Below are positions 1 through 64,000 of a DNA stretch of 64,000 nucleotides, piece after piece (the stretch's first letter is position 1; each line of letters begins with the position of its first letter). The notes beneath the pieces were generated by a model. The model searched no databases. It had not been told where the DNA came from and worked only from the letters and a program-made list of their open reading frames with translations. The translations under genes were made by a program, and so were the position numbers. The stretch is taken from positions 64,001 to 128,000 of the forward strand of contig JBGPIA010000011.1 of assembly GCA_041484665.1 (NCBI GenBank). Direction: 5' to 3'. Origin of the DNA: Candidatus Krumholzibacteriia bacterium. GTDB taxonomy: Bacteria; Krumholzibacteriota; Krumholzibacteriia; JAJRXK01.

Positions 1-72
1 TCCGAGGAACTCCCGGGTATCCCCCACGCGCCAGCCCTTGGCCTCGATTCGCTTCCTCTTGGGTTCACGCAT
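1..72 (-). CDS. XRE/HigA-like HTH antitoxin, N-terminal part only (runs off the window)
   Basis: Not in the ORF track. Minus strand from ATG at 72 reads MREPKRKRIEAKGWRVGDTREFLG, typical of antitoxins paired with Gp49/HigB-type toxins. The start overlaps the toxin stop (ATGCGTGA). Confidence 0.8.
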   Translation of the reverse strand, partial: MREPKRKRIEAKGWRVGDTREFLG

Positions 73-397
73 TGTCGTACTCCCGAAGTCTCCGGCGACA
101 GGCCTGAATGACCCGGTCTGGGGTGGATGGCGTCTTCTTGCTGAATACCTCGGCGATCACGATGGCGTCCGGATCGACTCGGTACACGAGACGCCAGGTC
201 TGGCCCTCATCGTTGATCCGAAGTTCGTGGCACCTCGGGCCAATCGAGGGCATGGGCAGCGAGTGGGGCATCGACAGGCGTTCGCCGCGCTGGAGCCTAC
301 GAAGCAACAGACCAGCTTCGAGTCGGGCTACGCGCGAGAATGGTGGGGTCTTGACCTCGCCCTCAAGCCAGACCAAGGGCCGGTCGATGCCGTTCAT
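65..397 (-). CDS. Type II toxin, RelE/ParE superfamily (HigB/Gp49-like), 110 aa
   Basis: MNGIDRPLVWLEGEVKTPPFS...GPRCHELRI...WRLVYRVDPDAIVIAEVFSKKT. Start moved from 724 to the ATG at 397. Toxin precedes antitoxin, as in higBA. Confidence 0.88.
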   Translation of the reverse strand: MNGIDRPLVWLEGEVKTPPFSRVARLEAGLLLRRLQRGERLSMPHSLPMPSIGPRCHELRINDEGQTWRLVYRVDPDAIVIAEVFSKKTPSTPDRVIQACRRRLREYDNA

Positions 398-404
398 TCT
401 CCGC

Positions 405-433
405 AATGTATGTCGCTTCTGACATACGGTCAA
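405..433 (-). promoter_or_regulatory. Sigma70-type promoter of the TA operon with an embedded palindromic operator
   Basis: Minus strand TTGACC-17 nt-TACATT, 7 nt before the ATG. Perfect inverted repeat GTATGTC-N6-GACATAC at 408-427. Confidence 0.75.
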
Positions 434-572
434 GGGGGCCATCGCGGACAGCCCAACCCGCGCTTGCAACTGCCTGGGATGGCCGAGCTCGACACGGAGT
501 ATTCGCGGATTTCCGGGGCGGCCGCCCCCGCAGGTGAAGCGCAACGATCGCGCGGCCGGCGCGTGGGGCGGA

Positions 573-624
573 GCAGCAACGCGGCGCAGCAACGCGGGGC
601 AACAATGCGGACCAACAGCGCAGG
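573..624. repeat. Four imperfect 13-bp tandem repeats (gcagcaacgcggc-like), intergenic
   Basis: gcagcaacgcggc gcagcaacgcggg gcaacaatgcgga ccaacagcgcagg. Confidence 0.5.
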
Positions 625-669
625 GCAGAGCTTCCGAGCACCAACGGGCGAATCGAAGCGAGGTAGGGG

Positions 670-1437
670 ATGACCGAGGTCTTGGCCGGCGGGGCGATGG
701 GTGCCGCGCCCGCGGCGCCATCATCGCTGCGGCGCTCGCTGTGGGTTTACGGCGGGCTCATGGCCTACCTGGCCGCCATCCGGCTCACGCTTAGCGCGCT
801 GGCGACGAGCGGCTTCCGCAGCCCCAGCCAGGCGGCGGTCTTTGCGTGGCCGGTACTGGGCGTGCTGACCGTTGCGGGGTTCGGCGGCGTCTGGCTGTCC
901 CACCGCGTCGCGCTGCCCGGCCTGTGGGATCCGGGCGGCAACGTCCGCCGGCGCGTGCTCCTGCCTGCTGCGATCGGAGCGGCGTTTGGGCTGCTCGCCA
1001 TCGGGGCCGACCTCGTCACGGGCTGGACGCGCGCCGCCGCGCAGCAGATGGGGCTGCCGTCCATCCACATCGAGTTCCCGGCGTCGCTCTTGATCTACCC
1101 GGGCGGCGCGGTGATCGTCGACGTCATCTACTACCTGGTGCCGATCCCGCTCTTGCTGTGGCTGTTCGCAGACGTGGTAGCGCAGGGGAGGGGCCGGCGG
1201 ACGATCTTCTGGGTCGTCGGGCTACTTGCCGCGGCGATCGAGCCCATGACCCAGGACCTGCGCTCGCCCGGCGGCCCCGGCGTCGGAGCGTTGCTGTTCA
1301 TGCAGGACTACGCGCTGAATGCCGCCCAGGTGATCGCGCTACGCCGCACGGGTTTCCTGTCGGCGGTGCTGTTGCGCGTCGTCTTCTACCTCGTGTGGCA
1401 CGTGCTGTGGGGCGCGCTGGGGGCGCACGGCGACTGA
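670..1437 (+). CDS. Polytopic membrane protein, possibly a divergent CPBP/Abi intramembrane-protease-like protein
   Basis: About 7 hydrophobic segments and a C-terminal FYLVWHVLWG. The EE motif position reads GGAVIVDV. The family call is tentative. Confidence 0.6.
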   Translation: MTEVLAGGAMGAAPAAPSSLRRSLWVYGGLMAYLAAIRLTLSALATSGFRSPSQAAVFAWPVLGVLTVAGFGGVWLSHRVALPGLWDPGGNVRRRVLLPAAIGAAFGLLAIGADLVTGWTRAAAQQMGLPSIHIEFPASLLIYPGGAVIVDVIYYLVPIPLLLWLFADVVAQGRGRRTIFWVVGLLAAAIEPMTQDLRSPGGPGVGALLFMQDYALNAAQVIALRRTGFLSAVLLRVVFYLVWHVLWGALGAHGD

Positions 1438-1461
1438 GCAGCAGGTCGCGAGCGGCACCCG

Positions 1462-4400
1462 TTACTTGAGCAGGACCAGGCGCTGGGGCTCGCCGGCCTC
1501 CTTTTCGTCCACGATCAACCGCACGAGATACACGCCGCTCGCCACGCGGTGACCGGAGCCGTCCACGCCGTGCCACGTCACGTCATGCGCCCCGGCCGCC
1601 AGCGCCTCGCCATGGACCAGCTCGGTCACGCGCCGGCCGCGCAGGTCGTAGACGGCGAGCGTCACCTTTCCTGGAGTGGCCAGCTCGAAGCGGAGCACCG
1701 TCGCCGGATTGAACGGGTTGGGGGCGGGCGGATCCAGCCGCGTCACCCGCGGCGCCGCGGGTAGCTCGGTCCCCGTGGCGACGCCCGCGCAGGGCGGGCC
1801 CGCAATCCCGACCGTGCCGCCGCACCGCGCCGACATCGCCACCAGCGGCGAGGCGTCCTGATACGCGTAGTTGAGGGCCAACGGCTGGCAGAAGACCGGG
1901 TCGGCCAGGGAAACGCTGGACGTGTCCATGCCGCCAGCGGCCACGTTGAACCACTCGGAATGGCCGAACAAATCGCCGCAGTGCAACGAAACGTGACCCA
2001 GCGCGCCGTTGCCCTCGGCCACCAACGGGGCGCCATCGACGTCCTTGGTGACGATGGAGTATTGCAGGTCGATCACCCCGTTGGCGGCGTGGACGACACC
2101 GGCGCCGGCAGCGTAGGCGGCATTCTGGTCGAGCACGCAGTGCTCGGCTGTGGTCGAGCCCCCCGCGGAGAACAGCGCGCCACCACGGCCGACCGCCTCG
2201 TTGAGCACGAACAGGCAGCTCGTCACGGACGACGTGCCCGCCAGCACCGCAATCGCGCCGCCATCGGTGCCGGCGTGGTTCTTGTAGAAGAAGCATCCAT
2301 CGAAGGCCGGAGACCCGCTCTGCACCAGCACCGCGCCGCCGCGCTGAGAGGCACGGTTCTGCTCGAAGCGGACGTTGCGCAGGATCGGGCTCGCGCTGCT
2401 CACGATCAGTGCCCCGCCCTGCGTCGCATTGCTACCGCGGATCGTCAGCCCAGCCAGGACGGCGGTGGATCCCACGCCATTGGCTGTGACGATCGAGCTG
2501 ACGCCGCTGCCGGTCACCACCACCGCCGCGGGATTGGAGCCGGCTCCTCGAATCTCGATGCCATCTCGCAAACTGAAGGACTCGGGGTAGGTCCCGGGGT
2601 TCACCAGCACGCGCGTGCCCGCGCTGACGGCCGCGAGCGCCGCGGTGATCGAGGTGAAGTTGCCGGCTCCCGTCTTGTCGACCACGACCTGGGTCACGCT
2701 CGGATCGCGGTTGGGCTGTCCGGGCGTGCGCGGGCCGTACTTGAGGGTGACGTTGCCGCCGCACTCCAGCCAGTTCGCGCCCTGATTGCCCAGATAGACG
2801 GCCAGCCCGTCGGGGACGCGCACCAGCGCGTCGTTGGGCGCCGCGCCGGGCGTCGGACCGCCAAGCCAGCCCAGCTGGTCGACACGCCAGAACTGCCCGG
2901 CAGCGGTGATCTTGTACAGGTACAAGAGTCCCGACTGCAGATCCTGGGTGAACGAACCCGGCGCCCCCTGCTGCAGCACCATCAGCTGGCCCGGAGCGAG
3001 CTGCAAGCCCGACGACAAGGTCGTGAGGAAATTCACGCCGTCGCCGACGGCGAATTGGTTGAGCACCACCGCACTGCCCAGCGGGTTGTAGAGCTCGATG
3101 TAGTCTCCCCCGCTGCCCGACGTGTAGAGCACCTCGTTGATCACGATCGACCCGCCCAGGTTGGGTGTCGGCACGCTGTTGGTCTGCCCGAAGGTCGACG
3201 TGGACGTCTCGAAGCTCGTCGCGTCGGGATCGCCGGCCTTCGTTCCCTCGACGCGGCTGATGGTGAACCCAGGCGGCGCGGCGGGCGCCCCGCCGGCCGT
3301 TCCGTAGGCGACGATGTCGAACACGAAGCTCGTGCCCACGGGCGGCAGCAGCGCCAGCGTTCCGCCCAGGTCGGGCAGGTCGATCACGGTGAGCGTGTGC
3401 AGGAACAGCCCGTGTGCGGGCACCGTCCCCGACAGAGTCTCCTCGTCGGGAGTCGGGAAGCCGGGGCCGTTGCTGAGGCGAAAGCCGGTGAGGTCGAGGG
3501 TCGAGGCGGAGAGGTTGCGGATCTCGACGGTCTCGCCAACCTTTGGGAGCACGCTCCCGTCCTTCGCGCGCGGCGGCTGCTTGAGTCCGCTGCGCGTCGA
3601 GAATTCGTTGATGAGCACGTTGGGGAAGCAGAACGCCGGCCCGGCGTAGAGCGTCTCGACCACCATTTTCCCGGGCAGGACCACGCGGACCCCATAATAG
3701 AAGCTCGTGTAGTTGACCGCGGTTGCGTCGATGAAGCGCTGCGTGGGCGCATTGACGCTACCGATCGGAAGCAAATCGGGGTCGAGCAGGTCGCAGGGGT
3801 CCTGCGCGCGCAGGATCTCGTAGCGGATCACGCCGCCCGGCGGTACGTAGCCCTGCCAGTCCAGCTGGATCTGTCCGCCCGCGTCGTTGTCCACGTCGGC
3901 GGCCGTCAGTTGTGGCGAGGCCGTCACGCACGAGCGCATCGCCAGCCCGTGCAGGGTGACGCTCCCCAGATTCATGGATTCCGCGGGGTGTCCGAACGCA
4001 TCGATCCGGGTTGCCACGGGGTACCCGGGTCCAATGTTCAGCCCCCACAGCTCGTCACCCAGGAACGCCGTCTCCTGCCAGTCGTCGGATACCCCCCGAG
4101 CGGAGCTGCCCAGCACGGAGCCGGCCAGCGTCCCGACATCCAACTGCCGCACCACCAGTAGGCTGAGGTAGAGATCGTCGAACAGGCTGTGCGGGATCCC
4201 GGTCGGCGAGAACTCCATGGGCGCGGACGGAAAGTTTGTTACGACCCCGACGCCGGTGGTTGTCCCCGAGCTGGGGTCGATCGTCAGCAGCTCGGTCCAG
4301 TTGTACTCGCCGAAGGACATGAACGCCAAGGTATACAGCTTGCCAGTGAGCGGGTTGCGAGCCAGCCCATAGAACCCCCGCGCCCCGAACGCGCTCACCG

Positions 4401-5844
4401 GGACCTGCGAGAGCACATGCATCGTGGAGGGTTGCACCGTGAGCAACGCTGCCGGAGGCCCGGCCAGGGGCATGGAGAGGATGTACAGCCGGTCATGGAG
4501 CGGGTCGCTGGCGAGCTGCGGGTTGGTCAGATTATCCGAGATGAATCCGAGCGTGTTCACGACGCCAAGATGGGGGTCGACCTCGGCCAGGTAGTGGCTG
4601 CTGGCGATCTGCCGCAGCGACCAGGCCCGAAGGCTCACGGGCGTTTGCTGCACGCGTAGCGTGCAGTCCACGGGCCCCGTGCCGTCGATCGGATCCCGGT
4701 AGACGACGACGCAGTAGTAGCCAGAGTTGGGCACGTTGAGCTCGATCTTCGCCCGTCCATTCGCGTCGGCCGATGCCGTTGCGGTCGCGTTGAAACGGCC
4801 TCCGGTGAAGAAGTTGTCGCTCAGCCAGGCGACGCGCAGCGGGCCTGCGGCGACGGGCTGCTGCGTGACGGAGATCGTCACGGCGCCGACTTGCGTCGGG
4901 CCGATGGCGACCTCCCAAAGCTTGAGCATCTCGTTCTGCGCGAACGACGCGACCACGGCCGAGCCGAACGTCATGCCGTTGTTGGTGACCTGCGCGACCC
5001 GGTAGTCGCTGCTCCCACCGCTGTAGTTGTGGATGCCCACGTCCCAAGGCGAAAAGCCCATGGTGTTGGAGTTGATGACGACGAAGTCGAGATACCCGGC
5101 GCCCGCGGCTGAAGCCGCCGTCCAGCTGCCGAAGCCGTTGGTGGCTCCGGTGGACGGCGCGTACAGGAAGACGTCGTCATCGTCGGTGCTGTTGAGGGCG
5201 GAGGCGGGGACCGCCGTCCACCACGCCTGCGGATTGACGCGCAGCCCGTCGTTGTTGGGGTAGACGGGCGAGCCGTCGACGACGGAGGCCGTCCCCGCGT
5301 AGCGATCCGGCGGCGCGGCGCGCTGCGATGTCTGGCCCGGGGTGAGCAGCAAGGGCGACAGAATCCACTGCCGCGCCCAGCGGTTGTCGTTCTCGTTGCT
5401 CTCCGCTACGAGGGTCGTGGGGTCGAGGGCCGCCTCGAAGGTATGGCGTCCCCCGGCCAGGCACAGGGGGCCCACGTTGACGGCGTAGAACCCGCCGTAC
5501 GCTCCGATCGACGGGTAGCTGACCCAGTACTGGAAACCCCCGTCCACATACAGAAACACGTAGAACGCTGCGCCTGTGGAGACATCGCTCGCATTCCAGC
5601 CGCCGAAGTTCCAGAACGTCCCGCACGCGTTGCCCGGCAAGGTCGACGGCTCGGGAACGCTTCCGACGGACGCGTCGGCCGACGGCCGGGGCACCAGCAC
5701 GTGGGCCCAGCCTGGGTACTGGTAGAACGCCAGGTTCGGTGCGGCCTCCGCTCGCGCGGGAACGAGACTGCAGACAAGACCGCCAATGAGACCGCCGACG
5801 AGACTGCCGACGAGTGATGCCGCGGACCGACGTAGGTGGAACAT
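1462..5844 (-). CDS. Large secreted multidomain protein (1460 aa): CARDB-like/beta-sandwich head, propeller-like region, FN3-like domain, two lamin-tail domains, parallel beta-helix, C-terminal FlgD-Ig/CTD-like domain
   Basis: Signal peptide ending ARAEA; VAESNENDN; two 'INE..' lamin-tail starts with YIELYNP; GAGNFTSITAAL...PGTYPE; N.A..GGA repeats; PAPNPFNPATVLRFEL...SGVYLVRL. RBS GGAGAGGGGAG upstream. Confidence 0.85.
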   Translation of the reverse strand: MFHLRRSAASLVGSLVGGLIGGLVCSLVPARAEAAPNLAFYQYPGWAHVLVPRPSADASVGSVPEPSTLPGNACGTFWNFGGWNASDVSTGAAFYVFLYVDGGFQYWVSYPSIGAYGGFYAVNVGPLCLAGGRHTFEAALDPTTLVAESNENDNRWARQWILSPLLLTPGQTSQRAAPPDRYAGTASVVDGSPVYPNNDGLRVNPQAWWTAVPASALNSTDDDDVFLYAPSTGATNGFGSWTAASAAGAGYLDFVVINSNTMGFSPWDVGIHNYSGGSSDYRVAQVTNNGMTFGSAVVASFAQNEMLKLWEVAIGPTQVGAVTISVTQQPVAAGPLRVAWLSDNFFTGGRFNATATASADANGRAKIELNVPNSGYYCVVVYRDPIDGTGPVDCTLRVQQTPVSLRAWSLRQIASSHYLAEVDPHLGVVNTLGFISDNLTNPQLASDPLHDRLYILSMPLAGPPAALLTVQPSTMHVLSQVPVSAFGARGFYGLARNPLTGKLYTLAFMSFGEYNWTELLTIDPSSGTTTGVGVVTNFPSAPMEFSPTGIPHSLFDDLYLSLLVVRQLDVGTLAGSVLGSSARGVSDDWQETAFLGDELWGLNIGPGYPVATRIDAFGHPAESMNLGSVTLHGLAMRSCVTASPQLTAADVDNDAGGQIQLDWQGYVPPGGVIRYEILRAQDPCDLLDPDLLPIGSVNAPTQRFIDATAVNYTSFYYGVRVVLPGKMVVETLYAGPAFCFPNVLINEFSTRSGLKQPPRAKDGSVLPKVGETVEIRNLSASTLDLTGFRLSNGPGFPTPDEETLSGTVPAHGLFLHTLTVIDLPDLGGTLALLPPVGTSFVFDIVAYGTAGGAPAAPPGFTISRVEGTKAGDPDATSFETSTSTFGQTNSVPTPNLGGSIVINEVLYTSGSGGDYIELYNPLGSAVVLNQFAVGDGVNFLTTLSSGLQLAPGQLMVLQQGAPGSFTQDLQSGLLYLYKITAAGQFWRVDQLGWLGGPTPGAAPNDALVRVPDGLAVYLGNQGANWLECGGNVTLKYGPRTPGQPNRDPSVTQVVVDKTGAGNFTSITAALAAVSAGTRVLVNPGTYPESFSLRDGIEIRGAGSNPAAVVVTGSGVSSIVTANGVGSTAVLAGLTIRGSNATQGGALIVSSASPILRNVRFEQNRASQRGGAVLVQSGSPAFDGCFFYKNHAGTDGGAIAVLAGTSSVTSCLFVLNEAVGRGGALFSAGGSTTAEHCVLDQNAAYAAGAGVVHAANGVIDLQYSIVTKDVDGAPLVAEGNGALGHVSLHCGDLFGHSEWFNVAAGGMDTSSVSLADPVFCQPLALNYAYQDASPLVAMSARCGGTVGIAGPPCAGVATGTELPAAPRVTRLDPPAPNPFNPATVLRFELATPGKVTLAVYDLRGRRVTELVHGEALAAGAHDVTWHGVDGSGHRVASGVYLVRLIVDEKEAGEPQRLVLLK

Positions 5845-5885
5845 GGTCTCCCCTCCGGTACCAGCCGGCGAATGCTGTGATCAGT

Positions 5886-8800
5886 CTACTTCAGAAGCAC
5901 CAACCGCTGCGCCTCTCCCGCGGGCTTGCCGTCCAGCGACAGGCGCAGGTAGTAGACGCCACTGGCCACAGGGCGGCCGGAAGCGTCGATCCCCGTCCAG
6001 GCCACCTGATGGGCGCCGGCCGGCAGACGCTCGCCGCCGAGCAACTCCGCCACGCCCCTGCCCCGCACGTCATACAACGCCAGCACGGCGCGACCCGCGC
6101 GGGCCAGGTCGAAGCGGAGCACCGTCGAGGGGTTGAACGGATTGGGTGCGGCCGGGTAGAGCCGCGTCAGCAGCGCAGCAGCTGGCGGCAGCTCCCCGGT
6201 CAAGATCAGCGCACAGGGCGGCCCGTCGATCCCGATCGTCTCCGCGCAGAAGCCCGCCGGCGCGAGCAGGGGCGACGTCTCGTCCAATGCGTAGTTGAAG
6301 GTCAGCGGCTGGCAGTACGCTGGATCGGCGACGAGCACACCGCTGGTGTCCATCCCGCCCGCGCTCATGTTGAACCACACCGGGTGTTGGAAGAGTGCGC
6401 CGCAGTTGAAGCTGAGGTGGCCGGTGAGGCCGCCACCCTCGGCCTGCAGCGGGGCGCCGAGCTGATCGCGGGTAACGATGGTGTAGGCGACATCGAAGAA
6501 GCCGCCCGCGCTGTGCACACCGCCGGCGCCATTGCCGTTGGCGGTGTTGAGGTCCAGGACGCAGTGGCGGACCAGGCAGTTCCCCGCGCTCCCGAACAGC
6601 GCGCCGCCGCGTCCGTCGGCCTCGTTGTCCACGAACAGACAGCTGCGTACCGTTGGCGAACCGCCCAGTACGGCGATCGCTCCGCCGTCCAGATCGGCGC
6701 TGTTGCGGTAGAAGAAGCACCCGTTGAAGGATGGCGTGCCGCCCGTCACGGCCGCGCCGCCACCGCGCTGGTTGGCATGGTTCCGCTCGAAGCGCACGTT
6801 GCGGATGGTGGGGCTCGCGTTGGTCACGAGCAGGCCGGCGCCCTGGGTCGCGCTCCTGCCGCTGAGGGTCACGCCCGCGAGTACCGCCGTAGCGTCGACG
6901 CCATTGGCCGTGACGATCGAGCCGACACCAGCGCCTGTAATGATGACCGCGGCGGGATCGCCCCCCGCCCCTGCGATCTCGACGCCGTTCTCCAACGCGA
7001 CCGACTCGGGATACGTTCCAGGCCGCACGAGCACGCGCGTGCCCGCGCCCACGGCCGCGAGCGCCGCGCCGATCGTCAGGTAGTCGCCACCGCCGAGGCG
7101 ATCGACCACCACCTGATTCACGCCGGGCTCCTGGTTGGCTTCGCCCGGAGTGCGTTGCCCGTACATCAAGACGGTTCCGCCTCCGCAATCGTGCCAATTC
7201 GCGCCGTGGTTGCCCAGGTAGACGGCCAGCCCGTCGGGCACGCGCAGCAGCGCGTCCGCAGGGGCGGCCCCGGGGGCGGGCCCGCCGCCCCATCCCAGCT
7301 GGTCGATCCGCTGGTATTGGTTGTCCGCTGTGATCTTGTACAGATAGAGGACGTTGGCTTGCAGGTTCTGGCTGAACGACCCCAATGCGCCCTGCTGCAG
7401 CAGCTTGATCTGGCCGGGCCCCAGCTGCAGTCCGGCGCCCAGCGTGCTGAGGAAGTTCACCCCATCGCTGAGAGCGAACTGGTTGAGCACGGCCGTGCTT
7501 CCCAGCGGGTTGTACAGCTCCACGTAATCGCTGCCGCCAGTGCTCGTGTAGAGCACCTCGTTGAGCAGGATCGACTGCCCCAGCGCCGGAGCGGGCACGG
7601 TGTTGGTGTTGCCGAAGGTCTGGCTGCCCGCCTCGAAGCTGTCGGCGTCGGGATCGGCGGCGGTGGTCCCCTCGACGCGGCTGACGGTGAATCCGGCCGG
7701 AACCGTCGGCGCGCCGCCTTGGGAGCCGTAGCCGACGATGTCCAGCGCCAGCCCCGTGCCCGAGGGCGGCAGCAGCAGCAGTGTGCCGCCTTCATTGGGC
7801 AGGTCGATCGTCTGCAGTGTGTGCACGAGCAGCCCGCCCGCCGGGATCACGCCGGACAGATCCTCCTCGTCGGGCGAGGGCAGTCCCGGCCCATTGCTCA
7901 GGCGGAAGCCGGTCAGGTCCAGCGGCGCGGTGGAGAGATTGCGGATCTCCACCAGCTCGCCGACCTTGGCCGGCCCGCCCTGCGCTGTTGCGCGCTGCGC
8001 CGCGCCGCCAGCCGGCGGATGATTGGATCTGCCGCCCACTGCCGTGGTCTTGGGCACCCCGCCCGCGGGCGCGAACTCGTTGATGAGCAGATTGGGGAAG
8101 GCGAAGGCCGGACCGGCGTAGAGCGTCGCCAGCGTGGCGGTCTTGGCCGCGGATACGACGCGCACGCCGAAGTAATACGCCGTGTAGCTGACTGCGGTCG
8201 CGTCGGTGAATCGGCGGGGCGATGTCGCCGCCACCTGGGCGATGGCCGGCAGCGCCGAATCGGCGAGCTTGCACGGATCCGTGGAGCGGAGGATCTCGTA
8301 GTGCCCGACCCCGGTCGGAGGCGCGTACGCGCTCCAGTCCAGATCGATGTGTCCGCCGGAGTCGTGGGGGGAGTCCACCGCTGAAAGCTCCGCGGACGCG
8401 TCCACGCACGGCCGCTGCGTGATGCCCCGGGGAGGTCGGTCGTAGAGCGCCTGGGGGACGATCTGCAGCGCGGCTCCGGTCAGGGGGTCGAAGCGCGTGG
8501 TCAGCGGGGGGCTGGCGATCACTGCCCACAGCTCATCGCCCAGGAAGCCGATGTCGTTGTAGCTGTACCAGCCGCTGGCGTCAAGGCCCACGAACGTCGC
8601 CACGAGCGTGTTGCGATCGATGCGGTAGAGACGGGTCTGCTCGTTGGACACAACGTCTGCCAGGCCGTAGAGCACGCCCTGGGGAGAGAAGGCCAGCATT
8701 GTAATCTTCGCGCCCTGCGCCGGGGGCACGAAGCTCAGCACTCCCCGCGAGCTGAGCTCCCCGGTGGCGGGATCGATGGTCACGAGCTCCTGTCCCGTCA

Positions 8801-10532
8801 CGCGTGGCGCAATCGAGTACATCCCGGTGCCGAATGGATCCAGTGCCAGGCCCACCGGCCCGGGACTCAGATTCACGTACGAGACCTGATCGACGCTCAG
8901 CAGCGCGGAATCGATCGTCAGGAGCACCGTCGCGAGGTTGGGGTTCTCGCCCAGCGCGTAGACGCGAGCGTGGAGCGGGTCCGAGGTGATCTGGCGGATG
9001 GTCACGCCGCAGTCCACCGCACCCAAGTCCGTCGCGAGTCCGACCCGCGGCTCCACGGCCAACGCCGAGTAGCACGCCTGCGCTTCGCCGAAGCTCCAGG
9101 CGTTGTAGAGCAGCGGCTGGTCGGTGACGACGAAGTCACCGTCGCTGTCATCGCTGGCGGTCTTGTTGAGCAGATCGCGGGCCAGCACTCTGATGCGCGC
9201 GTGCGCGGAGAGCGGGGTCGTCACCAGCCAGCCCAGCTGGCCGGTGTTGGGGGCTCCCAGCGCCAGCGTCTCGGTGAAATTGACGCCGTCGCGGGCGAGA
9301 CTCACGTCGACGGAGGTCACCAGGTTGTCGTCGGTGGCGCCCCACTGGATCGTCTCGTTGCTGCCCACCCTCCAACCCTCGCCGCCGTTGGGCGCAAGCA
9401 CCTGGACCGCGGGGGTGGCCGAATCGTTGAGACGCGCCCAGCGCAGGTTCAAGCTCGTCTGGTCGTAGTAGAGGATATGGGGCGTGCCGGTCGAGGCGCG
9501 GGCGATGGCGCAATTGGCGCCCCGCCCGGCCTGGGTGTCGGCAAATTGCTTGGTCCACACGTAGCCGTCGAAGTACGCGGTCTTGAGTTTGAGGTTGGTT
9601 GCGTCGTAATAGGCGATGCGCGGGTAGCTGGCCGTGTCCAGGCTCAGCGCCGTGGAGTGGCCCACGTCGCCGCTTGCGTCCACCGTCTCCGTCGCCCAAT
9701 GCCCGGCGCCCACGCGCCGGGCGTACCGCAGATCCCGGCTCGCGGCGTCCCAATAACTCACCTGAGGCACCGAGTTCGCACCGACGGCCAGGCTGCAGTA
9801 CTCGCCCATGGGGCTCGCGGCCGTGCCGGCGTCGATCGTCTCGCTGATCCACCCCGCCCCGGGAGGGCGTGTCGCGTACTTCAGGCTTCCATTCGTTGCG
9901 TCGAAGTAGGCGATGACCGGCTGGTTCCCAACCAGGGCGATCGATGCGTACTTGCCGACGCTGCCGGTCGACGCCACGACCTGCGTGGTCCACGGGGGGG
10001 ACGGGCCGCGCGTCGCCAGCTTCAGGTCTGCCGAGCTCGCGTCGTAGTAGGCGATGTACAATGTCCCGCTCGACGCGCGCGCGAGCGAGCAGTACTGCCC
10101 GACATCAACGAGCGGCGGGTCGTCGACGATTTCTCCGGTCCAGGCGCTCCCGCTCCAGGCAAGGGCCAGCAGGCGCTGGTTGGTGGCGTCGTAGTACGCG
10201 ATGGCGGGGAGGCCGCCGGGCGCGACGATCAGCGAGCAGTACTGGCCCACGCTGCCGGTGGTGGCCAGGGGAGCCGTCGTCCAGCGCACGCCATCGTACG
10301 CACCGAAGTAGAGATCGAGGCTGGATCGCACGTGGTAGGCGGCGTAGAGCTGACCGGCGGTGTCGGCCGCCAGGGAAATGCCGCGGCCGGCGTTGCCCGC
10401 CTGGGCCGTAGCATCCAGGAGGGAATTCGACCAGGCCGCACCCGCCGGGTGAGCTGCCGGCAGCACGGCGCTGGCGGACAGCGCCGACAGCAGGAGCTGC
10501 CAAGGGAGTCGTCGGATACGATTCGGCAACAT
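5886..10532 (-). CDS. Large secreted multidomain protein (about 1548 aa), paralog of the 1462-5844 gene, with an N-terminal repeat beta-propeller and an Ig-like PNGGE domain
   Basis: Start moved to MLPNRIRR at 10532, followed by a signal peptide. About 7 repeats of G.Y.S(L/I)A....P.IAYYD....LKYA; VQVLAPNGGEGWRVGS; same lamin-tail, beta-helix and PNPFNP C-terminal part as the neighbour. Confidence 0.85.
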   Translation of the reverse strand: MLPNRIRRLPWQLLLSALSASAVLPAAHPAGAAWSNSLLDATAQAGNAGRGISLAADTAGQLYAAYHVRSSLDLYFGAYDGVRWTTAPLATTGSVGQYCSLIVAPGGLPAIAYYDATNQRLLALAWSGSAWTGEIVDDPPLVDVGQYCSLARASSGTLYIAYYDASSADLKLATRGPSPPWTTQVVASTGSVGKYASIALVGNQPVIAYFDATNGSLKYATRPPGAGWISETIDAGTAASPMGEYCSLAVGANSVPQVSYWDAASRDLRYARRVGAGHWATETVDASGDVGHSTALSLDTASYPRIAYYDATNLKLKTAYFDGYVWTKQFADTQAGRGANCAIARASTGTPHILYYDQTSLNLRWARLNDSATPAVQVLAPNGGEGWRVGSNETIQWGATDDNLVTSVDVSLARDGVNFTETLALGAPNTGQLGWLVTTPLSAHARIRVLARDLLNKTASDDSDGDFVVTDQPLLYNAWSFGEAQACYSALAVEPRVGLATDLGAVDCGVTIRQITSDPLHARVYALGENPNLATVLLTIDSALLSVDQVSYVNLSPGPVGLALDPFGTGMYSIAPRVTGQELVTIDPATGELSSRGVLSFVPPAQGAKITMLAFSPQGVLYGLADVVSNEQTRLYRIDRNTLVATFVGLDASGWYSYNDIGFLGDELWAVIASPPLTTRFDPLTGAALQIVPQALYDRPPRGITQRPCVDASAELSAVDSPHDSGGHIDLDWSAYAPPTGVGHYEILRSTDPCKLADSALPAIAQVAATSPRRFTDATAVSYTAYYFGVRVVSAAKTATLATLYAGPAFAFPNLLINEFAPAGGVPKTTAVGGRSNHPPAGGAAQRATAQGGPAKVGELVEIRNLSTAPLDLTGFRLSNGPGLPSPDEEDLSGVIPAGGLLVHTLQTIDLPNEGGTLLLLPPSGTGLALDIVGYGSQGGAPTVPAGFTVSRVEGTTAADPDADSFEAGSQTFGNTNTVPAPALGQSILLNEVLYTSTGGSDYVELYNPLGSTAVLNQFALSDGVNFLSTLGAGLQLGPGQIKLLQQGALGSFSQNLQANVLYLYKITADNQYQRIDQLGWGGGPAPGAAPADALLRVPDGLAVYLGNHGANWHDCGGGTVLMYGQRTPGEANQEPGVNQVVVDRLGGGDYLTIGAALAAVGAGTRVLVRPGTYPESVALENGVEIAGAGGDPAAVIITGAGVGSIVTANGVDATAVLAGVTLSGRSATQGAGLLVTNASPTIRNVRFERNHANQRGGGAAVTGGTPSFNGCFFYRNSADLDGGAIAVLGGSPTVRSCLFVDNEADGRGGALFGSAGNCLVRHCVLDLNTANGNGAGGVHSAGGFFDVAYTIVTRDQLGAPLQAEGGGLTGHLSFNCGALFQHPVWFNMSAGGMDTSGVLVADPAYCQPLTFNYALDETSPLLAPAGFCAETIGIDGPPCALILTGELPPAAALLTRLYPAAPNPFNPSTVLRFDLARAGRAVLALYDVRGRGVAELLGGERLPAGAHQVAWTGIDASGRPVASGVYYLRLSLDGKPAGEAQRLVLLK

Positions 10533-10746
10533 GGCTCGGGATCGTCCTGCCCGGCGTGGGCGTTTTCGAGGAGAGCTGGGGTTGGGCGGCCCGGGACCAC
10601 GGAGGTCGTCGTATGAGATTCTACCATGTGCCGCAGCCCGGAGCTGGCGCTGTGCCTCTGCCGGGCGGCTCGCGGGGTGCTCTGCGGTCGTGCACCCCTT
10701 GGGACCGGACGCCTGGTCACGGCCGCAGGATCCTGTCCGACACGCG

Positions 10747-10762
10747 TGCGATGCGTGGGCCA
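10747..10762 (-). promoter_or_regulatory. Candidate sigma54 -24/-12 promoter for the large secreted-protein genes
   Basis: Minus strand TGGCCCACGCATCGCA (GG-N10-GC; consensus TGGCAC-N5-TTGCW). Confidence 0.45.
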
Positions 10763-10802
10763 GATGGGGACTTTTGCGGCAATATGTCATCAAGCTGTTT
10801 TC

Positions 10803-10815
10803 TATCAACTGGTTG
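10803..10815 (+). promoter_or_regulatory. IHF-binding consensus site
   Basis: TATCAACTGGTTG matches WATCAANNNNTTR exactly, in an AT-rich patch of the divergent intergenic region. Confidence 0.5.
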
Positions 10816-10916
10816 AGACATCGCTGTGGGCGCCCGCCCGCGCGGTCGTCTCGCAAAATCTGGCGAGCCGGTTCCGCGGGGGCCCCGTGGCGCGCGGCCT
10901 GCGCAGTCGGAAGGAC

Positions 10917-12275
10917 ATGGAAGCACCCACTGCGCGCACGCATCGCCACGCGCGGATCGCCCAGGCGACCGAGCTGCTTGGCCTGATCCTGACCGGGAGG
11001 TTGCCAGCCGACCGGCAGATGGACGCCTACTTCCGCGGCCGCCGTCAGATGGGCTCGCGGGACCGGGCGTTCGCCGCCGAGACGGTCTACGGCTGCCTGC
11101 GCCGGGCGCGCACGCTCGAGCAGATCGTCGGGCCGGCGCCGCTGGGGCCGCTCGCGCCGCGGCCAGCGCCACTGCCCACGCCATCCCCCACTCCATCCCC
11201 CGCGCCGCCGCCCGCGGCGGCTTTGGTCGCGGCGTGGCTCCTGGCCTTCGGGGGCTGGACTGCGGGCGACCTGGCCGAGGCGGGCTTTCCGGGCGATGCG
11301 GACGCGCTCGAGGCCCGCGCGCGCGCGTTCGATCCATCGTCACTTCCGTTCGCGGTGCGCGCCGATCTGCCCGATTGGTTGGCGGAGCGCCTGGTCGCCC
11401 AGTGGGGCGAAGCGGAGGCCCTCGCCCTGGCCGAGGCACTCAACCGCCCCGCAACGCTGGACATCCGGGTCAACGCGCTCAAGACCACGCGCGCCGAGCT
11501 GGCGCGGCGCCTGCGCGCAGACGGCGTCGAGATGGAGCCCACGCCGCTCTCGCCGGCCGGCCTGCGCCGCGCCGAGCGCGCGCCGCTGTTCGCGTCCGCG
11601 AGCTTCAAGGACGGCCTCTTCGAGGTGCAGGACGAGGGGAGCCAGCTCGTGTCGCTGCTGGTGGAGCCGCGTCCCCACGACCGCGTGGCCGACTTCTGCG
11701 CGGGGGCGGGGGGCAAGACGCTCCACCTGGGCTCGCTCATGGGCAATACGGGGGTACTGTACGCGGTCGATGTTTCGCCGCGGCGCCTGGCGGAGATCCG
11801 GCCCCGCCTGCGCCGATCGGGGTTGCAGACGGTGCGTGCCTTCCCCATCGAGCACGAGGGCGACCGCCGGCTCAAGCGCCTGCAGGGCAAGCTCGACCGC
11901 GTCCTGGTCGACGCGCCCTGCTCGGGCACGGGGACACTGCGGCGCAATCCCGACATCAAGTGGCGTCCGGTCGACCTGCCTGGGCTGCAGGAGGAGCAGC
12001 AGCGCATCCTCCAGAGCGCCGCTCGCCTGGTGAAGCCTGGCGGACGTCTGGTGTACGCCACCTGCAGCCTGCTGCGCGAGGAGAACGAGGCCGTGGTCGA
12101 CGCGTTTCTCTCCGAGGCCGCAGGGGCGGGGTTCCGCCGCGTGCACGCCGGGGAGATCCTGCGGAGCGCCGGGATCGTGGCGTCCGATCTTGTGACCTCG
12201 CGCGGCGATCTCTGCCTGCTGCCCCACCGCCACGGAACCGACGGATTCTTCGCGGTGGCGCTCGACCGCGGATAG
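10917..12275 (+). CDS. RsmB/NOP (Fmu/Sun) family RNA m5C methyltransferase
   Basis: FEVQDEGSQ, DFCAGAGGKT, VLVDAPCSGTG, YATCS, TDGFF motifs. ATG at 10917 after GGAAGGA. Confidence 0.92.
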   Translation: MEAPTARTHRHARIAQATELLGLILTGRLPADRQMDAYFRGRRQMGSRDRAFAAETVYGCLRRARTLEQIVGPAPLGPLAPRPAPLPTPSPTPSPAPPPAAALVAAWLLAFGGWTAGDLAEAGFPGDADALEARARAFDPSSLPFAVRADLPDWLAERLVAQWGEAEALALAEALNRPATLDIRVNALKTTRAELARRLRADGVEMEPTPLSPAGLRRAERAPLFASASFKDGLFEVQDEGSQLVSLLVEPRPHDRVADFCAGAGGKTLHLGSLMGNTGVLYAVDVSPRRLAEIRPRLRRSGLQTVRAFPIEHEGDRRLKRLQGKLDRVLVDAPCSGTGTLRRNPDIKWRPVDLPGLQEEQQRILQSAARLVKPGGRLVYATCSLLREENEAVVDAFLSEAAGAGFRRVHAGEILRSAGIVASDLVTSRGDLCLLPHRHGTDGFFAVALDRG

Positions 12276-12388
12276 CGCGGGTGCTAGCCTGCGCCTGGTC
12301 GTTTTCAACGAACATCGCCGGCCCACGCGAGACCGCGCGCGCCCGCGCAGGTGTCTGGGCCAGGTTTCGGTCAGGAGGAACGGAAGTG

Positions 12389-14650
12389 ATGCGTACGCGA
12401 ATCGTGATCGCGGTGCTCGCCGCGCTCGCCTTGGGTTGCGGTCTGGTTTCCTGCGGGAGCGACGATGGCGGCGGCACCCAACCCCGCACCACCGGGACCA
12501 TCTCCGGGTCGGTGCTGGACAACACCAACGCTCAACCCATCGCGGGTGCGACGGCCACCCTGGAGCCTGCCGCGCCCAAGCTCGCCGCGGCGGCGGCCAG
12601 CGTCGTGACCGGGGCCGACGGAAGTTTCCGCTTCAACGACGTCGCCCCCGGCACCTACGACGTGGTGGTCGATGCGCGCACCGTCCTGGTGTCTGCGGGC
12701 AATCCCAACGTCCACTACGCGCTGTTCCGCATCCCCGGCAACGCGGTGACCGCCGGGCAGGACGTGGTGATCTCAAGGCCGGTCTTCATGCCACACATCG
12801 ACGCGACCCAGGCCGCGCAGATCACCGACAACACCGCCGCCAACGTGCAACCCCTGTCGATCCCCGGGCTGTCGCTGCAGCTCGCGGCGGGGGCGACGAC
12901 GTTTCCCGGCGGCGGCAAGAGCGGCGAGCTGTCGATCGTGGAGATCCCCCTCGATCGCGCACCGGTGAGCCTGCCCGCGGGCATGGCCCCCACGTTGCTG
13001 TTCCAGGTCGAGCCCGCAGGGACGACGTTCTCCCCGGCGGCGACGCTGACTCTCCCCAATCGTGAAGCGTTGCCGGCCGGCCGCCACCTGGGCCTGTTGT
13101 CGTTCAACCCCGCGAGCGGGCAATTCGGGCTCAGCGCCCGCGGACTGGTCGCGCAGGATGGCCAGCACATCACTTCGGTGGCGGGCACGGGCACCGGCGG
13201 GATCACGACGGCGTCGTTGCACGCCGCGGTGTGCGACTCGCACGTGGTGAGCGGCTGCGTCAAGGACCAGGGCCAGCAAGCGATCGCTGGAGCGCGCGTG
13301 GAGATCCTCAGCGGCACCAATACCTCCGACGGAGGGCGTCTGGTGGTGACGGGGGCGACCGCGACGACGGACGCCTTGGGCAATTATTCGATTCCCGGGG
13401 TGCGGGTGTGCAACGTCTGGGTGCGTGCGACCCTGGCCAGCGCGTCCGGCTCCGGCGTCGCGCAGACGATCGATGCCATCCAGGTCGACGGCACCGGGCA
13501 GACCCACGTTCCCTGCCTGGTGATGACGGTCCAGACCGGCGTGGTGACCTTCAGCGTGTCCGGCCTGGTCCGCACCACCGGCGGCAGTCCCGTCGTCGGA
13601 GCGACCGTGCAGTTCGAAGGCCGCTCATGCATCACAGCGCGCGCGCCGGGCGCGGACTTACAGCGCGACCTCATTTCCGCCATCACCGACGGCGCAGGTC
13701 ATTACCTCCTCGCGAATGTCACGGGGCAGCCCGGAATCGAGTTCCAGCTGTCGGCGTACCAGGTCGCCAACGGCCTGGTCGGCCGCGGGCGGGGAACCGT
13801 ACCGCCGCTGGCGGAGAACGGGTCCACCCTGAACGGCGACATCACGCTGTGCACCGAGCAACAGGCTTTGAGCGCGTGTCCCACCGGCACCTGGACGCTC
13901 ACCAGCAACCAGCTGCACATCGCTCCCGACGCCGCCGCGCTGGTGTGCGACGCGACGGCCCTGGATGTGCCCGATCCGATCACGCTGCAGAGCCTGACCA
14001 GCGGCGTGCTCACGCTCCTGGTGCAGCAAGACCGCGGATGCGGCCCGACGACGGAGACGAACACCTTCACGCGCGTGAAGGGCACCGGCCCCAGCGGACC
14101 GACGGCCGGCAATCTCCCAGGCATCTACCGCCGTACGGCGGTCGATCCGCCCGACCCCGGGACCAGTGAGATCCTCATCCACCTCGGCTCCAACGGCCAA
14201 CTGGGCGTGATCAGCGACGGCAACCAGACGCTCTTCATCGAGGCGGGGATCTACACTCTCTCTGGCAGCCAGCTCACCACCGAGCCAGCGTTCAATACGA
14301 CCGACCCCCAGCCGACCTCCCAGGTGATCACCGTGACGCTCACAGGCAACAGCCTGCACCTGTTGAACGCCGACATCGACATCACCCTGGAGCGGTGCGC
14401 CCAGACCACGGGAACGGGTGTCCAGGGCTACTGGAGCGGTCTCAACGCCACGGAGGTCACCGTCCTCATGATCGGCGTGGAGGAATACGCCGTGACGAGC
14501 CTCGGCTCGCCATCGCCGGCTGCATCCGCGGCGGTCTGGTCCGGTGCGCGGGCATCCGGTGCGGCCTCGCCCACCGCGGCCTCCTCCGGCAAGCCGCGCG
14601 CGCCGCGGCTGCTGAGGATGCCGTGGGGGCTGGCGGACGCGCTCCGCTAG
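12389..14650 (+). CDS. Lipoprotein with carboxypeptidase-regulatory-like (prealbumin-fold) domains and a ZU5-like segment, 753 aa
   Basis: AGGAGG RBS; lipobox LVS-C; repeated ISG.V.D...P(I/V).GA.V / TD..G.Y motifs; EPAGTTFSPAATLTLPN. Confidence 0.8.
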   Translation: MRTRIVIAVLAALALGCGLVSCGSDDGGGTQPRTTGTISGSVLDNTNAQPIAGATATLEPAAPKLAAAAASVVTGADGSFRFNDVAPGTYDVVVDARTVLVSAGNPNVHYALFRIPGNAVTAGQDVVISRPVFMPHIDATQAAQITDNTAANVQPLSIPGLSLQLAAGATTFPGGGKSGELSIVEIPLDRAPVSLPAGMAPTLLFQVEPAGTTFSPAATLTLPNREALPAGRHLGLLSFNPASGQFGLSARGLVAQDGQHITSVAGTGTGGITTASLHAAVCDSHVVSGCVKDQGQQAIAGARVEILSGTNTSDGGRLVVTGATATTDALGNYSIPGVRVCNVWVRATLASASGSGVAQTIDAIQVDGTGQTHVPCLVMTVQTGVVTFSVSGLVRTTGGSPVVGATVQFEGRSCITARAPGADLQRDLISAITDGAGHYLLANVTGQPGIEFQLSAYQVANGLVGRGRGTVPPLAENGSTLNGDITLCTEQQALSACPTGTWTLTSNQLHIAPDAAALVCDATALDVPDPITLQSLTSGVLTLLVQQDRGCGPTTETNTFTRVKGTGPSGPTAGNLPGIYRRTAVDPPDPGTSEILIHLGSNGQLGVISDGNQTLFIEAGIYTLSGSQLTTEPAFNTTDPQPTSQVITVTLTGNSLHLLNADIDITLERCAQTTGTGVQGYWSGLNATEVTVLMIGVEEYAVTSLGSPSPAASAAVWSGARASGAASPTAASSGKPRAPRLLRMPWGLADALR

Positions 14651-14898
14651 CCGATCGCGCGCAGGTCCCAGGCAGGGGGGGGCGCAGCCGGCGCGTGTTG
14701 GACGTGCGCCGCGAACGCTAGCCAAGCCTGCGACGGGCCTGCTACGCTCTCGCCCGAGGCTGCCGCGACGTGCGCGACGTGCGCGCGGCGCAACGCGCGC
14801 ACCCCGCGCGCCGGCGGCCTCGGGCGAGGCTCCGCCTGCGGCCTTCCCCGGCCGACCACGCAGGCTGTCCTGGCGCACGGCCCGGTCACGGCGAGGTC

Positions 14899-16008
14899 AT
14901 GATGGCGGATCGCCCGACTCCCACCTACTGGGACTACCTCCAGCTCGACCACCTGCTCGACCTGCAGGGCGGTCTCGAGGAGGACGAGGGCCTGCTCATG
15001 CCCGACGAGCTGCACTTCATCATCGTGCACCAGGTCTTCGAGCTGTGGTTCAAGCTGATCCTGCGCGAGCTGCGCCTGGCGCGCGACCATCTGGCAGCGC
15101 CGCGGGTGCCCGAGGAGTCGATCCCCTTCGTCGTGCACCACATGCGCCGCGTGAGCGAGATCCTGGAGCTGGCGGTGGAGCAGTTCCGCGTCATGGAGAC
15201 GCTCACGCCGCAGGATTTCCTCGCGTTTCGCGACAAGCTGACGCCCGCCAGCGGCTTCCAGTCCTACCAGCTGCGCGAGATCGAGATCGTGATGGGGCTG
15301 GGCGAGGAGCAGCGCCCTGACTTCGGCGACGCGCACGCGTTGGATCACATCAAGGAGGTGGCGTCCACCAGCTCCACGGGCCGGATGGCCTGGGCGCGCA
15401 TCGAGCGGGCGCAGCGCGAGGTCACCCTGCGCCAGGCCATGCACGACTGGCTCTACCGCACGCCCATTCAGGGAATCGGGCCCGGCGATCCGGGCGACCC
15501 GGCGGCGGTCGAGCAGTTCCTGGCAGAGTACCTGGCCGCCCACGCGCAACTGCTGCAGCAGCAGGAGGCGCGCCTGCTCGAGTCCGGCACGGGCGAGGCC
15601 GCCGGGTTGCGCGCGCGCTTTGCGCGCAGCGCCGAGCAGGCGCAGGAGTTCCTGCACGCCCTCGACGTGCCGCCGCCGCTGCGCCCGCGCGCGCAGCGCA
15701 TCCGCGCCGGCATCCTGTTCATCGAGTCCTATCGCGAGCTGCCGCTGTTGGCCTGGCCGCGGATCCTGGTGGACACCGCCGTCGAGCTGGACGAGCGGCT
15801 GGTGCTGTGGCGCACGCGCCACGCGCGGATGGTGGAGCGCACGATCGGCCGCCGGATCGGCACGGGCGGCTCCTCGGGCGTGGATTACCTGGATGAGACC
15901 GCGCGGCGGCGGATCTTCCCCGAGCTGTGGACCGTGCGCACGCTGCTCTTGCCGCGGGAGGCTCTGCCGGTCCTGCGGCGGGCGGAGCTGTACGGGTTCG
16001 CGCAGTAG
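14899..16008 (+). CDS. kynA: Tryptophan 2,3-dioxygenase (long form, 369 aa)
   Basis: TYWDYLQLDHLLDLQ, DELHFIIVHQVFELWFK, FRDKLTPASGFQSYQLREIE, WRTRHARMVERTIGRRIGTGGSSGVDYL. Confidence 0.95.
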   Translation: MMADRPTPTYWDYLQLDHLLDLQGGLEEDEGLLMPDELHFIIVHQVFELWFKLILRELRLARDHLAAPRVPEESIPFVVHHMRRVSEILELAVEQFRVMETLTPQDFLAFRDKLTPASGFQSYQLREIEIVMGLGEEQRPDFGDAHALDHIKEVASTSSTGRMAWARIERAQREVTLRQAMHDWLYRTPIQGIGPGDPGDPAAVEQFLAEYLAAHAQLLQQQEARLLESGTGEAAGLRARFARSAEQAQEFLHALDVPPPLRPRAQRIRAGILFIESYRELPLLAWPRILVDTAVELDERLVLWRTRHARMVERTIGRRIGTGGSSGVDYLDETARRRIFPELWTVRTLLLPREALPVLRRAELYGFAQ

Positions 16009-16068
16009 GGCCGCGGGCGCGCGGGTGGACGCGTCGCGCGCCTGGCCGGTGGACTCGCTCTGGGAACT

Positions 16069-16084
16069 TTTACGGCGGATTGAC
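16069..16084 (+). promoter_or_regulatory. TTTAC-N6-TTGAC box upstream of the response regulator (overlaps a TTGACA -35-like hexamer)
   Basis: TTTACggcggaTTGACA. The same motif occurs twice at 18843-18888. Confidence 0.55.
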
Positions 16085-16170
16085 ATAGAGTCCGGGAGCG
16101 CGCAGCTACGCTGGCGGCGCCCTTGCTTGGGGTTGCCGCGGGGACGGCCATGGTCCGCGCGTCGTGACAC

Positions 16171-16854
16171 ATGAACATCCTGGTCGTCGAAGACGAGCCC
16201 GGGCTGCGCGCCGCCCTCGTGGATCTGCTGGGGGGAGCGGGCCACCGCGTTGAAGCCGTGGGGGACGGCGCCGCGGCCGTGGAGCGCGGACAGCAGATCT
16301 CCTTCGACCTCGTTCTGCTGGATCTGATGCTGCCCAAGCTGGGTGGTGTGGAAGTCTGCCGGCGCCTGCGGGCGCTGCGCCCCAGCCTCTACATCCTCAT
16401 GCTCACGGCGCGCGGCGCAGAGCAGGACAAGGTGGAGGGTCTGCGCGCCGGCGCGGACGATTACGTCAGCAAGCCCTTCGGGGCGCGCGAGCTCTTGGCG
16501 CGCATCGAGGCGATGGCCCGCCGCGCGCGGGCCAGCGGCGCGGGCGAGCTCAACGTCCTGGAGGTCGACGGCTGCCACCTCGACCTGGGGCGCTGTCAGG
16601 CGCTGCGCGACGGGCAGTCGGCTACGCTCACTGCGCGCGAGGTAGCGATCCTGCGCTGGCTGTACCAGCATCGGGAGCGCGCGGTCACGCGCGCCGAGCT
16701 CCTGGAGGAGGTGTGGGGCACGCCAGGTGATCTGCAGACCCGCACCGTCGACATGACGATCGCCAACCTGCGCCAGAAGATCGAGCGCGACGCCGGCCAC
16801 CCGCGCATCGTCGTAACGGTCAAGGGCCTCGGCTACGCGTGGGGCGAACGATGA
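16171..16854 (+). CDS. OmpR/PhoB family response regulator
   Basis: ILVVEDE, LLDLMLP, MLTARG, ADDYVSKPF; winged helix RTVDMTIANLRQKIE...TVKGLGY. Confidence 0.95.
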   Translation: MNILVVEDEPGLRAALVDLLGGAGHRVEAVGDGAAAVERGQQISFDLVLLDLMLPKLGGVEVCRRLRALRPSLYILMLTARGAEQDKVEGLRAGADDYVSKPFGARELLARIEAMARRARASGAGELNVLEVDGCHLDLGRCQALRDGQSATLTAREVAILRWLYQHRERAVTRAELLEEVWGTPGDLQTRTVDMTIANLRQKIERDAGHPRIVVTVKGLGYAWGER

Positions 16855-17035
16855 GACTGCGACGCCGTTCCCGCGCATCCCCCCGTTCCCGGATCTCGCT
16901 GCGATCGCGCGCCCTCCCGCCGCGCGCTCTCCGCCCCTCCCGCGCCGTTCTCCGTCGAAACCACCTCTGCCCTCCACGCTCGCTGCGCGACTCCGGCTGC
17001 CTGCGCCGCGAGGCCGGTGGAGGCACGGGCGCGTC

Positions 17036-18652
17036 ATGAGGTGGCCCCTGGGCCGCGTCGGGACGGCCGGCGTGTTGACCGCGGCAGCCGTGGTCGTCCC
17101 GTGCGCCGCGTGGTTCGTCGCCGGCTCGCACGCCGCGAGCCACGAAGCCCAGCGTATCGCGGCAGAGCCGCGCGCGTGGGCCCAGAAGGTGGCCGAGGCG
17201 ATGGCCGAGCGCATGGGGGCGCGCCTGGAGACCATCCGCGAGACCGAGAGCCGCCGCCCCTTCTATCATTATCGCCCGCTCTTCCACGATCCGACCAGCA
17301 CGTGCGAGTGCGCGTCGGTGACGCCGTCACCGCTCGCCGCCGGGCCGGTCGACCCGTTGATCTGGACCCACTTCGAGGTCGACGCAAAGGGCGCGCTGAC
17401 GTTGCCCTCAGCCCATCTGGCGGTGTACGACGACGCTTGCCGCAGCTGGGTCGACGATCCGTCCGAGATCCTGGCGCAGCTGCGGCCAATCGCGGCCACG
17501 CTGAGCAGCGCCGCGGCGCAGGCCGCGCGCAACCTCGACTCGCGCGGCTACGTGGAGGCGCCCTGGACCGAAAACGGCGCGAGTGACGTGGCCTGGGTGG
17601 GACCGCTCACCTGGCACACGATCACCGTGGCCGGCGAGCCGACGCTGGTGGCCGTACGCGAGGTGCGCACGCCCCCGGGCGACCTCGTCCAGGGCCTGGT
17701 GATCGCGCGGACATCGGTCGCTGACGCCGTGCGTGGCGCGGCGCTGCCGGCGCGCTTCGTGCACGGCGACCAGCCGTTGGCGAGCGAGGCCGCCGTGGAA
17801 ATCGCCGGGCTGGATTGGCAGATCCTGGCCGATGCGGCCGCCGAGATCGCGCAGGCGACCCAGCGCGCCCGCCAGGTGCAGGCGCGCTTCCTGCACCTGT
17901 TCGTCGGCGCCGCCTCGACGGCGGCGCTGGCCGGTCTGTTCGTGGTCGGCCTGGTGTGGAAGACCGAGCGGCTGGCCCGTCAGCGCTCCCAATTCGCTGC
18001 CTCGGCGGCCCACGAGCTGCGCACGCCGCTGGCGGGGTTGCGGTTGTACAGCGAGATGCTCGCCGAGGGAATGGGCGACGGGCAGAAGTCGCGGGAGTAC
18101 GCCCGCCGTGTGGCCGAAGAGGCGGAGCGCCTGGGGCGTGTCGTCACCAATGTGCTCGGCTACACGCGCCTGGAGCGCGGCTCGCTGGGCGTGCGGCCGC
18201 AGCAAGGCGACCTGGCGGCGGCGGTCGGTGACAGCGTGCGCCGCATGCAGCCCGCCCTCGAGGCAGCGGGGGCGAGGCTGCGCGTGCAGCTCGCCGACGC
18301 TCTGCCGCCTGTGGCATTCGATGTGGACGCCCTCTTCCATATCGTGCAGAACCTCGTGGACAACGCCGAGAAATTCACGCGCGGCGCGGTCGACCGCAGC
18401 ATCGATGTGGCGCTCACCCACGACGGCGCCAGCGTGCGGCTGTCCGTGCGCGACCATGGCCCAGGCGTGCCGGCGGCGCTGCGGCACCGGTTGTTCCAGC
18501 CCTTCGCTCGCACCGAGGATCCCGACGCCCCGCCGGGCCTGGGGCTGGGGCTGACGCTCGTGCAGCGTCTCAGCCGCGCGCAGAACGCCAGTGTGAGCTG
18601 CGAGAACGCCCCGGGTGGGGGCGCGCTGTTCGTGGTGACGTTTCCCGTGTAG
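17036..18652 (+). CDS. Membrane sensor histidine kinase
   Basis: Two TM segments flanking a periplasmic domain; H-box AAHELRTPL, N-box NLVDNAEKF, G-boxes DHGPG and GLGLGL. Confidence 0.93.
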   Translation: MRWPLGRVGTAGVLTAAAVVVPCAAWFVAGSHAASHEAQRIAAEPRAWAQKVAEAMAERMGARLETIRETESRRPFYHYRPLFHDPTSTCECASVTPSPLAAGPVDPLIWTHFEVDAKGALTLPSAHLAVYDDACRSWVDDPSEILAQLRPIAATLSSAAAQAARNLDSRGYVEAPWTENGASDVAWVGPLTWHTITVAGEPTLVAVREVRTPPGDLVQGLVIARTSVADAVRGAALPARFVHGDQPLASEAAVEIAGLDWQILADAAAEIAQATQRARQVQARFLHLFVGAASTAALAGLFVVGLVWKTERLARQRSQFAASAAHELRTPLAGLRLYSEMLAEGMGDGQKSREYARRVAEEAERLGRVVTNVLGYTRLERGSLGVRPQQGDLAAAVGDSVRRMQPALEAAGARLRVQLADALPPVAFDVDALFHIVQNLVDNAEKFTRGAVDRSIDVALTHDGASVRLSVRDHGPGVPAALRHRLFQPFARTEDPDAPPGLGLGLTLVQRLSRAQNASVSCENAPGGGALFVVTFPV

Positions 18653-18684
18653 GGGTGCCCGGCGCGCAGCGCCGCAATCGCCCT

Positions 18685-18790
18685 GTGCCGCCCCGTCGCC
18701 CCGTGCCGCACCCTCGGTCCGCGCCGTCGCGCCGTGCCGCCCCGTCGCCCCGTGCCGCACCCTCGGCCCGCGCCGTCGCGCCGTGCCGCC
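18685..18790. repeat. About 2.2 tandem copies of a 49-bp GC-rich unit, intergenic
   Basis: gtgccgccccgtcgccccgtgccgcaccctcgg(t/c)ccgcgccgtcgcgcc starts at 18685, 18734 and (partial) 18783. Confidence 0.75.
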
Positions 18791-18839
18791 GGTCCGTTCA
18801 CTCGGTCAGTCCTGTCGCGCTGCGCTCTCGCTCCATCCA

Positions 18840-18891
18840 GTCTTTACCTCCCTTTGACGGCGCGCCACCGTCTTTACCGCCATTTGACGGC
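18840..18891 (+). promoter_or_regulatory. Two 22-bp direct repeats (30-bp period), each holding TTTAC-N6-TTGAC; candidate OmpR-family operator
   Basis: gtctttacctccctttgacggc at 18840 and gtctttaccgccatttgacggc at 18870. Confidence 0.6.
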
Positions 18892-19017
18892 AGATCGCCG
18901 CGATCCGTCCGATGCTCTCTGTGCGCCCGCCCCACGGCGGAACACGCGCATGCGAGGCGCGCACTCCACGATGGAGGGCGTGCACTCCAGAGGTCCCATC
19001 GAACAGGAGAGTGCTTC

Positions 19018-20064
19018 ATGGACAAGGTCATGGTTTCCAGAATGCGCGGGGGTCTCGTACGGCCTCTGGCGCTCGCGATCGCGGCCGGCGCGGCGCTGGC
19101 GGTTTGCGGGGTGCTGACGGTCGCAGTGACGCTGGCCGCGGACGGAGCAGCCGCCGCGCAATCCCCGTGCGGCGAGGGCTCCACAGACCCGGCAGCGCAG
19201 ACCCGGACTCTGACGCTGCTCTTCCACGGCGGCGTACAGGGCAAGATTCTCGATTGCGGCTGCAAGGCCAAGCCGCTGGGCGGGCTGGCCCGCCGCGCGG
19301 CACTGATCGAGAAGGTGCGCGGCGCCAGCAAAGAGAACAGCGTCGTGTTGGTGGACGCGGGCGGCCTGTTCGGCGAGGACTCGCCCCAGATGCGGGCACA
19401 GACGGACCTCCTCATCCACGAGACCGCGAAGCTGGGCTACCAGGCGATCGGCGTGGGCGCATCCGACCTCGGACTGGGAGTCGACTACCTGGAGCGGGCA
19501 CGCGCGGTCGGCGGGCTGCCGTTCACCAGCGCCAATCTCACCCGGGGAGGGCAGCCCTTGCTCGCCCCCTACCTCGTGCTCCAGAGCGGGGGGACGCGCG
19601 TCGGTGTCATCTGCGTGCTCGGCACCTCCGCGCGGCCCGCGCCGGGGCAGGCCGCCGGCGAGGCCGTGGCGATCGGGGACCCGGCGGAGGCGTTGCAGCG
19701 TTACCTGCCCGAGCTGCGCGCGAAGTCCGACCTGATCGTGCTGCTCTCCCAGCTGCCGGCCGAGGGGCTGACGAGGCTGCTCACGACACTTGGATCGCAG
19801 TCGGGGATCGCGGTGGCCGTGGACGGGACCTCGTACCAACCGACCCGCACGCCCCGTCAGGTCGCTTGCACGACCGTGCTGAGCGCCAACAGCCAGGGGA
19901 AGTATCTCGGGGAGGCCACGCTGACCTTGGCCGGCGCCGCGCTCGCGGGCACGCCTTCGACCACCGTGCACGAGCTGACGCTCGACCTGCCCGAGAACCC
20001 GCAGATCGCCAGCCGGGTCCACGCATTCGTCGAGCAGCAGAAGGTTGTGGCCGCCAGCCACTGA
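19018..20064 (+). CDS. Exported UshA/5'-nucleotidase N-terminal-like protein with CGC motif (Cys form of the UshA-like selenoprotein type), 348 aa
   Basis: AGGAG RBS; signal peptide; ILDCGCKAKPLGGLARRA, VLVDAGG, FTSANL, DLIVLLS, QGKYLG. No C-terminal nucleotidase domain. Confidence 0.78.
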   Translation: MDKVMVSRMRGGLVRPLALAIAAGAALAVCGVLTVAVTLAADGAAAAQSPCGEGSTDPAAQTRTLTLLFHGGVQGKILDCGCKAKPLGGLARRAALIEKVRGASKENSVVLVDAGGLFGEDSPQMRAQTDLLIHETAKLGYQAIGVGASDLGLGVDYLERARAVGGLPFTSANLTRGGQPLLAPYLVLQSGGTRVGVICVLGTSARPAPGQAAGEAVAIGDPAEALQRYLPELRAKSDLIVLLSQLPAEGLTRLLTTLGSQSGIAVAVDGTSYQPTRTPRQVACTTVLSANSQGKYLGEATLTLAGAALAGTPSTTVHELTLDLPENPQIASRVHAFVEQQKVVAASH

Positions 20065-20382
20065 GACCTGCCGAGCGGGCGCGCGTCGTCGGCCGGCGCC
20101 CCGGCCTCAGCCGCAAGACGGGCGCCGGAGGTGGACCCGGCGCAGGGGCCTGGAGCGGGCAGCTCCAGGCCTCGCTGCGCTCGCGCAACGTCACATTTTC
20201 AGTGTGCACAACCCCCTTGACCTGGGAGCGCCGCCGCACCTTCGTTCACGCGCCGGCCCGGCCCGCCTGCCTTTCCGGGGGGCCGACGCGCTGACCGTTC
20301 GAGCGGCGTAGCGCGCGGGGGGCGAGGCGGGGGCTTGGCGCGGGCGCAGACGCGCGGGCGGCTTCCCGGGCCGTGCGCCGGA

Positions 20383-21210
20383 TCAGCGGCGAACGGCGAT
20401 GATCTCCAGCACGCCGGGTGTGATCATGAGCGTATGCGGCGCGGCCTCCGCGGCGGCGATCGCCCGCGCGATCCCAGCGGCGCGGTCGCGGCCCAGCTGG
20501 CCCAGGTCGACCAGCCGTTGCAGACCCACCTCAATGAATGCCTTGGGCCACTGCCACACGAAGCTCGAAGCCGGCACGATGTCGATGAGTGGGCGCAACT
20601 CCCGCAGCGTAAACCCGAGCTCTGCTAGCCACACCGGCAGATCCAGCGCGATGTCGGGCTCGCCGCCGCTGGCGCGCCAGCTCTCCATGACGACCGCCAC
20701 GAACTCCTCCAGCTCCGGGGACCGGGGCGCCATCCGCCACGTGCGGTAATCGAAGTACTCGTGGACGACGAGCACGCCGCCGCGTCTCAGTGTGCCGCCG
20801 ACCCGCGCGAGCAGGTGGCGCGGATGCTTGACGAAGGCAAACACCCAGCGCGACCACGCGCCGTCAGCGCTCGCGGCGGGCAGCTCCGCCTCGTCCAGAT
20901 CGAGCTCACAGGTTTCGATCGTGTCGATGCCGCGCTGCTTGCACGTGGCATCGAGCGTGTCGAGAAAGCGTCGGGATCGGTCGATGGCCACGATCCGCCC
21001 TGACGGTCCGACGATTTCCGCCAGGTCGAGGGACGCGTACCCCGGGCCGCATCCGATGTCGAGCAGGGTCTGGCCCGCCGTGAAGCCCGCGCGCCGCCAC
21101 GCGTCCAGCGCGCGCGGCCTCCAGACACGGTGCTGCAGGCCCAGACGCGCGATCTCGTCATCGTGCGTGCCCAGGACGTAGTCCTTCTCTTCGCTTTTCG
21201 TGTCGCTCAT
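20383..21210 (-). CDS. Class I SAM-dependent methyltransferase
   Basis: DYVLGTHDDEIARL, LLDIGCGPG, LRRGGVLVVHEY. Alternative GTG start at 21231. Confidence 0.9.
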   Translation of the reverse strand: MSDTKSEEKDYVLGTHDDEIARLGLQHRVWRPRALDAWRRAGFTAGQTLLDIGCGPGYASLDLAEIVGPSGRIVAIDRSRRFLDTLDATCKQRGIDTIETCELDLDEAELPAASADGAWSRWVFAFVKHPRHLLARVGGTLRRGGVLVVHEYFDYRTWRMAPRSPELEEFVAVVMESWRASGGEPDIALDLPVWLAELGFTLRELRPLIDIVPASSFVWQWPKAFIEVGLQRLVDLGQLGRDRAAGIARAIAAAEAAPHTLMITPGVLEIIAVRR

Positions 21211-21492
21211 GGCTTTGGCCGGCTTGTTCACGGTGCTGGTGGCGATGGGGCGGCGGTCGCGGTAGCCGCAGCCTTCGGACCCGCCGCAGCGGTCGCGATG
21301 GCCGCGCTAGCCGCCATGGTGCACGCCCAGCGACCGGACGCCCCATCTGCCAGCAGAATGCGCTCCCCGCGACAGTGTACTCCGTCCGGGTGGCGGCTCC
21401 CTGGCCGTTTGCGGACGTCGCAGTCACGCCCACCGACAGGCGCCCCAGCTGCAGCTTGACGGGGGCGCCGGTGCTCAGGCAGCCTGTCCGCC

Positions 21493-21825
21493 ATGACGCG
21501 AACCGACGTTCTTGGGGCCCGCACTGAAGCCACGATCTGGCTTTCGGCCATCGGTATCGTGGGCGCGATCAGCGCGACGCTGCTGCCCGGCTGCGGCGGC
21601 AAGCTGCCCGAGCCAGAGAGCCGCCCCGCCCAGCTCTACGTGCAGTACTGCTCCGGACGCGGCTGCCACAGCCCGATCCCGCCCCAGAGCGATGTCGCCA
21701 ACAAGTGGAAGCTGCAGACCGACCGCATGCTCGCTCTCATGCGCGAGCGCGGTGCCCCGCTGCCGTCTCCGGAGGAGGAGCAGGAGATCCGGGAGTACCT
21801 GCGCAAGCACGCGTTGAAGCCCTGA
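21493..21825 (+). CDS. Small lipoprotein, probable monoheme cytochrome c with atypical CX4CH motif
   Basis: Lipobox LPG-C; LYVQYCSGRGCHSP; W...(D)RM...M; EEEQEIREYLRKHA C-terminal helix typical of class I cytochromes c. Confidence 0.65.
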   Translation: MTRTDVLGARTEATIWLSAIGIVGAISATLLPGCGGKLPEPESRPAQLYVQYCSGRGCHSPIPPQSDVANKWKLQTDRMLALMRERGAPLPSPEEEQEIREYLRKHALKP

Positions 21826-21914
21826 GGGTCGGGCGCCGCGGGCCGCCTTCGGTCGCGATCCCGCCGGCGAAGACGCAGACGCGGGGCCACAGGCGGCGAT
21901 GGGGCCGAGCTGGA

Positions 21915-22352
21915 TTACGAGAGGGAGGGCAGCCCAGCGACCGGAAAGCCTTCCCGTGTGGCCGCCTCTGCCAGTCGTTCATCGAGGGTGACGAACGGCA
22001 GATCCGGTGGCCGTTCGCGGGAGGCGACGAGCGCTGCGGCAAGCTGAAGCGCATCTGCCGCACGCAGGGCGTGAAGGCCCAAGACGCGCAGCGCGCGATC
22101 AGCGACCAGGTCCAGCGTGATGACCTGACTCATGCTCGAGAACAGCAGGGATGCACGATTGCGCGCCGCGGACAGGTCCGCCGTCCCCAGGCGTCCCGCG
22201 CGATGGCTGCGCGCGAGGGCAGAATGGACTTCGACACGTGACAGCTCCCAGGTGATGCCCACGGAATCGCTGCGCAGGAGGTCCAGGGCCCAGGTCGTCT
22301 GCGCCTCGAGGACCAGCAGCGGAACGATCGCGGAGCTGTCCCAATACCTCAT
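21915..22352 (-). CDS. vapC: VapC family PIN-domain toxin
   Basis: YWDSSAIVPL, RVEVHSAL, LRAADALQLAAA, FVTLDERL. Confidence 0.92.
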   Translation of the reverse strand: MRYWDSSAIVPLLVLEAQTTWALDLLRSDSVGITWELSRVEVHSALARSHRAGRLGTADLSAARNRASLLFSSMSQVITLDLVADRALRVLGLHALRAADALQLAAALVASRERPPDLPFVTLDERLAEAATREGFPVAGLPSLS

Positions 22353-22651
22353 CGTCCCGACTCCCGCTCCTGCAGCAGCGCGGCGAGCACCCCTGCCCCC
22401 TGACCGGGTGGCGGCTCGTCACGCAGCTCGCGCGGGAGGCGACCGGTTCCTGGACGGACCAAGCCGTCACGCTCGAGCACGACGAGTCGCTCCGCATCGG
22501 TTGCTGTGAACCCACCGGCGCGGCTGCCGATCGGAACAATCTCCGCGATGGGTTTGTCGCGGTCGAAGATGAGAACGCGACCGCCGGACCGGACGTGGTC
22601 GAGGTACTGGCTCAAGCGGTCCCGCAACTCGGATATATTGGCTCTTTTCAT
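22349..22651 (-). CDS. Phd/YefM family antitoxin
   Basis: MKRANISELRDRLSQYLDHVRSGGRVLIFDRDKPIAEIVP; ATGA overlap with the toxin. Confidence 0.9.
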   Translation of the reverse strand: MKRANISELRDRLSQYLDHVRSGGRVLIFDRDKPIAEIVPIGSRAGGFTATDAERLVVLERDGLVRPGTGRLPRELRDEPPPGQGAGVLAALLQERESGR

Positions 22652-22657
22652 GACGCC

Positions 22658-22686
22658 ATTATAGCCATATCCAGTCCGGCCCGCAA
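22658..22686 (-). promoter_or_regulatory. Sigma70 promoter of the Phd-VapC operon (probably leaderless)
   Basis: Minus strand TTGCGG-17 nt-TATAAT, 6 nt before the ATG; no SD sequence. Confidence 0.7.
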
Positions 22687-22718
22687 GGGTTGGAGGCCGG
22701 AGCCCGCGGTCCGCGTCC

Positions 22719-23663
22719 CTAGCGGCGATTGCCTGCCCGCTGCACCATCGCCACCCCCGTCAGGACCAACATGCCGCCCGCCACGATCGCGCCGCGGACT
22801 GCCTCGCCCAGCACGACGGCCGCCGCCGCCACCGTCACCAGCGGCTCGATGTACAGGAAGGCGGCCACGCGTGAGGCCTCGATGCGCTCCAGCGCACCGT
22901 ACCAGAAGAGATAGCCGAGCCCGGAGCAGCCAATGCCCAGGAACAGTAGCGCCGCGATCCCGCCACCGGTGAGCCCGCCGTACTCCTGCCAGCCCCGGCG
23001 CCACACGAACAGCGGAACGAGCATGAGCCAGCCCAGCAGCATTGCCCCCGCAGTGGCGCGGCGGCTCCCGAGCTTGCGCAGCGTGGGATGGCCAAGCGTA
23101 GTGTAGATGGCCCAGTTGACGTTGCTGGCCATGACCAGCAGGTCGCCACGCGTGGACGGCAGGGCGAGCACGCCCTGGCCCACACGCCCCTGCGTGACGA
23201 CCAGGATAGCGCCCGCGCAGCCGACCACCAGGCCCGCGGCCTTGGCGCGACCGAAGCGCTCGCGGAGGAAGAGACCCGCCAGCAAGGCCGTCCAGATCGG
23301 CGTCAGCCCGACCAACCAGCCGGCATGCACCGCGCTGGTGAGCGTCAGGCCGTGGACCTGGAGCATCTGGTGGGCGAACACGCCCACCAGGCCCATGAGC
23401 GCCAGCGCGCCCCAGTCGGCGCGTGGCGGCAGCGCCGGCTCGCCGCGCAGCGCGAGCATGAGCTGCAGGAGCAGCGTTCCCAGCGCGAAGCGCGAAAAGA
23501 TCAACGTCACCGGCGAAAGCTCACGCAGGACGACCTTGGTCGCCACGAACGAGATCCCCCACATGAGGATTGCGATGAGAGCGCCGGCGCGCGGCGCGAG
23601 CCACGACCGACCCCGACCGTTGCGCATCGCGTCCGCGGGCGATTGGGCAGTGGGCGCGGTCAC
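22719..23663 (-). CDS. DMT/EamA family transporter
   Basis: MWGISFVATK, RFALG, LTPIWTALLA..FLRE, FLYIEPLV; 10-TM duplicated pattern. Confidence 0.92.
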   Translation of the reverse strand: MTAPTAQSPADAMRNGRGRSWLAPRAGALIAILMWGISFVATKVVLRELSPVTLIFSRFALGTLLLQLMLALRGEPALPPRADWGALALMGLVGVFAHQMLQVHGLTLTSAVHAGWLVGLTPIWTALLAGLFLRERFGRAKAAGLVVGCAGAILVVTQGRVGQGVLALPSTRGDLLVMASNVNWAIYTTLGHPTLRKLGSRRATAGAMLLGWLMLVPLFVWRRGWQEYGGLTGGGIAALLFLGIGCSGLGYLFWYGALERIEASRVAAFLYIEPLVTVAAAAVVLGEAVRGAIVAGGMLVLTGVAMVQRAGNRR

Positions 23664-24496
23664 CGGGCGCGGCGACGCGCCGCGGTGCCGGGGCCGTCTG
23701 CCTGCGCGCGCGGAACGTCGACCTCGATCTCACCCCGCAGGTACTCGACCGCGCGTCCGCTGATCGTTACCCGGTCACCGCGGTCCTCGCAGAACAGCTC
23801 GCCGCCGCGCGCGGAGATCTGCAAGCCACGCAGCGTCTTGCGCGAGAGCCGCGCCGACCAGAACGGGATGAGCGTGCAGTGTGCAGCTCCGGTCACCGGG
23901 TCCTCGTTGATTCCGGCCTTGGGGGCGAAGAAGCGCGATACGAAGTCGGCGTCCTTGCCCGGCGCGGTGGCGATCACGGCAAACGCATCCAGCGCCAGCA
24001 TCCGGTCGAAGCGCGGCCGCAGCGCGGCGATCTGCTCCTGCGTGTCGAACAAGACCAGCAGATCGCGCGCCGCGTGCACCTCGCGCGGCCGGGCGCCGAG
24101 TGCTTCCACGAGCTCCTCGCTGCCGGCGGCCGGCTGCGGCGGACGTGCGGGGAAATCCATGCGCAGTAGCTCTGCGTCGCGCTCGACGAGCAGCGGACCG
24201 CTGAGCGTCTCGAAGCGGGCGCGATCGCCGCGCACGCGGCCCTCGCGGAACAGGACGAAGGCCGTGGCCAGTGTCGCATGGCCGCAGAGGTCGACTTCCA
24301 TCGTCGGCGTAAACCAGCGCAGTCCGAAGCCATCCTTGCCGGGCAGCACGAACGCGGTCTCCGAGAGGTTGTTCTCTGCGGCGATGGCCTGCATGACGTC
24401 CTCGGGCAGCGGCTGTTCGAGCAGCACGACCGCGGCCGGATTGCCGCCGAACACGCGGCTGGTGAAGGCATCGACCTGGTAGAGCGGCAGTTTCAT
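23660..24496 (-). CDS. PhzF family isomerase
   Basis: MKLPLYQVDAFT...GGNPAAV, NNLSETAF, EVDLCGHATLA, EDPVTGAAH. Confidence 0.93.
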   Translation of the reverse strand: MKLPLYQVDAFTSRVFGGNPAAVVLLEQPLPEDVMQAIAAENNLSETAFVLPGKDGFGLRWFTPTMEVDLCGHATLATAFVLFREGRVRGDRARFETLSGPLLVERDAELLRMDFPARPPQPAAGSEELVEALGARPREVHAARDLLVLFDTQEQIAALRPRFDRMLALDAFAVIATAPGKDADFVSRFFAPKAGINEDPVTGAAHCTLIPFWSARLSRKTLRGLQISARGGELFCEDRGDRVTISGRAVEYLRGEIEVDVPRAQADGPGTAARRRAR

Positions 24497-25211
24497 CTCG
24501 GTCCTTCCTGGGGCGCCGAACAAGCCTCGACGACCAGCGGCTGTGCCGCGGGAGGCTTCGTCTTCCGCGGCGGCTTCAAGGTGGCCAGCACGCCCCCGCC
24601 GAGCTCCTCCAGACGCCAGTGGATCTGCGAGTCGCGTGTGTCCCGCGCGAGCGACGTAATGGCATCGAGCAGATCGAGCACCGACTGGTCGGCTGTCAGT
24701 TCGAATCGCCGGGCAATCTCGGAAACCAGTCCGGACTGCCCCATGGCGCTCCGCCGCACCTCGAGCTCGAGCGTCTGGATTTGTGGAGGGGAGAGTGTGT
24801 GGCTGCCGTCTGCATCTGCTCCGGGCCGCGCGCGAACGTCTCGTGCTCGGCGCACGTGCTGATGGACTCGCGCAGGCGCCTACGAATCTCGGCGACCTCG
24901 CCTGGGGCAATCCCGCCAGCGGAGGGCGCGATGCGCTCCCTCCGGATGTGGCGTGTCGCCAGCAAACCATCCGCGCACTCTTGACGAAGGATGTACGGGC
25001 AAACGAAAACCCATCTGCCAATGGCTGTCAGCGCGACACCGCCGCGGATGATCTTGCCCGGCCGCACTTGCGCGAACCATGTCAGGGTCGAACGCAGGTA
25101 CAGGTGCTCGCCGTCATCGTAGCGATCGTAGATCGTGCCTCCGAGCGCTGCCATCTCGCGGGTGAACAGCCCCGTGATCTCCCCATTCGTCGGAATGGAT
25201 TCGACGCACAT
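24493..25211 (-). pseudogene. Frameshifted hypothetical gene (DUF932-like), split over two overlapping ORFs
   Basis: ORF 25211-24696 is protein-like up to about QMQTAA (VCPYILRQECADG). ORF 24855-24493 is protein-like in its later part (AITSLARDTRDSQIHWRLEELGGG) and its stop overlaps the PhzF ATG. GGAGG RBS precedes 25211. Shift near 24760-24800. Confidence 0.55.
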
Positions 25212-25342
25212 GCGACCTCCCCTCTCAAGTGTGGGCTGCCTCGCACGCCGCCCCCGTGGAGCCGTTGCCCAAAGTGGGGGGAGTGTAGCGCGGATCGCAT
25301 GCGCCGTGCGCGGGCCACCGCGGGCGCGCCGTAAAGGGAGTC

Positions 25343-26041
25343 TCAGACGAGCGGGAGCGCGAGCCGGTCGAGCACGCGCGTCATCAGCCCGGCGCTGGCC
25401 GAGAACCGATCCGGCCGGGCGAGCATCTCATCAGCGGGCTGCACCCATGGGCCGGAGGCGAGATCGTCCTGCCCGTGCTCGAGCATGGCCCGCACACCGT
25501 CCGCGGTCGTCTCGAGGTGGAACTGCAGCCCAACGACGCGGTCTGCGAGCGCGAACGCCTGATGGGCGCAGGCAGCGCTGCTCGCCAGATGCACGGCGCC
25601 CACGGGCAGCTCGAACGTCTCGCCGTGCCAGTGGAACGGCTCGAACCGGGGTGGCAGCACCCCGGCGAGGGGATGGCGGTCCGGATTGGCCGCGCGTTCG
25701 GCCGCAAACCAGCCGATCTCGCGCTCGCCGTTACGGAAGACGCGCGCGCCCGCGGTCGCGGCCAACAGTTGAGCGCCGAGGCAGATCCCCAGGACAGTCT
25801 TGCCGCGCTCGACGGCCTGGGCGATGAAGCGCTTCTCGCCGCGCAGCCAGGGCAGCGTCGTTTCGTCGTTGGCGCTCATCGGTCCGCCCATGATGATCAG
25901 CCAGTCCACTGCGGCGGGATCGGTCAGGCGGACATCGCGCCAGAAATCGGTCGTTGTGACCCGGGCGCCGCGGGCGGCGAGCCAATCCCCGATGCTTCCG
26001 GGCCCTTCGAAGGGGACGTGCTGCAGGATGTTGACGTGCAT
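25343..26041 (-). CDS. Type 1 glutamine amidotransferase-like protein
   Basis: LQHVPFEGPG, IMGGPMS, LGICLGAQL, HWHGETF, LQFHLE (Cys-His-Glu triad). Confidence 0.92.
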   Translation of the reverse strand: MHVNILQHVPFEGPGSIGDWLAARGARVTTTDFWRDVRLTDPAAVDWLIIMGGPMSANDETTLPWLRGEKRFIAQAVERGKTVLGICLGAQLLAATAGARVFRNGEREIGWFAAERAANPDRHPLAGVLPPRFEPFHWHGETFELPVGAVHLASSAACAHQAFALADRVVGLQFHLETTADGVRAMLEHGQDDLASGPWVQPADEMLARPDRFSASAGLMTRVLDRLALPLV

Positions 26042-27537
26042 CAGTCCACCGTGCGGTTCGACCGGTCCGAGCGAGTCGACCGGTCCGCTGGGTCCGCCGG
26101 GCGCGAGGGGCCGCCGGGACGTCCCGTGGAGCGCCTCGTCCCGCCAGCGCCCTGCGCCCAGCGCACCAGCAGCAGCAACGGCCAGCCTGCCAGGAGCAAC
26201 GCCATGCCGATCAGCGCGAGCCGCGTCTCGTGCACGAGCACGTGCAGCGCGACTGCCAGCAGGCAGGCCATGAACAGGAGCGGCAGCACCGGAAAGCCGG
26301 GCATGCGAAAGACGGTCCCGCCGCCCGTGTCTGGGTGCGGATCGCCGCCCGCGGTGTCCCCACGCTCCGCCCGCCGCCGCAACACGAACACCGTCGAGGC
26401 CACCACGACCAGCGTGAGCGCGTCGGTGAACATGACGTAGCTCAGCAGCTTCTCGAACGACCCGATCATCAGGGCCGGCAAGAGCATCGTGGCTCCGAAG
26501 AACACCAGGCCGAACTCCTGCACCTGCGTGCGCGGATTGACCCGCTGGAAGATCCCGGGCACGGCCCGGTCCCGCGCCATGGCGTAGTAGCTGCGCGGCA
26601 CCTGCAGGATCGTGGCGTTCACGAAGCCGGCGGCCGAGACGAAGATCGCCAGCGAGACGATCGCCCCCCCGGCTTGTCCCAGGCAGGCGCGCGCGAGCTC
26701 GGCCGCCACGAGGTCGGAGCGCGCCACGCCACCCGTGCCGAGCACGCGCTGATAGGCCGTATTGATGAAGAGATAGAGGGCCGTGACGATGAGCATTCCA
26801 GCGGCGACGGCCAGCGGCAGGTTGCGCCGCGCGCGGCGCACGTCGCCGCCGATGTTCATGGCGTTCTGGTAGCCGCCGTACGCGTAGAAGACCGCGACGG
26901 CCGCTGCAGTGAGAGCGGCCCACGAGTTCCCTCCGGTCGCGGTCGACGACCCGGCGATGGCGGGGGGCGCTCCCACGCGGCGGCCCAGCAGCAGCGCCGC
27001 GGCGCCCAGCGCCAGCAGCATGGCGATCTTCAGCAGCGAGAGGACATTCTGCGTGCGAGCCCCGGCGCGGATCCCCAGCAGGTTGAGCACGAGCAGGATC
27101 ACCATCAGCCCCACCGCGCACGCGACCACACCGCTGTGGGAATGCTGCGCCGAGGGCGCCAGCAGGGGCGTGAGGTACTCCGCTCCGATGAACGCCACTC
27201 CGGCCGCTCCTGCGCCCTGCATGAGCGCCTGTGCCCAGTTGAGCATGAAGGCCAGCACGGGGTGATAGCAGTCGGCGACCACCTTGTAGTAGCCGCCGGG
27301 ACGGGGAAAGCGCGAGCCGATTTCCATGAAGGTCAACGCGCCGATCAGGCTGATCAGCCCGCCTGCGGTCCAGGCGGCGAAGAAGAGGAACGTCGTGCCC
27401 GTGCGCGCGGCGACGATGGCGGGAGTGCGAAAGATACCGATCCCGATGACCAGGCTCACGACGACCATCGAGGTGTCGAAGGCGGAGAGTGTGGGCTCGA
27501 TGCGGCCGCCGGGCGGCACAGGATCGCTTGCCGTCAT
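26041..27537 (-). CDS. APC family amino acid permease
   Basis: VIGIGIFRTP, MEIGSRFPRPGGYY, YAYGGY, PRSYYAMARD; about 12 TM segments. Confidence 0.92.
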   Translation of the reverse strand: MTASDPVPPGGRIEPTLSAFDTSMVVVSLVIGIGIFRTPAIVAARTGTTFLFFAAWTAGGLISLIGALTFMEIGSRFPRPGGYYKVVADCYHPVLAFMLNWAQALMQGAGAAGVAFIGAEYLTPLLAPSAQHSHSGVVACAVGLMVILLVLNLLGIRAGARTQNVLSLLKIAMLLALGAAALLLGRRVGAPPAIAGSSTATGGNSWAALTAAAVAVFYAYGGYQNAMNIGGDVRRARRNLPLAVAAGMLIVTALYLFINTAYQRVLGTGGVARSDLVAAELARACLGQAGGAIVSLAIFVSAAGFVNATILQVPRSYYAMARDRAVPGIFQRVNPRTQVQEFGLVFFGATMLLPALMIGSFEKLLSYVMFTDALTLVVVASTVFVLRRRAERGDTAGGDPHPDTGGGTVFRMPGFPVLPLLFMACLLAVALHVLVHETRLALIGMALLLAGWPLLLLVRWAQGAGGTRRSTGRPGGPSRPADPADRSTRSDRSNRTVD

Positions 27538-27637
27538 GGCGCAGGTTACCCTAGCGCAAGCCCCGGGCGCAGGCCAGCGCCGGAGCGTGGGCGGCGGTTC
27601 GCGGTGCGTCAGAAGGCCGGTGGTGGCGTGCGGACGA

Positions 27638-28681
27638 TCAGAACGCGGCCGTGGCTCCCGCCGTGGCGTCGAGGCGGATTCCGGAGAATCCCACGAGCTT
27701 GCGCCGCTGCTCGTCCCACAGCGCCAGCGGGATGGTCCGCAGCGCGCCGCGCAGGCTCAGCACGGCTCCGGGCCGCAGCTGTGGGTTCTCGCGATGGCAG
27801 CGTGGGAGGTTGTAGTTGGCGATCCGGGAGTCGAGGTGGTGGATGTGATGGAACCCGATGTTCCCTGTGAACCACCGCAGGATCGGGGGCAGATCGTAGT
27901 AGGCGCTGCCCTCCAGCGCGGCCACTGTCGGATTCCATTCCTCGCCGCGTGCCCAATAGACGTTCTCGAACTGGTGCTGGATGTAGAAGAGCCACGTGCC
28001 CAGGCTCGCCGCCAGGATCGTGATCGGCGCCTGGATCATCAGGAAATGACGCAGCCCGATCAGGAGCGCCATCGCCGCGCCCGTGGCGAGGATCGCGGCG
28101 TCGGTCCAATAGACCGACGCGCGCTCGCGTTTCCAGGTGCTGGAGTACGCCTGCGGAAAGCGGTACAGCACCACGAACAGGAGCGTCGGTCCCAGGAAGA
28201 ACATCACGGCGGGGTGGCGGTAGAGCCGGTAGCGGAGGCGTCCCCAGCGGCCGAGCTGGAGATACTCGGCCACCGTGAGGGTCCAGATGTCGCCGATGCC
28301 ACGCTGCGCGAGATTCCCAGCCGAGGCGTGGTGGACGGCGTGGGAACGCCGCCAATAGAGGTAGGGCGTGAGCGCGAGCACTCCGCACAAGAAGCCCAGC
28401 GCGTCGTTGGCCCGGCGTGATCGGAAGAACGATCCGTGCCCGCAGTCATGCTGGATGATGAACACGCGCACGAGCATTCCCGCCGCCACCGGCGCGAGCA
28501 GCAGCGTCAGCCAGTAGCCGACGTGCAGGCTGAGCACCATCAGGCACCAGACGGCCGCCAGCGGGAGGAAGGACGTGCAGATCTGCCAGATGCTCTTGCG
28601 CAGATCGGGGGTCCGATAGCTGGCGAGCGGCACGGAGGCGGACGCGGCCCTGGGCACGCGCTGGCGATGGGCGATGGTCAG
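27638..28681 (-). CDS. Membrane fatty acid desaturase (Bacillus Des / delta-12-like); start uncertain
   Basis: His boxes HDCGH, HAVHH, HHIHH; DIWTLTV.EY; FYIQHQFE. No good ATG near the homologous start, so placed at a CTG behind GGGAG (ORF track extends to 28810). Confidence 0.88.
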   Translation of the reverse strand: MTIAHRQRVPRAASASVPLASYRTPDLRKSIWQICTSFLPLAAVWCLMVLSLHVGYWLTLLLAPVAAGMLVRVFIIQHDCGHGSFFRSRRANDALGFLCGVLALTPYLYWRRSHAVHHASAGNLAQRGIGDIWTLTVAEYLQLGRWGRLRYRLYRHPAVMFFLGPTLLFVVLYRFPQAYSSTWKRERASVYWTDAAILATGAAMALLIGLRHFLMIQAPITILAASLGTWLFYIQHQFENVYWARGEEWNPTVAALEGSAYYDLPPILRWFTGNIGFHHIHHLDSRIANYNLPRCHRENPQLRPGAVLSLRGALRTIPLALWDEQRRKLVGFSGIRLDATAGATAAF

Positions 28682-28993
28682 GATGTCGAGGCTCCCGGCA
28701 GAAATGGATCGCCCGGCGCTGGTCCCCCCGGGAGCCACCCTCGCGCAGGGGAGCGGGAGGGCCGGAAAGCCGGGGAGCAGCGGCAAGCAGCAGGCTCTGA
28801 GCGCGGGCAAGATAACCTAGAATGACAGAAACTGCACGAAATTGGACCCCCGCCCGCGCCGGCCGAAGCGGCGTGCTGCGGACGGTCGCGCCTGCCCGTG
28901 GGGCCGCGCGCTCGAGCGGGCCAGTCTCGCCGGCCTGTTGGGCCGGGCCATCCCCTCGATCGCACGGTTCGTGTGTGGCTGGGCATTCCCCGC

Positions 28994-29200
28994 TCAATGC
29001 ACAGGGCGTACCACCCGGCAGGGGTTCCCCACGGCCAGCACGCCCGCTGGGATGTCCTGCACGACCACGCTGACTGCACCGATCGTCGTGCCCGAGCCGA
29101 TCGTAATGCCGGGTCAGACGATAACCCCACCGCCGATCCAGACGTCGTCTCCGATCGTCACCGGCGAGACCGGCTCGCGGCCGCTGGCACGCTCGCGCGG
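28994..29200 (-). pseudogene. C-terminal remnant of a maltose/galactoside O-acetyltransferase (hexapeptide repeat) with in-frame TGA
   Basis: Manual translation [70 protein letters not shown] at 29116-29114; no N-terminal half. Confidence 0.8.
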
Positions 29201-29320
29201 CGAAGCGGACCGTGGTTCCCCCACCGACGATCAGCGCGAGCGCGCCGCGCCGCACGCGGCTCAAGCGGGCCGCCCCGCGCATTGACCCTCCGCTGTGGAT
29301 GCGGCAAGCTCGGGTGCGTC

Positions 29321-30550
29321 ATGGAGTTCGACATCTTCTTCTCGATCAGCCAGACGCCCGTCAGGGGATTCACGCCCGACGAAGCCACCATGTTCCGCAA
29401 TTTTTTCGCGCAGGTCGAGGCTGCGGACGCTCTGGGTTTCGGCGTGGCCTGGATTGCGGAGTCGCATTACTCCAGCGAGGTGCAGAAGCTGCACCGCAAA
29501 CCGGTGATCCCCCATTGGCAGGGGGAGGTCGGCCTGAATGTGGATTTCCTGCAGCTTTCCCACCATATCTTCCAGCGCACGCGGCGCATCGAGACCGGCT
29601 CGGCGGTGATGAACATCGTGTGCAACGGCGGCCCGCTGGCCGCGGCCGAGCGCGTAGCGGCATTCCTCGCGCTGCACGGGCTGAATCCGCAGGAGCACCG
29701 GCGTATCCACGTCGGGTTCTCGGCCGGGCGCTTCGACTTCATGAACCGTGTCACCGGCGTCGACGCGCGTGACCGGATCGAGGAGGCCGCCTGGCCGGTG
29801 GTGAAGGGCAGGATCTTCGCCGAGGCGGCTGAGATCTTCGTCCGGCTGCTGCGTGGTGAGACGCTGTCCAGCGACGACGTGCGCGCTCCGGTGCTGGCGC
29901 GCGCCGAGTTCCGCACCGACCCCGACTGGCAGCGCCTGCGCGAGCTGGCGGGCGCGGCCGCGCGCGACAGCATCCCCATGGCGCGGCGCTGGGTATTCGA
30001 GCCCGTGAAGATCGTCCCGCAGCAATGGCGGCGCGATCTGCTGCAGCTGGTCGCTGGCTCGCACGATCCGCAGGTGCAGGAGGACCTCAACCAGTTCCTC
30101 CCCGTACAGGTCTTCAATCTGTCGATCACCCCTGCGGAGGTGATCGAGGATACACACCGGCGCATGTCCAGGGCCTATCATCTTTCGGGCGGACCGTGGC
30201 GGCGCAGCTACATGCCGCGCACGGTGTTCGTGTTCGTGAACGAGGAAGCGGGGCTGACGCCGCAGGGCCGTCGTGAGGCGGCGCGCGACGAGGCGCGCGC
30301 GGCGCTGGGCGCGTACTGGACGGCGCTGGAGGGGACGCTCGATCCCAAGAAGGTCGAGGGCGCGGCCGACAACGCCCTGATCGGCAACGCGCAGGACCTC
30401 GTCGAGCAGATCGTGGCCCGCTTCCACGCCGAGGATCGTCTCATGCTGTGGTTCGATTTCTTCAACCACGACAACGCGCGCGTGATCCGCAACATGCAGG
30501 TCTTCATGGAGCAGGTGGCCCCCCGCGTCCGGGGCGCGGTGCGGGCGTAG
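29321..30550 (+). CDS. LLM class (luciferase-like) flavin-dependent monooxygenase, 409 aa
   Basis: QVEAADALGFGVAWIAESH, TRRIETGSAV, AAERVA, ALIGNAQDLVEQI, FMEQVAPRV. Confidence 0.88.
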   Translation: MEFDIFFSISQTPVRGFTPDEATMFRNFFAQVEAADALGFGVAWIAESHYSSEVQKLHRKPVIPHWQGEVGLNVDFLQLSHHIFQRTRRIETGSAVMNIVCNGGPLAAAERVAAFLALHGLNPQEHRRIHVGFSAGRFDFMNRVTGVDARDRIEEAAWPVVKGRIFAEAAEIFVRLLRGETLSSDDVRAPVLARAEFRTDPDWQRLRELAGAAARDSIPMARRWVFEPVKIVPQQWRRDLLQLVAGSHDPQVQEDLNQFLPVQVFNLSITPAEVIEDTHRRMSRAYHLSGGPWRRSYMPRTVFVFVNEEAGLTPQGRREAARDEARAALGAYWTALEGTLDPKKVEGAADNALIGNAQDLVEQIVARFHAEDRLMLWFDFFNHDNARVIRNMQVFMEQVAPRVRGAVRA

Positions 30551-30552
30551 GC

Positions 30553-31041
30553 GACCCGCGCTTCTGGCGCATCGAGTCGCCGACGCCACGCGACCATATC
30601 CATCACTTCAGGCTGACCGATGCCATGCAACTCGATGCGTGGCTGGCGAAGCTCGTGCGGGAGGCCAACGCTGGGGTTGCAACAGGGTCCTCAGGGAGAC
30701 GAACTGCGCTCCCCAACACAGAAAGCGCCGGCGGCTCGGCGCGGCCGCCCCAGGCGGTCGTGATCGACCTCGAGCGTATCCCGTCGGCTGGCCGTGACGT
30801 GGCGCTGTGGTTGCGTTATCAGCGGGGCACGCGCTCGGTGCCGATCGTGTTCGTGGACGGCGAGCCCGAAAAGCTGGCGCGGTCGCAGGCCGACCTGCAC
30901 CGGCGCTTCGCCGGGGCCGCGCGCTCGCTGGTGGAGGGCGGGGCGCTCTGGATCCCGTGGCGCAAGCAGGCCTCAGGCGCCGGCGCCGATCTCACCCAGG
31001 CCGCCGTCCGTGCCTTCGGACTGGCGGCCGGACGCGACTGA
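30553..31041 (+). pseudogene. Mosaic of gene remnants: DUF5655-like C-terminal fragment, then an internally deleted receiver-like/DUF3052-like fragment
   Basis: PRFWRIESPTPRDHIHHFRL...QLDAWL; AVVIDLERIPSAGRDVA...VPIVFVDGEPEK; GALWIPWRKQASG..DLTQAAVRAFGL, stopping before the expected VD.K..A motif. No credible start. Confidence 0.45.
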
Positions 31042-31130
31042 GACCCCCGCCGGCCGCGCAGCGCCCGCTTGTCGCGCTCCCGCGACGGCCAGGGCGAGCT
31101 GGCACAAGCGACCGAGGAGGAACAGCGTCC

Positions 31131-31565
31131 GTGACCGAGCCTGTGGTCTGGACCTTCTTCTATGGGTCCTACATGAACCTGGACGTCCTGCGGGACACCG
31201 GCCTGGTTCCGCAGGAGTGGGAGGTGGCGCAGCTGGGCGGGTTCGACCTGCGCATCGCGCCCCGCGCCAACCTGGTCGCCTCCAACGTGGGGTGGGTCTT
31301 CGGAATCGTTGCCACCGCCACCCACCCCGAGCTGGAGCGCCTCTATGCCCACGCCCGCGACGTCCTGCGCGAGATCTACGTGCCGCATCCTGTTCTCGTG
31401 ACCGCCCGTAGTGGGAGGTGGCGGCCGGCTCTGTGCTACATCGCGCCGGCCATGGAGCCCCGGCCTGCCGAGCGCGACTACGTGGAGCGCATCCTCCGGC
31501 CGGCGCGGGAGCTCGGCTTCCCATGGTGGTATGTGCGGCAGATCGAGGGCTTCATCCCACAGTAG
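31131..31565 (+). CDS. Gamma-glutamylcyclotransferase family protein
   Basis: GAGGAGG RBS with GTG start; FFYGSYMN; VFGIV; YVERIL..ARELGFP..Y. Confidence 0.82.
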   Translation: MTEPVVWTFFYGSYMNLDVLRDTGLVPQEWEVAQLGGFDLRIAPRANLVASNVGWVFGIVATATHPELERLYAHARDVLREIYVPHPVLVTARSGRWRPALCYIAPAMEPRPAERDYVERILRPARELGFPWWYVRQIEGFIPQ

Positions 31566-31669
31566 TCGCGCGGAGGCGGCCTGGGGAGGCGAGTCGTCGC
31601 TGGAAACGGCCGTCCCGGCTGCCTGCACGACTGCCCCGTCCCGAACCGTCCGCGCGAGGAGCGACGACC

Positions 31670-32179
31670 ATGGACCATCAGGAGCAGATCCAGGCCCTGC
31701 AGCGCGGTGGCCAGTCCATTCTCGCGCTGCTCGATGGGCACCCCATCGAGCAGGTGCGCTGGAAGCCAGCGCCACAGAAGTGGTCGTTGCTGGAGATCCT
31801 CAATCATTTGTGCGACGAGGAGCGCGACGACTTCCGCAAGCGGATCGCGCTCGTGCTCGAGGATCCCGCGCAGCCGTGGCCGCCCATCGATCCGGAAGGC
31901 TGGGCCCGCGACCGCGACTACAACAGCCGCGACCTGCAAGCGTCGCTCGCGGGCTTCCGCCGGGAGCGCGCGGCGTCGCTGCAGTGGCTCGTGGGGCTGC
32001 CGTCGCCGGACTGGACGGCAGAGCACAAGCACCCGAAGCTGGGCGGCCTGCGCGCCGGCGATCTGCTCGCCGCGTGGGTTGCCCACGACCTGCTGCACAT
32101 CCGCCAGATCGCCAACACGCGCTTGGCCTGGGTTGCGATGTTCGCCGAGCCGTACTCGACGCGCTACGCGCTCCCGTGA
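31670..32179 (+). CDS. DinB family protein
   Basis: KWSLLEILNHLCDEE...WVAHDLLHIRQI (His triad); GAGGAG RBS. Confidence 0.88.
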   Translation: MDHQEQIQALQRGGQSILALLDGHPIEQVRWKPAPQKWSLLEILNHLCDEERDDFRKRIALVLEDPAQPWPPIDPEGWARDRDYNSRDLQASLAGFRRERAASLQWLVGLPSPDWTAEHKHPKLGGLRAGDLLAAWVAHDLLHIRQIANTRLAWVAMFAEPYSTRYALP

Positions 32180-32254
32180 GATCGGACGCGGGGCGCGTGC
32201 GGCCCATGGCCCGCGAGTGCCGTGGGCGCACACCACGAGCGAAAGGTCCTGACC

Positions 32255-32764
32255 ATGCTGGCACCCATCCTGGCTGGAATCCTGACCCGCGATCTGCGAG
32301 CACTGCGCCGTGAGGTCGAGGCCTATTCGGACGAAACGGACGTCTGGCGCGTGGCGCCGGGCCTCAGCAACTCTACCGGGACGCTGGTGCTGCACCTGGC
32401 CGGCAACCTCCAGCATTTCGTTGGTGGGCAACTGGGCGGCACGGGCTACGTGCGCGACCGCAACGCGGAGTTCAGCCTCCGCGATCTTCCGCGGCACGAG
32501 CTCCTGGCGCGGATCGACGCGGCGGTTGGCGCCGTGGAGCGCGGGCTCGCCTCCATCTCCGACGCGCAGCTCGCTGCGCCATTCCCGCAGGCTGTGGGCG
32601 GTGTGACGATCACGACCGCCGACTTCCTCGTCCATCTGGCCGCGCACCTGGGCTACCACCTGGGCCAGGTGGACTACCATCGGCGGATCCTGACTGGCAA
32701 CGCGTCCAGCGTCGGCGCGTTGTCGGTCGCCGAGCTGCGCACTGCGAAGAAGCTCCAGCCCTGA
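32255..32764 (+). CDS. DinB/DUF1572 family protein
   Basis: NSTGTLVLHLAGNL, YVRDRNAEF, HLAAHLGYHLGQVDYHRR. Confidence 0.88.
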   Translation: MLAPILAGILTRDLRALRREVEAYSDETDVWRVAPGLSNSTGTLVLHLAGNLQHFVGGQLGGTGYVRDRNAEFSLRDLPRHELLARIDAAVGAVERGLASISDAQLAAPFPQAVGGVTITTADFLVHLAAHLGYHLGQVDYHRRILTGNASSVGALSVAELRTAKKLQP

Positions 32765-32989
32765 CCGGCCCGGGCGTGCAAGGAGCCCCACTGTGACAGC
32801 GCAACGGCCCAGTGCGGTCGTGCTGGCCGCGATCCTCATGCTGGCCCAGACCGAAGGCGCCGCACGGCCTGCCAATGCCCGCCGGCTAGCTCGCAGGCGG
32901 CGCTGGCGGGCATCGGACCCCCCTGATACGCTGCTTGCGGCCGCATGATGCAGCGTCCATCCGCTCGCGCAGTCCGGAGAGCCTCCCGC

Positions 32990-34219
32990 ATGACAGCTCG
33001 CAAGAACTCCGCGCGACCTCCACGTCCCGCGTCCCCCGCGCGGCTGCGCCCCCCCGCACCCGCCGCGCTTGCGCCTCGCACCGCGACGCCGCCCCGCGGA
33101 CCGTCCCGCCCCGGCTCGGACGTCTACCCACGCAGCCCTCTGGGCGAGACCATCGCGGGCCTGCCCACCGGTCGGGATGTCGAGTGGGAGCCGCTGCTGG
33201 ACTACCGCCGCAACGGTGTCAGCGAGACGACCATCCACGGCGCTGTGGCCTGGGCGAGCGGCCGGCGGATCGTCCACTCCTTCGGCGGCAATGTGCTCTG
33301 CTACGGGCGCAGCATGATGAAGCCGCTGATGATCAAGGTGTTCGCCGCGGACCTCGATCCGCTCCTCGCGTGGCCGCAGAAGGCGATCGCGGTCGCCAGC
33401 CACAACGGCAGCGCCGAGCACGTGGCCGCCGCACAGGAGATCCTCCCGTCCCAGGAGTGGGGGCTGATGCAGACGCCCCTCGATGTCCCGCTCGTGCAGT
33501 TCGGCCGGCAGATCCGCCGCCCGCGCCGCTGGTACAACAACAGCTCCGGCCTGCACGCGGCGGTGCTCCTGGGCTGCCGGCTCAAGGGGTGGAACCGGGC
33601 GGGCTACACGCTGCAGCAGCATCCATTTTTCGCCGAGTACCTGGAGCAGGTGCGCCGCTTCCTGGGGCCCGACTGGCGTCCGCTGCGCATCGCGCGCGAC
33701 GGCGACGGATTCCCCACGCTCTCCAACACCGTGAGCGAGCTGGCGATCACGTACGCCGGACTGGCCGCCACACGCGACGAGGACTGGATCTGGGAATCGA
33801 TGGTGCGCCATCCCGATCTGGTCGGCGGCTTCAACCGACTGGACTCGACGATCCTCAAGGCGTGCGCCGGCAACGTGATTGCGAAGGAGGGCGCCGACGG
33901 GTTGCTGGGGATGGCGATCGTCCACCCGGACTATCCGGACGGTTTGGGGATCGTGATCAAGATCGCCCACGGCTGGAATCCGCGCGCGAGCTGGTACGTC
34001 GCGCGCGCGTGCCTTGGCGTGCTGGGTTTCGAGCTGCGCAACCCATACCCGCTCTACAAGCAGAAGGCCTTTCTGGTGCCGGGCGTCGTGCCGCCCGAGC
34101 GTCTGGCCCTGCTGGAGTCCATCCTGACCTGGGACGAGTGGGATCCGGACCGCGACCGGTGGTACTACGACTGGGACGCGTACGCCGACGGCGAAGTCGG
34201 CACGCCCACGGACCGCTAG
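32990..34219 (+). CDS. Class 3 (Rhizobium etli-type, Asparaginase_II) asparaginase-like hydrolase with a divergent metal site
   Basis: RNGVSETTIHG, RSMMKP, ASHNG, NNSSGLHAA, DGDGFP, HPDLVGG..RLDS, AKEGADG, GIVIKIAHG. Confidence 0.82.
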   Translation: MTARKNSARPPRPASPARLRPPAPAALAPRTATPPRGPSRPGSDVYPRSPLGETIAGLPTGRDVEWEPLLDYRRNGVSETTIHGAVAWASGRRIVHSFGGNVLCYGRSMMKPLMIKVFAADLDPLLAWPQKAIAVASHNGSAEHVAAAQEILPSQEWGLMQTPLDVPLVQFGRQIRRPRRWYNNSSGLHAAVLLGCRLKGWNRAGYTLQQHPFFAEYLEQVRRFLGPDWRPLRIARDGDGFPTLSNTVSELAITYAGLAATRDEDWIWESMVRHPDLVGGFNRLDSTILKACAGNVIAKEGADGLLGMAIVHPDYPDGLGIVIKIAHGWNPRASWYVARACLGVLGFELRNPYPLYKQKAFLVPGVVPPERLALLESILTWDEWDPDRDRWYYDWDAYADGEVGTPTDR

Positions 34220-34385
34220 GGCGGATTCGGGGGCGAGCCCGGCCGCGGCCCAGGCGGGTCCTTGGGCCAGACGCTGTAGCTTGGGCCCAGGCCGGCACCG
34301 TCACCCACGACACCGTGCCGGTTCTTCGGCGCCGCCGTGGGTCCCTGCCCTGGTACTACGTCCCGGCCCCTGCTACCCTCGCGCT

Positions 34386-38496
<4,111 letters not shown>

Positions 38497-38646
38497 GGGA
38501 GCGATGGAGGGCGCGAAGGCGAGGAAAGCCGCGGTACCGCTGGGTCTGGCGAGCGGGAATACGTCCCGTACAGACCACTGGCGCGCCGACGTCAGCACAA
38601 TGTATGTCCGGCTTCGCCGGGAACACCGGCCTCCGGGCGCTTCGAG

Positions 38647-39999
38647 ATGACCATGCGCGGGCACGGCCCCACCACTAGCCAGCTGATCGCTCTGCTGGAG
38701 GCCAGCAAGCTGCTCAACAGCACGCTGGACCTCACCACGCTGCTCAATCGCATCCTGCAGTGCGCGCGGGACCTGAGCGGCGCCGACCGCGCCACGCTCT
38801 ACCTGGTCGACCACGAGACGAGCGAGCTATGGACTATGACCATGGCGGGCGACAAGATCCAGTCGTTCCGCCTGCCGATGGGCAAGGGGATCGCGGGTCG
38901 CGCCGCGCAGACTGGCCGGGTGGGCAATATCGCCGACGCCTATCGCTCCCCGCATTTCAACCGCGACCTGGACGCCAAGACCGGGTACCGCACGCGCTCG
39001 ATGCTGACCGTGCCGTTCCGCGGGCGCGACCGCCGCGTGCTCGGCGTGATCCAGACCATCAACCACCTGGAGCGCGGCCACTTCGGCCCGGCGGAGCGCT
39101 GGTCGATCGAACGTCTGGGGGACTACGCCGCGCTGGCCATCGAGAACGCGATGTTCGTCAAGGCGCTGCAGGACAAGAAGCGCATGGAGGAGGACCTGCT
39201 GGCGGCGCGCCACATCCAGGGCAGCCTCCTGCCCAAGAGCCTGCCCCGCGTCGCGGGCGTTGACCTGGCCGCCCGCTACACGCCGTGCCTGGAGGTGGGG
39301 GGCGACTGCTTCGATGCCCTGGCGCTGCCCGGCGGCCGCCTGGGCTTCTCCCTGGGCGACATCTCCGGCAAGGGGATCACGGCCGCGCTCATGATGGCTA
39401 ACCTGCAAGCGCTCTTCCGCGTGGAAGCGCGCCGCGACGGCGAGCCGCACGCGGTGCTCTCGACGATGAACCGCCTGTTCCACGAGAGCACGCAGGTCGA
39501 GCACTTCGCGACCTTCTTCTACGGCATCCTCGATCCGGTCACCGGCTTGCTGCGCTTCTGCTCCGCGGGCCACGAGTCGCCGGTGCTCCTGCGCGGCGAC
39601 GGCAGCATCCTGGAGGTGGATCGTGGCGGCGTGCCGCTGGGCATCCTGCCGGACTTTCCGTTCGTGACGCAGGAAGCCGCGCTGCGCCAAGGCGACCTCT
39701 GCCTCATCTACAGCGACGGCATCACCGAGCAGAACGATCCCAAACGCCGGGAGTTCGGTCGCGCGCGGCTGATCTCCATCGTGCGGCAGTCGCGCCACTT
39801 GCCCGCCGAGGCGCTCGCCCAGGCCGTGGAGGTGGCCGTGCGCGAGTTCGCCCGCGGCCAGAAGCAGTGGGACGACCTCACGCTGGTGGTCTTGCGATTG
39901 GCGGTGGGCACGCCAGCGGTGGTGGCGGACGGCGCAGCGCCCGCGGTCACGAGCGGGGAGCGGCCAGGCGCTCCGGCGGAAAGCGCCGGGGACCATTGA
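38647..39999 (+). CDS. GAF-domain PP2C/SpoIIE (RsbU-like) phosphatase
   Basis: GAF motifs ADRATLYL, GKGIAG, TGYRTRSML; PP2C motifs VGGDCFD, GDISGKG, SAGH, YSDGITE, DDLT. Confidence 0.92.
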   Translation: MTMRGHGPTTSQLIALLEASKLLNSTLDLTTLLNRILQCARDLSGADRATLYLVDHETSELWTMTMAGDKIQSFRLPMGKGIAGRAAQTGRVGNIADAYRSPHFNRDLDAKTGYRTRSMLTVPFRGRDRRVLGVIQTINHLERGHFGPAERWSIERLGDYAALAIENAMFVKALQDKKRMEEDLLAARHIQGSLLPKSLPRVAGVDLAARYTPCLEVGGDCFDALALPGGRLGFSLGDISGKGITAALMMANLQALFRVEARRDGEPHAVLSTMNRLFHESTQVEHFATFFYGILDPVTGLLRFCSAGHESPVLLRGDGSILEVDRGGVPLGILPDFPFVTQEAALRQGDLCLIYSDGITEQNDPKRREFGRARLISIVRQSRHLPAEALAQAVEVAVREFARGQKQWDDLTLVVLRLAVGTPAVVADGAAPAVTSGERPGAPAESAGDH

Positions 40000-40023
40000 C
40001 AACGCCCCGCGTTGTTCTACCCT
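39996..40023 (+). promoter_or_regulatory. Candidate sigma70 promoter
   Basis: TTGACA-16 nt-TACCCT upstream of the 40137 gene. Confidence 0.45.
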
Positions 40024-40136
40024 GTAGTCCTCCGTATCCCCCAGGCCTCGCCCCGTCCGGACAGAGACCGGCGTCCCCCCGGTGAGGCCTCGCCCCCTGA
40101 CAGATTTCCGCTCGGAAACACAAGGAGTTGACGCGT

Positions 40137-40703
40137 ATGAAGAAGTCGTTCCGCACCGTTCTGGCGCTCGCGCTGGCTGTGGCTGTTGTGACCGGCCTGT
40201 CCGCCCTCGTCTTGGCCGGCGATCCGGCCGCCAAGCCCGCCGCCAAGCCCGCCACGAGCTCGTCGGCGGTCAAGCCTGCCATGAGCGGGGCGCCCGACAT
40301 GGCCATGATGAAGGCCGAGATGATGAAGTGCGCGGTCTGCAAGAACATGGCCGCCAAGATGGACCAGTTCGGCACGCTCAAGGCCGAGGTCGTCCACCTG
40401 GGCAACGGCATGGCGATGATCCACATGGTCGCCGATCCCAGCAAGGTCGAGGCCTACCATGTCGCGAGCGCAGCCACGGCCGAAGCCGGCAAGGCCTGTA
40501 TGGCGTTTACGGACGACCAGGCGAAGACCGAGCTGTGTCAGTTCTGTCAAGAGATGCGCACGGCCGCCAAGGCCGGCGCGAGCATCAGCTCGGGCCTGAC
40601 CAAGACCGGCGACATCCTGGTCATCACCTCCAGCGATCCCATGGTCCAGAAGCAGATCTCTGCGCTGGAGACCAAGTGCCAGATGATGACGGCGTCGATG
40701 TAG
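40137..40703 (+). CDS. Secreted Met/Cys-rich hypothetical protein, 188 aa
   Basis: AAGGAG RBS; signal peptide; CAVC and CQFC motifs; many Met; followed by a terminator. Confidence 0.8.
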   Translation: MKKSFRTVLALALAVAVVTGLSALVLAGDPAAKPAAKPATSSSAVKPAMSGAPDMAMMKAEMMKCAVCKNMAAKMDQFGTLKAEVVHLGNGMAMIHMVADPSKVEAYHVASAATAEAGKACMAFTDDQAKTELCQFCQEMRTAAKAGASISSGLTKTGDILVITSSDPMVQKQISALETKCQMMTASM

Positions 40704-40741
40704 ACCACTGCCTGCGCCCTGCGAAGGCGTCGCAACGCACG

Positions 40742-40774
40742 AAGGGCCCCCGCGGCGCGGGGGCCCTTTTTTTT
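40742..40774 (+). terminator. Rho-independent terminator
   Basis: aagggcccccgc-ggc-gcgggggccc hairpin followed by T8. Confidence 0.9.
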
Positions 40775-40799
40775 CATGCGTCGCGATCGCGTCCAGCCG

Positions 40800-41282
40800 T
40801 CAGCTGCGCGTGTACGTGCCCTCCACGAACGGCACCCACTGCTTGCCGTCCTGCGACTGCTCGAGGCGGAACGTGAAGTGCTTGTCGCCTTCCTTCATTT
40901 TGTAGATATAGCGTGCCCACCCCATGGGATGGCGATGCTCATAGGCCAGGGTGTCCCCCTCCCAAGTGCCGCGCACGGCAGCGGGCGAAGAGGGGCCCAT
41001 CGAGTCGAACCAGCACATCGTGTATGCGCGCTCCTTGGGGTCGAAGCCGTGGACTCCGTGCCCACGGTAGGTCACCTTCCCCGCGCGCTCCTGCTCGTAG
41101 TCGGTGACGAGGAAGAATCCGTCCAGGTCGATGCGCGCGTGCCATCGGGCCTTGGCCCTCCCACCCTTGGCGTCCCAGGGGGAAGGAAAGAGGGTCTCTT
41201 CTCCCGTCCAGTCTCCGGCCAGGGTCGCGAGCCTGCGGTGCTCGGGACCGGGCCTGGGCATTTCCATCTTGGGCATCTCCAT
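40800..41282 (-). CDS. DUF1579 family protein
   Basis: PGPEHRRLATLAGDWTGE, YRGHGVHGFDP..YTMCWFDSMG; AGGAGG RBS. Confidence 0.82.
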   Translation of the reverse strand: MEMPKMEMPRPGPEHRRLATLAGDWTGEETLFPSPWDAKGGRAKARWHARIDLDGFFLVTDYEQERAGKVTYRGHGVHGFDPKERAYTMCWFDSMGPSSPAAVRGTWEGDTLAYEHRHPMGWARYIYKMKEGDKHFTFRLEQSQDGKQWVPFVEGTYTRS

Positions 41283-41488
41283 GATCGACCTCCTGTGGTG
41301 GGCGGGAGCCCACGCGGGCGCTTCGGTCGGGGGGGACGCTGATTCTACACGAACGGGGCGCCGTGCGCGCAACACGCTGCCCTGGTGCGCCGGGAGGAAA
41401 TCGCCCGGCCGCTGTCCCGGCGGCCGGCACGCCCTTTCCCCTTGACCGCCCCAGGGGCGCACGATGGAATCGACGACGCAGATCCGCC

Positions 41489-42711
<1,223 letters not shown>

Positions 42712-42712
<1 letters not shown>

Positions 42713-43530
42713 TGCTCTCGCACGCGACGATGCCCGCAGCGGGCCCCTACGACGATCCAGCCGTCTACGATATCCTCCACACCCCCGGATCGGCGGCGGA
42801 GCTGGACACGGTGCAGCGCCTCGCGCGCCGCCACCTGGAAGCGCAGGGGCGAGGCCGGCGCCGGTACACGTGGCTCGAGCCGGCGTGCGGCACCGGGCGC
42901 TATCTGCGCCTGCTGGCGCGGCGCGGCGAGCACGCCGTTGGATTCGATCGTGACCCGGCGATGGTGGCGTATGCCCGTCGCGGGATGCGTGCGCTGGGGC
43001 CGCAGCGGCGCGCCCGCGTGCTGGTCGCCGACATGACCCGCTTCGCCGACCGGGTGGGGCCGCGCCGCATCGACATCGCCTTCAACCTCGTCAACACGAT
43101 CCGCCACTTGCAGAACGATGCGCAGATGCAGGCGCATCTCATCGAGGTTGCCCGCGTGCTGCGCGCCGGTGGCCTGTACGTGGTGGGCATGAGCCTGACG
43201 CAGTACGGAGCGGAATTGCCCAGCGAGGATCTCTGGGTGGGAAGGCGCGGCTCCTGCCGGGTGACCCAGCTCGTGCAGTACCTGCCGCCGGGGAGCCCGG
43301 GCCCCCGGGGGCGGATCGAAACTGTGATCAGCCATCTGATGATCGAGCGTCCCCGGGGCGTCGAGCATCGAGATGCGACCTACGACTTGCGCTGCTACGA
43401 CGCCGCGCAGTGGCGTAAATTGGTGGAGCGTAGCCCGCTGCGGATCGTCGCGGCGGCCGATGCCCACGGCAACCCGATCGTGGACTGGAATACTACCTAT
43501 GTAGTTTTCTTGATGCGGTCCGCCCCTTGA
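42712..43530 (+). CDS. Class I SAM-dependent methyltransferase
   Basis: YDDPAVYDI, WLEPACGTGR, ADMTRF, LRAGGLYVVG; start overlaps the cax stop. Confidence 0.88.
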
Positions 43531-43709
43531 CAGGTCCGTCCCCGGGGGTGGACCTTGTCCCGGTCGCCCCTGGCTGTCCTGCGTTGTCCCCACCGGGGCA
43601 CGGGCATAGAAGCTGCAACCTCAGCAGGGCCTCCGACCCTCGAGCTCGACCGGCGCGACCATTCCGGAGCGGTTTCGGGGCCGTCGGCCACTGGCAGGCC
43701 AGGCTCAAC

Positions 43710-44636
43710 ATGGCGACGATCCAAGCACCCCGCGTGCCTTCCTCCCGCGCTGGCGCGGCCGAGCGTTCGGGGACCTCCCTCAATCCGCTCGCCATGCTGC
43801 CGAATCTGCTCCTGTTGGCGATCACGCTGGCAGGCCTTCCGTATTACGTGCTCGCGGCAGCCGCGCGACTGCGCAGCCCCTTCCATCCGTGGTTGAAATC
43901 GTCGGGCTACGTAGGACAGACGGCGGGCCTCGTGACGTTCGCTGGTTTCCTGTTCATGTGGCTCTACCCGATGCGCAAGCGGATGCGCCTGCCGCCCCGC
44001 GCCGGGTCGGTCCCGCAGTGGCTCGACGTGCACATCGTCGTAGGGCTCACACTGCCGCTGCTGGGCGCGCTCCACGCCGGCTGGCGCTTCCGGGGCCTGA
44101 TCGGCCTGGGCTATCTGGCCATGCTCATCGTGTGCCTGAGCGGAGTGATCGGTCGGTATCTCTACGTCAGGATCCCGCGCAGCCGCGCCGGAGCCGAGCT
44201 GGACCGCGAGGAGGTCGCGGCGCAGCGCCGCCAGCTCCTGGCCGACCTGACGGAGGCCACCGGGCTCACCACCGAGGATCTGGAGCAGATGCTGACCGTG
44301 CAGACGGTACGGGCGTCTCGCGGCAGGCTGCTGGGGGCGCTCGCGCAAATGGTGGTCGACGATTTCGCGCGCGCGCGCACCCTGCGCGCTTTGCGCAGGC
44401 GCTGGAAGGCGCGCGGGCCCGACGGTGCGACCCTGGACCGCACCGCCCTCAACCGCGGGCTCTCGCTCGCCCGAAGGGAGATGGCCCTCAGCCAGCAGGT
44501 CCGCCTGCTGGAGGCCACGCAGAAGATGTTCCGTTACTGGCATGCGGCGCACAAACCGGTCGCGATCGCGGCATTCGGCGCCGTCACCGTCCACGTGATC
44601 GTCGTGATCGCAGTGGGCTCGACCTGGCTCTGGTAG
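43710..44636 (+). CDS. Inner-membrane protein with intramembrane histidines (ferric-reductase-like / cytochrome b-like), 308 aa
   Basis: About 5 TM segments; WLDVHI, ALHAG, SGVIGRYLY, FRYWHAAHKP, VHVI. Confidence 0.72.
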   Translation: MATIQAPRVPSSRAGAAERSGTSLNPLAMLPNLLLLAITLAGLPYYVLAAAARLRSPFHPWLKSSGYVGQTAGLVTFAGFLFMWLYPMRKRMRLPPRAGSVPQWLDVHIVVGLTLPLLGALHAGWRFRGLIGLGYLAMLIVCLSGVIGRYLYVRIPRSRAGAELDREEVAAQRRQLLADLTEATGLTTEDLEQMLTVQTVRASRGRLLGALAQMVVDDFARARTLRALRRRWKARGPDGATLDRTALNRGLSLARREMALSQQVRLLEATQKMFRYWHAAHKPVAIAAFGAVTVHVIVVIAVGSTWLW

Positions 44637-44662
44637 GACGAAGTCGAGGCGGGAGCGCTCCG

Positions 44663-46105
44663 ATGGGAATGCTGCTCACCACACTGGCCTTTGCCGTCCT
44701 CACGGCCGCGCTCGTCGCCCACCACGTGCGCCGCGGCGCAGCAGCGCCGGGTCAAGCTTGCGCGCCCGTCGCGGCCTGCCCGCGTTGCAAGGCGGCCATC
44801 GCGCCTGGGACGACCCGCTGCTCGCGCTGTGGCGTTCCGCTGCAGGCCTTCGAAGTCGTGGCCGCCGCCAAGGCCAGCGAGGAGGTCAGCGAGGGCGGGG
44901 ACAAGTTGCACGCGGTCGTGCGCGCGGACCTCTGCGTCGGCTGCGGGTCGTGCGTCTCCGTCTGCCCCGAGCCGGGCGCCATCCGGATGGACCACAAGCT
45001 CGCCGTGGTGGCCAAGGCGCTCTGCGTGGGGCACGGCAAGTGCGCCGAGGCCTGCCCGGTGGGGGCCATCATCATGTCCACCGGCGCCGCGGTGCACCGC
45101 GTCGAGGTGCCGGAGATCGACATCCACTTCGAGAGCAACGTGCCCGGGGTCTACGTCGTCGGCGAGCTGGGCGGGCGTGGACTGATCAAGAACGCCATCA
45201 ACGAGGGCAAGATCGCCGTCGAGCACATCGCCGACGAGCTGGGGGGAGGGTCACGCCGCTCACCGGACACAACGGGCGTCCACGATGTGGTCATTGTCGG
45301 ATCGGGACCCGCCGGCCTCAGCTCCGGACTGCAGGCCCTCCAGTCGAAGCTGCGGTACGCTGTCCTGGAGCAGGGGACGCTCGCCGACACGATCCGCAAG
45401 TACCCGCGGGCGAAGCTGCTGCTGGCCGAGCCGGTGACGGTTCCGCTGTACGGCGATCTGTGGGTGGCCGATGCTTCGAAGGAGTCATTGCTGAAGGTGT
45501 GGGAGACGGTCATCGCCAGCACGGGACTGCAGGTGCGCACGGGCCAACGTGTGGTCAACGTGGCACGCCACGGCGATCTGCTCCACGTCGCGACGCCCGA
45601 CGCAGTGTTCCGCACGCGGCGCGTGGTGCTGGCCACGGGCCGGCGCGGGACACCGCGGCGCCTGGGGGTACCCGGCGAGGAGCTGGGCAAGGTCATCTAT
45701 GACATCGCTGAGATGGAATGCTTCGCCGGCCAGCGGATGCTCGTGGTCGGCGGCGGCGACAGCGCCGTGGAGTCGGCGCTGGGGCTGGCCCGGCAGCCGG
45801 GCACGGTGGTGACGCTCAGCTACCGCGGCGATTCCTTCAGCCGCGCGAAGGAGCGGAACAGGACGAAGCTCGAGACGGCCGTCGCAGAGGGGAGCGTGCG
45901 CGCGCTGCTGCGTAGCGAGGTGCGGGCGGTCCACGAGCAGGAGGTCGAGATCGAGGTGGCGGGCAAGCGCAGCATGCTGCCCAACGACACAGTGGTCGTG
46001 CGCATCGGCGGCGAGCCGCCCGCCGCATTCCTGAAGCAGATCGGCATCCGCATCGTCAAGAAGGACGTGCCGCTGCCGCAGGGAGAGGAGGCGATGGTTG
46101 GCTAG
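44663..46105 (+). CDS. Membrane-anchored 4Fe-4S dicluster / FAD-dependent NAD(P)H oxidoreductase (TrxB/YpdA-like fold), 480 aa
   Basis: N-terminal TM; CPRC..CSRC ribbon; CVGCGSCVSVCP and CVGHGKCAEACP; VIVGSGPAG; LATGRRG; VVGGGDSA..SYRG. Confidence 0.85.
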   Translation: MGMLLTTLAFAVLTAALVAHHVRRGAAAPGQACAPVAACPRCKAAIAPGTTRCSRCGVPLQAFEVVAAAKASEEVSEGGDKLHAVVRADLCVGCGSCVSVCPEPGAIRMDHKLAVVAKALCVGHGKCAEACPVGAIIMSTGAAVHRVEVPEIDIHFESNVPGVYVVGELGGRGLIKNAINEGKIAVEHIADELGGGSRRSPDTTGVHDVVIVGSGPAGLSSGLQALQSKLRYAVLEQGTLADTIRKYPRAKLLLAEPVTVPLYGDLWVADASKESLLKVWETVIASTGLQVRTGQRVVNVARHGDLLHVATPDAVFRTRRVVLATGRRGTPRRLGVPGEELGKVIYDIAEMECFAGQRMLVVGGGDSAVESALGLARQPGTVVTLSYRGDSFSRAKERNRTKLETAVAEGSVRALLRSEVRAVHEQEVEIEVAGKRSMLPNDTVVVRIGGEPPAAFLKQIGIRIVKKDVPLPQGEEAMVG

Positions 46106-48449
46106 CACGCGCCGGGGAACGCTTGCATGGACGCAGCGTCCACCGACGCCGACCCCGCTGGCCCAGCATCCGTTGGCGCAGCGTCCGGCGCCGCCGCGCC
46201 GCACGCTGTGGCCGCCTCAAGCGGCTAGCGCCGTGCGCACGACGGCCACGGCCCTGGGTGCCGCGCTGGCCCTGACGTGCGTCGTCACCGCAGCCGCCCG
46301 GGCGCAGATCTCGCCGGGCCCGCTGTCGCGCGCCCACGCCAGCCTGGAGGGCAACCTCCACTGCGCGAAGTGCCACGGTGGCGGAGGCGAGAGCGCGCAG
46401 GACCAGCGGTGTCGTGCTTGTCATGAGGAGATCGACTGGCTCATCCGGCAGGAGCGGGGACTCCACGGGCACGAGGTGAAGGGGAACTGTAAGAGCTGCC
46501 ATCCGGAGCATGCCGGTGCCGGCTTCCAGCTGATCGTGTGGAAGGAGGGCAGCCCGGAGCGCTTCGACCACACGCGCACGGGCTGGGCGCTGGAGGGAAA
46601 GCATGCGACGGTGCAGTGCAAGGAGTGCCACAAGGCGAGCTTCCAGCAGCCGCAGATCGTGGCGCGGATGCAGCGCAAGGACAAGGCAGCGAGCTGGCTG
46701 GGTCTGGACTCCGGTTGCCGCTCCTGCCACGAGGACGTGCACCGGGGGACGCTTGGAGTGGATTGCATGAAGTGCCACGACACGAAAGCCTGGAAGCCGG
46801 CGCCGCGATTCGACCACGCGCTGTCGGACTTCCCGCTCACCGGCAAGCACGCGGCGAGGGCGTGCGCGAAGTGCCATGCCACGCCCGAGCTGAAGCTGGT
46901 GAAGGATCGGCAGGGGCACGCGATTCCGCTCTTCAAGCCGCTGCCGCACCAGGAGTGCTCCGCGTGCCATAAGGACCCCCATGCCGGCTCGCTGGGGGCC
47001 GCTTGCACCAAGTGCCACACGACCGACGACTTCCATCGCATCGACCACAAGACGTTCAATCACGACCTGACGCGCTACCCGCTGCGGGGCAAGCACGCGG
47101 CGCTGGCGTGCGCGAAGTGCCACGATCCGGCCACTGCGTGGGGTAAGAAGCCGGCGTTCGCTACGTGCGGCTCCTGCCACACGGATCCCCACGCTGGCCA
47201 GGCTACGAGCGCGGGCAAGCCGGCCGATTGCGCTGCCTGCCACAGCGTCCAGGGCTTCAAGCCGGGCACCTTCACGGTGCAGCAGCACGCCGCAACGCGC
47301 TACCCGCTGGACGGGCGGCACCAGCAGGTGAAGTGCTCCAGCTGCCATGGCCGCAAGCCACCGGGGGATGCGGCCAAGGCCGCGGCCACCGTCGGCAAGG
47401 CTGGCGTGTGGTTTCGTCCGACGCACGACCGCTGCGGTGATTGCCACGCTGAAGTGCACGGCGGCCAGCTCGCACACCGGCCCGACACGGGGGCCTGCGA
47501 AGGCTGTCACACCACGCAGGGCTGGCGCCCCAGCACCTTCACCGTGGCGGCACACGCCGCGCTGCGCCTGTCGCTGGAAGGCCGCCACGGCGCGATCGCC
47601 TGCTCCGCATGCCACGGGCCCGACCGCAGTGGGCTGCCACAGCTGCCAGGGCCCAAGGTCCTGGGCACCGCCCGCGTCGCATTCACGTTCACCGACGTCT
47701 CCTGCACGGCCTGCCATTTCGATCCCCATCACGGACGATTCAGCGCCGGGGGCGAGCGTGCCCGGTCCAAGGGTTGCCTGGACTGCCACGACCCGCGCGC
47801 GTTCCGCCCGTCAAAGGTGGACATCGCGGCTCACGCCGCGGCCCGCTTCGCGCTGGACGGCGCCCACCGCGCGGTGCCGTGCTTCGCCTGCCACCAGGAG
47901 CTGGCCGGCGCGGGCGGAGCGGCCAGCGGGGCGGCAAAGGCAGCCGCGAACGGTGCGGCGAACGGAGCGGCGAATGGGGCGGCGAACGGGACCGCGAGCG
48001 GGACCGTGAATCGGGCAGCGAACGCGGCCCCGATCGTGGCCACGGCGGCTGGTTCCGACACCGCCGCGGCTCGCGGGCGCGCACGCTCGACGCTGGTGGC
48101 TGCCACCGCCGCGGTGCGCCGCGCGTTGCCGTTCGCGATCGACAAGCGCGCATGCCGCGACTGTCACCGCAGCCCCCACGGCACACAGTTCGACGCACGG
48201 AAGGACCATGGAGCGTGCGAGAGCTGCCACGGTCTGGAGAGCTTCAAGCCCGCTGTGGGCTTCCATCACGCCAAGGACTCGTCGTATCCACTCGAGGGGG
48301 CGCACACGAAGGTTCCCTGCGCGCGTTGCCATCCCACGAAGACTGGCAGCGACCGACGCCCGCAGGTGATCTACCGTCCACTTTCCACTCGTTGTGAGAG
48401 CTGTCATGGGGCGGCGCCCGTAGCGCCGCTGAAAGGGGAGCTGCGATGA
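46098..48449 (+). CDS. Multiheme c-type cytochrome, 23 CXXCH motifs
   Basis: Signal peptide ending AARA-QISPGPLS.AH; 23 CXXCH counted by hand; triheme units FDH..(F/Y)PL.G.H. Start could be a later GTG. Confidence 0.93.
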   Translation: MASTRRGTLAWTQRPPTPTPLAQHPLAQRPAPPRRTLWPPQAASAVRTTATALGAALALTCVVTAAARAQISPGPLSRAHASLEGNLHCAKCHGGGGESAQDQRCRACHEEIDWLIRQERGLHGHEVKGNCKSCHPEHAGAGFQLIVWKEGSPERFDHTRTGWALEGKHATVQCKECHKASFQQPQIVARMQRKDKAASWLGLDSGCRSCHEDVHRGTLGVDCMKCHDTKAWKPAPRFDHALSDFPLTGKHAARACAKCHATPELKLVKDRQGHAIPLFKPLPHQECSACHKDPHAGSLGAACTKCHTTDDFHRIDHKTFNHDLTRYPLRGKHAALACAKCHDPATAWGKKPAFATCGSCHTDPHAGQATSAGKPADCAACHSVQGFKPGTFTVQQHAATRYPLDGRHQQVKCSSCHGRKPPGDAAKAAATVGKAGVWFRPTHDRCGDCHAEVHGGQLAHRPDTGACEGCHTTQGWRPSTFTVAAHAALRLSLEGRHGAIACSACHGPDRSGLPQLPGPKVLGTARVAFTFTDVSCTACHFDPHHGRFSAGGERARSKGCLDCHDPRAFRPSKVDIAAHAAARFALDGAHRAVPCFACHQELAGAGGAASGAAKAAANGAANGAANGAANGTASGTVNRAANAAPIVATAAGSDTAAARGRARSTLVAATAAVRRALPFAIDKRACRDCHRSPHGTQFDARKDHGACESCHGLESFKPAVGFHHAKDSSYPLEGAHTKVPCARCHPTKTGSDRRPQVIYRPLSTRCESCHGAAPVAPLKGELR

Positions 48450-51067
48450 GACGCGTACCCGGAGCGGTCTGGCTGGCCTTTCTGCTCGCGGCCGCCAGCC
48501 TCGCTATCGCCGCGGTCGGGGATCAGGTCCCGCCCCAGCAGCAGCAATCGGGGCAGCCCAAGTCCGCGCAGCCGCGGGCCGTGAAGCCACTCGCCACACA
48601 GTCGCAAACCGCACCATCGCAGTCGACGAGGACGCAGGCATCCAAGCCGCAGGCGACAAAGCCACAGGCCACGCAACCGCAGGCATCAAAGCAGCAGACG
48701 GCGCCGTCGCAGGCCACGAAGGCGCAGGTAGCAAGACCGCAGGCCGCGCAGTCGCCGGCCGCCACGGCCGCTCCCGGCCAGCCGCCCTATCCGCACGGAG
48801 CCTTCCGTGAGGACTGCGCCCTGTGCCACCGTCCCGACAGCTGGACGCCGGCGCGCATCAGCGTCCGCTTCGACCATTCGCGCTTCGGATTCAAGCTCGA
48901 CGGAGCGCACGCCTCGGCGTCGTGCCGGGGCTGTCACAAGAGTCTGGAGTTCGCCGCTGCTCCGACCGCATGCATCGACTGCCACCGCGACGTCCACCAG
49001 GGCGAGTTGGGCACCGAATGCTCCGGCTGCCACGGTACGCAGAGCTTCGTCGACCGCGGTGACCAGGTGCGGATGCACCGCCTGACGCGCTTCCCCCTGG
49101 CCGGAGCGCACACCGCACTGGACTGCGCATCGTGCCATCCGCTGGCGGCCCCGGGAGCCCTGACCTACGTCAAGACGCCTACGACGTGCGAGGCCTGCCA
49201 CATGAAGGACTTCCGGGCGACCACCAATCCGGACCACCAGGCGGCGGGCTTTACCCACGAGTGCACGACCTGCCACTCGGAGGCCAGCTGGAGCCGCGCT
49301 CGGTTCGACCACGCCGGCACCAACTTCCCGCTCACGGGCGCCCACCAGATCGTGGCCTGCAACAGCTGCCACACCGGAGGGACCTTTGGAGCGCTGGCGA
49401 CCACCTGCGTCTCGTGTCACCAGGCCGACTACAACAACACGACGAATCCGAACCATCGCTCAGGCGGCTTCCCCACCGATTGCACCCAGTGCCATAGCAC
49501 GGTGAATTGGAGCGGCGCGACCTTCAACCATGCGACGACCGGCTTCGCGCTGACCGGCGCGCACGCCGCGGCGCAGTGCTCGCAGTGCCACACGGGGAGC
49601 AGCTTCAGCGGGCTCTCGTCCACGTGCGTCTCGTGCCACCAGGGCGATTTCAATGGCACGACGAATCCCGATCACCGCGCCGGAGGCTTCCCCACGGATT
49701 GCACGCAGTGTCACAGCACGGCGACCTGGAGCGGCGCGACCTTCAACCACGCCACGACCGGCTTCGCACTGACCGGCGCGCATGCCGCGGCACAGTGCGC
49801 GACGTGCCACGCGGGGGGCGTTTTCACCGGCCTATCGCCCACATGCGTGTCATGCCATCAGAATGACTACAACGGCACGACCAACCCCAATCACCGCACG
49901 GCGGGCTTCCCCACCGATTGCACCCAGTGCCACACGACGGCGACGTGGACCGGCGCGACGTTCAACCACGCCACGACGGGCTTCGCGCTGACCGGCGCGC
50001 ACACGGCGCTGCAGTGCGCGCAGTGCCATGTGGGGGGCAATTACAGCATTACGTCGCCCGCGTGCGTGTCGTGCCACCAGAACGACTTCAATAGCGCCAC
50101 GAACCCCGATCACCGGGCGGCTGGCTTCGCCACCGATTGCACCCAGTGCCACAGTACGGCCAGCTGGAGTGGCGCCTCGTTCAACCACGCGACGACCGGC
50201 TTCGCTCTGACCGGCGCGCACACGGGGCTGCAGTGCGCGCAGTGCCACGTGGGGGGCAATTACAACATCACGACGTCTGCGTGCGTGTCGTGCCATCAGA
50301 ACGACTTCAACGGCACGACGAACCCCAGTCACCAGACGGCGGGATTCCCCACCGATTGTACGCAGTGCCACACCACGGCCACCTGGCCCGGCGCGACGTT
50401 CAACCACGCGACGACCGGTTTTGCTCTCACCGGCGCGCACACGACGCTGCCGTGCGCACAGTGCCACGTGGGGGGCAACTACAACATCACGTCGCCCGCC
50501 TGCGTGTCGTGCCACCAGACTGACTTCAACGGCACTACCAATCCCGATCACCGCGCGGCGGGCTTCCCCACCGATTGTAGCCAGTGCCACAGCACGGTGA
50601 ATTGGAGCGGCGCTAGCTTCAACCATGCGACGACCGGCTTCGCGCTGACCGGCGCGCACGCCGCGGCGCAGTGCGCGCAGTGCCACGTGGGGGGCAACTA
50701 TACGAATGTGTCGCCCGCGTGCGTGTCGTGCCACCAGACCGACTACAATGGCACGACCGATCCTCCGCATGCGACGGCGGGCTTTCCCACCGATTGTTCA
50801 CAGTGCCACAGCACGGCGACGTGGGCAGGAGCGACGTTCGACCACGATGCGGCCTACTTCCCCATCTACTCGGGAAGGCACAAAGGCAAGTGGGACGCCT
50901 GCAGCACGTGCCACACGAACTCTGCGAACTACACCGTGTTCAGTTGCTTCGGCTGCCATCCGCACGACGACCAGGCGGGGACCGATAGCCACCACCAAGG
51001 GCAGAGTGGCTACCGGTACGAGAGCACGTCCTGCTACCGCTGCCATCCCCGGGGGAACGCAGGATGA
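48446..51067 (+). CDS. Multiheme c-type cytochrome, 31 CXXCH motifs, with seven 73-aa triheme repeats
   Basis: Signal peptide; Gln/Ala/Pro-rich linker; 31 CXXCH counted by hand; C-terminal SCYRCHPRG. Confidence 0.94.
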   Translation: MRRVPGAVWLAFLLAAASLAIAAVGDQVPPQQQQSGQPKSAQPRAVKPLATQSQTAPSQSTRTQASKPQATKPQATQPQASKQQTAPSQATKAQVARPQAAQSPAATAAPGQPPYPHGAFREDCALCHRPDSWTPARISVRFDHSRFGFKLDGAHASASCRGCHKSLEFAAAPTACIDCHRDVHQGELGTECSGCHGTQSFVDRGDQVRMHRLTRFPLAGAHTALDCASCHPLAAPGALTYVKTPTTCEACHMKDFRATTNPDHQAAGFTHECTTCHSEASWSRARFDHAGTNFPLTGAHQIVACNSCHTGGTFGALATTCVSCHQADYNNTTNPNHRSGGFPTDCTQCHSTVNWSGATFNHATTGFALTGAHAAAQCSQCHTGSSFSGLSSTCVSCHQGDFNGTTNPDHRAGGFPTDCTQCHSTATWSGATFNHATTGFALTGAHAAAQCATCHAGGVFTGLSPTCVSCHQNDYNGTTNPNHRTAGFPTDCTQCHTTATWTGATFNHATTGFALTGAHTALQCAQCHVGGNYSITSPACVSCHQNDFNSATNPDHRAAGFATDCTQCHSTASWSGASFNHATTGFALTGAHTGLQCAQCHVGGNYNITTSACVSCHQNDFNGTTNPSHQTAGFPTDCTQCHTTATWPGATFNHATTGFALTGAHTTLPCAQCHVGGNYNITSPACVSCHQTDFNGTTNPDHRAAGFPTDCSQCHSTVNWSGASFNHATTGFALTGAHAAAQCAQCHVGGNYTNVSPACVSCHQTDYNGTTDPPHATAGFPTDCSQCHSTATWAGATFDHDAAYFPIYSGRHKGKWDACSTCHTNSANYTVFSCFGCHPHDDQAGTDSHHQGQSGYRYESTSCYRCHPRGNAG
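49304..50836 (+). repeat. Seven tandem 219-bp coding repeats (triheme unit)
   Basis: ttc(a/g)accac/t recurs at 49304, 49523, 49742, 49961 and onward to 50837 with an exact 219-bp period. Confidence 0.92.
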
Positions 51068-52791
51068 CGCAGTTCCCGCGTCGAAGCGCGATTGGCTGGG
51101 TCGTCATGGCAGTCGCCGCGCTCGCGCTTCTGGGAGGCGCGCCCTGCGTGGCGTGCGCGGCGCTCGCCGCGACGTCCGCGGCAACGGACACGACGCCGTC
51201 AGCATCCGGCGCCACGCCGCGCATGATGACCGCGGGCAGGGTCACCTACCTGACCGGCACGACCGCGTACGTCGATCTCGGACGCGACGACGGGCTGGGT
51301 GAGGGGGACCGTCTGGAGGTCGTTCGCGGTGGCAAGTCCGTGGCGACGCTGCAGGTGAGCTACGTGTCGTCGCACCGCGCTGCCTGTGCGATCCAGCCGC
51401 CGGAAGCGACGCTCGCGGAGGGCGATCCGGTGCGCGTGGTGGCCCGCGCCACCCGCGCGGACGCGGCGGCGACCGCGCCCGTGGCCACAGCGTCGACCAA
51501 CCTCGTGGCCGCGGCGCCGGTGCGCCGGAAGGGCTCCTGGCTCAACGAGATGGGGCTGCGGGGCCGCGTGGGCGGGCGGTTCCTCGGACTGAAGGACCGC
51601 AGCGGCACCGGTGCCAATCTCAAGCAGCCCGGTCTGGAGATGCGCGTCGACGGAACGCGGGTGGGCGGAGCACCCATCGACCTGGCGGTAGACGTCCGGG
51701 CGCGCCAGACATTCCAGACTCTGCCCGACGGGGGATCCCAGCACGCGGGCCAGACGCGCGTATACCGTCTCGCGACGACGTGGCACTTGCCCGATCCGCA
51801 CTTCCACGTGAGTGTCGGGCGGCAATTCTCCTCCGCGCTCTCCACCGTCAGTACGTTCGATGGCGTGGAGGCGGAGCTCGATGCCGGACAGGTCGGCGTG
51901 GGCATCTTCACCGGCACCCAGCCCGGGCCCATCGATTACAGCTTCTCCACCGACGTCTGGGAGCACGGACTGTTCTTTCGGGTGCACGGGCCGGGGCCGA
52001 CTGCGCAGATGGCGCAGGTGGGTCAGGGAGGGCAGATGGCGGCCCGTTGGGAGGTGGTGACGGCCGCGATCGGCTCGTACCAATCGGGCCAGATCAACCG
52101 TGAGTACCTCACCACCCAGGGCCGGCTCGACGCGCATGGGCTGTCGCTGTCGCTGTCCCAGGACCTCGACCTCAACCGCGGCTGGAAGCGGGACGCCGGC
52201 GAACAGGCCGTCTCGCCGACGAACACCTTCGTGAGCGCGCGTATGCGCGTAGCCCAGCGACTCGACCTGGACGGCGGGTTCGACAACCGGCGCAACATCC
52301 GCCTGTACCGTGACCGGATCACTCCGGAGACGGAGTTCGACGACACGTACCGGCAGGGGATCTGGGGCGGGAGCGGGCTGCGCGTCGGCGGTCACCTGCG
52401 CGTGGGAGCGACCGTCCGCAACAGCAGCGGCGGGGCCGCCGGCGCCTCGACGTCATGGGGTATGACCGCGGCCGCCAGCCGGCTGACCCCGGCGCAGGTG
52501 GATCTCCGGCTGCGGAGCACGCGCTACAACAGCGACCTGACCGAAGGGTGGATGCACACGCTCTCGGGCGGAGTGCGGCCGGGGCAGCGCCTGGGGCTCG
52601 AGCTGTTCGGCGGTGTCCGCACCGACCAGGGGAAGATCCAAGGCACCTCCGACGCGCGCGCCACGTGGTTCGGGGCCGACATGGACCTCGGCGTGGGCCG
52701 TCACTGGTACCTGGCGATCTCCGCAGAGCGGGACGAGCGGGGCCCGGAGCAGTTCGATCAGGTCTACGGCATGCTCAACTATCGCTTCTAG
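51064..52791 (+). CDS. Probable outer-membrane beta-barrel protein with a small N-terminal beta domain
   Basis: Signal peptide; YVDLGRDDGLGEGDRLEV; alternating amphipathic strands; C-terminal YGMLNYRF beta-signal. Confidence 0.78.
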   Translation: MTQFPRRSAIGWVVMAVAALALLGGAPCVACAALAATSAATDTTPSASGATPRMMTAGRVTYLTGTTAYVDLGRDDGLGEGDRLEVVRGGKSVATLQVSYVSSHRAACAIQPPEATLAEGDPVRVVARATRADAAATAPVATASTNLVAAAPVRRKGSWLNEMGLRGRVGGRFLGLKDRSGTGANLKQPGLEMRVDGTRVGGAPIDLAVDVRARQTFQTLPDGGSQHAGQTRVYRLATTWHLPDPHFHVSVGRQFSSALSTVSTFDGVEAELDAGQVGVGIFTGTQPGPIDYSFSTDVWEHGLFFRVHGPGPTAQMAQVGQGGQMAARWEVVTAAIGSYQSGQINREYLTTQGRLDAHGLSLSLSQDLDLNRGWKRDAGEQAVSPTNTFVSARMRVAQRLDLDGGFDNRRNIRLYRDRITPETEFDDTYRQGIWGGSGLRVGGHLRVGATVRNSSGGAAGASTSWGMTAAASRLTPAQVDLRLRSTRYNSDLTEGWMHTLSGGVRPGQRLGLELFGGVRTDQGKIQGTSDARATWFGADMDLGVGRHWYLAISAERDERGPEQFDQVYGMLNYRF

Positions 52792-52879
52792 CCGGGCGGA
52801 CGGACTGCAGGCGCCACGTCGCCGAACCGTGAGCAGACCGCGGAAGACAGCGGTAGACAGCGGCCGACCGCGGCGCCGA

Positions 52880-53746
52880 TCAGGGGGCGGATCGCTCGCG
52901 GATCACGGGGGCTGGGCCACTCGACAGCACCGGAAGGGACGCGCCCAGCACCACCCGATTCAGCCCCACCCGGCACCGCCGCGCCAGCACCTGCACGCCC
53001 GCTGCGCGGGCCTCCTGCAGGGCTTCCGCAAAGCCGGGATCGATGTGCCGCGCGGCGCGCACGCTTTGGGCGTCGGGGCGCTGCACCACGAACAGCACGG
53101 CCGCCACGCACTTTGCATGCCTCGCCAGATCCGCGAGCTCGCGGAGGTGCCGTGCGCCGCGCGCGGTAACGGCGTCGGGAAACAAGCCGACTCCGTCCTC
53201 GACCAGCGTCACGCTCTTCACCTCCAACAGCATGCGTCCTCGTACCGTACCGTCCGCCGCGATCCGCCGCGCCCTGTGCCGCTGCCCGCCGTTCGCCGCC
53301 GCCCACGGTCCCGCCGCGGCTCCGCGCGCGCCCGGGTCGCACAGCAGGAAGTCGAACCGGCTGTGCCCCACCGTGACCTCCGCCCGCTCCAGCGTCCAGG
53401 CGCCGAGCTCGGGCAGGGCGCCGGCCCGCAGCGCCGCCGCGACCAGGCGATTGGGTAACGTGGTGTCCAACGAGACCAATCCGCGGCCACTGGGCGTCTG
53501 GACCAGCGCGGCCGACCAACGCGTGCGGCGCGGCGCGCCACCGCCGCGCCGCGCGCCCAACGCATCGCGCAGCCACACACGGCGGCCCGCGACCAACAGC
53601 TCCCGCAACCGTCCCGGATCGGCGAGGTGCGCGGTGACCACTCCGCCCGTCGCCGCCAGGCGGCAGCGCAGCACGAAGCGGTTGGGGCGCGTCAGGAAGC
53701 GCGCCTCGTGGAGAGGCGAGGGCCACGCAATCGAGACCAGCGGCAT
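52880..53746 (-). CDS. sfsA: SfsA family DNA/RNA nuclease (sugar fermentation stimulation protein)
   Basis: RPNRF, AHLADPGRLRELL, SRFDFLL, EVKSVTL, FPDAVTARGARHL, DPGFAEAL. Confidence 0.92.
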   Translation of the reverse strand: MPLVSIAWPSPLHEARFLTRPNRFVLRCRLAATGGVVTAHLADPGRLRELLVAGRRVWLRDALGARRGGGAPRRTRWSAALVQTPSGRGLVSLDTTLPNRLVAAALRAGALPELGAWTLERAEVTVGHSRFDFLLCDPGARGAAAGPWAAANGGQRHRARRIAADGTVRGRMLLEVKSVTLVEDGVGLFPDAVTARGARHLRELADLARHAKCVAAVLFVVQRPDAQSVRAARHIDPGFAEALQEARAAGVQVLARRCRVGLNRVVLGASLPVLSSGPAPVIRERSAP

Positions 53747-53790
53747 CGCGGCCAAAGGAGAACGCGGCCGCGGTGGCGCGGCCCGTTCGC

Positions 53791-54213
53791 TCAGGCTTCC
53801 TCCGACCTCGACGGCTCGCTCTTCGGGGCTGCCTCGGGCCTGCCCTGCGAACCGTAGGGATAGGCGGGAAGCTGTGTGGGGCGGAAGACAACCCTCGTAA
53901 TCCCGTGTTGCGCGAGCTCGGTCAGGAGAGCGTCCGCGCTCTGGACCAGCCAGTTCATGTACTCCCGGGTCGCCTCCAGGCTCTGTCTGACCTCCTCGAC
54001 GGTAAAGGCGCAGGGCCAGGGCGGGTAGCAGGGCGGCCCGCCGGGGTCGACCACTGCGGGTGCATTCGGAACCGTGACGACGACCTGCTTGCCCCCGTCC
54101 TCCACTTGCTGCACCGCCCCGAGGAAGAGATCGCCGTAGAAGCGCATGGCGTTTTCGGTCAAGCGCAGCTCCTTCCAGGCCTGCCGCGCGTCGAACGGGA
54201 TGGTCTTGTTCAT
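53791..54213 (-). CDS. Hypothetical protein, 140 aa
   Basis: GGAGAGGA RBS before the ATG at 54213; protein-like composition; fills the gap between the kinase and sfsA. Confidence 0.7.
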   Translation of the reverse strand: MNKTIPFDARQAWKELRLTENAMRFYGDLFLGAVQQVEDGGKQVVVTVPNAPAVVDPGGPPCYPPWPCAFTVEEVRQSLEATREYMNWLVQSADALLTELAQHGITRVVFRPTQLPAYPYGSQGRPEAAPKSEPSRSEEA

Positions 54214-54246
54214 GTCCTCTCCATTTCGGTTGCGGTCCAATTCGGC

Positions 54247-57024
54247 TCAGGGCTTTTCCGCACGCGCGGTTCCCAGCAGCTGGGCGAGCTCCACGTTACG
54301 CACATAGTCGGAGTCGGCGTCAGTCCACAGCGTGCGCAGGCGCTCCAGAGCCGCGCGCGCACCCGCGCGGTCACCCTGGGCCTGGTTGCTTTGGCCCAGC
54401 AGGAGCAACGCGTCCGGGTAATTGGGGTTGAAGGCCAGCACGCCCTGGGCGGCCCCGGCGGCCTCCTGCGGGTCGCCCCCGGCCAGGAGCGCCTCGCCCA
54501 GCGCCGTGCGCAGGAGCGGTTCATCGAGGCGGCCGGAGTAGGTGAGGGCCCGGCGGTGCATGCGCACCGCCCGCGGGAGATCGCGCTCCGCTTCGGCGAG
54601 CTTCCCCTCCAGGTTGTAGTAGTAGCGTTTCGCGGTCAGCGCCTCGGCGGTGGTGGAGTCCTCCAGGCTGCCCGCGAGCTGGTCGGCGATGGCGAGCGCG
54701 TGCTGCTGCGCCGCCGGCAGGTCGCCCGCGGCGACGGAGAGCAAGCCCGCGATCCAGCGATTGTACCAGTCGTCTTGGATCTGCAGGGCCTGCGCGGCGC
54801 GCTGCTGCCCGCGCGCCGTCTCGCCGCGCACGTAGTCGAGGTAGGCGAGTTGCGCGAGCGGGCGCGAGTGGTCGAAGTACCCGCCGGGGTTTTCCTGCCA
54901 GCGCACGAGCGATTGCTCGGCCGCGCGCATTCGGCCCAGGTGCAGCAGCACGACCGCGCGGTAGGGGAGGTCGGCTCCTGACCGTTTGAGCGCGAGGGTG
55001 TCGCACAGCCCCAGCGCCACGCCATAGTCTCCCACCATCCCCTGCAGCTGAATCGTCCACATGAGCGGAAACGCCTCGTCCGGCAGGCGCTGGCGCCACT
55101 GGCGGCAGAGGCGCAGCGCCTCGCGGGGCCGGCCGATCTCCATGGAGCAGATGGTGAGATCGGCGAAGAACGAGGTGTCGAATGGATTGTGCTCGCGGAC
55201 CGCGTTGAACTCGGCGTCGGCCTGCAGCCACTGTCGACGGCGCATGTACACGCGGGCGAGCTTGACGCGCGCGTCGACCTCCTCGGGGTGCTCCGCCAGG
55301 ATCTGCTCGTAGCGCCGAGCCGCTTCGTCGTACTGCTGGTGGCCGAGGAACCACTCCGCCTCGACCAGATCGCGCAGCGTCTGGGGAGCGCCGTGGCGGT
55401 ACTTCATGGCCAACGTCAGGAATCGTAGCCGCCCCTCCTCGTCCAGAGCCAGCCTGGCCAGGTACAGGTACGCATGTGCGAACGACGAGTCCGCAGCGAC
55501 GGCTTCCTGGAAGCTCGCCCTCGCCGCCGGCGTGTCGTGCCGCTGGTAATGCCGCAGGCCCTCTTCGAAGAAACGCATGGCTTCCACGGAGCTCGTGGAG
55601 TGCGCCGGCGACGCGGCGTCCTTGCCCGTGACGCGCTGCAGCGGGGCGCGCAGAGCCTGCGCGATGCTTCCGGCCAGCGTGTCCACGGAGCCGAAGAACT
55701 CCGCGTCGAGGTCGTGCAACTCACGGGGCCAGCTGGCCACCACCGCGCCCCTGTCCAGATCCTGGAGCTCGCAGTTGATGCGGATCCGGCCGCCGCTGGC
55801 GGTGTAGTTTCCGCTCACCAGATACGCGGCCTTCGCCTCGCGCGCTGCCCCGAACAGGTTGCGCACGGGGATCCCGGCGGCCTGGGGCGCTGCGACCTCC
55901 AGCGCGGACATGACCGTGGTGCGGCTGACGACGGTGTAGCCATCCACGCGCCCCAGCGCTCCGATCAGCCCGTCCATGATGCCGCTGGAAAGCCACTCCA
56001 GGTCCGCCACGCCGCGCGTGTTGTCGAACGGGGCCACCATGATGCGGCGCGGCGCAGGAGCCCGGCCCGCCCGCTCGAGCACGCGCGGGCCCAGCAGCGC
56101 GAGCGCGACCAACAAGACGCCCAGTCCTGCCCACTGCGCGCGCCGCCTCGACCGCGTCCAGCGCTGCGCGTACAGCGTCTGGTCCGTCGCAGGCGCGCTC
56201 GCCGCGAGCCGGGCGCGTACGATCTCCAGATCGTGCAGCAGGCTGTTGGCATCGGGGTAGCGATGCTCCGGCTCCTTGGCCAACGCGCGCGCCACGATCT
56301 CGTCGAAGCCGGCGGGCAGTCCGACCGTCAGCGTGGAGAGCCGGGGCGCCTCGACGGTGAGCAGATCGTGCACGAACGAGCCCCGTTCCTTGGGCTCGAA
56401 GGGAAGCCGGCGGGTCAGCATCTCGAACAGGACCACGCCCAGCGAGTAGAGATCGGCCCGGGCGTCCACCGGACGGCCCTGCAGCTGCTCGGGCGCCATG
56501 TAGCAGAGCGTGCCCACGATCTCGCCGGCGCGGGTGATGGTGGTGCTGTCGACCAGATGCGCCACCCCGAAGTCGAGCACCTTGCAGTGCCCCTCGGGGG
56601 TGACCATGACGTTTTCCGGCTTGAGGTCGCGGTGCACCAGCCCGTGGGCGTGGGCCGCGCGCAGCCCGTCGGTGACCTCGCACGCGATGCGGACGGCCTG
56701 GGCGGCATCCACTCCCTCGCCGCCCAAGATGGCCCGCAGCGTGCGCCCGCGCACGTACTGCATGACCAGGTAGAGCCCCTCACCGTCCTGGAGCGCCTCG
56801 AACAGGGTGACGATGTTGGGATGATCGAGATCGGAGATCGCGCGCGCCTCGCGCAGGAAGCGCGCGCGCTCGGTGGGGCCGGCCAGCGCTGGGTGCTTGA
56901 GGGCCTTGACGGCCACCGTGCGCCCGAGCATGAGGTCCTCGGCGCGGTACACGGCACCCATCGACCCCTCCCCGAGCAGCTCGAGGAGGCGGTAGTGCGA
57001 GACGGTGGGGGACACCGGGACCAT
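54247..57024 (-). CDS. Hanks-type Ser/Thr protein kinase with TM, TolB-N-like domain and TPRs
   Basis: LGEGSMGAVY, VAVK, HRDLKPEN, DFG, YMAPE, DLYSLG; VAPFDN; multiple TPRs. Confidence 0.95.
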   Translation of the reverse strand: MVPVSPTVSHYRLLELLGEGSMGAVYRAEDLMLGRTVAVKALKHPALAGPTERARFLREARAISDLDHPNIVTLFEALQDGEGLYLVMQYVRGRTLRAILGGEGVDAAQAVRIACEVTDGLRAAHAHGLVHRDLKPENVMVTPEGHCKVLDFGVAHLVDSTTITRAGEIVGTLCYMAPEQLQGRPVDARADLYSLGVVLFEMLTRRLPFEPKERGSFVHDLLTVEAPRLSTLTVGLPAGFDEIVARALAKEPEHRYPDANSLLHDLEIVRARLAASAPATDQTLYAQRWTRSRRRAQWAGLGVLLVALALLGPRVLERAGRAPAPRRIMVAPFDNTRGVADLEWLSSGIMDGLIGALGRVDGYTVVSRTTVMSALEVAAPQAAGIPVRNLFGAAREAKAAYLVSGNYTASGGRIRINCELQDLDRGAVVASWPRELHDLDAEFFGSVDTLAGSIAQALRAPLQRVTGKDAASPAHSTSSVEAMRFFEEGLRHYQRHDTPAARASFQEAVAADSSFAHAYLYLARLALDEEGRLRFLTLAMKYRHGAPQTLRDLVEAEWFLGHQQYDEAARRYEQILAEHPEEVDARVKLARVYMRRRQWLQADAEFNAVREHNPFDTSFFADLTICSMEIGRPREALRLCRQWRQRLPDEAFPLMWTIQLQGMVGDYGVALGLCDTLALKRSGADLPYRAVVLLHLGRMRAAEQSLVRWQENPGGYFDHSRPLAQLAYLDYVRGETARGQQRAAQALQIQDDWYNRWIAGLLSVAAGDLPAAQQHALAIADQLAGSLEDSTTAEALTAKRYYYNLEGKLAEAERDLPRAVRMHRRALTYSGRLDEPLLRTALGEALLAGGDPQEAAGAAQGVLAFNPNYPDALLLLGQSNQAQGDRAGARAALERLRTLWTDADSDYVRNVELAQLLGTARAEKP

Positions 57025-57223
57025 GGGGCGCTCCCGTCGTCGAGGAGGACAGCGGCGTCAGCCCCGGGTCCAGGCTATCCCAATGCAATCCGGAGGAACA
57101 AGTGCGGAACATGCGCGGAACGAGTGACGAGGCGCCGCGCCGCGCCGGGCAGGCGCCCTCCGGCACGCGCGCGACGGTGACCAGGTCGAGGGCCCACCGC
57201 CGGCGGCCCTTCCTGTGGTGCCT

Positions 57224-59239
57224 TTACTGCGCCACCAGCGGCGGCCCCGGCCCCTCCGTCGGGGCGAGGATCTCGAACACCTCGATCGGCTCGTCGATCC
57301 CCTTGAGCTGCCGCGGGCCCAGCGAGCGCGTGGACACGCCGTCGACGGCCAGCGCCGTGCGGCGATCCAGCAGGATCTGCCCGTCGAGGCTCAGCGCCTG
57401 CAGCCGGGCGGCGAGATTGACGGTATTACCGATCACCGTGTATTCGAGCCGCTCGCTGCTGCCGACGTTGCCGGCGACCACCGACCCGGTGGCGATGGCG
57501 ATCCCCATCTTGATCGGCGGCTTGCCCTCCGCGCGCCGCGCCTCGTTATGGGCGGCCAGGCGCTCTTGCATGCGCCGGGCGGCCTCGACAGCTCGCTGCG
57601 GATCGTCGGGGCGCTCGATGGGCGCGCCGAACACCGCCAGGATCGCGTCGCCAAGGAACTTGTTGACGGTGCCGTCGAGCGCGAAGATCACCTCGACCAT
57701 CTCGCTCAGGAATCCGTTGAGCTCGTCCACGAGCTGGCCGGGCTCCATGGTACGGGTCCAGGCGGTGAAGCCCCGGATGTCGACGAACACCACCGTGGAC
57801 TGCTTGAGCGAGCCGCCCAGCTGGATGCGGCCGGCATCCGCCAGGATTCCCTCGAGCAGATCCCGCGAGACGTACTTCTGGAAGGTGCTGCGCAGGATCT
57901 GTCGCTCGCTCTCCTGGCCCACGAACGTGAGCGAGGTGACGATCAGGTAGCCCAGCAGGAGCGCCACCGTGGGCGCGACCACCGGCACGAGCAGCCGTCC
58001 CATGGTGAATGCCAGGTGCGCTGTCGCCAGCAGCCCCAGCAACACGGCGAGCCACAGCCAGAACCACCGCGATGACTTCAGCGTCGGGCCGATGGCGCTG
58101 CCGAACAGCAGCACGAGCGCCGCGGCCAGCAGCGGCCATCGCAGCGGCAGACGCGTCAGCCGGCAGCCCTGCAGGAGGTCGTTGAGCAGGTTGGCGTGCA
58201 CGTATAGCAGCGGCATCGACGCGCTCACCGGCGTCATGCCGAAATCCAGACTGTAGCTGCCGGCACCCGTCACACCCACCAGCACGATCTTGCCCTTGAA
58301 TACGTCGAGCTCGCCCTGGTGGGAAGGATCGGCGGCCGCGCTCTTGATGCGCGTGACGGCCTCGATGAAGCTGATGCGGTTCACGCCGGGGAGGAACGCG
58401 TCGCGATCGCCGACGTAATTGATCTCGTGCAGTCCGTCGCGGGGCAGCCGCAGCACCCGACGCCCGCTGCGCGCCTCGACGATCCAGCCGGCCAGCGGAT
58501 CTGCCACCACATCGGGGGGCGCCAGATGCCGTGCCTGCATCCAGCAGACCAACGCCAGCGTGGGGAACAGCCGCCCGCCAGTTTGGATGACCAGCGGCAC
58601 GCGGCGAAAGCTCCCGTCGGCCTCCAGGTCCTGCAGCAGCGTGACCTGGCCCACGCCCACGCCCGCAGGCAGGAAGCTCGCCAGCGGCATGTCGAGGCGG
58701 CTGCCCGCGTAGGCGAGCGGCATGCTCGTGCCCGGGCGCAACGGAATCGTGTACGGATTCAGAAGGGTGTCGCGCCGCGCCGCGATGGGCTGCCCGCGGG
58801 AAAGCTCGTCGAAGAAGTGCGCGGCCAGCACAGCTCTGCCCGGGCTGCTGCGCAGCTCCACCCAGAGCAGCTGGTCGCGCTCGGCCAGGGTGGCGGACGT
58901 GGTGAACAGCAAATCGAACCCAATCGAGGCGGCTCCCGCCTGCCGCAGCCCGTCCAGCAGCACGCCATGCTGATCGCGCTCGAGGGGAAACTGGCCGCCG
59001 TAGCGCTGGATCGTTTCGTCGTCGATCTCGACTACGAGCAGATCGGGGTGGACGGCCGGCGGCTGGCGCAGGCGGAAGCGGACGTCCTGCGTCTTGAGCT
59101 CGAGGATGGAAATGAAACGCATTTGCGCCAGCGCGGCGCACAGCAGGGGCAGCAGGATCGCCACGAGCAGCGCGCGCTCCCAGCGCGCGCGCCGCGTCCT
59201 GCCCAGCCAGAAGGGCGTGAGCTGCCAGCCGATCCGCAC
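57224..59239 (-). CDS. CHASE2-domain class III adenylate cyclase
   Basis: VVEIDDET, IGFDLLF, DGSFRRVP, GKIVLVG, HANLL; FVDIRGFT, NKFLGDA (Lys implies ATP specificity), EYTVIGNTVNLAARL. Confidence 0.92.
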   Translation of the reverse strand: MRIGWQLTPFWLGRTRRARWERALLVAILLPLLCAALAQMRFISILELKTQDVRFRLRQPPAVHPDLLVVEIDDETIQRYGGQFPLERDQHGVLLDGLRQAGAASIGFDLLFTTSATLAERDQLLWVELRSSPGRAVLAAHFFDELSRGQPIAARRDTLLNPYTIPLRPGTSMPLAYAGSRLDMPLASFLPAGVGVGQVTLLQDLEADGSFRRVPLVIQTGGRLFPTLALVCWMQARHLAPPDVVADPLAGWIVEARSGRRVLRLPRDGLHEINYVGDRDAFLPGVNRISFIEAVTRIKSAAADPSHQGELDVFKGKIVLVGVTGAGSYSLDFGMTPVSASMPLLYVHANLLNDLLQGCRLTRLPLRWPLLAAALVLLFGSAIGPTLKSSRWFWLWLAVLLGLLATAHLAFTMGRLLVPVVAPTVALLLGYLIVTSLTFVGQESERQILRSTFQKYVSRDLLEGILADAGRIQLGGSLKQSTVVFVDIRGFTAWTRTMEPGQLVDELNGFLSEMVEVIFALDGTVNKFLGDAILAVFGAPIERPDDPQRAVEAARRMQERLAAHNEARRAEGKPPIKMGIAIATGSVVAGNVGSSERLEYTVIGNTVNLAARLQALSLDGQILLDRRTALAVDGVSTRSLGPRQLKGIDEPIEVFEILAPTEGPGPPLVAQ

Positions 59240-59242
59240 GCC

Positions 59243-60202
59243 CTAGGGACGCTCCGCAGCAGCCAGGGCCAGCGGCATCCAGTAGAGCCGCTGCGGCCCG
59301 GTCTCGACTTGGTCGGCCTTCGTCCCGGCCGCGCGCGTGGCGACCTTGTTCGCCTCGGCCACCGTGCTGCGCGTCGACAGCGAATCCGCCCGCGGGATCT
59401 TCTGCATGGCGCGCGCGAGCAGGTCCTCGATCTCCACCGTACGCAGGCCGGCCTCGTCGGCGGCCTTCGTCGCAATCGCGCCAGGGGCACCCGGCCCGCC
59501 GGATGCACCCGCGACGCCCGCTGCGCTCACCGCGCCGGCCGCGCCAGCGACGCCCGTCGACCCGTTGGCAGTGCCCGCGTCGGCGCCGACACCGCTCTCC
59601 GGAGCGTCTTGCGTCGAGAGGCCCAGCAGGAAGTACGCGTTCTGCACGTCGCCCACCAGCCGTAGGCCCCGGCGCACGTGGGTCAGGCTCGCCTCCTCCT
59701 CACCCACGGCGTGCAGGAGCACGCCCAGATTCAGGTGCAGGCCGCCCTCGCGGGGCGCGGCCGCGATCGCCCGCTCATACAGCTCGCGGGCGCGGGGCGT
59801 CTGCCCCTGGAGGAAGTAGACGTTCGCCGCGTTGTTGAGCGCGGCAGGTTGCTCAGGCTGCTCGGCCAGCACGAGGCTGAACTGACGCAGCGCATCCTCC
59901 AGATGGCCGCCCTTGGCCTGGACGATCCCCAGCTCATTGCGCAGGCGCAGCTTCTCCCCATCGGCCGTTGTGGCGGGTGCCGCGAGCGCCTTCGCGGGCG
60001 AGGCGAGCGCGCCCGCTGCGCCGCCGGCGCCCGTCGCGCCCGTGGCATGCCCGGCTCGCGCCGCCGAGGAAGCTGGGGAGGCCTGGGCGGAGAGCGCAGG
60101 AACCGCGGCCGCGCACAGCCCCGGCAGCAGGAGCAGGGCCAGCGCTCGCGTCGGACGCAGCGGGCTGGCGGCGAAAGCAGCGGGGCGGCGGAAGCGCATC
60201 AT
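59243..60202 (-). CDS. Exported TPR protein, 319 aa
   Basis: AGGAG RBS; signal peptide; three TPRs (NELGIV, NNAANVY, LNLGVL); C-terminal LYW. Confidence 0.8.
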   Translation of the reverse strand: MMRFRRPAAFAASPLRPTRALALLLLPGLCAAAVPALSAQASPASSAARAGHATGATGAGGAAGALASPAKALAAPATTADGEKLRLRNELGIVQAKGGHLEDALRQFSLVLAEQPEQPAALNNAANVYFLQGQTPRARELYERAIAAAPREGGLHLNLGVLLHAVGEEEASLTHVRRGLRLVGDVQNAYFLLGLSTQDAPESGVGADAGTANGSTGVAGAAGAVSAAGVAGASGGPGAPGAIATKAADEAGLRTVEIEDLLARAMQKIPRADSLSTRSTVAEANKVATRAAGTKADQVETGPQRLYWMPLALAAAERP

Positions 60203-60230
60203 GATCTGTCTCCTGGCTGTGGGGGGGAGC

Positions 60231-62990
60231 CTACTTCGTACCGGCCGGGGACTTCCAGTACAGCACGTCGTGCAATGTCTCGGCCTCGATCTTGGCCCCG
60301 CGCGAGCCTCCAGGGACCGTGCGCTGTGGCAGCCCCGCGGCGCCGTTGGCCGCCGTCGAGTCCTGCTTGGTGGTCCGCGCGGTGTCGGGGGCGCCCGTGG
60401 TGGTGGCCTGCGACGCGCCGCCCAGCGCCCGCGCCAGGGAGTCGGGCTGCGCCGCCGCGAGGCCCGGCACGCGCCGGCCATCGCGCGCGCTGTCGGCGCC
60501 TGCCGTGGCGGCCGCGACGGTGTCCTGCTGCGCGAGCAAGGGCTCCGGCACGGCCGACATTGCCTGCTTGAGCAGCTCCTCCACGCGCTGCAGGCTGAGC
60601 TGCTCGAGGGCCACAGCCTCGCCAGCGCGTCCACCCGAAGCTACGGTCGCGTCGGCCTTCACGCCCAGCATCTGCAGGGCGGCCGCCACGCTGCCGGCCT
60701 TGTGCACCGCGCGCGAGAGCTCCTTCTGGCCCTCATCGCTGCGCCCGAGCACGTGCAGGGCCAGCCCGCGGTTGAGCGCGATGCCGGGGTCATCGCTGTC
60801 CATGGCCCGGGCTCGGTCGTAGCTGCGCAGCGCGACCCGGTCGTCACCGCGAGCCAGCTCCGTGTTTCCCAGATTGTTCCACAGCGCCGCGTCGCGCGCG
60901 CCCTCGGACACCGAAACCAGCTCGGTGTAGGCCCGGTCATAGTCGCGGTTGAGGTAGTACACCCGTGCCAGCTTGATGGCGTCCTGCGTCGGGTTCTCCT
61001 GCCCCAGGTGGGCCAGATACGTCTGCTTGAGGAAGTCATCGCGCCAGCCGCCGATCTGCGCCAAGTCCTCGCTGACCGCGCGCGTCACCGTGCTGGCATC
61101 CACCACGGGGGCCTTAGCGCCGGCCGGAATGCGCGCGGCGTAGACGGCCGCCTCGTAGCGGGCGCGGGCCTGCAGCACGTCCACCACGTGCAGCTTGTCG
61201 GAGCCCTCCCAGCGCCGGAAGAGATCGGCGCCCTTGCGCCAGGCCTGATGGAACGGGGCGCCCAGGGCGGTGGTCTCGACCGGGATCCACAGCGAGCCCT
61301 CGCGCTCGACGAACAGCGCCGGATCCAGCCCCGTGGCGTCGCGCTCGCGGGCGTGGATCCCCGTGTCGAACATCACGTAGATGTGCTCGGGCACGTCGAC
61401 CAGCGCGGTGCGGATGCCGACGTTCTCCAGCATCGTGGCGTAGAGCACCGAGCTGTCGTCGCAGTCGCCGCTGCGATGCACGAGCAGCTCGGCCGGGTAC
61501 TGGATGTTGTCGACCGCGAACGGCTTGTCGCGCATCGCGCCGTAGGGGTTCAGCGCATCCGGCGTGTAGGTGATCCCGCAGGCCGCCAGCCCATCGAACA
61601 GGCGCGCGGCGAGCGTCGTGGTCCGGTTGAGGACGCCGCGGTCCTGGGCTGCGGTGGCCTTGACGATGTCGCGGGTGAAGTCCGACACCAGCTCGTTGCT
61701 GGGCGTGATGAAAGCCGCCGCGCGCTCCACGCCGTCGCCCCAGGTCAGCACGCCGGGCTCGTACATGAACGTCTGCACCTTGCGGCTCTCGTTGCGCCGT
61801 CGGCCGGCGCTCTGGTAGGTGACCTCCACCGTGAAGGGCATGGGGCGCCCCTCGCGCAGCTCCACCACGCGCGGCGACAGCGGCAGCGTCACCGGCACGC
61901 GGGTGGCCGCGCCAGGGCGCAGGTAGAGCGTGCGCTCGCTCGGCTCGTCCATGACCTGCTTCTGCATGACGCTCACGCGCACCTCGACGGGCTGATCCGT
62001 GAGGCTGGTGAGGACCACCTCGCCGGTGGGCTCTGTGGCGTAGGTCTTGTAGAAACTGGCGAACAGCGGCTGCAGGCTGGCGTCGCTCACGTCGACCAGC
62101 TTGGGGGCCAGCGTGAAGTCGACAGCGACGCCGAAGGTGTGCGTCGCGTCGAGCATGGGGTGGCTTTGGAAGCTGTAGCAGATGGTGGCCGGCCCGTACT
62201 GCAGCCCGAAGCCCAGCGACAGGCGGGAGCCGTCCAGGCCGTCGAGGTCCTTCGTCCATCCGCCGCGTACCGCCAGCGCCTGCAGCAGCTGCCACTCGAC
62301 GCCAGCGTGGGCATCGCGGTCGACGTCCGCCACGACCAGCACAGTCGGGATGACCTGCCAAGCGCCGCCCGCGGCCAGCACGCCGTCGAACGGCCGCGAC
62401 GTGCTCCCGTCGTCGTAGCGCAGCGTGCTGCCGCCCGCGTCACGCCACGCGACGCCCAGCGAGACGTTGTGCCGCGGCATCACGAGCGCGCCAAAGTCCA
62501 TCCCGATGCCCGAACCCGTTCCCTGGTCCACGCTCTGGTAGGTCTGCTTGTACTGCCGGTACTTGGCTGCCGCTCCCAGCGAGACCCTGCGCACCGGCTG
62601 CCAGCCGAGCCCGAAGCTGATGCGATTGAGGCCGTCCTCGAGCCCGCCATCGGAGAATCCGCTGTGGTACCACTCCAGCCCGAACCCCAAGCCCTGCCAC
62701 GCGGGGGACGCCAGGGACAGGAGATTGTCGCGGATCCCCAGGCCGAACTGGTTGGCGGTCGTGGCGCGCAGGCTGGAGACACGCAATCGGCCCAGCCCGG
62801 CCGGGTTCCAGTAGAGGGCGTCGGCCCCTTCAGCCACGGCCGTGTAGGCCCCGCCCAGCGCGAGCGGACGCGGTCCCACGGGTACCTGGTCCTCCCCGGA
62901 GCCCGCCAGCGCTGGCGTGGACGCCAGGATCGGCGACAGGGCTAGCCCGGCCGTGAGCGTCCAGGAGAGTGATAACCGATTGCAGTTCAT
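60231..62990 (-). CDS. Fusion of a PorV/FadL-like beta-barrel, Ig-like domain, transglutaminase-like domain and TPRs, 919 aa
   Basis: GPRPLALGGAYTAVAEGADALYWNPAGL; barrel strands to THTFGV; QYPAELL..SGDCDDSSVL, EHIY, WIPVETT; TPRs. Confidence 0.8.
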   Translation of the reverse strand: MNCNRLSLSWTLTAGLALSPILASTPALAGSGEDQVPVGPRPLALGGAYTAVAEGADALYWNPAGLGRLRVSSLRATTANQFGLGIRDNLLSLASPAWQGLGFGLEWYHSGFSDGGLEDGLNRISFGLGWQPVRRVSLGAAAKYRQYKQTYQSVDQGTGSGIGMDFGALVMPRHNVSLGVAWRDAGGSTLRYDDGSTSRPFDGVLAAGGAWQVIPTVLVVADVDRDAHAGVEWQLLQALAVRGGWTKDLDGLDGSRLSLGFGLQYGPATICYSFQSHPMLDATHTFGVAVDFTLAPKLVDVSDASLQPLFASFYKTYATEPTGEVVLTSLTDQPVEVRVSVMQKQVMDEPSERTLYLRPGAATRVPVTLPLSPRVVELREGRPMPFTVEVTYQSAGRRRNESRKVQTFMYEPGVLTWGDGVERAAAFITPSNELVSDFTRDIVKATAAQDRGVLNRTTTLAARLFDGLAACGITYTPDALNPYGAMRDKPFAVDNIQYPAELLVHRSGDCDDSSVLYATMLENVGIRTALVDVPEHIYVMFDTGIHARERDATGLDPALFVEREGSLWIPVETTALGAPFHQAWRKGADLFRRWEGSDKLHVVDVLQARARYEAAVYAARIPAGAKAPVVDASTVTRAVSEDLAQIGGWRDDFLKQTYLAHLGQENPTQDAIKLARVYYLNRDYDRAYTELVSVSEGARDAALWNNLGNTELARGDDRVALRSYDRARAMDSDDPGIALNRGLALHVLGRSDEGQKELSRAVHKAGSVAAALQMLGVKADATVASGGRAGEAVALEQLSLQRVEELLKQAMSAVPEPLLAQQDTVAAATAGADSARDGRRVPGLAAAQPDSLARALGGASQATTTGAPDTARTTKQDSTAANGAAGLPQRTVPGGSRGAKIEAETLHDVLYWKSPAGTK

Positions 62991-63203
62991 GATTTTATCG
63001 GCTTAGAGCCGTCCTTGTGTCAGCGTCCGGCTTCTGGCCTGATCTCTCGTCTGTGCAGCCGCCGCGCCATGCGCCCGGGCTCGCCTGCCGTGCCGCGCCC
63101 GGGTCTGCCTGGGCCCGCCTGCGCCTGCCACGCGCCGGCGGCGCGCCGGCGGCGCGACTGCGGCGCGCGCGCCGGGCGACGCCGACCTTGACGCGGCCGT
63201 GGC

Positions 63204-64000
63204 TCACCGGGTCAGACCGTGCTTCTTCATCTTGTAACGGAGGTTGCTTTCGCTGATCCCCAGGCTGCGCGCCGCGGCCATCTGGTTGCCGTCGACGCCG
63301 CGCAGGGCCCGGCGGATCAGAGCCTTCTCGTACTGGTCGAGGGAGTCGCGCAGATCCGGGACGGCGTCCTGCTGCTTGCCCTGGGCCATGCGCGGCCGTT
63401 CCCCGCGGCCGGGCTGGCCGTCGCCACCGGTAGACGGCGGGACCTCCTCGACTGCATCCCTCGCAGGGGCCGACGGGGCGTCGCCGCGGATCTCCGCCGG
63501 GAGCGCCGAGGGCTCGATCACGTCGCCGCGGCAGAGCACCACCGCCCGCTCGACCACGTTCTCCAGCTCGCGCACATTCCCCGGCCACGTGTAGGCCAGC
63601 AGCAGGTCGAGCGTCTCGCCGGCCAGCCGCAGGCGCGGCTTGCCGTTGCTTTCACCGAAGCTCTTCACGAAGAAGCGCGCGAGGTCGATGACATCGGTGC
63701 CGCGGTCGCGCAGCGGCGGCAGCCAGATCGTGACCACGTTGAGCCTGTAGTACAGGTCGGCGCGGAATCGCTTGTGGTCCATCAGCGCCTCGAGATCCTG
63801 GTGCGTCGCGGCCACCAGGCGCACGTCGAGCGGGATGGTCACCCGGCCGCCGACGCGCTCCAACTCGCGGTCCTCGATCACGCGCAGGATCTTGGTTTGC
63901 GCTTGCGCGCTCATGTCCCCGATCTCGTCGAGAAAGCAGGTACCGCTGTTGGCCATCTCCATGCGTCCCTTGCGCGCCTCCACACCGGTGGCCACGCCAC
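63204..64000 (-). CDS. Sigma54-type enhancer-binding protein (AAA+ with Fis HTH), N-terminus outside the window
   Basis: FLDEIGDM, QTKILRVI, FRADLYYRLNV, WPGNVRELEN, AARSLGIS; loop 1 reads GVATGV. Confidence 0.92.
   Translation of the reverse strand, partial: GVATGVEARKGRMEMANSGTCFLDEIGDMSAQAQTKILRVIEDRELERVGGRVTIPLDVRLVAATHQDLEALMDHKRFRADLYYRLNVVTIWLPPLRDRGTDVIDLARFFVKSFGESNGKPRLRLAGETLDLLLAYTWPGNVRELENVVERAVVLCRGDVIEPSALPAEIRGDAPSAPARDAVEEVPPSTGGDGQPGRGERPRMAQGKQQDAVPDLRDSLDQYEKALIRRALRGVDGNQMAAARSLGISESNLRYKMKKHGLTR

Follow-up and report, generated by a model that had tools for sequence, protein, structure and literature searches.

Class 3 L-asparaginases of the type of ReAV and ReAIV bind zinc through the triad Cys135/Lys138/Cys189 (ReAV numbering), whose residues are conserved in 99/97/99% of ReAV orthologues (PMC11024299), and the metal site of the class 3 family is described as showing low variability (PMC9500103). 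The zinc of ReAV is reported to hold the alpha-amino and carboxyl groups of the substrate and to stand outside catalysis (PMC12951835, PMC12292245); chelator-treated, zinc-stripped enzyme retained its turnover, with a kcat of 432 vs 438 per s (PMC8602277). Cys135 hydrogen-bonds Lys51, and the C135A and C189A variants are reported as inactive (PMC11024299). The metal of these enzymes has been a puzzle: it is not catalytic, yet the Cys-to-Ala mutants are dead.

Known gene modules for the meta-cleavage of 2-aminophenol are fed by nitro- or aminoaromatics. A term search of the article on the ARO microcompartment returned neither tryptophan nor kynurenine from the text searched (PMC10470539), and bioRxiv 2026.06.05.730449 concerns the step after 2-aminomuconate in animals. 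Baeyer-Villiger chemistry by luciferase-like flavin monooxygenases (LLMs) is known (PMC12239570), and no report of kynurenine activity of type II Baeyer-Villiger LLMs was found in the open-access literature. Neither the tryptophan route proposed below nor a Ser/Asp variant of class 3 was found described in the open-access literature searched, although sequences of this kind could be among those tabulated in PMC9500103.

The hydrolase gene and its neighbourhood

The window analysed here is a stretch of 64,000 nucleotides from a Candidatus Krumholzibacteriia bacterium (GCA_041484665.1, contig JBGPIA010000011.1, positions 64,001 to 128,000), and the features of interest are collected in Table 1. 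The hydrolase gene is an uninterrupted frame of 409 amino acids, with GGAG approximately 10 nt 5' of the ATG. Its product matches Pfam PF06089 with an E-value of 2.5e-41 (142.2 bits, cut-off 25), which places it in the family. The motifs on which the original prediction was built (NNSSGLH, DGDG, RSMMK, ASH, AKEG and the tail) were all recovered where it had placed them.

Table 1. Features of the locus, with positions in the window unless another contig is named.
Feature	Position	Strand	Basis
Class 3 asparaginase-fold serine hydrolase, Ser/x/Asp variant; proposed beta-aspartyl-2-aminophenol hydrolase	32990..34219	+	PF06089; function proposed from context
RSMMK: R107-S108-M-M-K111 = ReAV Arg47 (alpha-carboxylate anchor), Ser48 (nucleophile), Lys51	33308..33322	+	alignment; roles as given in PMC12292245 and PMC12951835
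ASH: S137 = ReAV Ser80, second Ser-Lys tandem	33395..33403	+	invariant in alignment
NNSSGLH: S185 at Cys135, L188 at Lys138, H189 = His139 retained	33536..33556	+	alignment to ReAV
DGDG: D237 = Asp187, D239 at ReAV Cys189	33698..33709	+	alignment; D239 a putative anchor
AKEGAD: K299 = Lys263, A302 = oxyanion-hole Ala266; E300, D303 = pathway-linked clade signatures	33881..33898	+	alignment
Acidic Trp-rich tail WDEWDPDRDRWYYDWD	34130..34177	+	core-subfamily alignment
LLM, luciferase-like flavin monooxygenase; proposed kynurenine Baeyer-Villiger monooxygenase	29321..30550	+	PF00296 E 1.4e-7; near hydrolase in 66/80 loci
AmnC-like (2-amino/hydroxy)muconate semialdehyde dehydrogenase	34386..35930	+	PF00171; best NCBIfam TIGR03216, 597 bits, below cut-off 693
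AmnB, 2-aminophenol 1,6-dioxygenase catalytic subunit	35927..37000	+	phmmer 3vsg_B E 1.4e-121, 8ihg_A E 9.4e-121
AmnA subunit fused to RidA/AmnD-type 2-aminomuconate deaminase	36997..38496	+	PF02900 residues 35-277, PF01042 residues 370-497
Tryptophan 2,3-dioxygenase (TDO), 13 kb upstream of LLM	14902..16008	+	PF03301 E 2.5e-58
KynB	G000:C8:58317-58928 (another contig of this genome)		TIGR03035 above cut-off

In the phmmer alignment, NNSSGLH lies over NNCSGKH of ReAIV and DGDG over DGCS/DGCN (ReAIV 8cly, E 1.6e-13), and S185, L188 and D239 therefore occupy the places of ReAV C135, K138 and C189. Both Ser-Lys tandems (S108-K111 and S137-K299) and the Arg47 equivalent (R107) are present, so the earlier reading of three replaced zinc ligands beside intact tandems holds. 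The second-shell equivalents of His139, Tyr156 and Asp187 (H189, Y206 and D237) are also there, as are E79 and D303 (ReAV Glu17 and Asp267, of the homodimer beta-strand interface), which are invariant in the alignment. Judged from its residues, the hydrolase is a member of the PF06089 fold family that lacks the zinc site of ReAV/ReAIV-type L-asparaginases; a Cys-type zinc site is impossible in this protein. The protein gave no match to PF04199 or TIGR03035, which sets it apart from KynB cyclases, and no NCBIfam match at E 0.01, kynureninase (TIGR01814) included. Short TAL-repeat phmmer matches (residues 124-155, no stretch passing alone) were taken as chance.

The AlphaFold model of the hydrolase (143-row alignment, pLDDT 94.2) has the ReAV-type fold: it superposes on ReAV 9g66/9g67 with a Z of 36.4 and an rmsd of 2.4 A over 304 residues (Foldseek E 7.5e-19), and the next structural matches are glutaminases, at Z 13-14. 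The tail is well conserved in the core subfamily defined below (W381 in 167, W384 in 170, D385 in 169 and P386 in 166 of 174 rows) and missing from more distant relatives in the alignment. A complex prediction for LLM and hydrolase scored 0.00 in both runs, which counts neither way for a docking of the Trp/Asp tail on the LLM.

The LLM gene lies 2.4 kb upstream of the hydrolase, with three genes in between (one AIG2-like and two DinB); these are not among the neighbours shared across loci and were treated as insertions. The LLM model (pLDDT 92.6) is a TIM barrel, with a Z of 29.9 to luciferases and 26.2 to the diketocamphane monooxygenase 5aec; the luciferase-type barrel also houses other oxygenases and F420 enzymes. 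The hydrolase adjoins a 2-aminophenol meta-cleavage module of AmnB, AmnA, semialdehyde dehydrogenase and RidA deaminase, and the AmnA-RidA fusion recurs in other loci. No kynureninase was found in this genome, which is 93.65% complete, and AmnE/F-type lower-pathway genes were not found with the queries used. A flavin reductase is not prominent among the shared neighbours; the genome carries one elsewhere. Between 28800 and 38700, a scan for promoters and terminators gave 0 promoter-like and 1 terminator-like sites (minus strand), no excess over shuffles.

Zinc-site states and gene context across the subfamily

A search for homologues found 1619 proteins; apart from the query itself, the top 119 are 73-83% identical to the hydrolase. 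The alignment pool was assembled from the best homologues, the best 80 of 514 GTDB matches, the loci of relatives and 50%-representatives, and the core was formed by those rows that cover both motifs at an identity of 60% or more (210, or 174 after removal of 95% near-copies). These 174 rows read Cys/Cys in 114, Ser/Asp in 59 and Trp/Cys in 1, with no mixed row of Ser and Cys or Cys and Asp among them. D239 is present in 59/59 Ser-type rows and 0/114 Cys-type rows. The residue between the two cysteines is Glu in 113 Cys/Cys rows and Lys in 1; at the same position (188), Ser/Asp rows have Gln (29), His (29) or Leu (1). One Cys/Glu/Gly row was seen and was dropped from the core set as a near-copy. 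Arg107, Ser108, Lys111, Ser137, His189, Tyr206, Asp237, Thr243, Lys299 and Ala302 do not vary in either core group.

Closer to the window, the 90%-cluster sister of the hydrolase reads NNSSGIH, with Ile at position 188, and carriers of the same family have NNSSGQH/DGDG in 4/4 cases; distant representatives at 36-49% identity are Ser/His/Asp or Ser/Asn/Asp. By this distribution Leu188 is a late local change, peculiar to this copy, and Ser and Asp are group-wide. Uniqueness of the substitutions would have pointed to decay in the original prediction; Ser/Asp stands in 59/174 rows and only Leu is local. An assembly or sequencing error as the cause of Leu188 was ruled out by the Ile-bearing sister and by further contigs: four runs not flagged as source had no differing letter at the codons of S185, L188 and D239, and two of them span the gene nearly end to end with 0 differences.

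In a first tree (best 120 homologues, motif columns included) the Ser/Asp rows lay on one branch. With the motif columns removed they were nested in a Cys-type background; FastTree (171 rows) required 3 state changes and IQ-TREE required 2 (44 rows, quick tree; 26 rows), and the AU test did not reject a single Ser/Asp clade (p 0.52). As the trees need 2-3 changes and the AU p is 0.52, neither a single nor a multiple origin is shown. The likely order of states runs from Cys/Lys/Cys over Cys/Glu/Cys to Ser/(Q,H)/Asp, with Leu coming last.

Gene context was compared in the best 80 of 514 GTDB loci, many of which are broken by contig ends. LLM was present in 66, amnA or amnB in 65 and one or the other in all 80, with TDO in 15 and KynB in 24. 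Of the 40 Ser/Asp loci, all had amnA or amnB and 29 had LLM; in five Ser/Asp genomes whose locus lacked LLM, the gene was found elsewhere in 5/5 cases. The placement beside amn genes noticed in the original prediction is supported; of the amnAB-linked clade that it proposed to look for, the linkage is borne out and a single origin is not rejected. The 40 Cys-type loci had LLM in 37, amnA or amnB in 25 and LLM or Amn genes in 40/40. A metagenome scan with the alignment of more distant relatives (80 loci) added 7 core members with Cys/Lys/Cys, beside LLM in 7/7 and AmnA/B in 6/7 cases.

Since Cys/Glu/Cys and Cys/Lys/Cys members occur in the same operon, the triad change is not the mark of a new job, and the earlier claim that three coordinated changes signal a new activity was rejected. 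Across the loci compared, the link to the pathway predates the disappearance of the zinc ligands and does not depend on it; this disappearance is a later change and not the source of the pathway role. The changes that do go with the pathway link are common to all three triad states: Glu300 and Asp303 are found next to the second Lys and the oxyanion hole, and a His that is invariant elsewhere (position 82) and a Cys-Gly pair (162-163) are missing. E300 is found in 100% of core, 91% of intermediate and 100% of fusion-clade rows vs V/S/G/D in 21 canonical rows.

Whole genomes were searched for 50 of the 80 loci, those on longer contigs (28 Ser/Asp, 22 Cys-type): TDO was found in 50/50 and kynureninase in 0/50. 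With this genome and 10 related carriers (61 in total, two handles looking like one genome), 3-HAO was found in 1/61, the positive control being detected, and KynB in 54/61. The genomes are related and mostly incomplete, so the counts are not independent. As a control, an even sample of 151 Bdellovibrionota genomes held 9 carriers (TDO 9/9, kynureninase 0/9), and kynureninase was found in 31 of the other 75 TDO-positive genomes (29 above cut-off). Among 61 genomes of the class to which the window belongs, 11 carry the subfamily and one more has a fragment of it; LLM was found in 11, namely ten subfamily carriers and the genome with the fragment. Kynureninase exclusion was not seen in this class, since 2/11 carriers have the enzyme vs 9/50 other genomes; four TDO-positive genomes of the class have neither hydrolase, LLM, AmnB nor kynureninase.

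In a distant Cys/Lys/Cys family (~30% identity) the hydrolase domain is fused to KynB, beside TDO. The fusion was seen in 15 of the 16 genomes of this family, one being broken by a contig end. Fusion genomes without kynureninase had LLM in 9/9 and AmnB in 5/9 (one a fragment), and those with kynureninase had LLM in 0/7 and AmnB in 0/7. Four LLM-positive fusion genomes showed no AmnB; the assemblies are incomplete. In fusion genome G228 one row holds AmnB, AmnA, RidA, dehydrogenase, two hydratase/decarboxylase genes, LLM, the fusion and TDO. The gene set was found in Bdellovibrionota, Myxococcota, Planctomycetota, Acidobacteriota and Marine Group II/III archaea, and the cultured Sulfidibacter corallicola M133 has the Ser/His/Asp form with TDO, KynB, LLM and AmnBA.

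The inactivity of ReAV C135A and C189A means that plain loss of the thiols is not harmless. Because the zinc of ReAV merely holds the alpha-amino and carboxyl groups, Asp239 probably takes over the amino group: it would pair directly with the substrate alpha-ammonium in place of the metal, and Ser185 would keep the hydrogen bond to Lys111. Position 188 would be released by this arrangement, so that Gln, His, Asn, Leu and Ile are tolerated there. A Ser/x/Asp site that still binds metal, which would be compatible with the reaction proposed below, appears rather unlikely. In the His form, such a site could hold Zn via His188 and Asp239; alternatively, Asp237 and Asp239 could bind Mg/Ca. Asp and His are common ligands, and 188 is His in half of the Ser/Asp rows and Gln in the other half but for one. 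However, the Leu found here and the Ile of the sister cannot ligate, and the variety at 188 stands against Glu or Lys in 114/114 Cys-type core rows.

Proposed reaction and competing readings

The carriers make kynurenine, lack the usual onward step and can cleave 2-aminophenol, a gap that the oxygenase and the hydrolase would fill. TDO yields N-formylkynurenine and KynB yields kynurenine, both being known enzymes whose genes are present. The LLM would insert oxygen between the kynurenine ring and carbonyl in a type II Baeyer-Villiger reaction, and its product would be the 2-aminophenyl beta-ester of aspartate. By an ordinary O-to-N acyl shift, this ester may be converted to N4-(2-hydroxyphenyl)-asparagine, which resembles asparagine but bears an aryl leaving group. 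Ser108 of the hydrolase would attack the beta-carbonyl, releasing 2-aminophenol and then L-aspartate, and AmnBA, AmnC and RidA (known enzymes, genes present) would open and deaminate the ring. An aspartyl-binding hydrolase that acts after the oxygenase and before AmnBA agrees with the mass balance, kynurenine + O + H2O = Asp + 2-aminophenol.

We therefore propose, with moderate confidence, that the gene encodes an active Ser-Lys hydrolase that passes a beta-aspartyl group on to water, as part of a breakdown of tryptophan that does without kynureninase. The specific version, in which the LLM acts as Baeyer-Villiger oxygenase, the hydrolase forms Asp and 2-aminophenol and Asp239 replaces zinc, is the best reading of the data and seems reasonably probable, its chemistry being deduced from context and homology. 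The role beyond a plain asparaginase that the original prediction foresaw is kept in this form, and a part in kynurenine breakdown is likely; its formamidase form is not. ReAIV and ReAV are described as without beta-aspartyl peptidase activity (PMC13451416), which speaks against the proposed reaction. Also against it count the intact hydrolase domains of the LLM-free fusions, the kynureninase found in carriers of the window's own class, the four genomes of that class with TDO but none of the later genes, the LLM-positive fusion genomes in which AmnB was not seen, and the lack of a prominent flavin reductase among the shared neighbours.

It is unlikely that the hydrolase is a broad beta-aspartyl amidase or an ordinary L-asparaginase serving as an accessory, with the LLM product hydrolysed spontaneously or by another enzyme. 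All asparagine-binding residues outside the zinc triad are retained, and the hydrolase is the only PF06089 gene of this genome. In addition, the seven kynureninase-positive fusions, in genomes without LLM or AmnB, retain R/S/K, S, C/K/H, Y, D/C and K in the hydrolase domain, so the domain may serve some purpose where no LLM product is formed. Against an accessory role stand the LLM or Amn genes flanking the hydrolase in 80/80 GTDB loci, the almost exact coincidence of LLM and subfamily in the 61-genome class sample, a mean identity of 72% across bacteria and archaea, and active-site changes shared by the whole clade, E300 among them. Moreover, this genome already has asparaginase-family genes of classes 1 and 2.

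It is still less probable that the LLM hydroxylates kynurenine to 3-hydroxykynurenine and that the hydrolase cuts the aryl-carbonyl C-C bond to give Asp and 2-aminophenol. The net balance and the gene set would be the same. This genome has no strong match to the KMO-type PF01494 (best E 1.1e-4, an indirect test of KMO), so the LLM could fill the KMO slot. Serine hydrolases that cleave C-C bonds of activated aryl ketones exist, for example 2,6-dihydroxypseudooxynicotine hydrolase, and offer a precedent. However, the catalytic set is unchanged from that of an amidase, the hydroxyl would stand meta to the acyl group and should activate it poorly, and electron-rich aryl groups have a high tendency to migrate in Baeyer-Villiger reactions.

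Serine amidase chemistry would also fit an aryl-formamidase acting on N-formylkynurenine or a formylated aminophenol, the first activity suggested in the original prediction, which we consider very improbable. KynB was not found in 7/61 carriers, six of them small archaeal assemblies; against this, it is present in the other 54, above cut-off in this genome, beside the gene in 24/80 loci and fused to the hydrolase domain in distant relatives. With the alpha-amino acid anchor kept as in the ReAV complex, Ser108 would face the beta-carbonyl and not a formyl group.

A decaying or catalytically dead copy is scarcely credible: the operon is rearranged, with three genes separating LLM and hydrolase, L188 is rare, a clear orthologue of the usual SDR is missing here (best 38% vs family median 49%) and the ReAV Cys-to-Ala mutants are dead, but the frame is intact with all catalytic residues, dN/dS is 0.14-0.22 vs nine near loci (two of the nine giving identical values), the protein deviates at 4 conserved columns vs a median of 3 (146 rows), and the Ser/Asp state recurs in all four same-family carriers and in 59 sequences. 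On these sequence measures the Ser/Leu/Asp gene is conserved under purifying selection, not decaying.

Comparison with known systems

Taken together, the genes suggest a tryptophan route, so far undescribed, that spans bacterial phyla and archaea. Tentatively, predatory and protein-degrading bacteria and marine archaea may convert tryptophan to aspartate and 2-aminophenol in a PLP-free, kynureninase-free manner, by a Baeyer-Villiger step and an aryl-aspartyl hydrolase of class 3 fold, one branch of which would be naturally metal-free with a single Asp in place of zinc. If true, 2-aminophenol dioxygenases would gain a natural, everyday substrate source, many 'L-asparaginase II' labels in these genomes would be wrong, and the metal-free branch would show what zinc does in class 3 enzymes. 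The anchor model is directly testable, because three triad states occur in one operon at 70-80% identity, and the Ser/x/Asp form could be a model for building a class 3 enzyme that needs no metal.

The hydrolase has the fold of ReAV/ReAIV of Rhizobium etli (PF06089; PDB 7os3, 9g66, 8cly) and shares with them both Ser-Lys tandems and the equivalents of Arg47, His139, Tyr156, Asp187, Thr193 and Ala266. It differs in overall identity (~24%), in the change of the zinc triad to Ser/Leu/Asp, in Gln54 to Met and Leu264 to Glu, and in its additional N-terminal segment and Trp/Asp tail; it lies in a tryptophan gene set and not in an asn operon. Serine glutaminases (YbgJ 1mki/3brm, human GLS) have the same superfold and metal-free Ser-Lys catalysis on a side-chain amide; at 11-16% identity they are distant, and a Tyr replaces the second Ser in glutaminases (legend of Fig. 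8 in PMC8602277). They set a precedent for anchoring without a metal but are no match at the level of the family.

The window LLM shares the luciferase-type barrel (Z 26-30) of the type II Baeyer-Villiger LLMs, namely the diketocamphane monooxygenases 5aec/4uwm and the progesterone LLM of Caenibius tardaugens, whose usual design of oxygen insertion followed by a hydrolase matches the gene set here; its identity to any solved LLM is just 14-23%, and the fold does not fix the reaction. Close genes of the known 2-aminophenol meta-cleavage module (AmnBA/CnbC, AmnC, AmnD; 3vsg, 8ihg; ARO microcompartment dioxygenase 7txy) adjoin the hydrolase, and, unlike in the known modules, they are tied here to TDO, KynB, LLM and a class 3 hydrolase. 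The pathway through KMO, kynureninase, 3-HAO and ACMSD likewise starts with TDO and KynB and ends with 2-aminomuconate semialdehyde, AmnC and RidA. The proposed route differs from it in that carriers have kynureninase in 0/50 and 3-HAO in 1/61 genomes, and in that its side-chain product would be aspartate, not alanine, with no quinolinate precursor.

Kynureninase, LLM and the hydrolase-KynB fusions

Among the 16 Bdellovibrionota genomes with the distant hydrolase-KynB fusion, LLM and kynureninase were mutually exclusive (nine genomes versus seven), with approximately three switches on the tree. The fusion protein, in which a class 3 asparaginase domain is joined to KynB, was observed with TDO adjoining it in loci L105-L108, L114 and L201-L210. 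In genome G199, which carries the L105 fusion, the catalytic residues of the fusion were intact and neither LLM nor AmnB was found. Protein P0131, in a closer branch, looks like the product of a separate hydrolase-KynB fusion event.

Within the class to which the window belongs, nine genomes encoded kynureninase without TDO (G067, G072, G075, G083, G093, G100, G102, G104, G105), and four encoded TDO without kynureninase and without the module (G063, G068, G073, G109).

Gene order and the lower end of the proposed route

LLM and the hydrolase were adjacent in most relatives, unlike in the window, where other genes are inserted between them (see table). The fusion of AmnA to a RidA-type deaminase was found again in many loci. 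AmnE/F-type genes were not found in the window's genome, nor was a clear orthologue of the short-chain dehydrogenase (SDR) that accompanies the module in 53 of 80 loci (L001-L080); the best candidate reached 38%, compared with 49% for the family median. The module-linked SDR may reduce 4-oxalocrotonate or 2-aminomuconate.

Other genes in the window

The C-terminal ends of the two very long ORFs were near-identical, and these ORFs probably encode secreted paralogues. CxxCH-type motifs at the ends of the long ORFs at 43527-52791 suggest a multiheme cytochrome cluster. Judged by eye, the small gene pair looks like a prevent-host-death antitoxin with a PIN-domain toxin.

Coordinates of the features discussed (window positions, unless a locus is named)
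Feature	Position	Strand	Remarks
Very long ORFs, one of 1460 aa and one of about 1690 aa	1462-10949	-	Signal-like starts
Small gene pair	21915-22651	-	
AIG2/gamma-glutamylcyclotransferase-like gene, two DinB-family genes	31131-32764		Between LLM and hydrolase
AmnA-RidA-type deaminase fusion	36997-38496		Long Ala/Ser-rich linker
Membrane protein; ferredoxin-thioredoxin-reductase-like fusion (Fer4 + Pyr_redox); long ORFs	43527-52791		
Hydrolase-KynB fusion (G199)	L105:4928-7815		Immediately preceded by genes for 3-HAO, ACMSD and kynureninase

Follow-up and report, generated by a model that had tools for sequence, protein, structure and literature searches.

Organization of the Gene Cluster

Five open reading frames, here designated g1 to g5, were identified at positions 43710–52791 of the window, i.e., the whole 64,000-nt stretch of DNA that was analysed, which belongs to an uncultured, high-GC, non-proteobacterial host. 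All five are co-oriented on the + strand and lie at the coordinates given in the original prediction. The tight spacing claimed there was also reproduced from the sequence: g1 and g2 are separated by a gap of 26 nt, g2 and g3 overlap by 8 nt, and the g3/g4 and g4/g5 junctions are ATGA overlaps. The 8-nt overlap hinges on a TTG start of g3 at 46098, just before which GGAGAGGAGG is found; an alternative GTG start at 46233 opens a plausible signal peptide.

Neither neighbouring gene is related to the operon: a methyltransferase is encoded upstream, and a Ser/Thr kinase downstream on the opposite strand. A promoter and terminator scan of positions 43300–53900 gave no candidates above the shuffled background. 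The host genome was also inspected for Ccm/Ccs maturation genes, as had been proposed, and genes of Ccm system I were found.

The Inner-Membrane Protein g1

The first gene (g1, 43710..44636, + strand) encodes an inner-membrane protein of 308 aa of the PCC3 "IMP" type, for which two b-hemes are predicted. Three motifs were located on the + strand: W104-x3-H108-x13-H122 on the third long helix (44019..44075), which is the IMP motif as defined by He et al. 2017; S144-G145-x-x-G148 on the fourth long helix (44139..44153); and W277-x3-H281-x13-H295 on the last helix (44538..44594). In the family alignment of 28 sequences, residues W104, H108, H122, S144, G145, G148, W277, H278, H281, and H295 showed no variation. 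Among 106 full-length representatives of the family, SGXXG was present in 104 and two WX3HX13H motifs in 90; the family as a whole comprised 3088 representative clusters (E ≤ 1e-3).

The structural model of g1 (pLDDT 81.6) contained long helices at residues 26–41, 67–92, 101–122, 129–154, and 244–302, the last three of which carry the motifs. Four segments exceeded the threshold in the hydropathy analysis, and the fifth long hydrophobic helix (67–92) was supplied by the model. The protein had been described as His-rich, which does not hold, as it contains six His in 308 residues, five of them invariant in the family. Its description as a b-heme-like membrane protein is better founded, given that g1 carries the bis-His signature known from b-type proteins with two hemes. 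The two His pairs (H108/H122 and H281/H295) are each spaced 13 residues apart on two helices, as in the Ferric reductase/NOX transmembrane domain, PF01794.

Searches of g1 against Pfam and NCBIfam returned no family over threshold, and no match to PF01794 was obtained at E ≤ 0.01. Sub-threshold matches to Ferric_reduct PF01794 were recorded in 12 of 28 and 10 of 26 members of the g1 family (best E 5.5e-4), and recurrent Pfam matches below cut-off pointed to Ferric_reduct, Ni_hydr_CYTB, and DUF4405. With the g1 model as query, Foldseek yielded no match at E ≤ 1e-3. Comparison by VIA gave CybB (Z 7.6), STEAP4 (Z 7.1), cytochrome b561 (Z 7.0), and FdnI (Z 6.4), values inside the background for unrelated helical bundles, and the corresponding alignments to di-heme proteins (rmsd 3.3–5.1 over 127–148 residues) also lay inside that background. 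None of ten clusters of distant g1 relatives carried an annotation name; the protein atlas returned clusters without names and one with the label "pyridine nucleotide-disulfide oxidoreductase family".

The Flavoprotein g2

The second gene (g2, 44663..46105, + strand) encodes a membrane-anchored Fe-S flavoprotein of 480 aa. According to the hydropathy scan, it begins with a hydrophobic helix (residues 1–22; 44663..44728, +), which is followed by HHVRRG. Next come a four-Cys, zinc-ribbon-like element (C39, C42, C53, C56; 44777..44830, +), a ferredoxin domain with the motifs CxxCxxCxxxCP and CxxHxxCxxxCP (44912..45076, +), and an FAD/NAD(P)-binding domain with the motifs GSGPAG and GGGDSAVE and no CXXC (45281..46075, +). 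The earlier assignment as a membrane-anchored Fe-S/FAD, NAD(P)-binding enzyme was borne out: in addition to the N-terminal hydrophobic segment, matches over the Pfam cut-offs were obtained for Fer4_21, a 4Fe-4S dicluster family (47.2 bits against a cut-off of 35), for Pyr_redox_3 (143.6 bits), and for Pyr_redox_2.

Homologues of g2 fall into two types, a colinear type and a second type. The N-terminal hydrophobic segment is found in both, while the zinc-ribbon-like element, which matches Pfam DZR below cut-off, is kept in the colinear type and missing from the second. Seven ferredoxin Cys residues (C91, C94, C97, C101, C121, C127, C131) were invariant in 35 sequences, and H124 was present in at least 90% of them. 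The first Fe-S motif is thus complete, and the second has His within CxxHxxCxxxCP, so one of the two clusters may be of the 3Fe-4S type or His-ligated.

Invariant positions of the flavodomain in the alignment included G213, G215, P216, G218, G363–D366, A368, and E370. The closest solved chains were those of YpdA/Bdr (7a7b and 7a76), thioredoxin reductases, and ferredoxin-NADP reductases of the TrxR type. The flavodomain aligns end to end with YpdA/Bdr and with the TrxR-type ferredoxin-NADP reductases and, like both, keeps the glycine motifs for FAD and NAD(P) intact and lacks the redox CXXC of thioredoxin reductase. In contrast to both, g2 adds a membrane anchor at its N terminus, the zinc-ribbon-like element, and, fused to the flavodomain, a ferredoxin domain with two clusters. 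Its score against the YpdA/Bdr bacillithiol disulfide reductase family TIGR04018 was 169.4 bits, under the cut-off of 339.9.

Cytochromes and Predicted Outer-Membrane Barrel

The third and fourth genes encode multiheme cytochromes c with 23 and 31 CXXCH motifs, respectively, and the total of 54 counted originally was reproduced. The product of g3 (46098..48449, + strand; 783 aa, 34 aa per heme motif) matches the Cytochrome_C7 and c3 families and is predicted to be periplasmic; its position downstream of g1 and g2 is conserved in other loci. The product of g4 (48446..51067, + strand; 873 aa, 28 aa per heme motif) is predicted to be extracellular and starts with a signal peptide and a stretch rich in Q, P, T, and K. 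Its composition includes A at 14%, T at 13%, G at 9%, and S at 8%. A tandem unit of 219 nt, with three CXXCH per copy, is repeated 6.6 times within g4 (49406..50846, +; Tandem Repeats Finder score 1571, 79% matches).

Over the Pfam cut-offs, g4 matched Cytochrome_C7 (120 bits) and the MtrC/MtrF II-IV family (59 bits). The NCBIfam models of the MtrCAB-type decahemes scored far below their cut-offs, with 31.7 bits against 192.2 for DmsE/MtrA (TIGR03508) and 16.7 bits against 209.3 for MtrC/OmcA (TIGR03507).

The last gene (g5, 51064..52791, + strand) encodes an exported protein of 575 aa with a small N-terminal beta domain (58–125) and a predicted 22-strand barrel (165–575), ending in YGMLNYRF. 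The AlphaFold2 model reached a pLDDT of 80.7 overall and above 90 across most of residues 165–575. At E ≤ 1e-3, Foldseek matched the model to 271 PDB entries, and nearly all of the top matches listed were outer-membrane barrels; the best VIA match was OccK7 (Z 17.9, rmsd 4.2, 279 aligned). The model and both structural searches agree with the proposal of a barrel. No MtrB-type barrel was present among the best 50 matches listed for either Foldseek or VIA, and the barrel could be assigned to no specific family.

Pairing of g1 with g2 Across Genomes

The same set of genes recurred in MAG loci, in a distant clade, and in genomes of the phylum, which supports the view of a conserved five-gene unit. 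Because the arrangement recurs in so many genomes, it lies far beyond chance.

Among the named MAGs, 46 loci were assessable, consisting of 40 with g1 and six with a barrel and cytochromes and no g1. A g2-like gene was present in 38 of the 40 loci of the former kind, in five different arrangements, and in none of the six of the latter. The distant, low-GC IMP clade (27–32% identity to g1, GC 28–54%) was collected by a metagenome scan seeded from an alignment of a closer subset. In this clade, g2 lay directly downstream in 36 of 36 loci, counting those whose sequence continues for 2.5 kb or more on that side.

In a sample of 201 genomes of the phylum, both genes were detected in 73, g1 alone in six, g2 alone in two, and neither in 120. 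Hence, 73 of the 79 genomes with g1 also had g2. Where both were on one contig, they were on the same strand and at most 7.2 kb apart in all 53 cases. No g2 was detected beside g1 in 2/40 named-MAG loci and 6/79 phylum genomes. The association of g2 specifically with g1 is therefore near-constant, despite rearrangements of gene order.

Plasmid pEMTOL02, from the cultured aerobic heterotroph Emticicia oligotrophica DSM 17448, carries the same operon, with the g1–g2 pair at EMTOL_RS21090/21095; NCBI gives the g2 homologue the name "NAD(P)-binding domain-containing protein".

Three apparent g1–g2 fusions (P0252, P0260, and P0262) were rejected as artefacts, since arginine-rich, out-of-frame stretches separate the two homologous parts. 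A search for longer proteins returned P0262 alone and no true g1–g2 fusion. Likewise, where genomes of the phylum have long open frames around g1, these proved to be antisense or chance frames, with g1 and g2 in different frames. The lineage labels of MAGs with g1–g2 were Krumholzibacteriia/Latescibacteria, Acidobacteriota, Gemmatimonadota, Eisenbacteria, and Binatia.

Comparison with Known Conduits

In Mtr and Pcc systems, the inner-membrane partners are quinol dehydrogenases (CymA, ImcH, CbcL), with no flavoprotein. The present cluster resembles MtrCAB/MtoAB and the Geobacter Pcc conduits (OmaB-OmbB-OmcB, Ext) in combining a barrel with periplasmic and surface multiheme cytochromes, and it has two to three times as many hemes as those systems. 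The original statement that no part resembles Mtr/Pcc components does not hold, both with regard to the match of g4 to the MtrC/MtrF domain II/IV family over the Pfam cut-off and on account of the agreement of the whole cluster with the published PCC3 type.

In NADPH oxidase, ferric reductase, and STEAP proteins, as well as in the bacterial MsrQ-Fre pair, electrons pass from an NAD(P)H flavoprotein on the cytoplasmic side to two bis-His b-hemes stacked across the membrane, from which they exit the cell. The g1–g2 pair is similar in the logic of its proposed electron path. Weak recurrent Ferric_reduct matches were recorded, as was a weak structural match to STEAP4 within the helical-bundle background. 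Unlike NOX and ferric reductases, however, its flavodomain is of the thioredoxin-reductase type instead of the FNR type, an Fe-S relay and two polypeptides are involved, five helices of g1 and one of g2 stand in place of six in one chain, and the acceptor would be a cytochrome wire.

As presented in the PCC3 passages of He et al. 2017 (PMC5566968), the IMP has about 300 aa and five transmembrane helices; helix 4 bears SGXXG, and helices 3 and 5 each bear WX3HX13H. The periplasmic and extracellular cytochromes have medians of 21 and 34 sites, respectively, low ratios of amino acids to hemes, and repeats, and an outer-membrane beta-barrel protein completes the set. In the cluster studied here, g1 has 308 aa, five long helices, two WX3HX13H motifs, and one SGXXG; the cytochromes, placed by prediction in the periplasm and outside the cell, have 23 and 31 motifs, 34 and 28 aa per motif, and 6.6 repeats in g4; and g5 gave a 22-strand barrel model. 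PCC3 is described alike in PMC5566968 and in the Gallionellaceae survey PMC10734462: besides an IMP of some 300 aa, there are a periplasmic cytochrome with about 21–27 hemes, a many-heme extracellular cytochrome bearing low-complexity repeats, and a barrel. The T/S/A/G-rich repeats are shared with g4, and the gene order is the same as in Slit_1446-1449 of Sideroxydans lithotrophicus ES-1, a published PCC3 cluster, as is Slit_0867-0870. By composition, gene order, and IMP motifs, with the founding members compared by description, the cluster fits a PCC3-type porin-cytochrome operon.

Certain differences were noted. In published descriptions, proteobacterial PCC3 clusters comprise four genes with consecutive locus tags and no flavoprotein between the IMP and the cytochrome, whereas here g2 occupies exactly this place, and the PCC3 passages of PMC5566968 and PMC10734462 describe no such gene. 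The host also lies outside the proteobacteria. Furthermore, the model put forward for PCC3 in PMC5566968 connects the IMP to quinones.

Subgroup II of PCC4 shows a related situation, in that an IMP with the same motif pattern adjoins a gene for an Fe-S cluster protein and was annotated together with it as one gene in one case (PMC5566968). PCC4 differs in having three periplasmic cytochromes and no extracellular one, its IMP has no significant overall sequence homology to that of PCC3, and the passage on subgroup II mentions no flavin domain (PMC5566968).

Proposed Electron Path and Alternatives

The reading preferred here, to which a probability of roughly 55% is assigned, is that of a PCC3-type operon in which g1 is predicted to take electrons from g2 and to pass them through the 23-motif and 31-motif cytochromes to the 22-strand barrel. 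Because g1 is constantly paired with a flavoprotein, an inner module fed by NAD(P)H appears, from the gene content, to be the most economical reading.

The anchor of g2 would have an N-out/C-in orientation, judging by the positive residues past its helix, which would place the enzyme on the cytoplasmic face. NAD(P)H would be oxidised at its FAD, and electrons would then hop through the two Fe-S clusters, in the second of which a conserved His replaces one Cys. The next carriers would be the b-heme of H108/H281 on the cytoplasmic side and that of H122/H295 on the periplasmic side of g1. From there, electrons would cross the periplasm by way of g3 and continue along g4, either through the g5 barrel or past it, to an acceptor outside the cell. 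The logic would be that of a split exporter resembling NOX and ferric reductases, with no need for quinones. Outward flow would be favoured, since the potential of NAD(P)H is low and the membrane potential acts in the same sense. As such a path would conserve no energy, its likely role would be redox balancing or the reduction of insoluble acceptors. It is odd, and counts against the proposal, that an apparatus of 54 hemes would dissipate the membrane potential instead of building it.

The main competing explanation concerns quinones. The PCC3 passages of He et al. 2017 (PMC5566968) propose the IMP to be a quinone-active cytochrome b that exchanges electrons with quinones. Applied to the present cluster, g1 would act as a quinol oxidase or quinone reductase joining the quinone pool to the cytochromes, and g2 would supply or drain a local pool in the manner of NDH-2, or serve in regulation. 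The weak matches of g1 relatives to Ni_hydr_CYTB, whose members are quinone-reactive cytochromes b, fit a quinone exchange as well, and FdnI and CybB are among the structural neighbours of g1, with Z values within the helical-bundle background. A quinone reductase, however, could do without a pair of Fe-S clusters and a membrane anchor, g2 tracks g1 specifically through several gene orders, and no quinone-site motif was identified. This explanation is therefore considered unlikely. A still smaller chance is given to a role of g2 outside the main electron path, as a thiol/disulfide-type or maintenance reductase, similar to YpdA/Bdr, that protects or matures the cytochrome system. In NCBIfam and the PDB, the flavodomain did match YpdA/Bdr best, but the score of 169 bits falls well under the cut-off of 339.9, the fused ferredoxin domain with its invariant cluster ligands suggests an electron relay, and cytochrome c maturation is periplasmic, while g2 is predicted to be cytoplasmic. 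Such a role would be very surprising.

The direction of flow could also be reversed: the system would draw electrons inward from minerals, other cells, or Fe(II) outside the cell, and g2 would reduce NAD(P)+ or another cytoplasmic acceptor. According to the PCC3 passages of PMC5566968, these clusters were first found in Fe(II)-oxidising bacteria, and porin-cytochrome conduits can work both ways (PMC10734462). When Sideroxydans sp. CL21 oxidised iron, expression of the IMP gene from one of its PCC3 copies rose, whereas S. lithotrophicus ES-1 down-regulated its PCC3 genes on Fe(II). Electron flow to NAD(P)+ would probably be directed against the membrane potential and, with most Fe(II) species as donors, uphill in redox potential as well, and no site for coupling seems evident. 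An inward conduit is accordingly regarded as improbable, and the outward, NAD(P)H-fed path is retained.

Significance

The PCC3 conduit type itself is already published, and its description in the PCC3 passages of PMC5566968 and PMC10734462 includes no biochemical test of the components. The additional element here is the g2 flavoprotein beside the PCC3 IMP. More tentatively, at somewhat less than even odds, g1–g2 could represent a widespread and unrecognised split NOX-like module that leads electrons from NAD(P)H to a surface heme wire without quinones. It could supply PCC3-type conduits with their missing entry at the inner membrane, in Bacteroidota as well as in several MAG lineages, and is portable on a plasmid with its own cytochrome maturation gene.

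The system is common, its membrane protein being encoded in 79 of the 201 sampled phylum genomes, and the plasmid copy in a cultured host, E. oligotrophica DSM 17448, opens the idea to ordinary genetics and biochemistry. If the proposal is correct, a dedicated NAD(P)H flavoprotein would provide a route of extracellular electron transfer that skips the quinone pool, and PCC3-type genes in soil and sediment metagenomes would be read as signs of redox balancing or mineral reduction, not of iron oxidation.

Operon Structure and Genomic Surroundings

The five genes g1–g5, encoding a membrane protein, an Fe-S flavoprotein, two cytochromes and a predicted barrel protein, were all found as open reading frames on the + strand of the window (G000:C11:64001-128000, G+C about 70%), at 43710–44636 (g1), 44663–46105 (g2), 46098–48449 (g3), 48446–51067 (g4) and 51064–52791 (g5). 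A 26-nt gap separates g1 from g2, g2 and g3 overlap by 8 nt, and the two remaining junctions are ATGA overlaps, both read straight off the DNA sequence. This arrangement agreed with the original prediction, as did a recount of 23 and 31 CXXCH motifs in g3 and g4, respectively. The description of g1 as His-rich was not borne out, since the protein contains only 6 His among 308 residues. Gene g3 may start at GTG 46233 instead of TTG 46098.

Neither flanking gene is related to the operon: upstream lies a methyltransferase gene and downstream, on the opposite strand, one for a TPR-repeat Ser/Thr kinase. Signalling genes are abundant in the surroundings (38497–39999 and 54247–63998): besides a GAF-SpoIIE phosphatase and a TPR-repeat Ser/Thr kinase, there are a CHASE2-adenylate cyclase and a sigma-54 activator; none was seen tied to the operon in related loci. 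At the window start (1462–11339), the − strand has two very long open frames of high GC3, one of 1473 and one of 1818 aa.

The operon is present in a single copy in the genome. Ccm/Ccs maturation genes had been proposed as a check, and CcmC/CcmF-type and CcmE genes were found in the genome, with no match to ResB. A second cluster of multiheme cytochrome frames was observed at G000:C2:704000-737600, including a 42-CXXCH frame (C2:729236-732523).

The Membrane Protein g1 and PCC3-Type Features

Neither Pfam nor NCBIfam returned a family match for g1. Its predicted model (pLDDT 81.6) has five long helices, all hydrophobic, plus a helical insert (about 110 residues) that is predicted to lie in the cytoplasm. 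The motifs W104/H108/H122, S144-G145-x-x-G148 and W277/H281/H295 were invariant in 28/28 homologues. A profile search yielded 3088 representative clusters at E ≤ 1e-3; among the 106 full-length representatives within the best 150 of these, two WX3HX13H motifs were present in 90 and SGXXG in 104.

These motifs are exactly those given for the inner-membrane protein (IMP) of the porin-cytochrome c cluster type PCC3. In the sections of He et al. 2017 (PMC5566968) consulted here, PCC3 is defined by four components, one of them a porin, with an extracellular and a periplasmic multiheme cytochrome (medians of 34 and 21 sites, respectively) and an IMP of about 300 aa, a hypothetical inner-membrane protein of five helices with SGXXG on the fourth and WX3HX13H on the third and fifth. 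The gene order of Slit_1446-1449 (IMP, periplasmic cytochrome, extracellular cytochrome, porin), as given in an excerpt of PMC12016527, is the same here. Given these motifs and this order, the claim that nothing in the operon resembles known conduits therefore fails. The operon is an ordinary member of those PCC3-type putative conduits that carry an additional flavoprotein gene, the founding proteobacterial members being compared by description only.

Cytochromes and Predicted Barrel

Both g3 and g4 matched cytochrome c7/c3 families, and g4 scored above the cut-off for the MtrC/MtrF domain II/IV model. The g4 gene repeats a 219-nt unit 6.6 times in tandem, and each copy encodes three heme motifs. 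Within g3, a 12-nt tandem repeat (47915–48041) codes for a low-complexity (A-A-N-G)n linker, with 19 heme motifs before it and 4 after it. Because many homologues align no further than about residue 600, the C-terminal four-heme module may be optional.

No family match was obtained for g5 in Pfam or NCBIfam. The protein starting at 51064 had been expected to fold as a barrel, and its predicted model (pLDDT 80.7) comprises a small beta domain and 22 strands. Foldseek returned 271 PDB matches at E ≤ 1e-3, the top matches listed being nearly all outer-membrane barrels; with the structure comparison tool VIA, OccK7 scored Z 17.9 and the 22-strand receptor PirA scored Z 16.5.

The Flavoprotein g2

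The g2 protein begins with a hydrophobic helix followed by basic residues. After these come a zinc-ribbon-like element with four Cys, a ferredoxin domain for two clusters (Fer4_21, scoring above cut-off) and a Pyr_redox_3 flavodomain (143.6 bits). Across 35 aligned homologues, the cluster ligands C91, C94, C97, C101, C121, C127 and C131 and the glycine motifs for FAD and NAD(P) were invariant; the second cluster motif is CxxHxxCxxxCP, its His conserved in at least 90%, and no CXXC was present in the flavodomain. The flavodomain aligned end to end with YpdA/Bdr, but its score fell under the YpdA family cut-off; thioredoxin reductases and TrxR-type ferredoxin-NADP reductases aligned less well.

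A second g2-like flavodomain class (G000:C9:1713-2837 and 19 phylum-sample rows) aligned only from about position 148, lacks the ferredoxin domain, occurs in open frames of 530–990 aa and is unlinked to g1. In G057, a genome of the same family as the window's, the g2 adjoining g1 (G057:C9:183549-184943) matched in two pieces (profile 3–198 and 310–475), and this gene may be disrupted.

No report of a flavoprotein accompanying PCC3 was found by full-text literature search. Within the portions available, He et al. 2017 contains no occurrence of FAD, flavo or ferredoxin; the PCC3 text of the Gallionellaceae survey PMC10734462, of PMC8788666 and of PMC12016527 does not mention a flavoprotein; and PMC12442390 has none with PCC3 and 0 occurrences of oxidoreductase or NADH. 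In PCC4 subgroup II, an Fe-S protein gene adjoins the IMP gene, according to the portion of He et al. (PMC5566968) covered.

Pairing of g1 and g2 Across Genomes

The operon is real and conserved. The original prediction hinged on recurrence of these families elsewhere; g1–g2, cytochromes and g5 were found together in named MAGs and on an Emticicia plasmid and, with a weak g5 match, in a distant clade. The best named matches of g1 and g5 agree with a Krumholzibacteriota-like source for the window.

A g5 profile search of species genomes gave 285 relatives, and 80 loci were retained; the MAGs they come from bear the labels Krumholzibacteriia/Latescibacteria, Acidobacteriota, Gemmatimonadota, Eisenbacteria and Binatia. 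Among the 46 assessable loci, in which the sequence upstream of g5 extends for 7.5 kb or more, g1 was present in 40, and 38 of these 40 also carried a g2-like gene (exceptions: L008 and L053). Placement of g2 was colinear in 23 loci (21 full length, 2 partial), divergent upstream of g1 in 10, inverted as a block in one (L025), same-strand upstream in 2 and downstream of g5 in 2. The non-colinear type keeps the anchor helix and lacks the zinc ribbon. In the 6/46 loci without g1, g2 was found in 0/6. These loci (L011, L021, L028, L029, L046, L060) carry a g5-like barrel, with a g4-like cytochrome in 5/6, and several are second copies in full-cluster MAGs (e.g., L011 with L008, L029 with L036, L060 with L056).

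In the distant IMP clade (27–32% identity to g1; contigs of 28–54% G+C), g2 lies directly downstream in 36/36 metagenome loci whose downstream sequence spans 2.5 kb or more. Next come a 20-motif and then a 13–51-motif cytochrome, with a weak g5 match in 11/15 loci having at least 9 kb downstream.

In the phylum sample of 201 genomes, g1 was found in 79 and ferredoxin-bearing g2 in 75, after removal of the 19 rows of the second paralogue class. Both occurred in 73 genomes, g1 only in 6, g2 only in 2 (at a contig edge in both) and neither in 120; these counts are a description rather than a statistical test, since related genomes are not independent. In all 53 genomes where g1 and g2 shared a contig, both lay on one strand and no more than 7.2 kb separated them. 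Apparent g1–g2 fusion genes were rejected as artefacts. Within the window genome's own family the distribution of g1 is patchy, as only 2/8 other genomes carry it. Overall, the comparative data make g2 a constant companion of g1.

A cultured carrier is Emticicia oligotrophica DSM 17448 (Bacteroidota), on plasmid pEMTOL02 (locus L162, NC_018749.1 78197-89995). The gene order is ccsA (cytochrome c biogenesis, 1028 aa), an IMP (281 aa, both motifs present), an "NAD(P)-binding domain-containing protein" (440 aa, 37.5% identity to g2), cytochromes with 23 and 40 motifs, and a g5 relative (538 aa). Because it is plasmid-borne and ccsA immediately precedes the operon, this conduit moves together with its own maturation gene. 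Full-text literature search found no paper joining Emticicia with multiheme.

Proposed Electron Path

Pfam matches under cut-off recurred in two sets of g1-family members: Ferric_reduct in 12/28 and 10/26, Ni_hydr_CYTB in 8/28 and 8/26, and DUF4405 in 6/28 and 21/26. Together with the bis-His spacing, these weak matches support a prediction of two b-hemes stacked across the membrane in g1. The g1 model had no Foldseek match at E ≤ 1e-3, and its VIA scores against two-heme proteins (Z 6.4–7.6) fell in the background range for helical bundles. The positive-inside rule would put the large insert and the helix 2–3 loop on the cytoplasmic side, with H108/H281 close to that face of the membrane and H122/H295 close to the periplasmic one. 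The g1 C-terminus would lie outside and the g2 helix would enter from outside and end inside; combined, g1 and g2 would have six helices and then a cytoplasmic dehydrogenase, the layout of NOX-type enzymes.

Electrons would then pass from NAD(P)H through FAD, two Fe-S clusters and two b-hemes to g3, and on to g4, which would sit at the g5 barrel or beyond it. Thermodynamics would favour outward flow; less likely rival readings are inward electron uptake, a quinone-linked IMP and, for g2, a maintenance role. Of the predicted mechanisms, a quinone-independent path fed by the flavoprotein has the best support, at slightly better than even odds (about 0.55).
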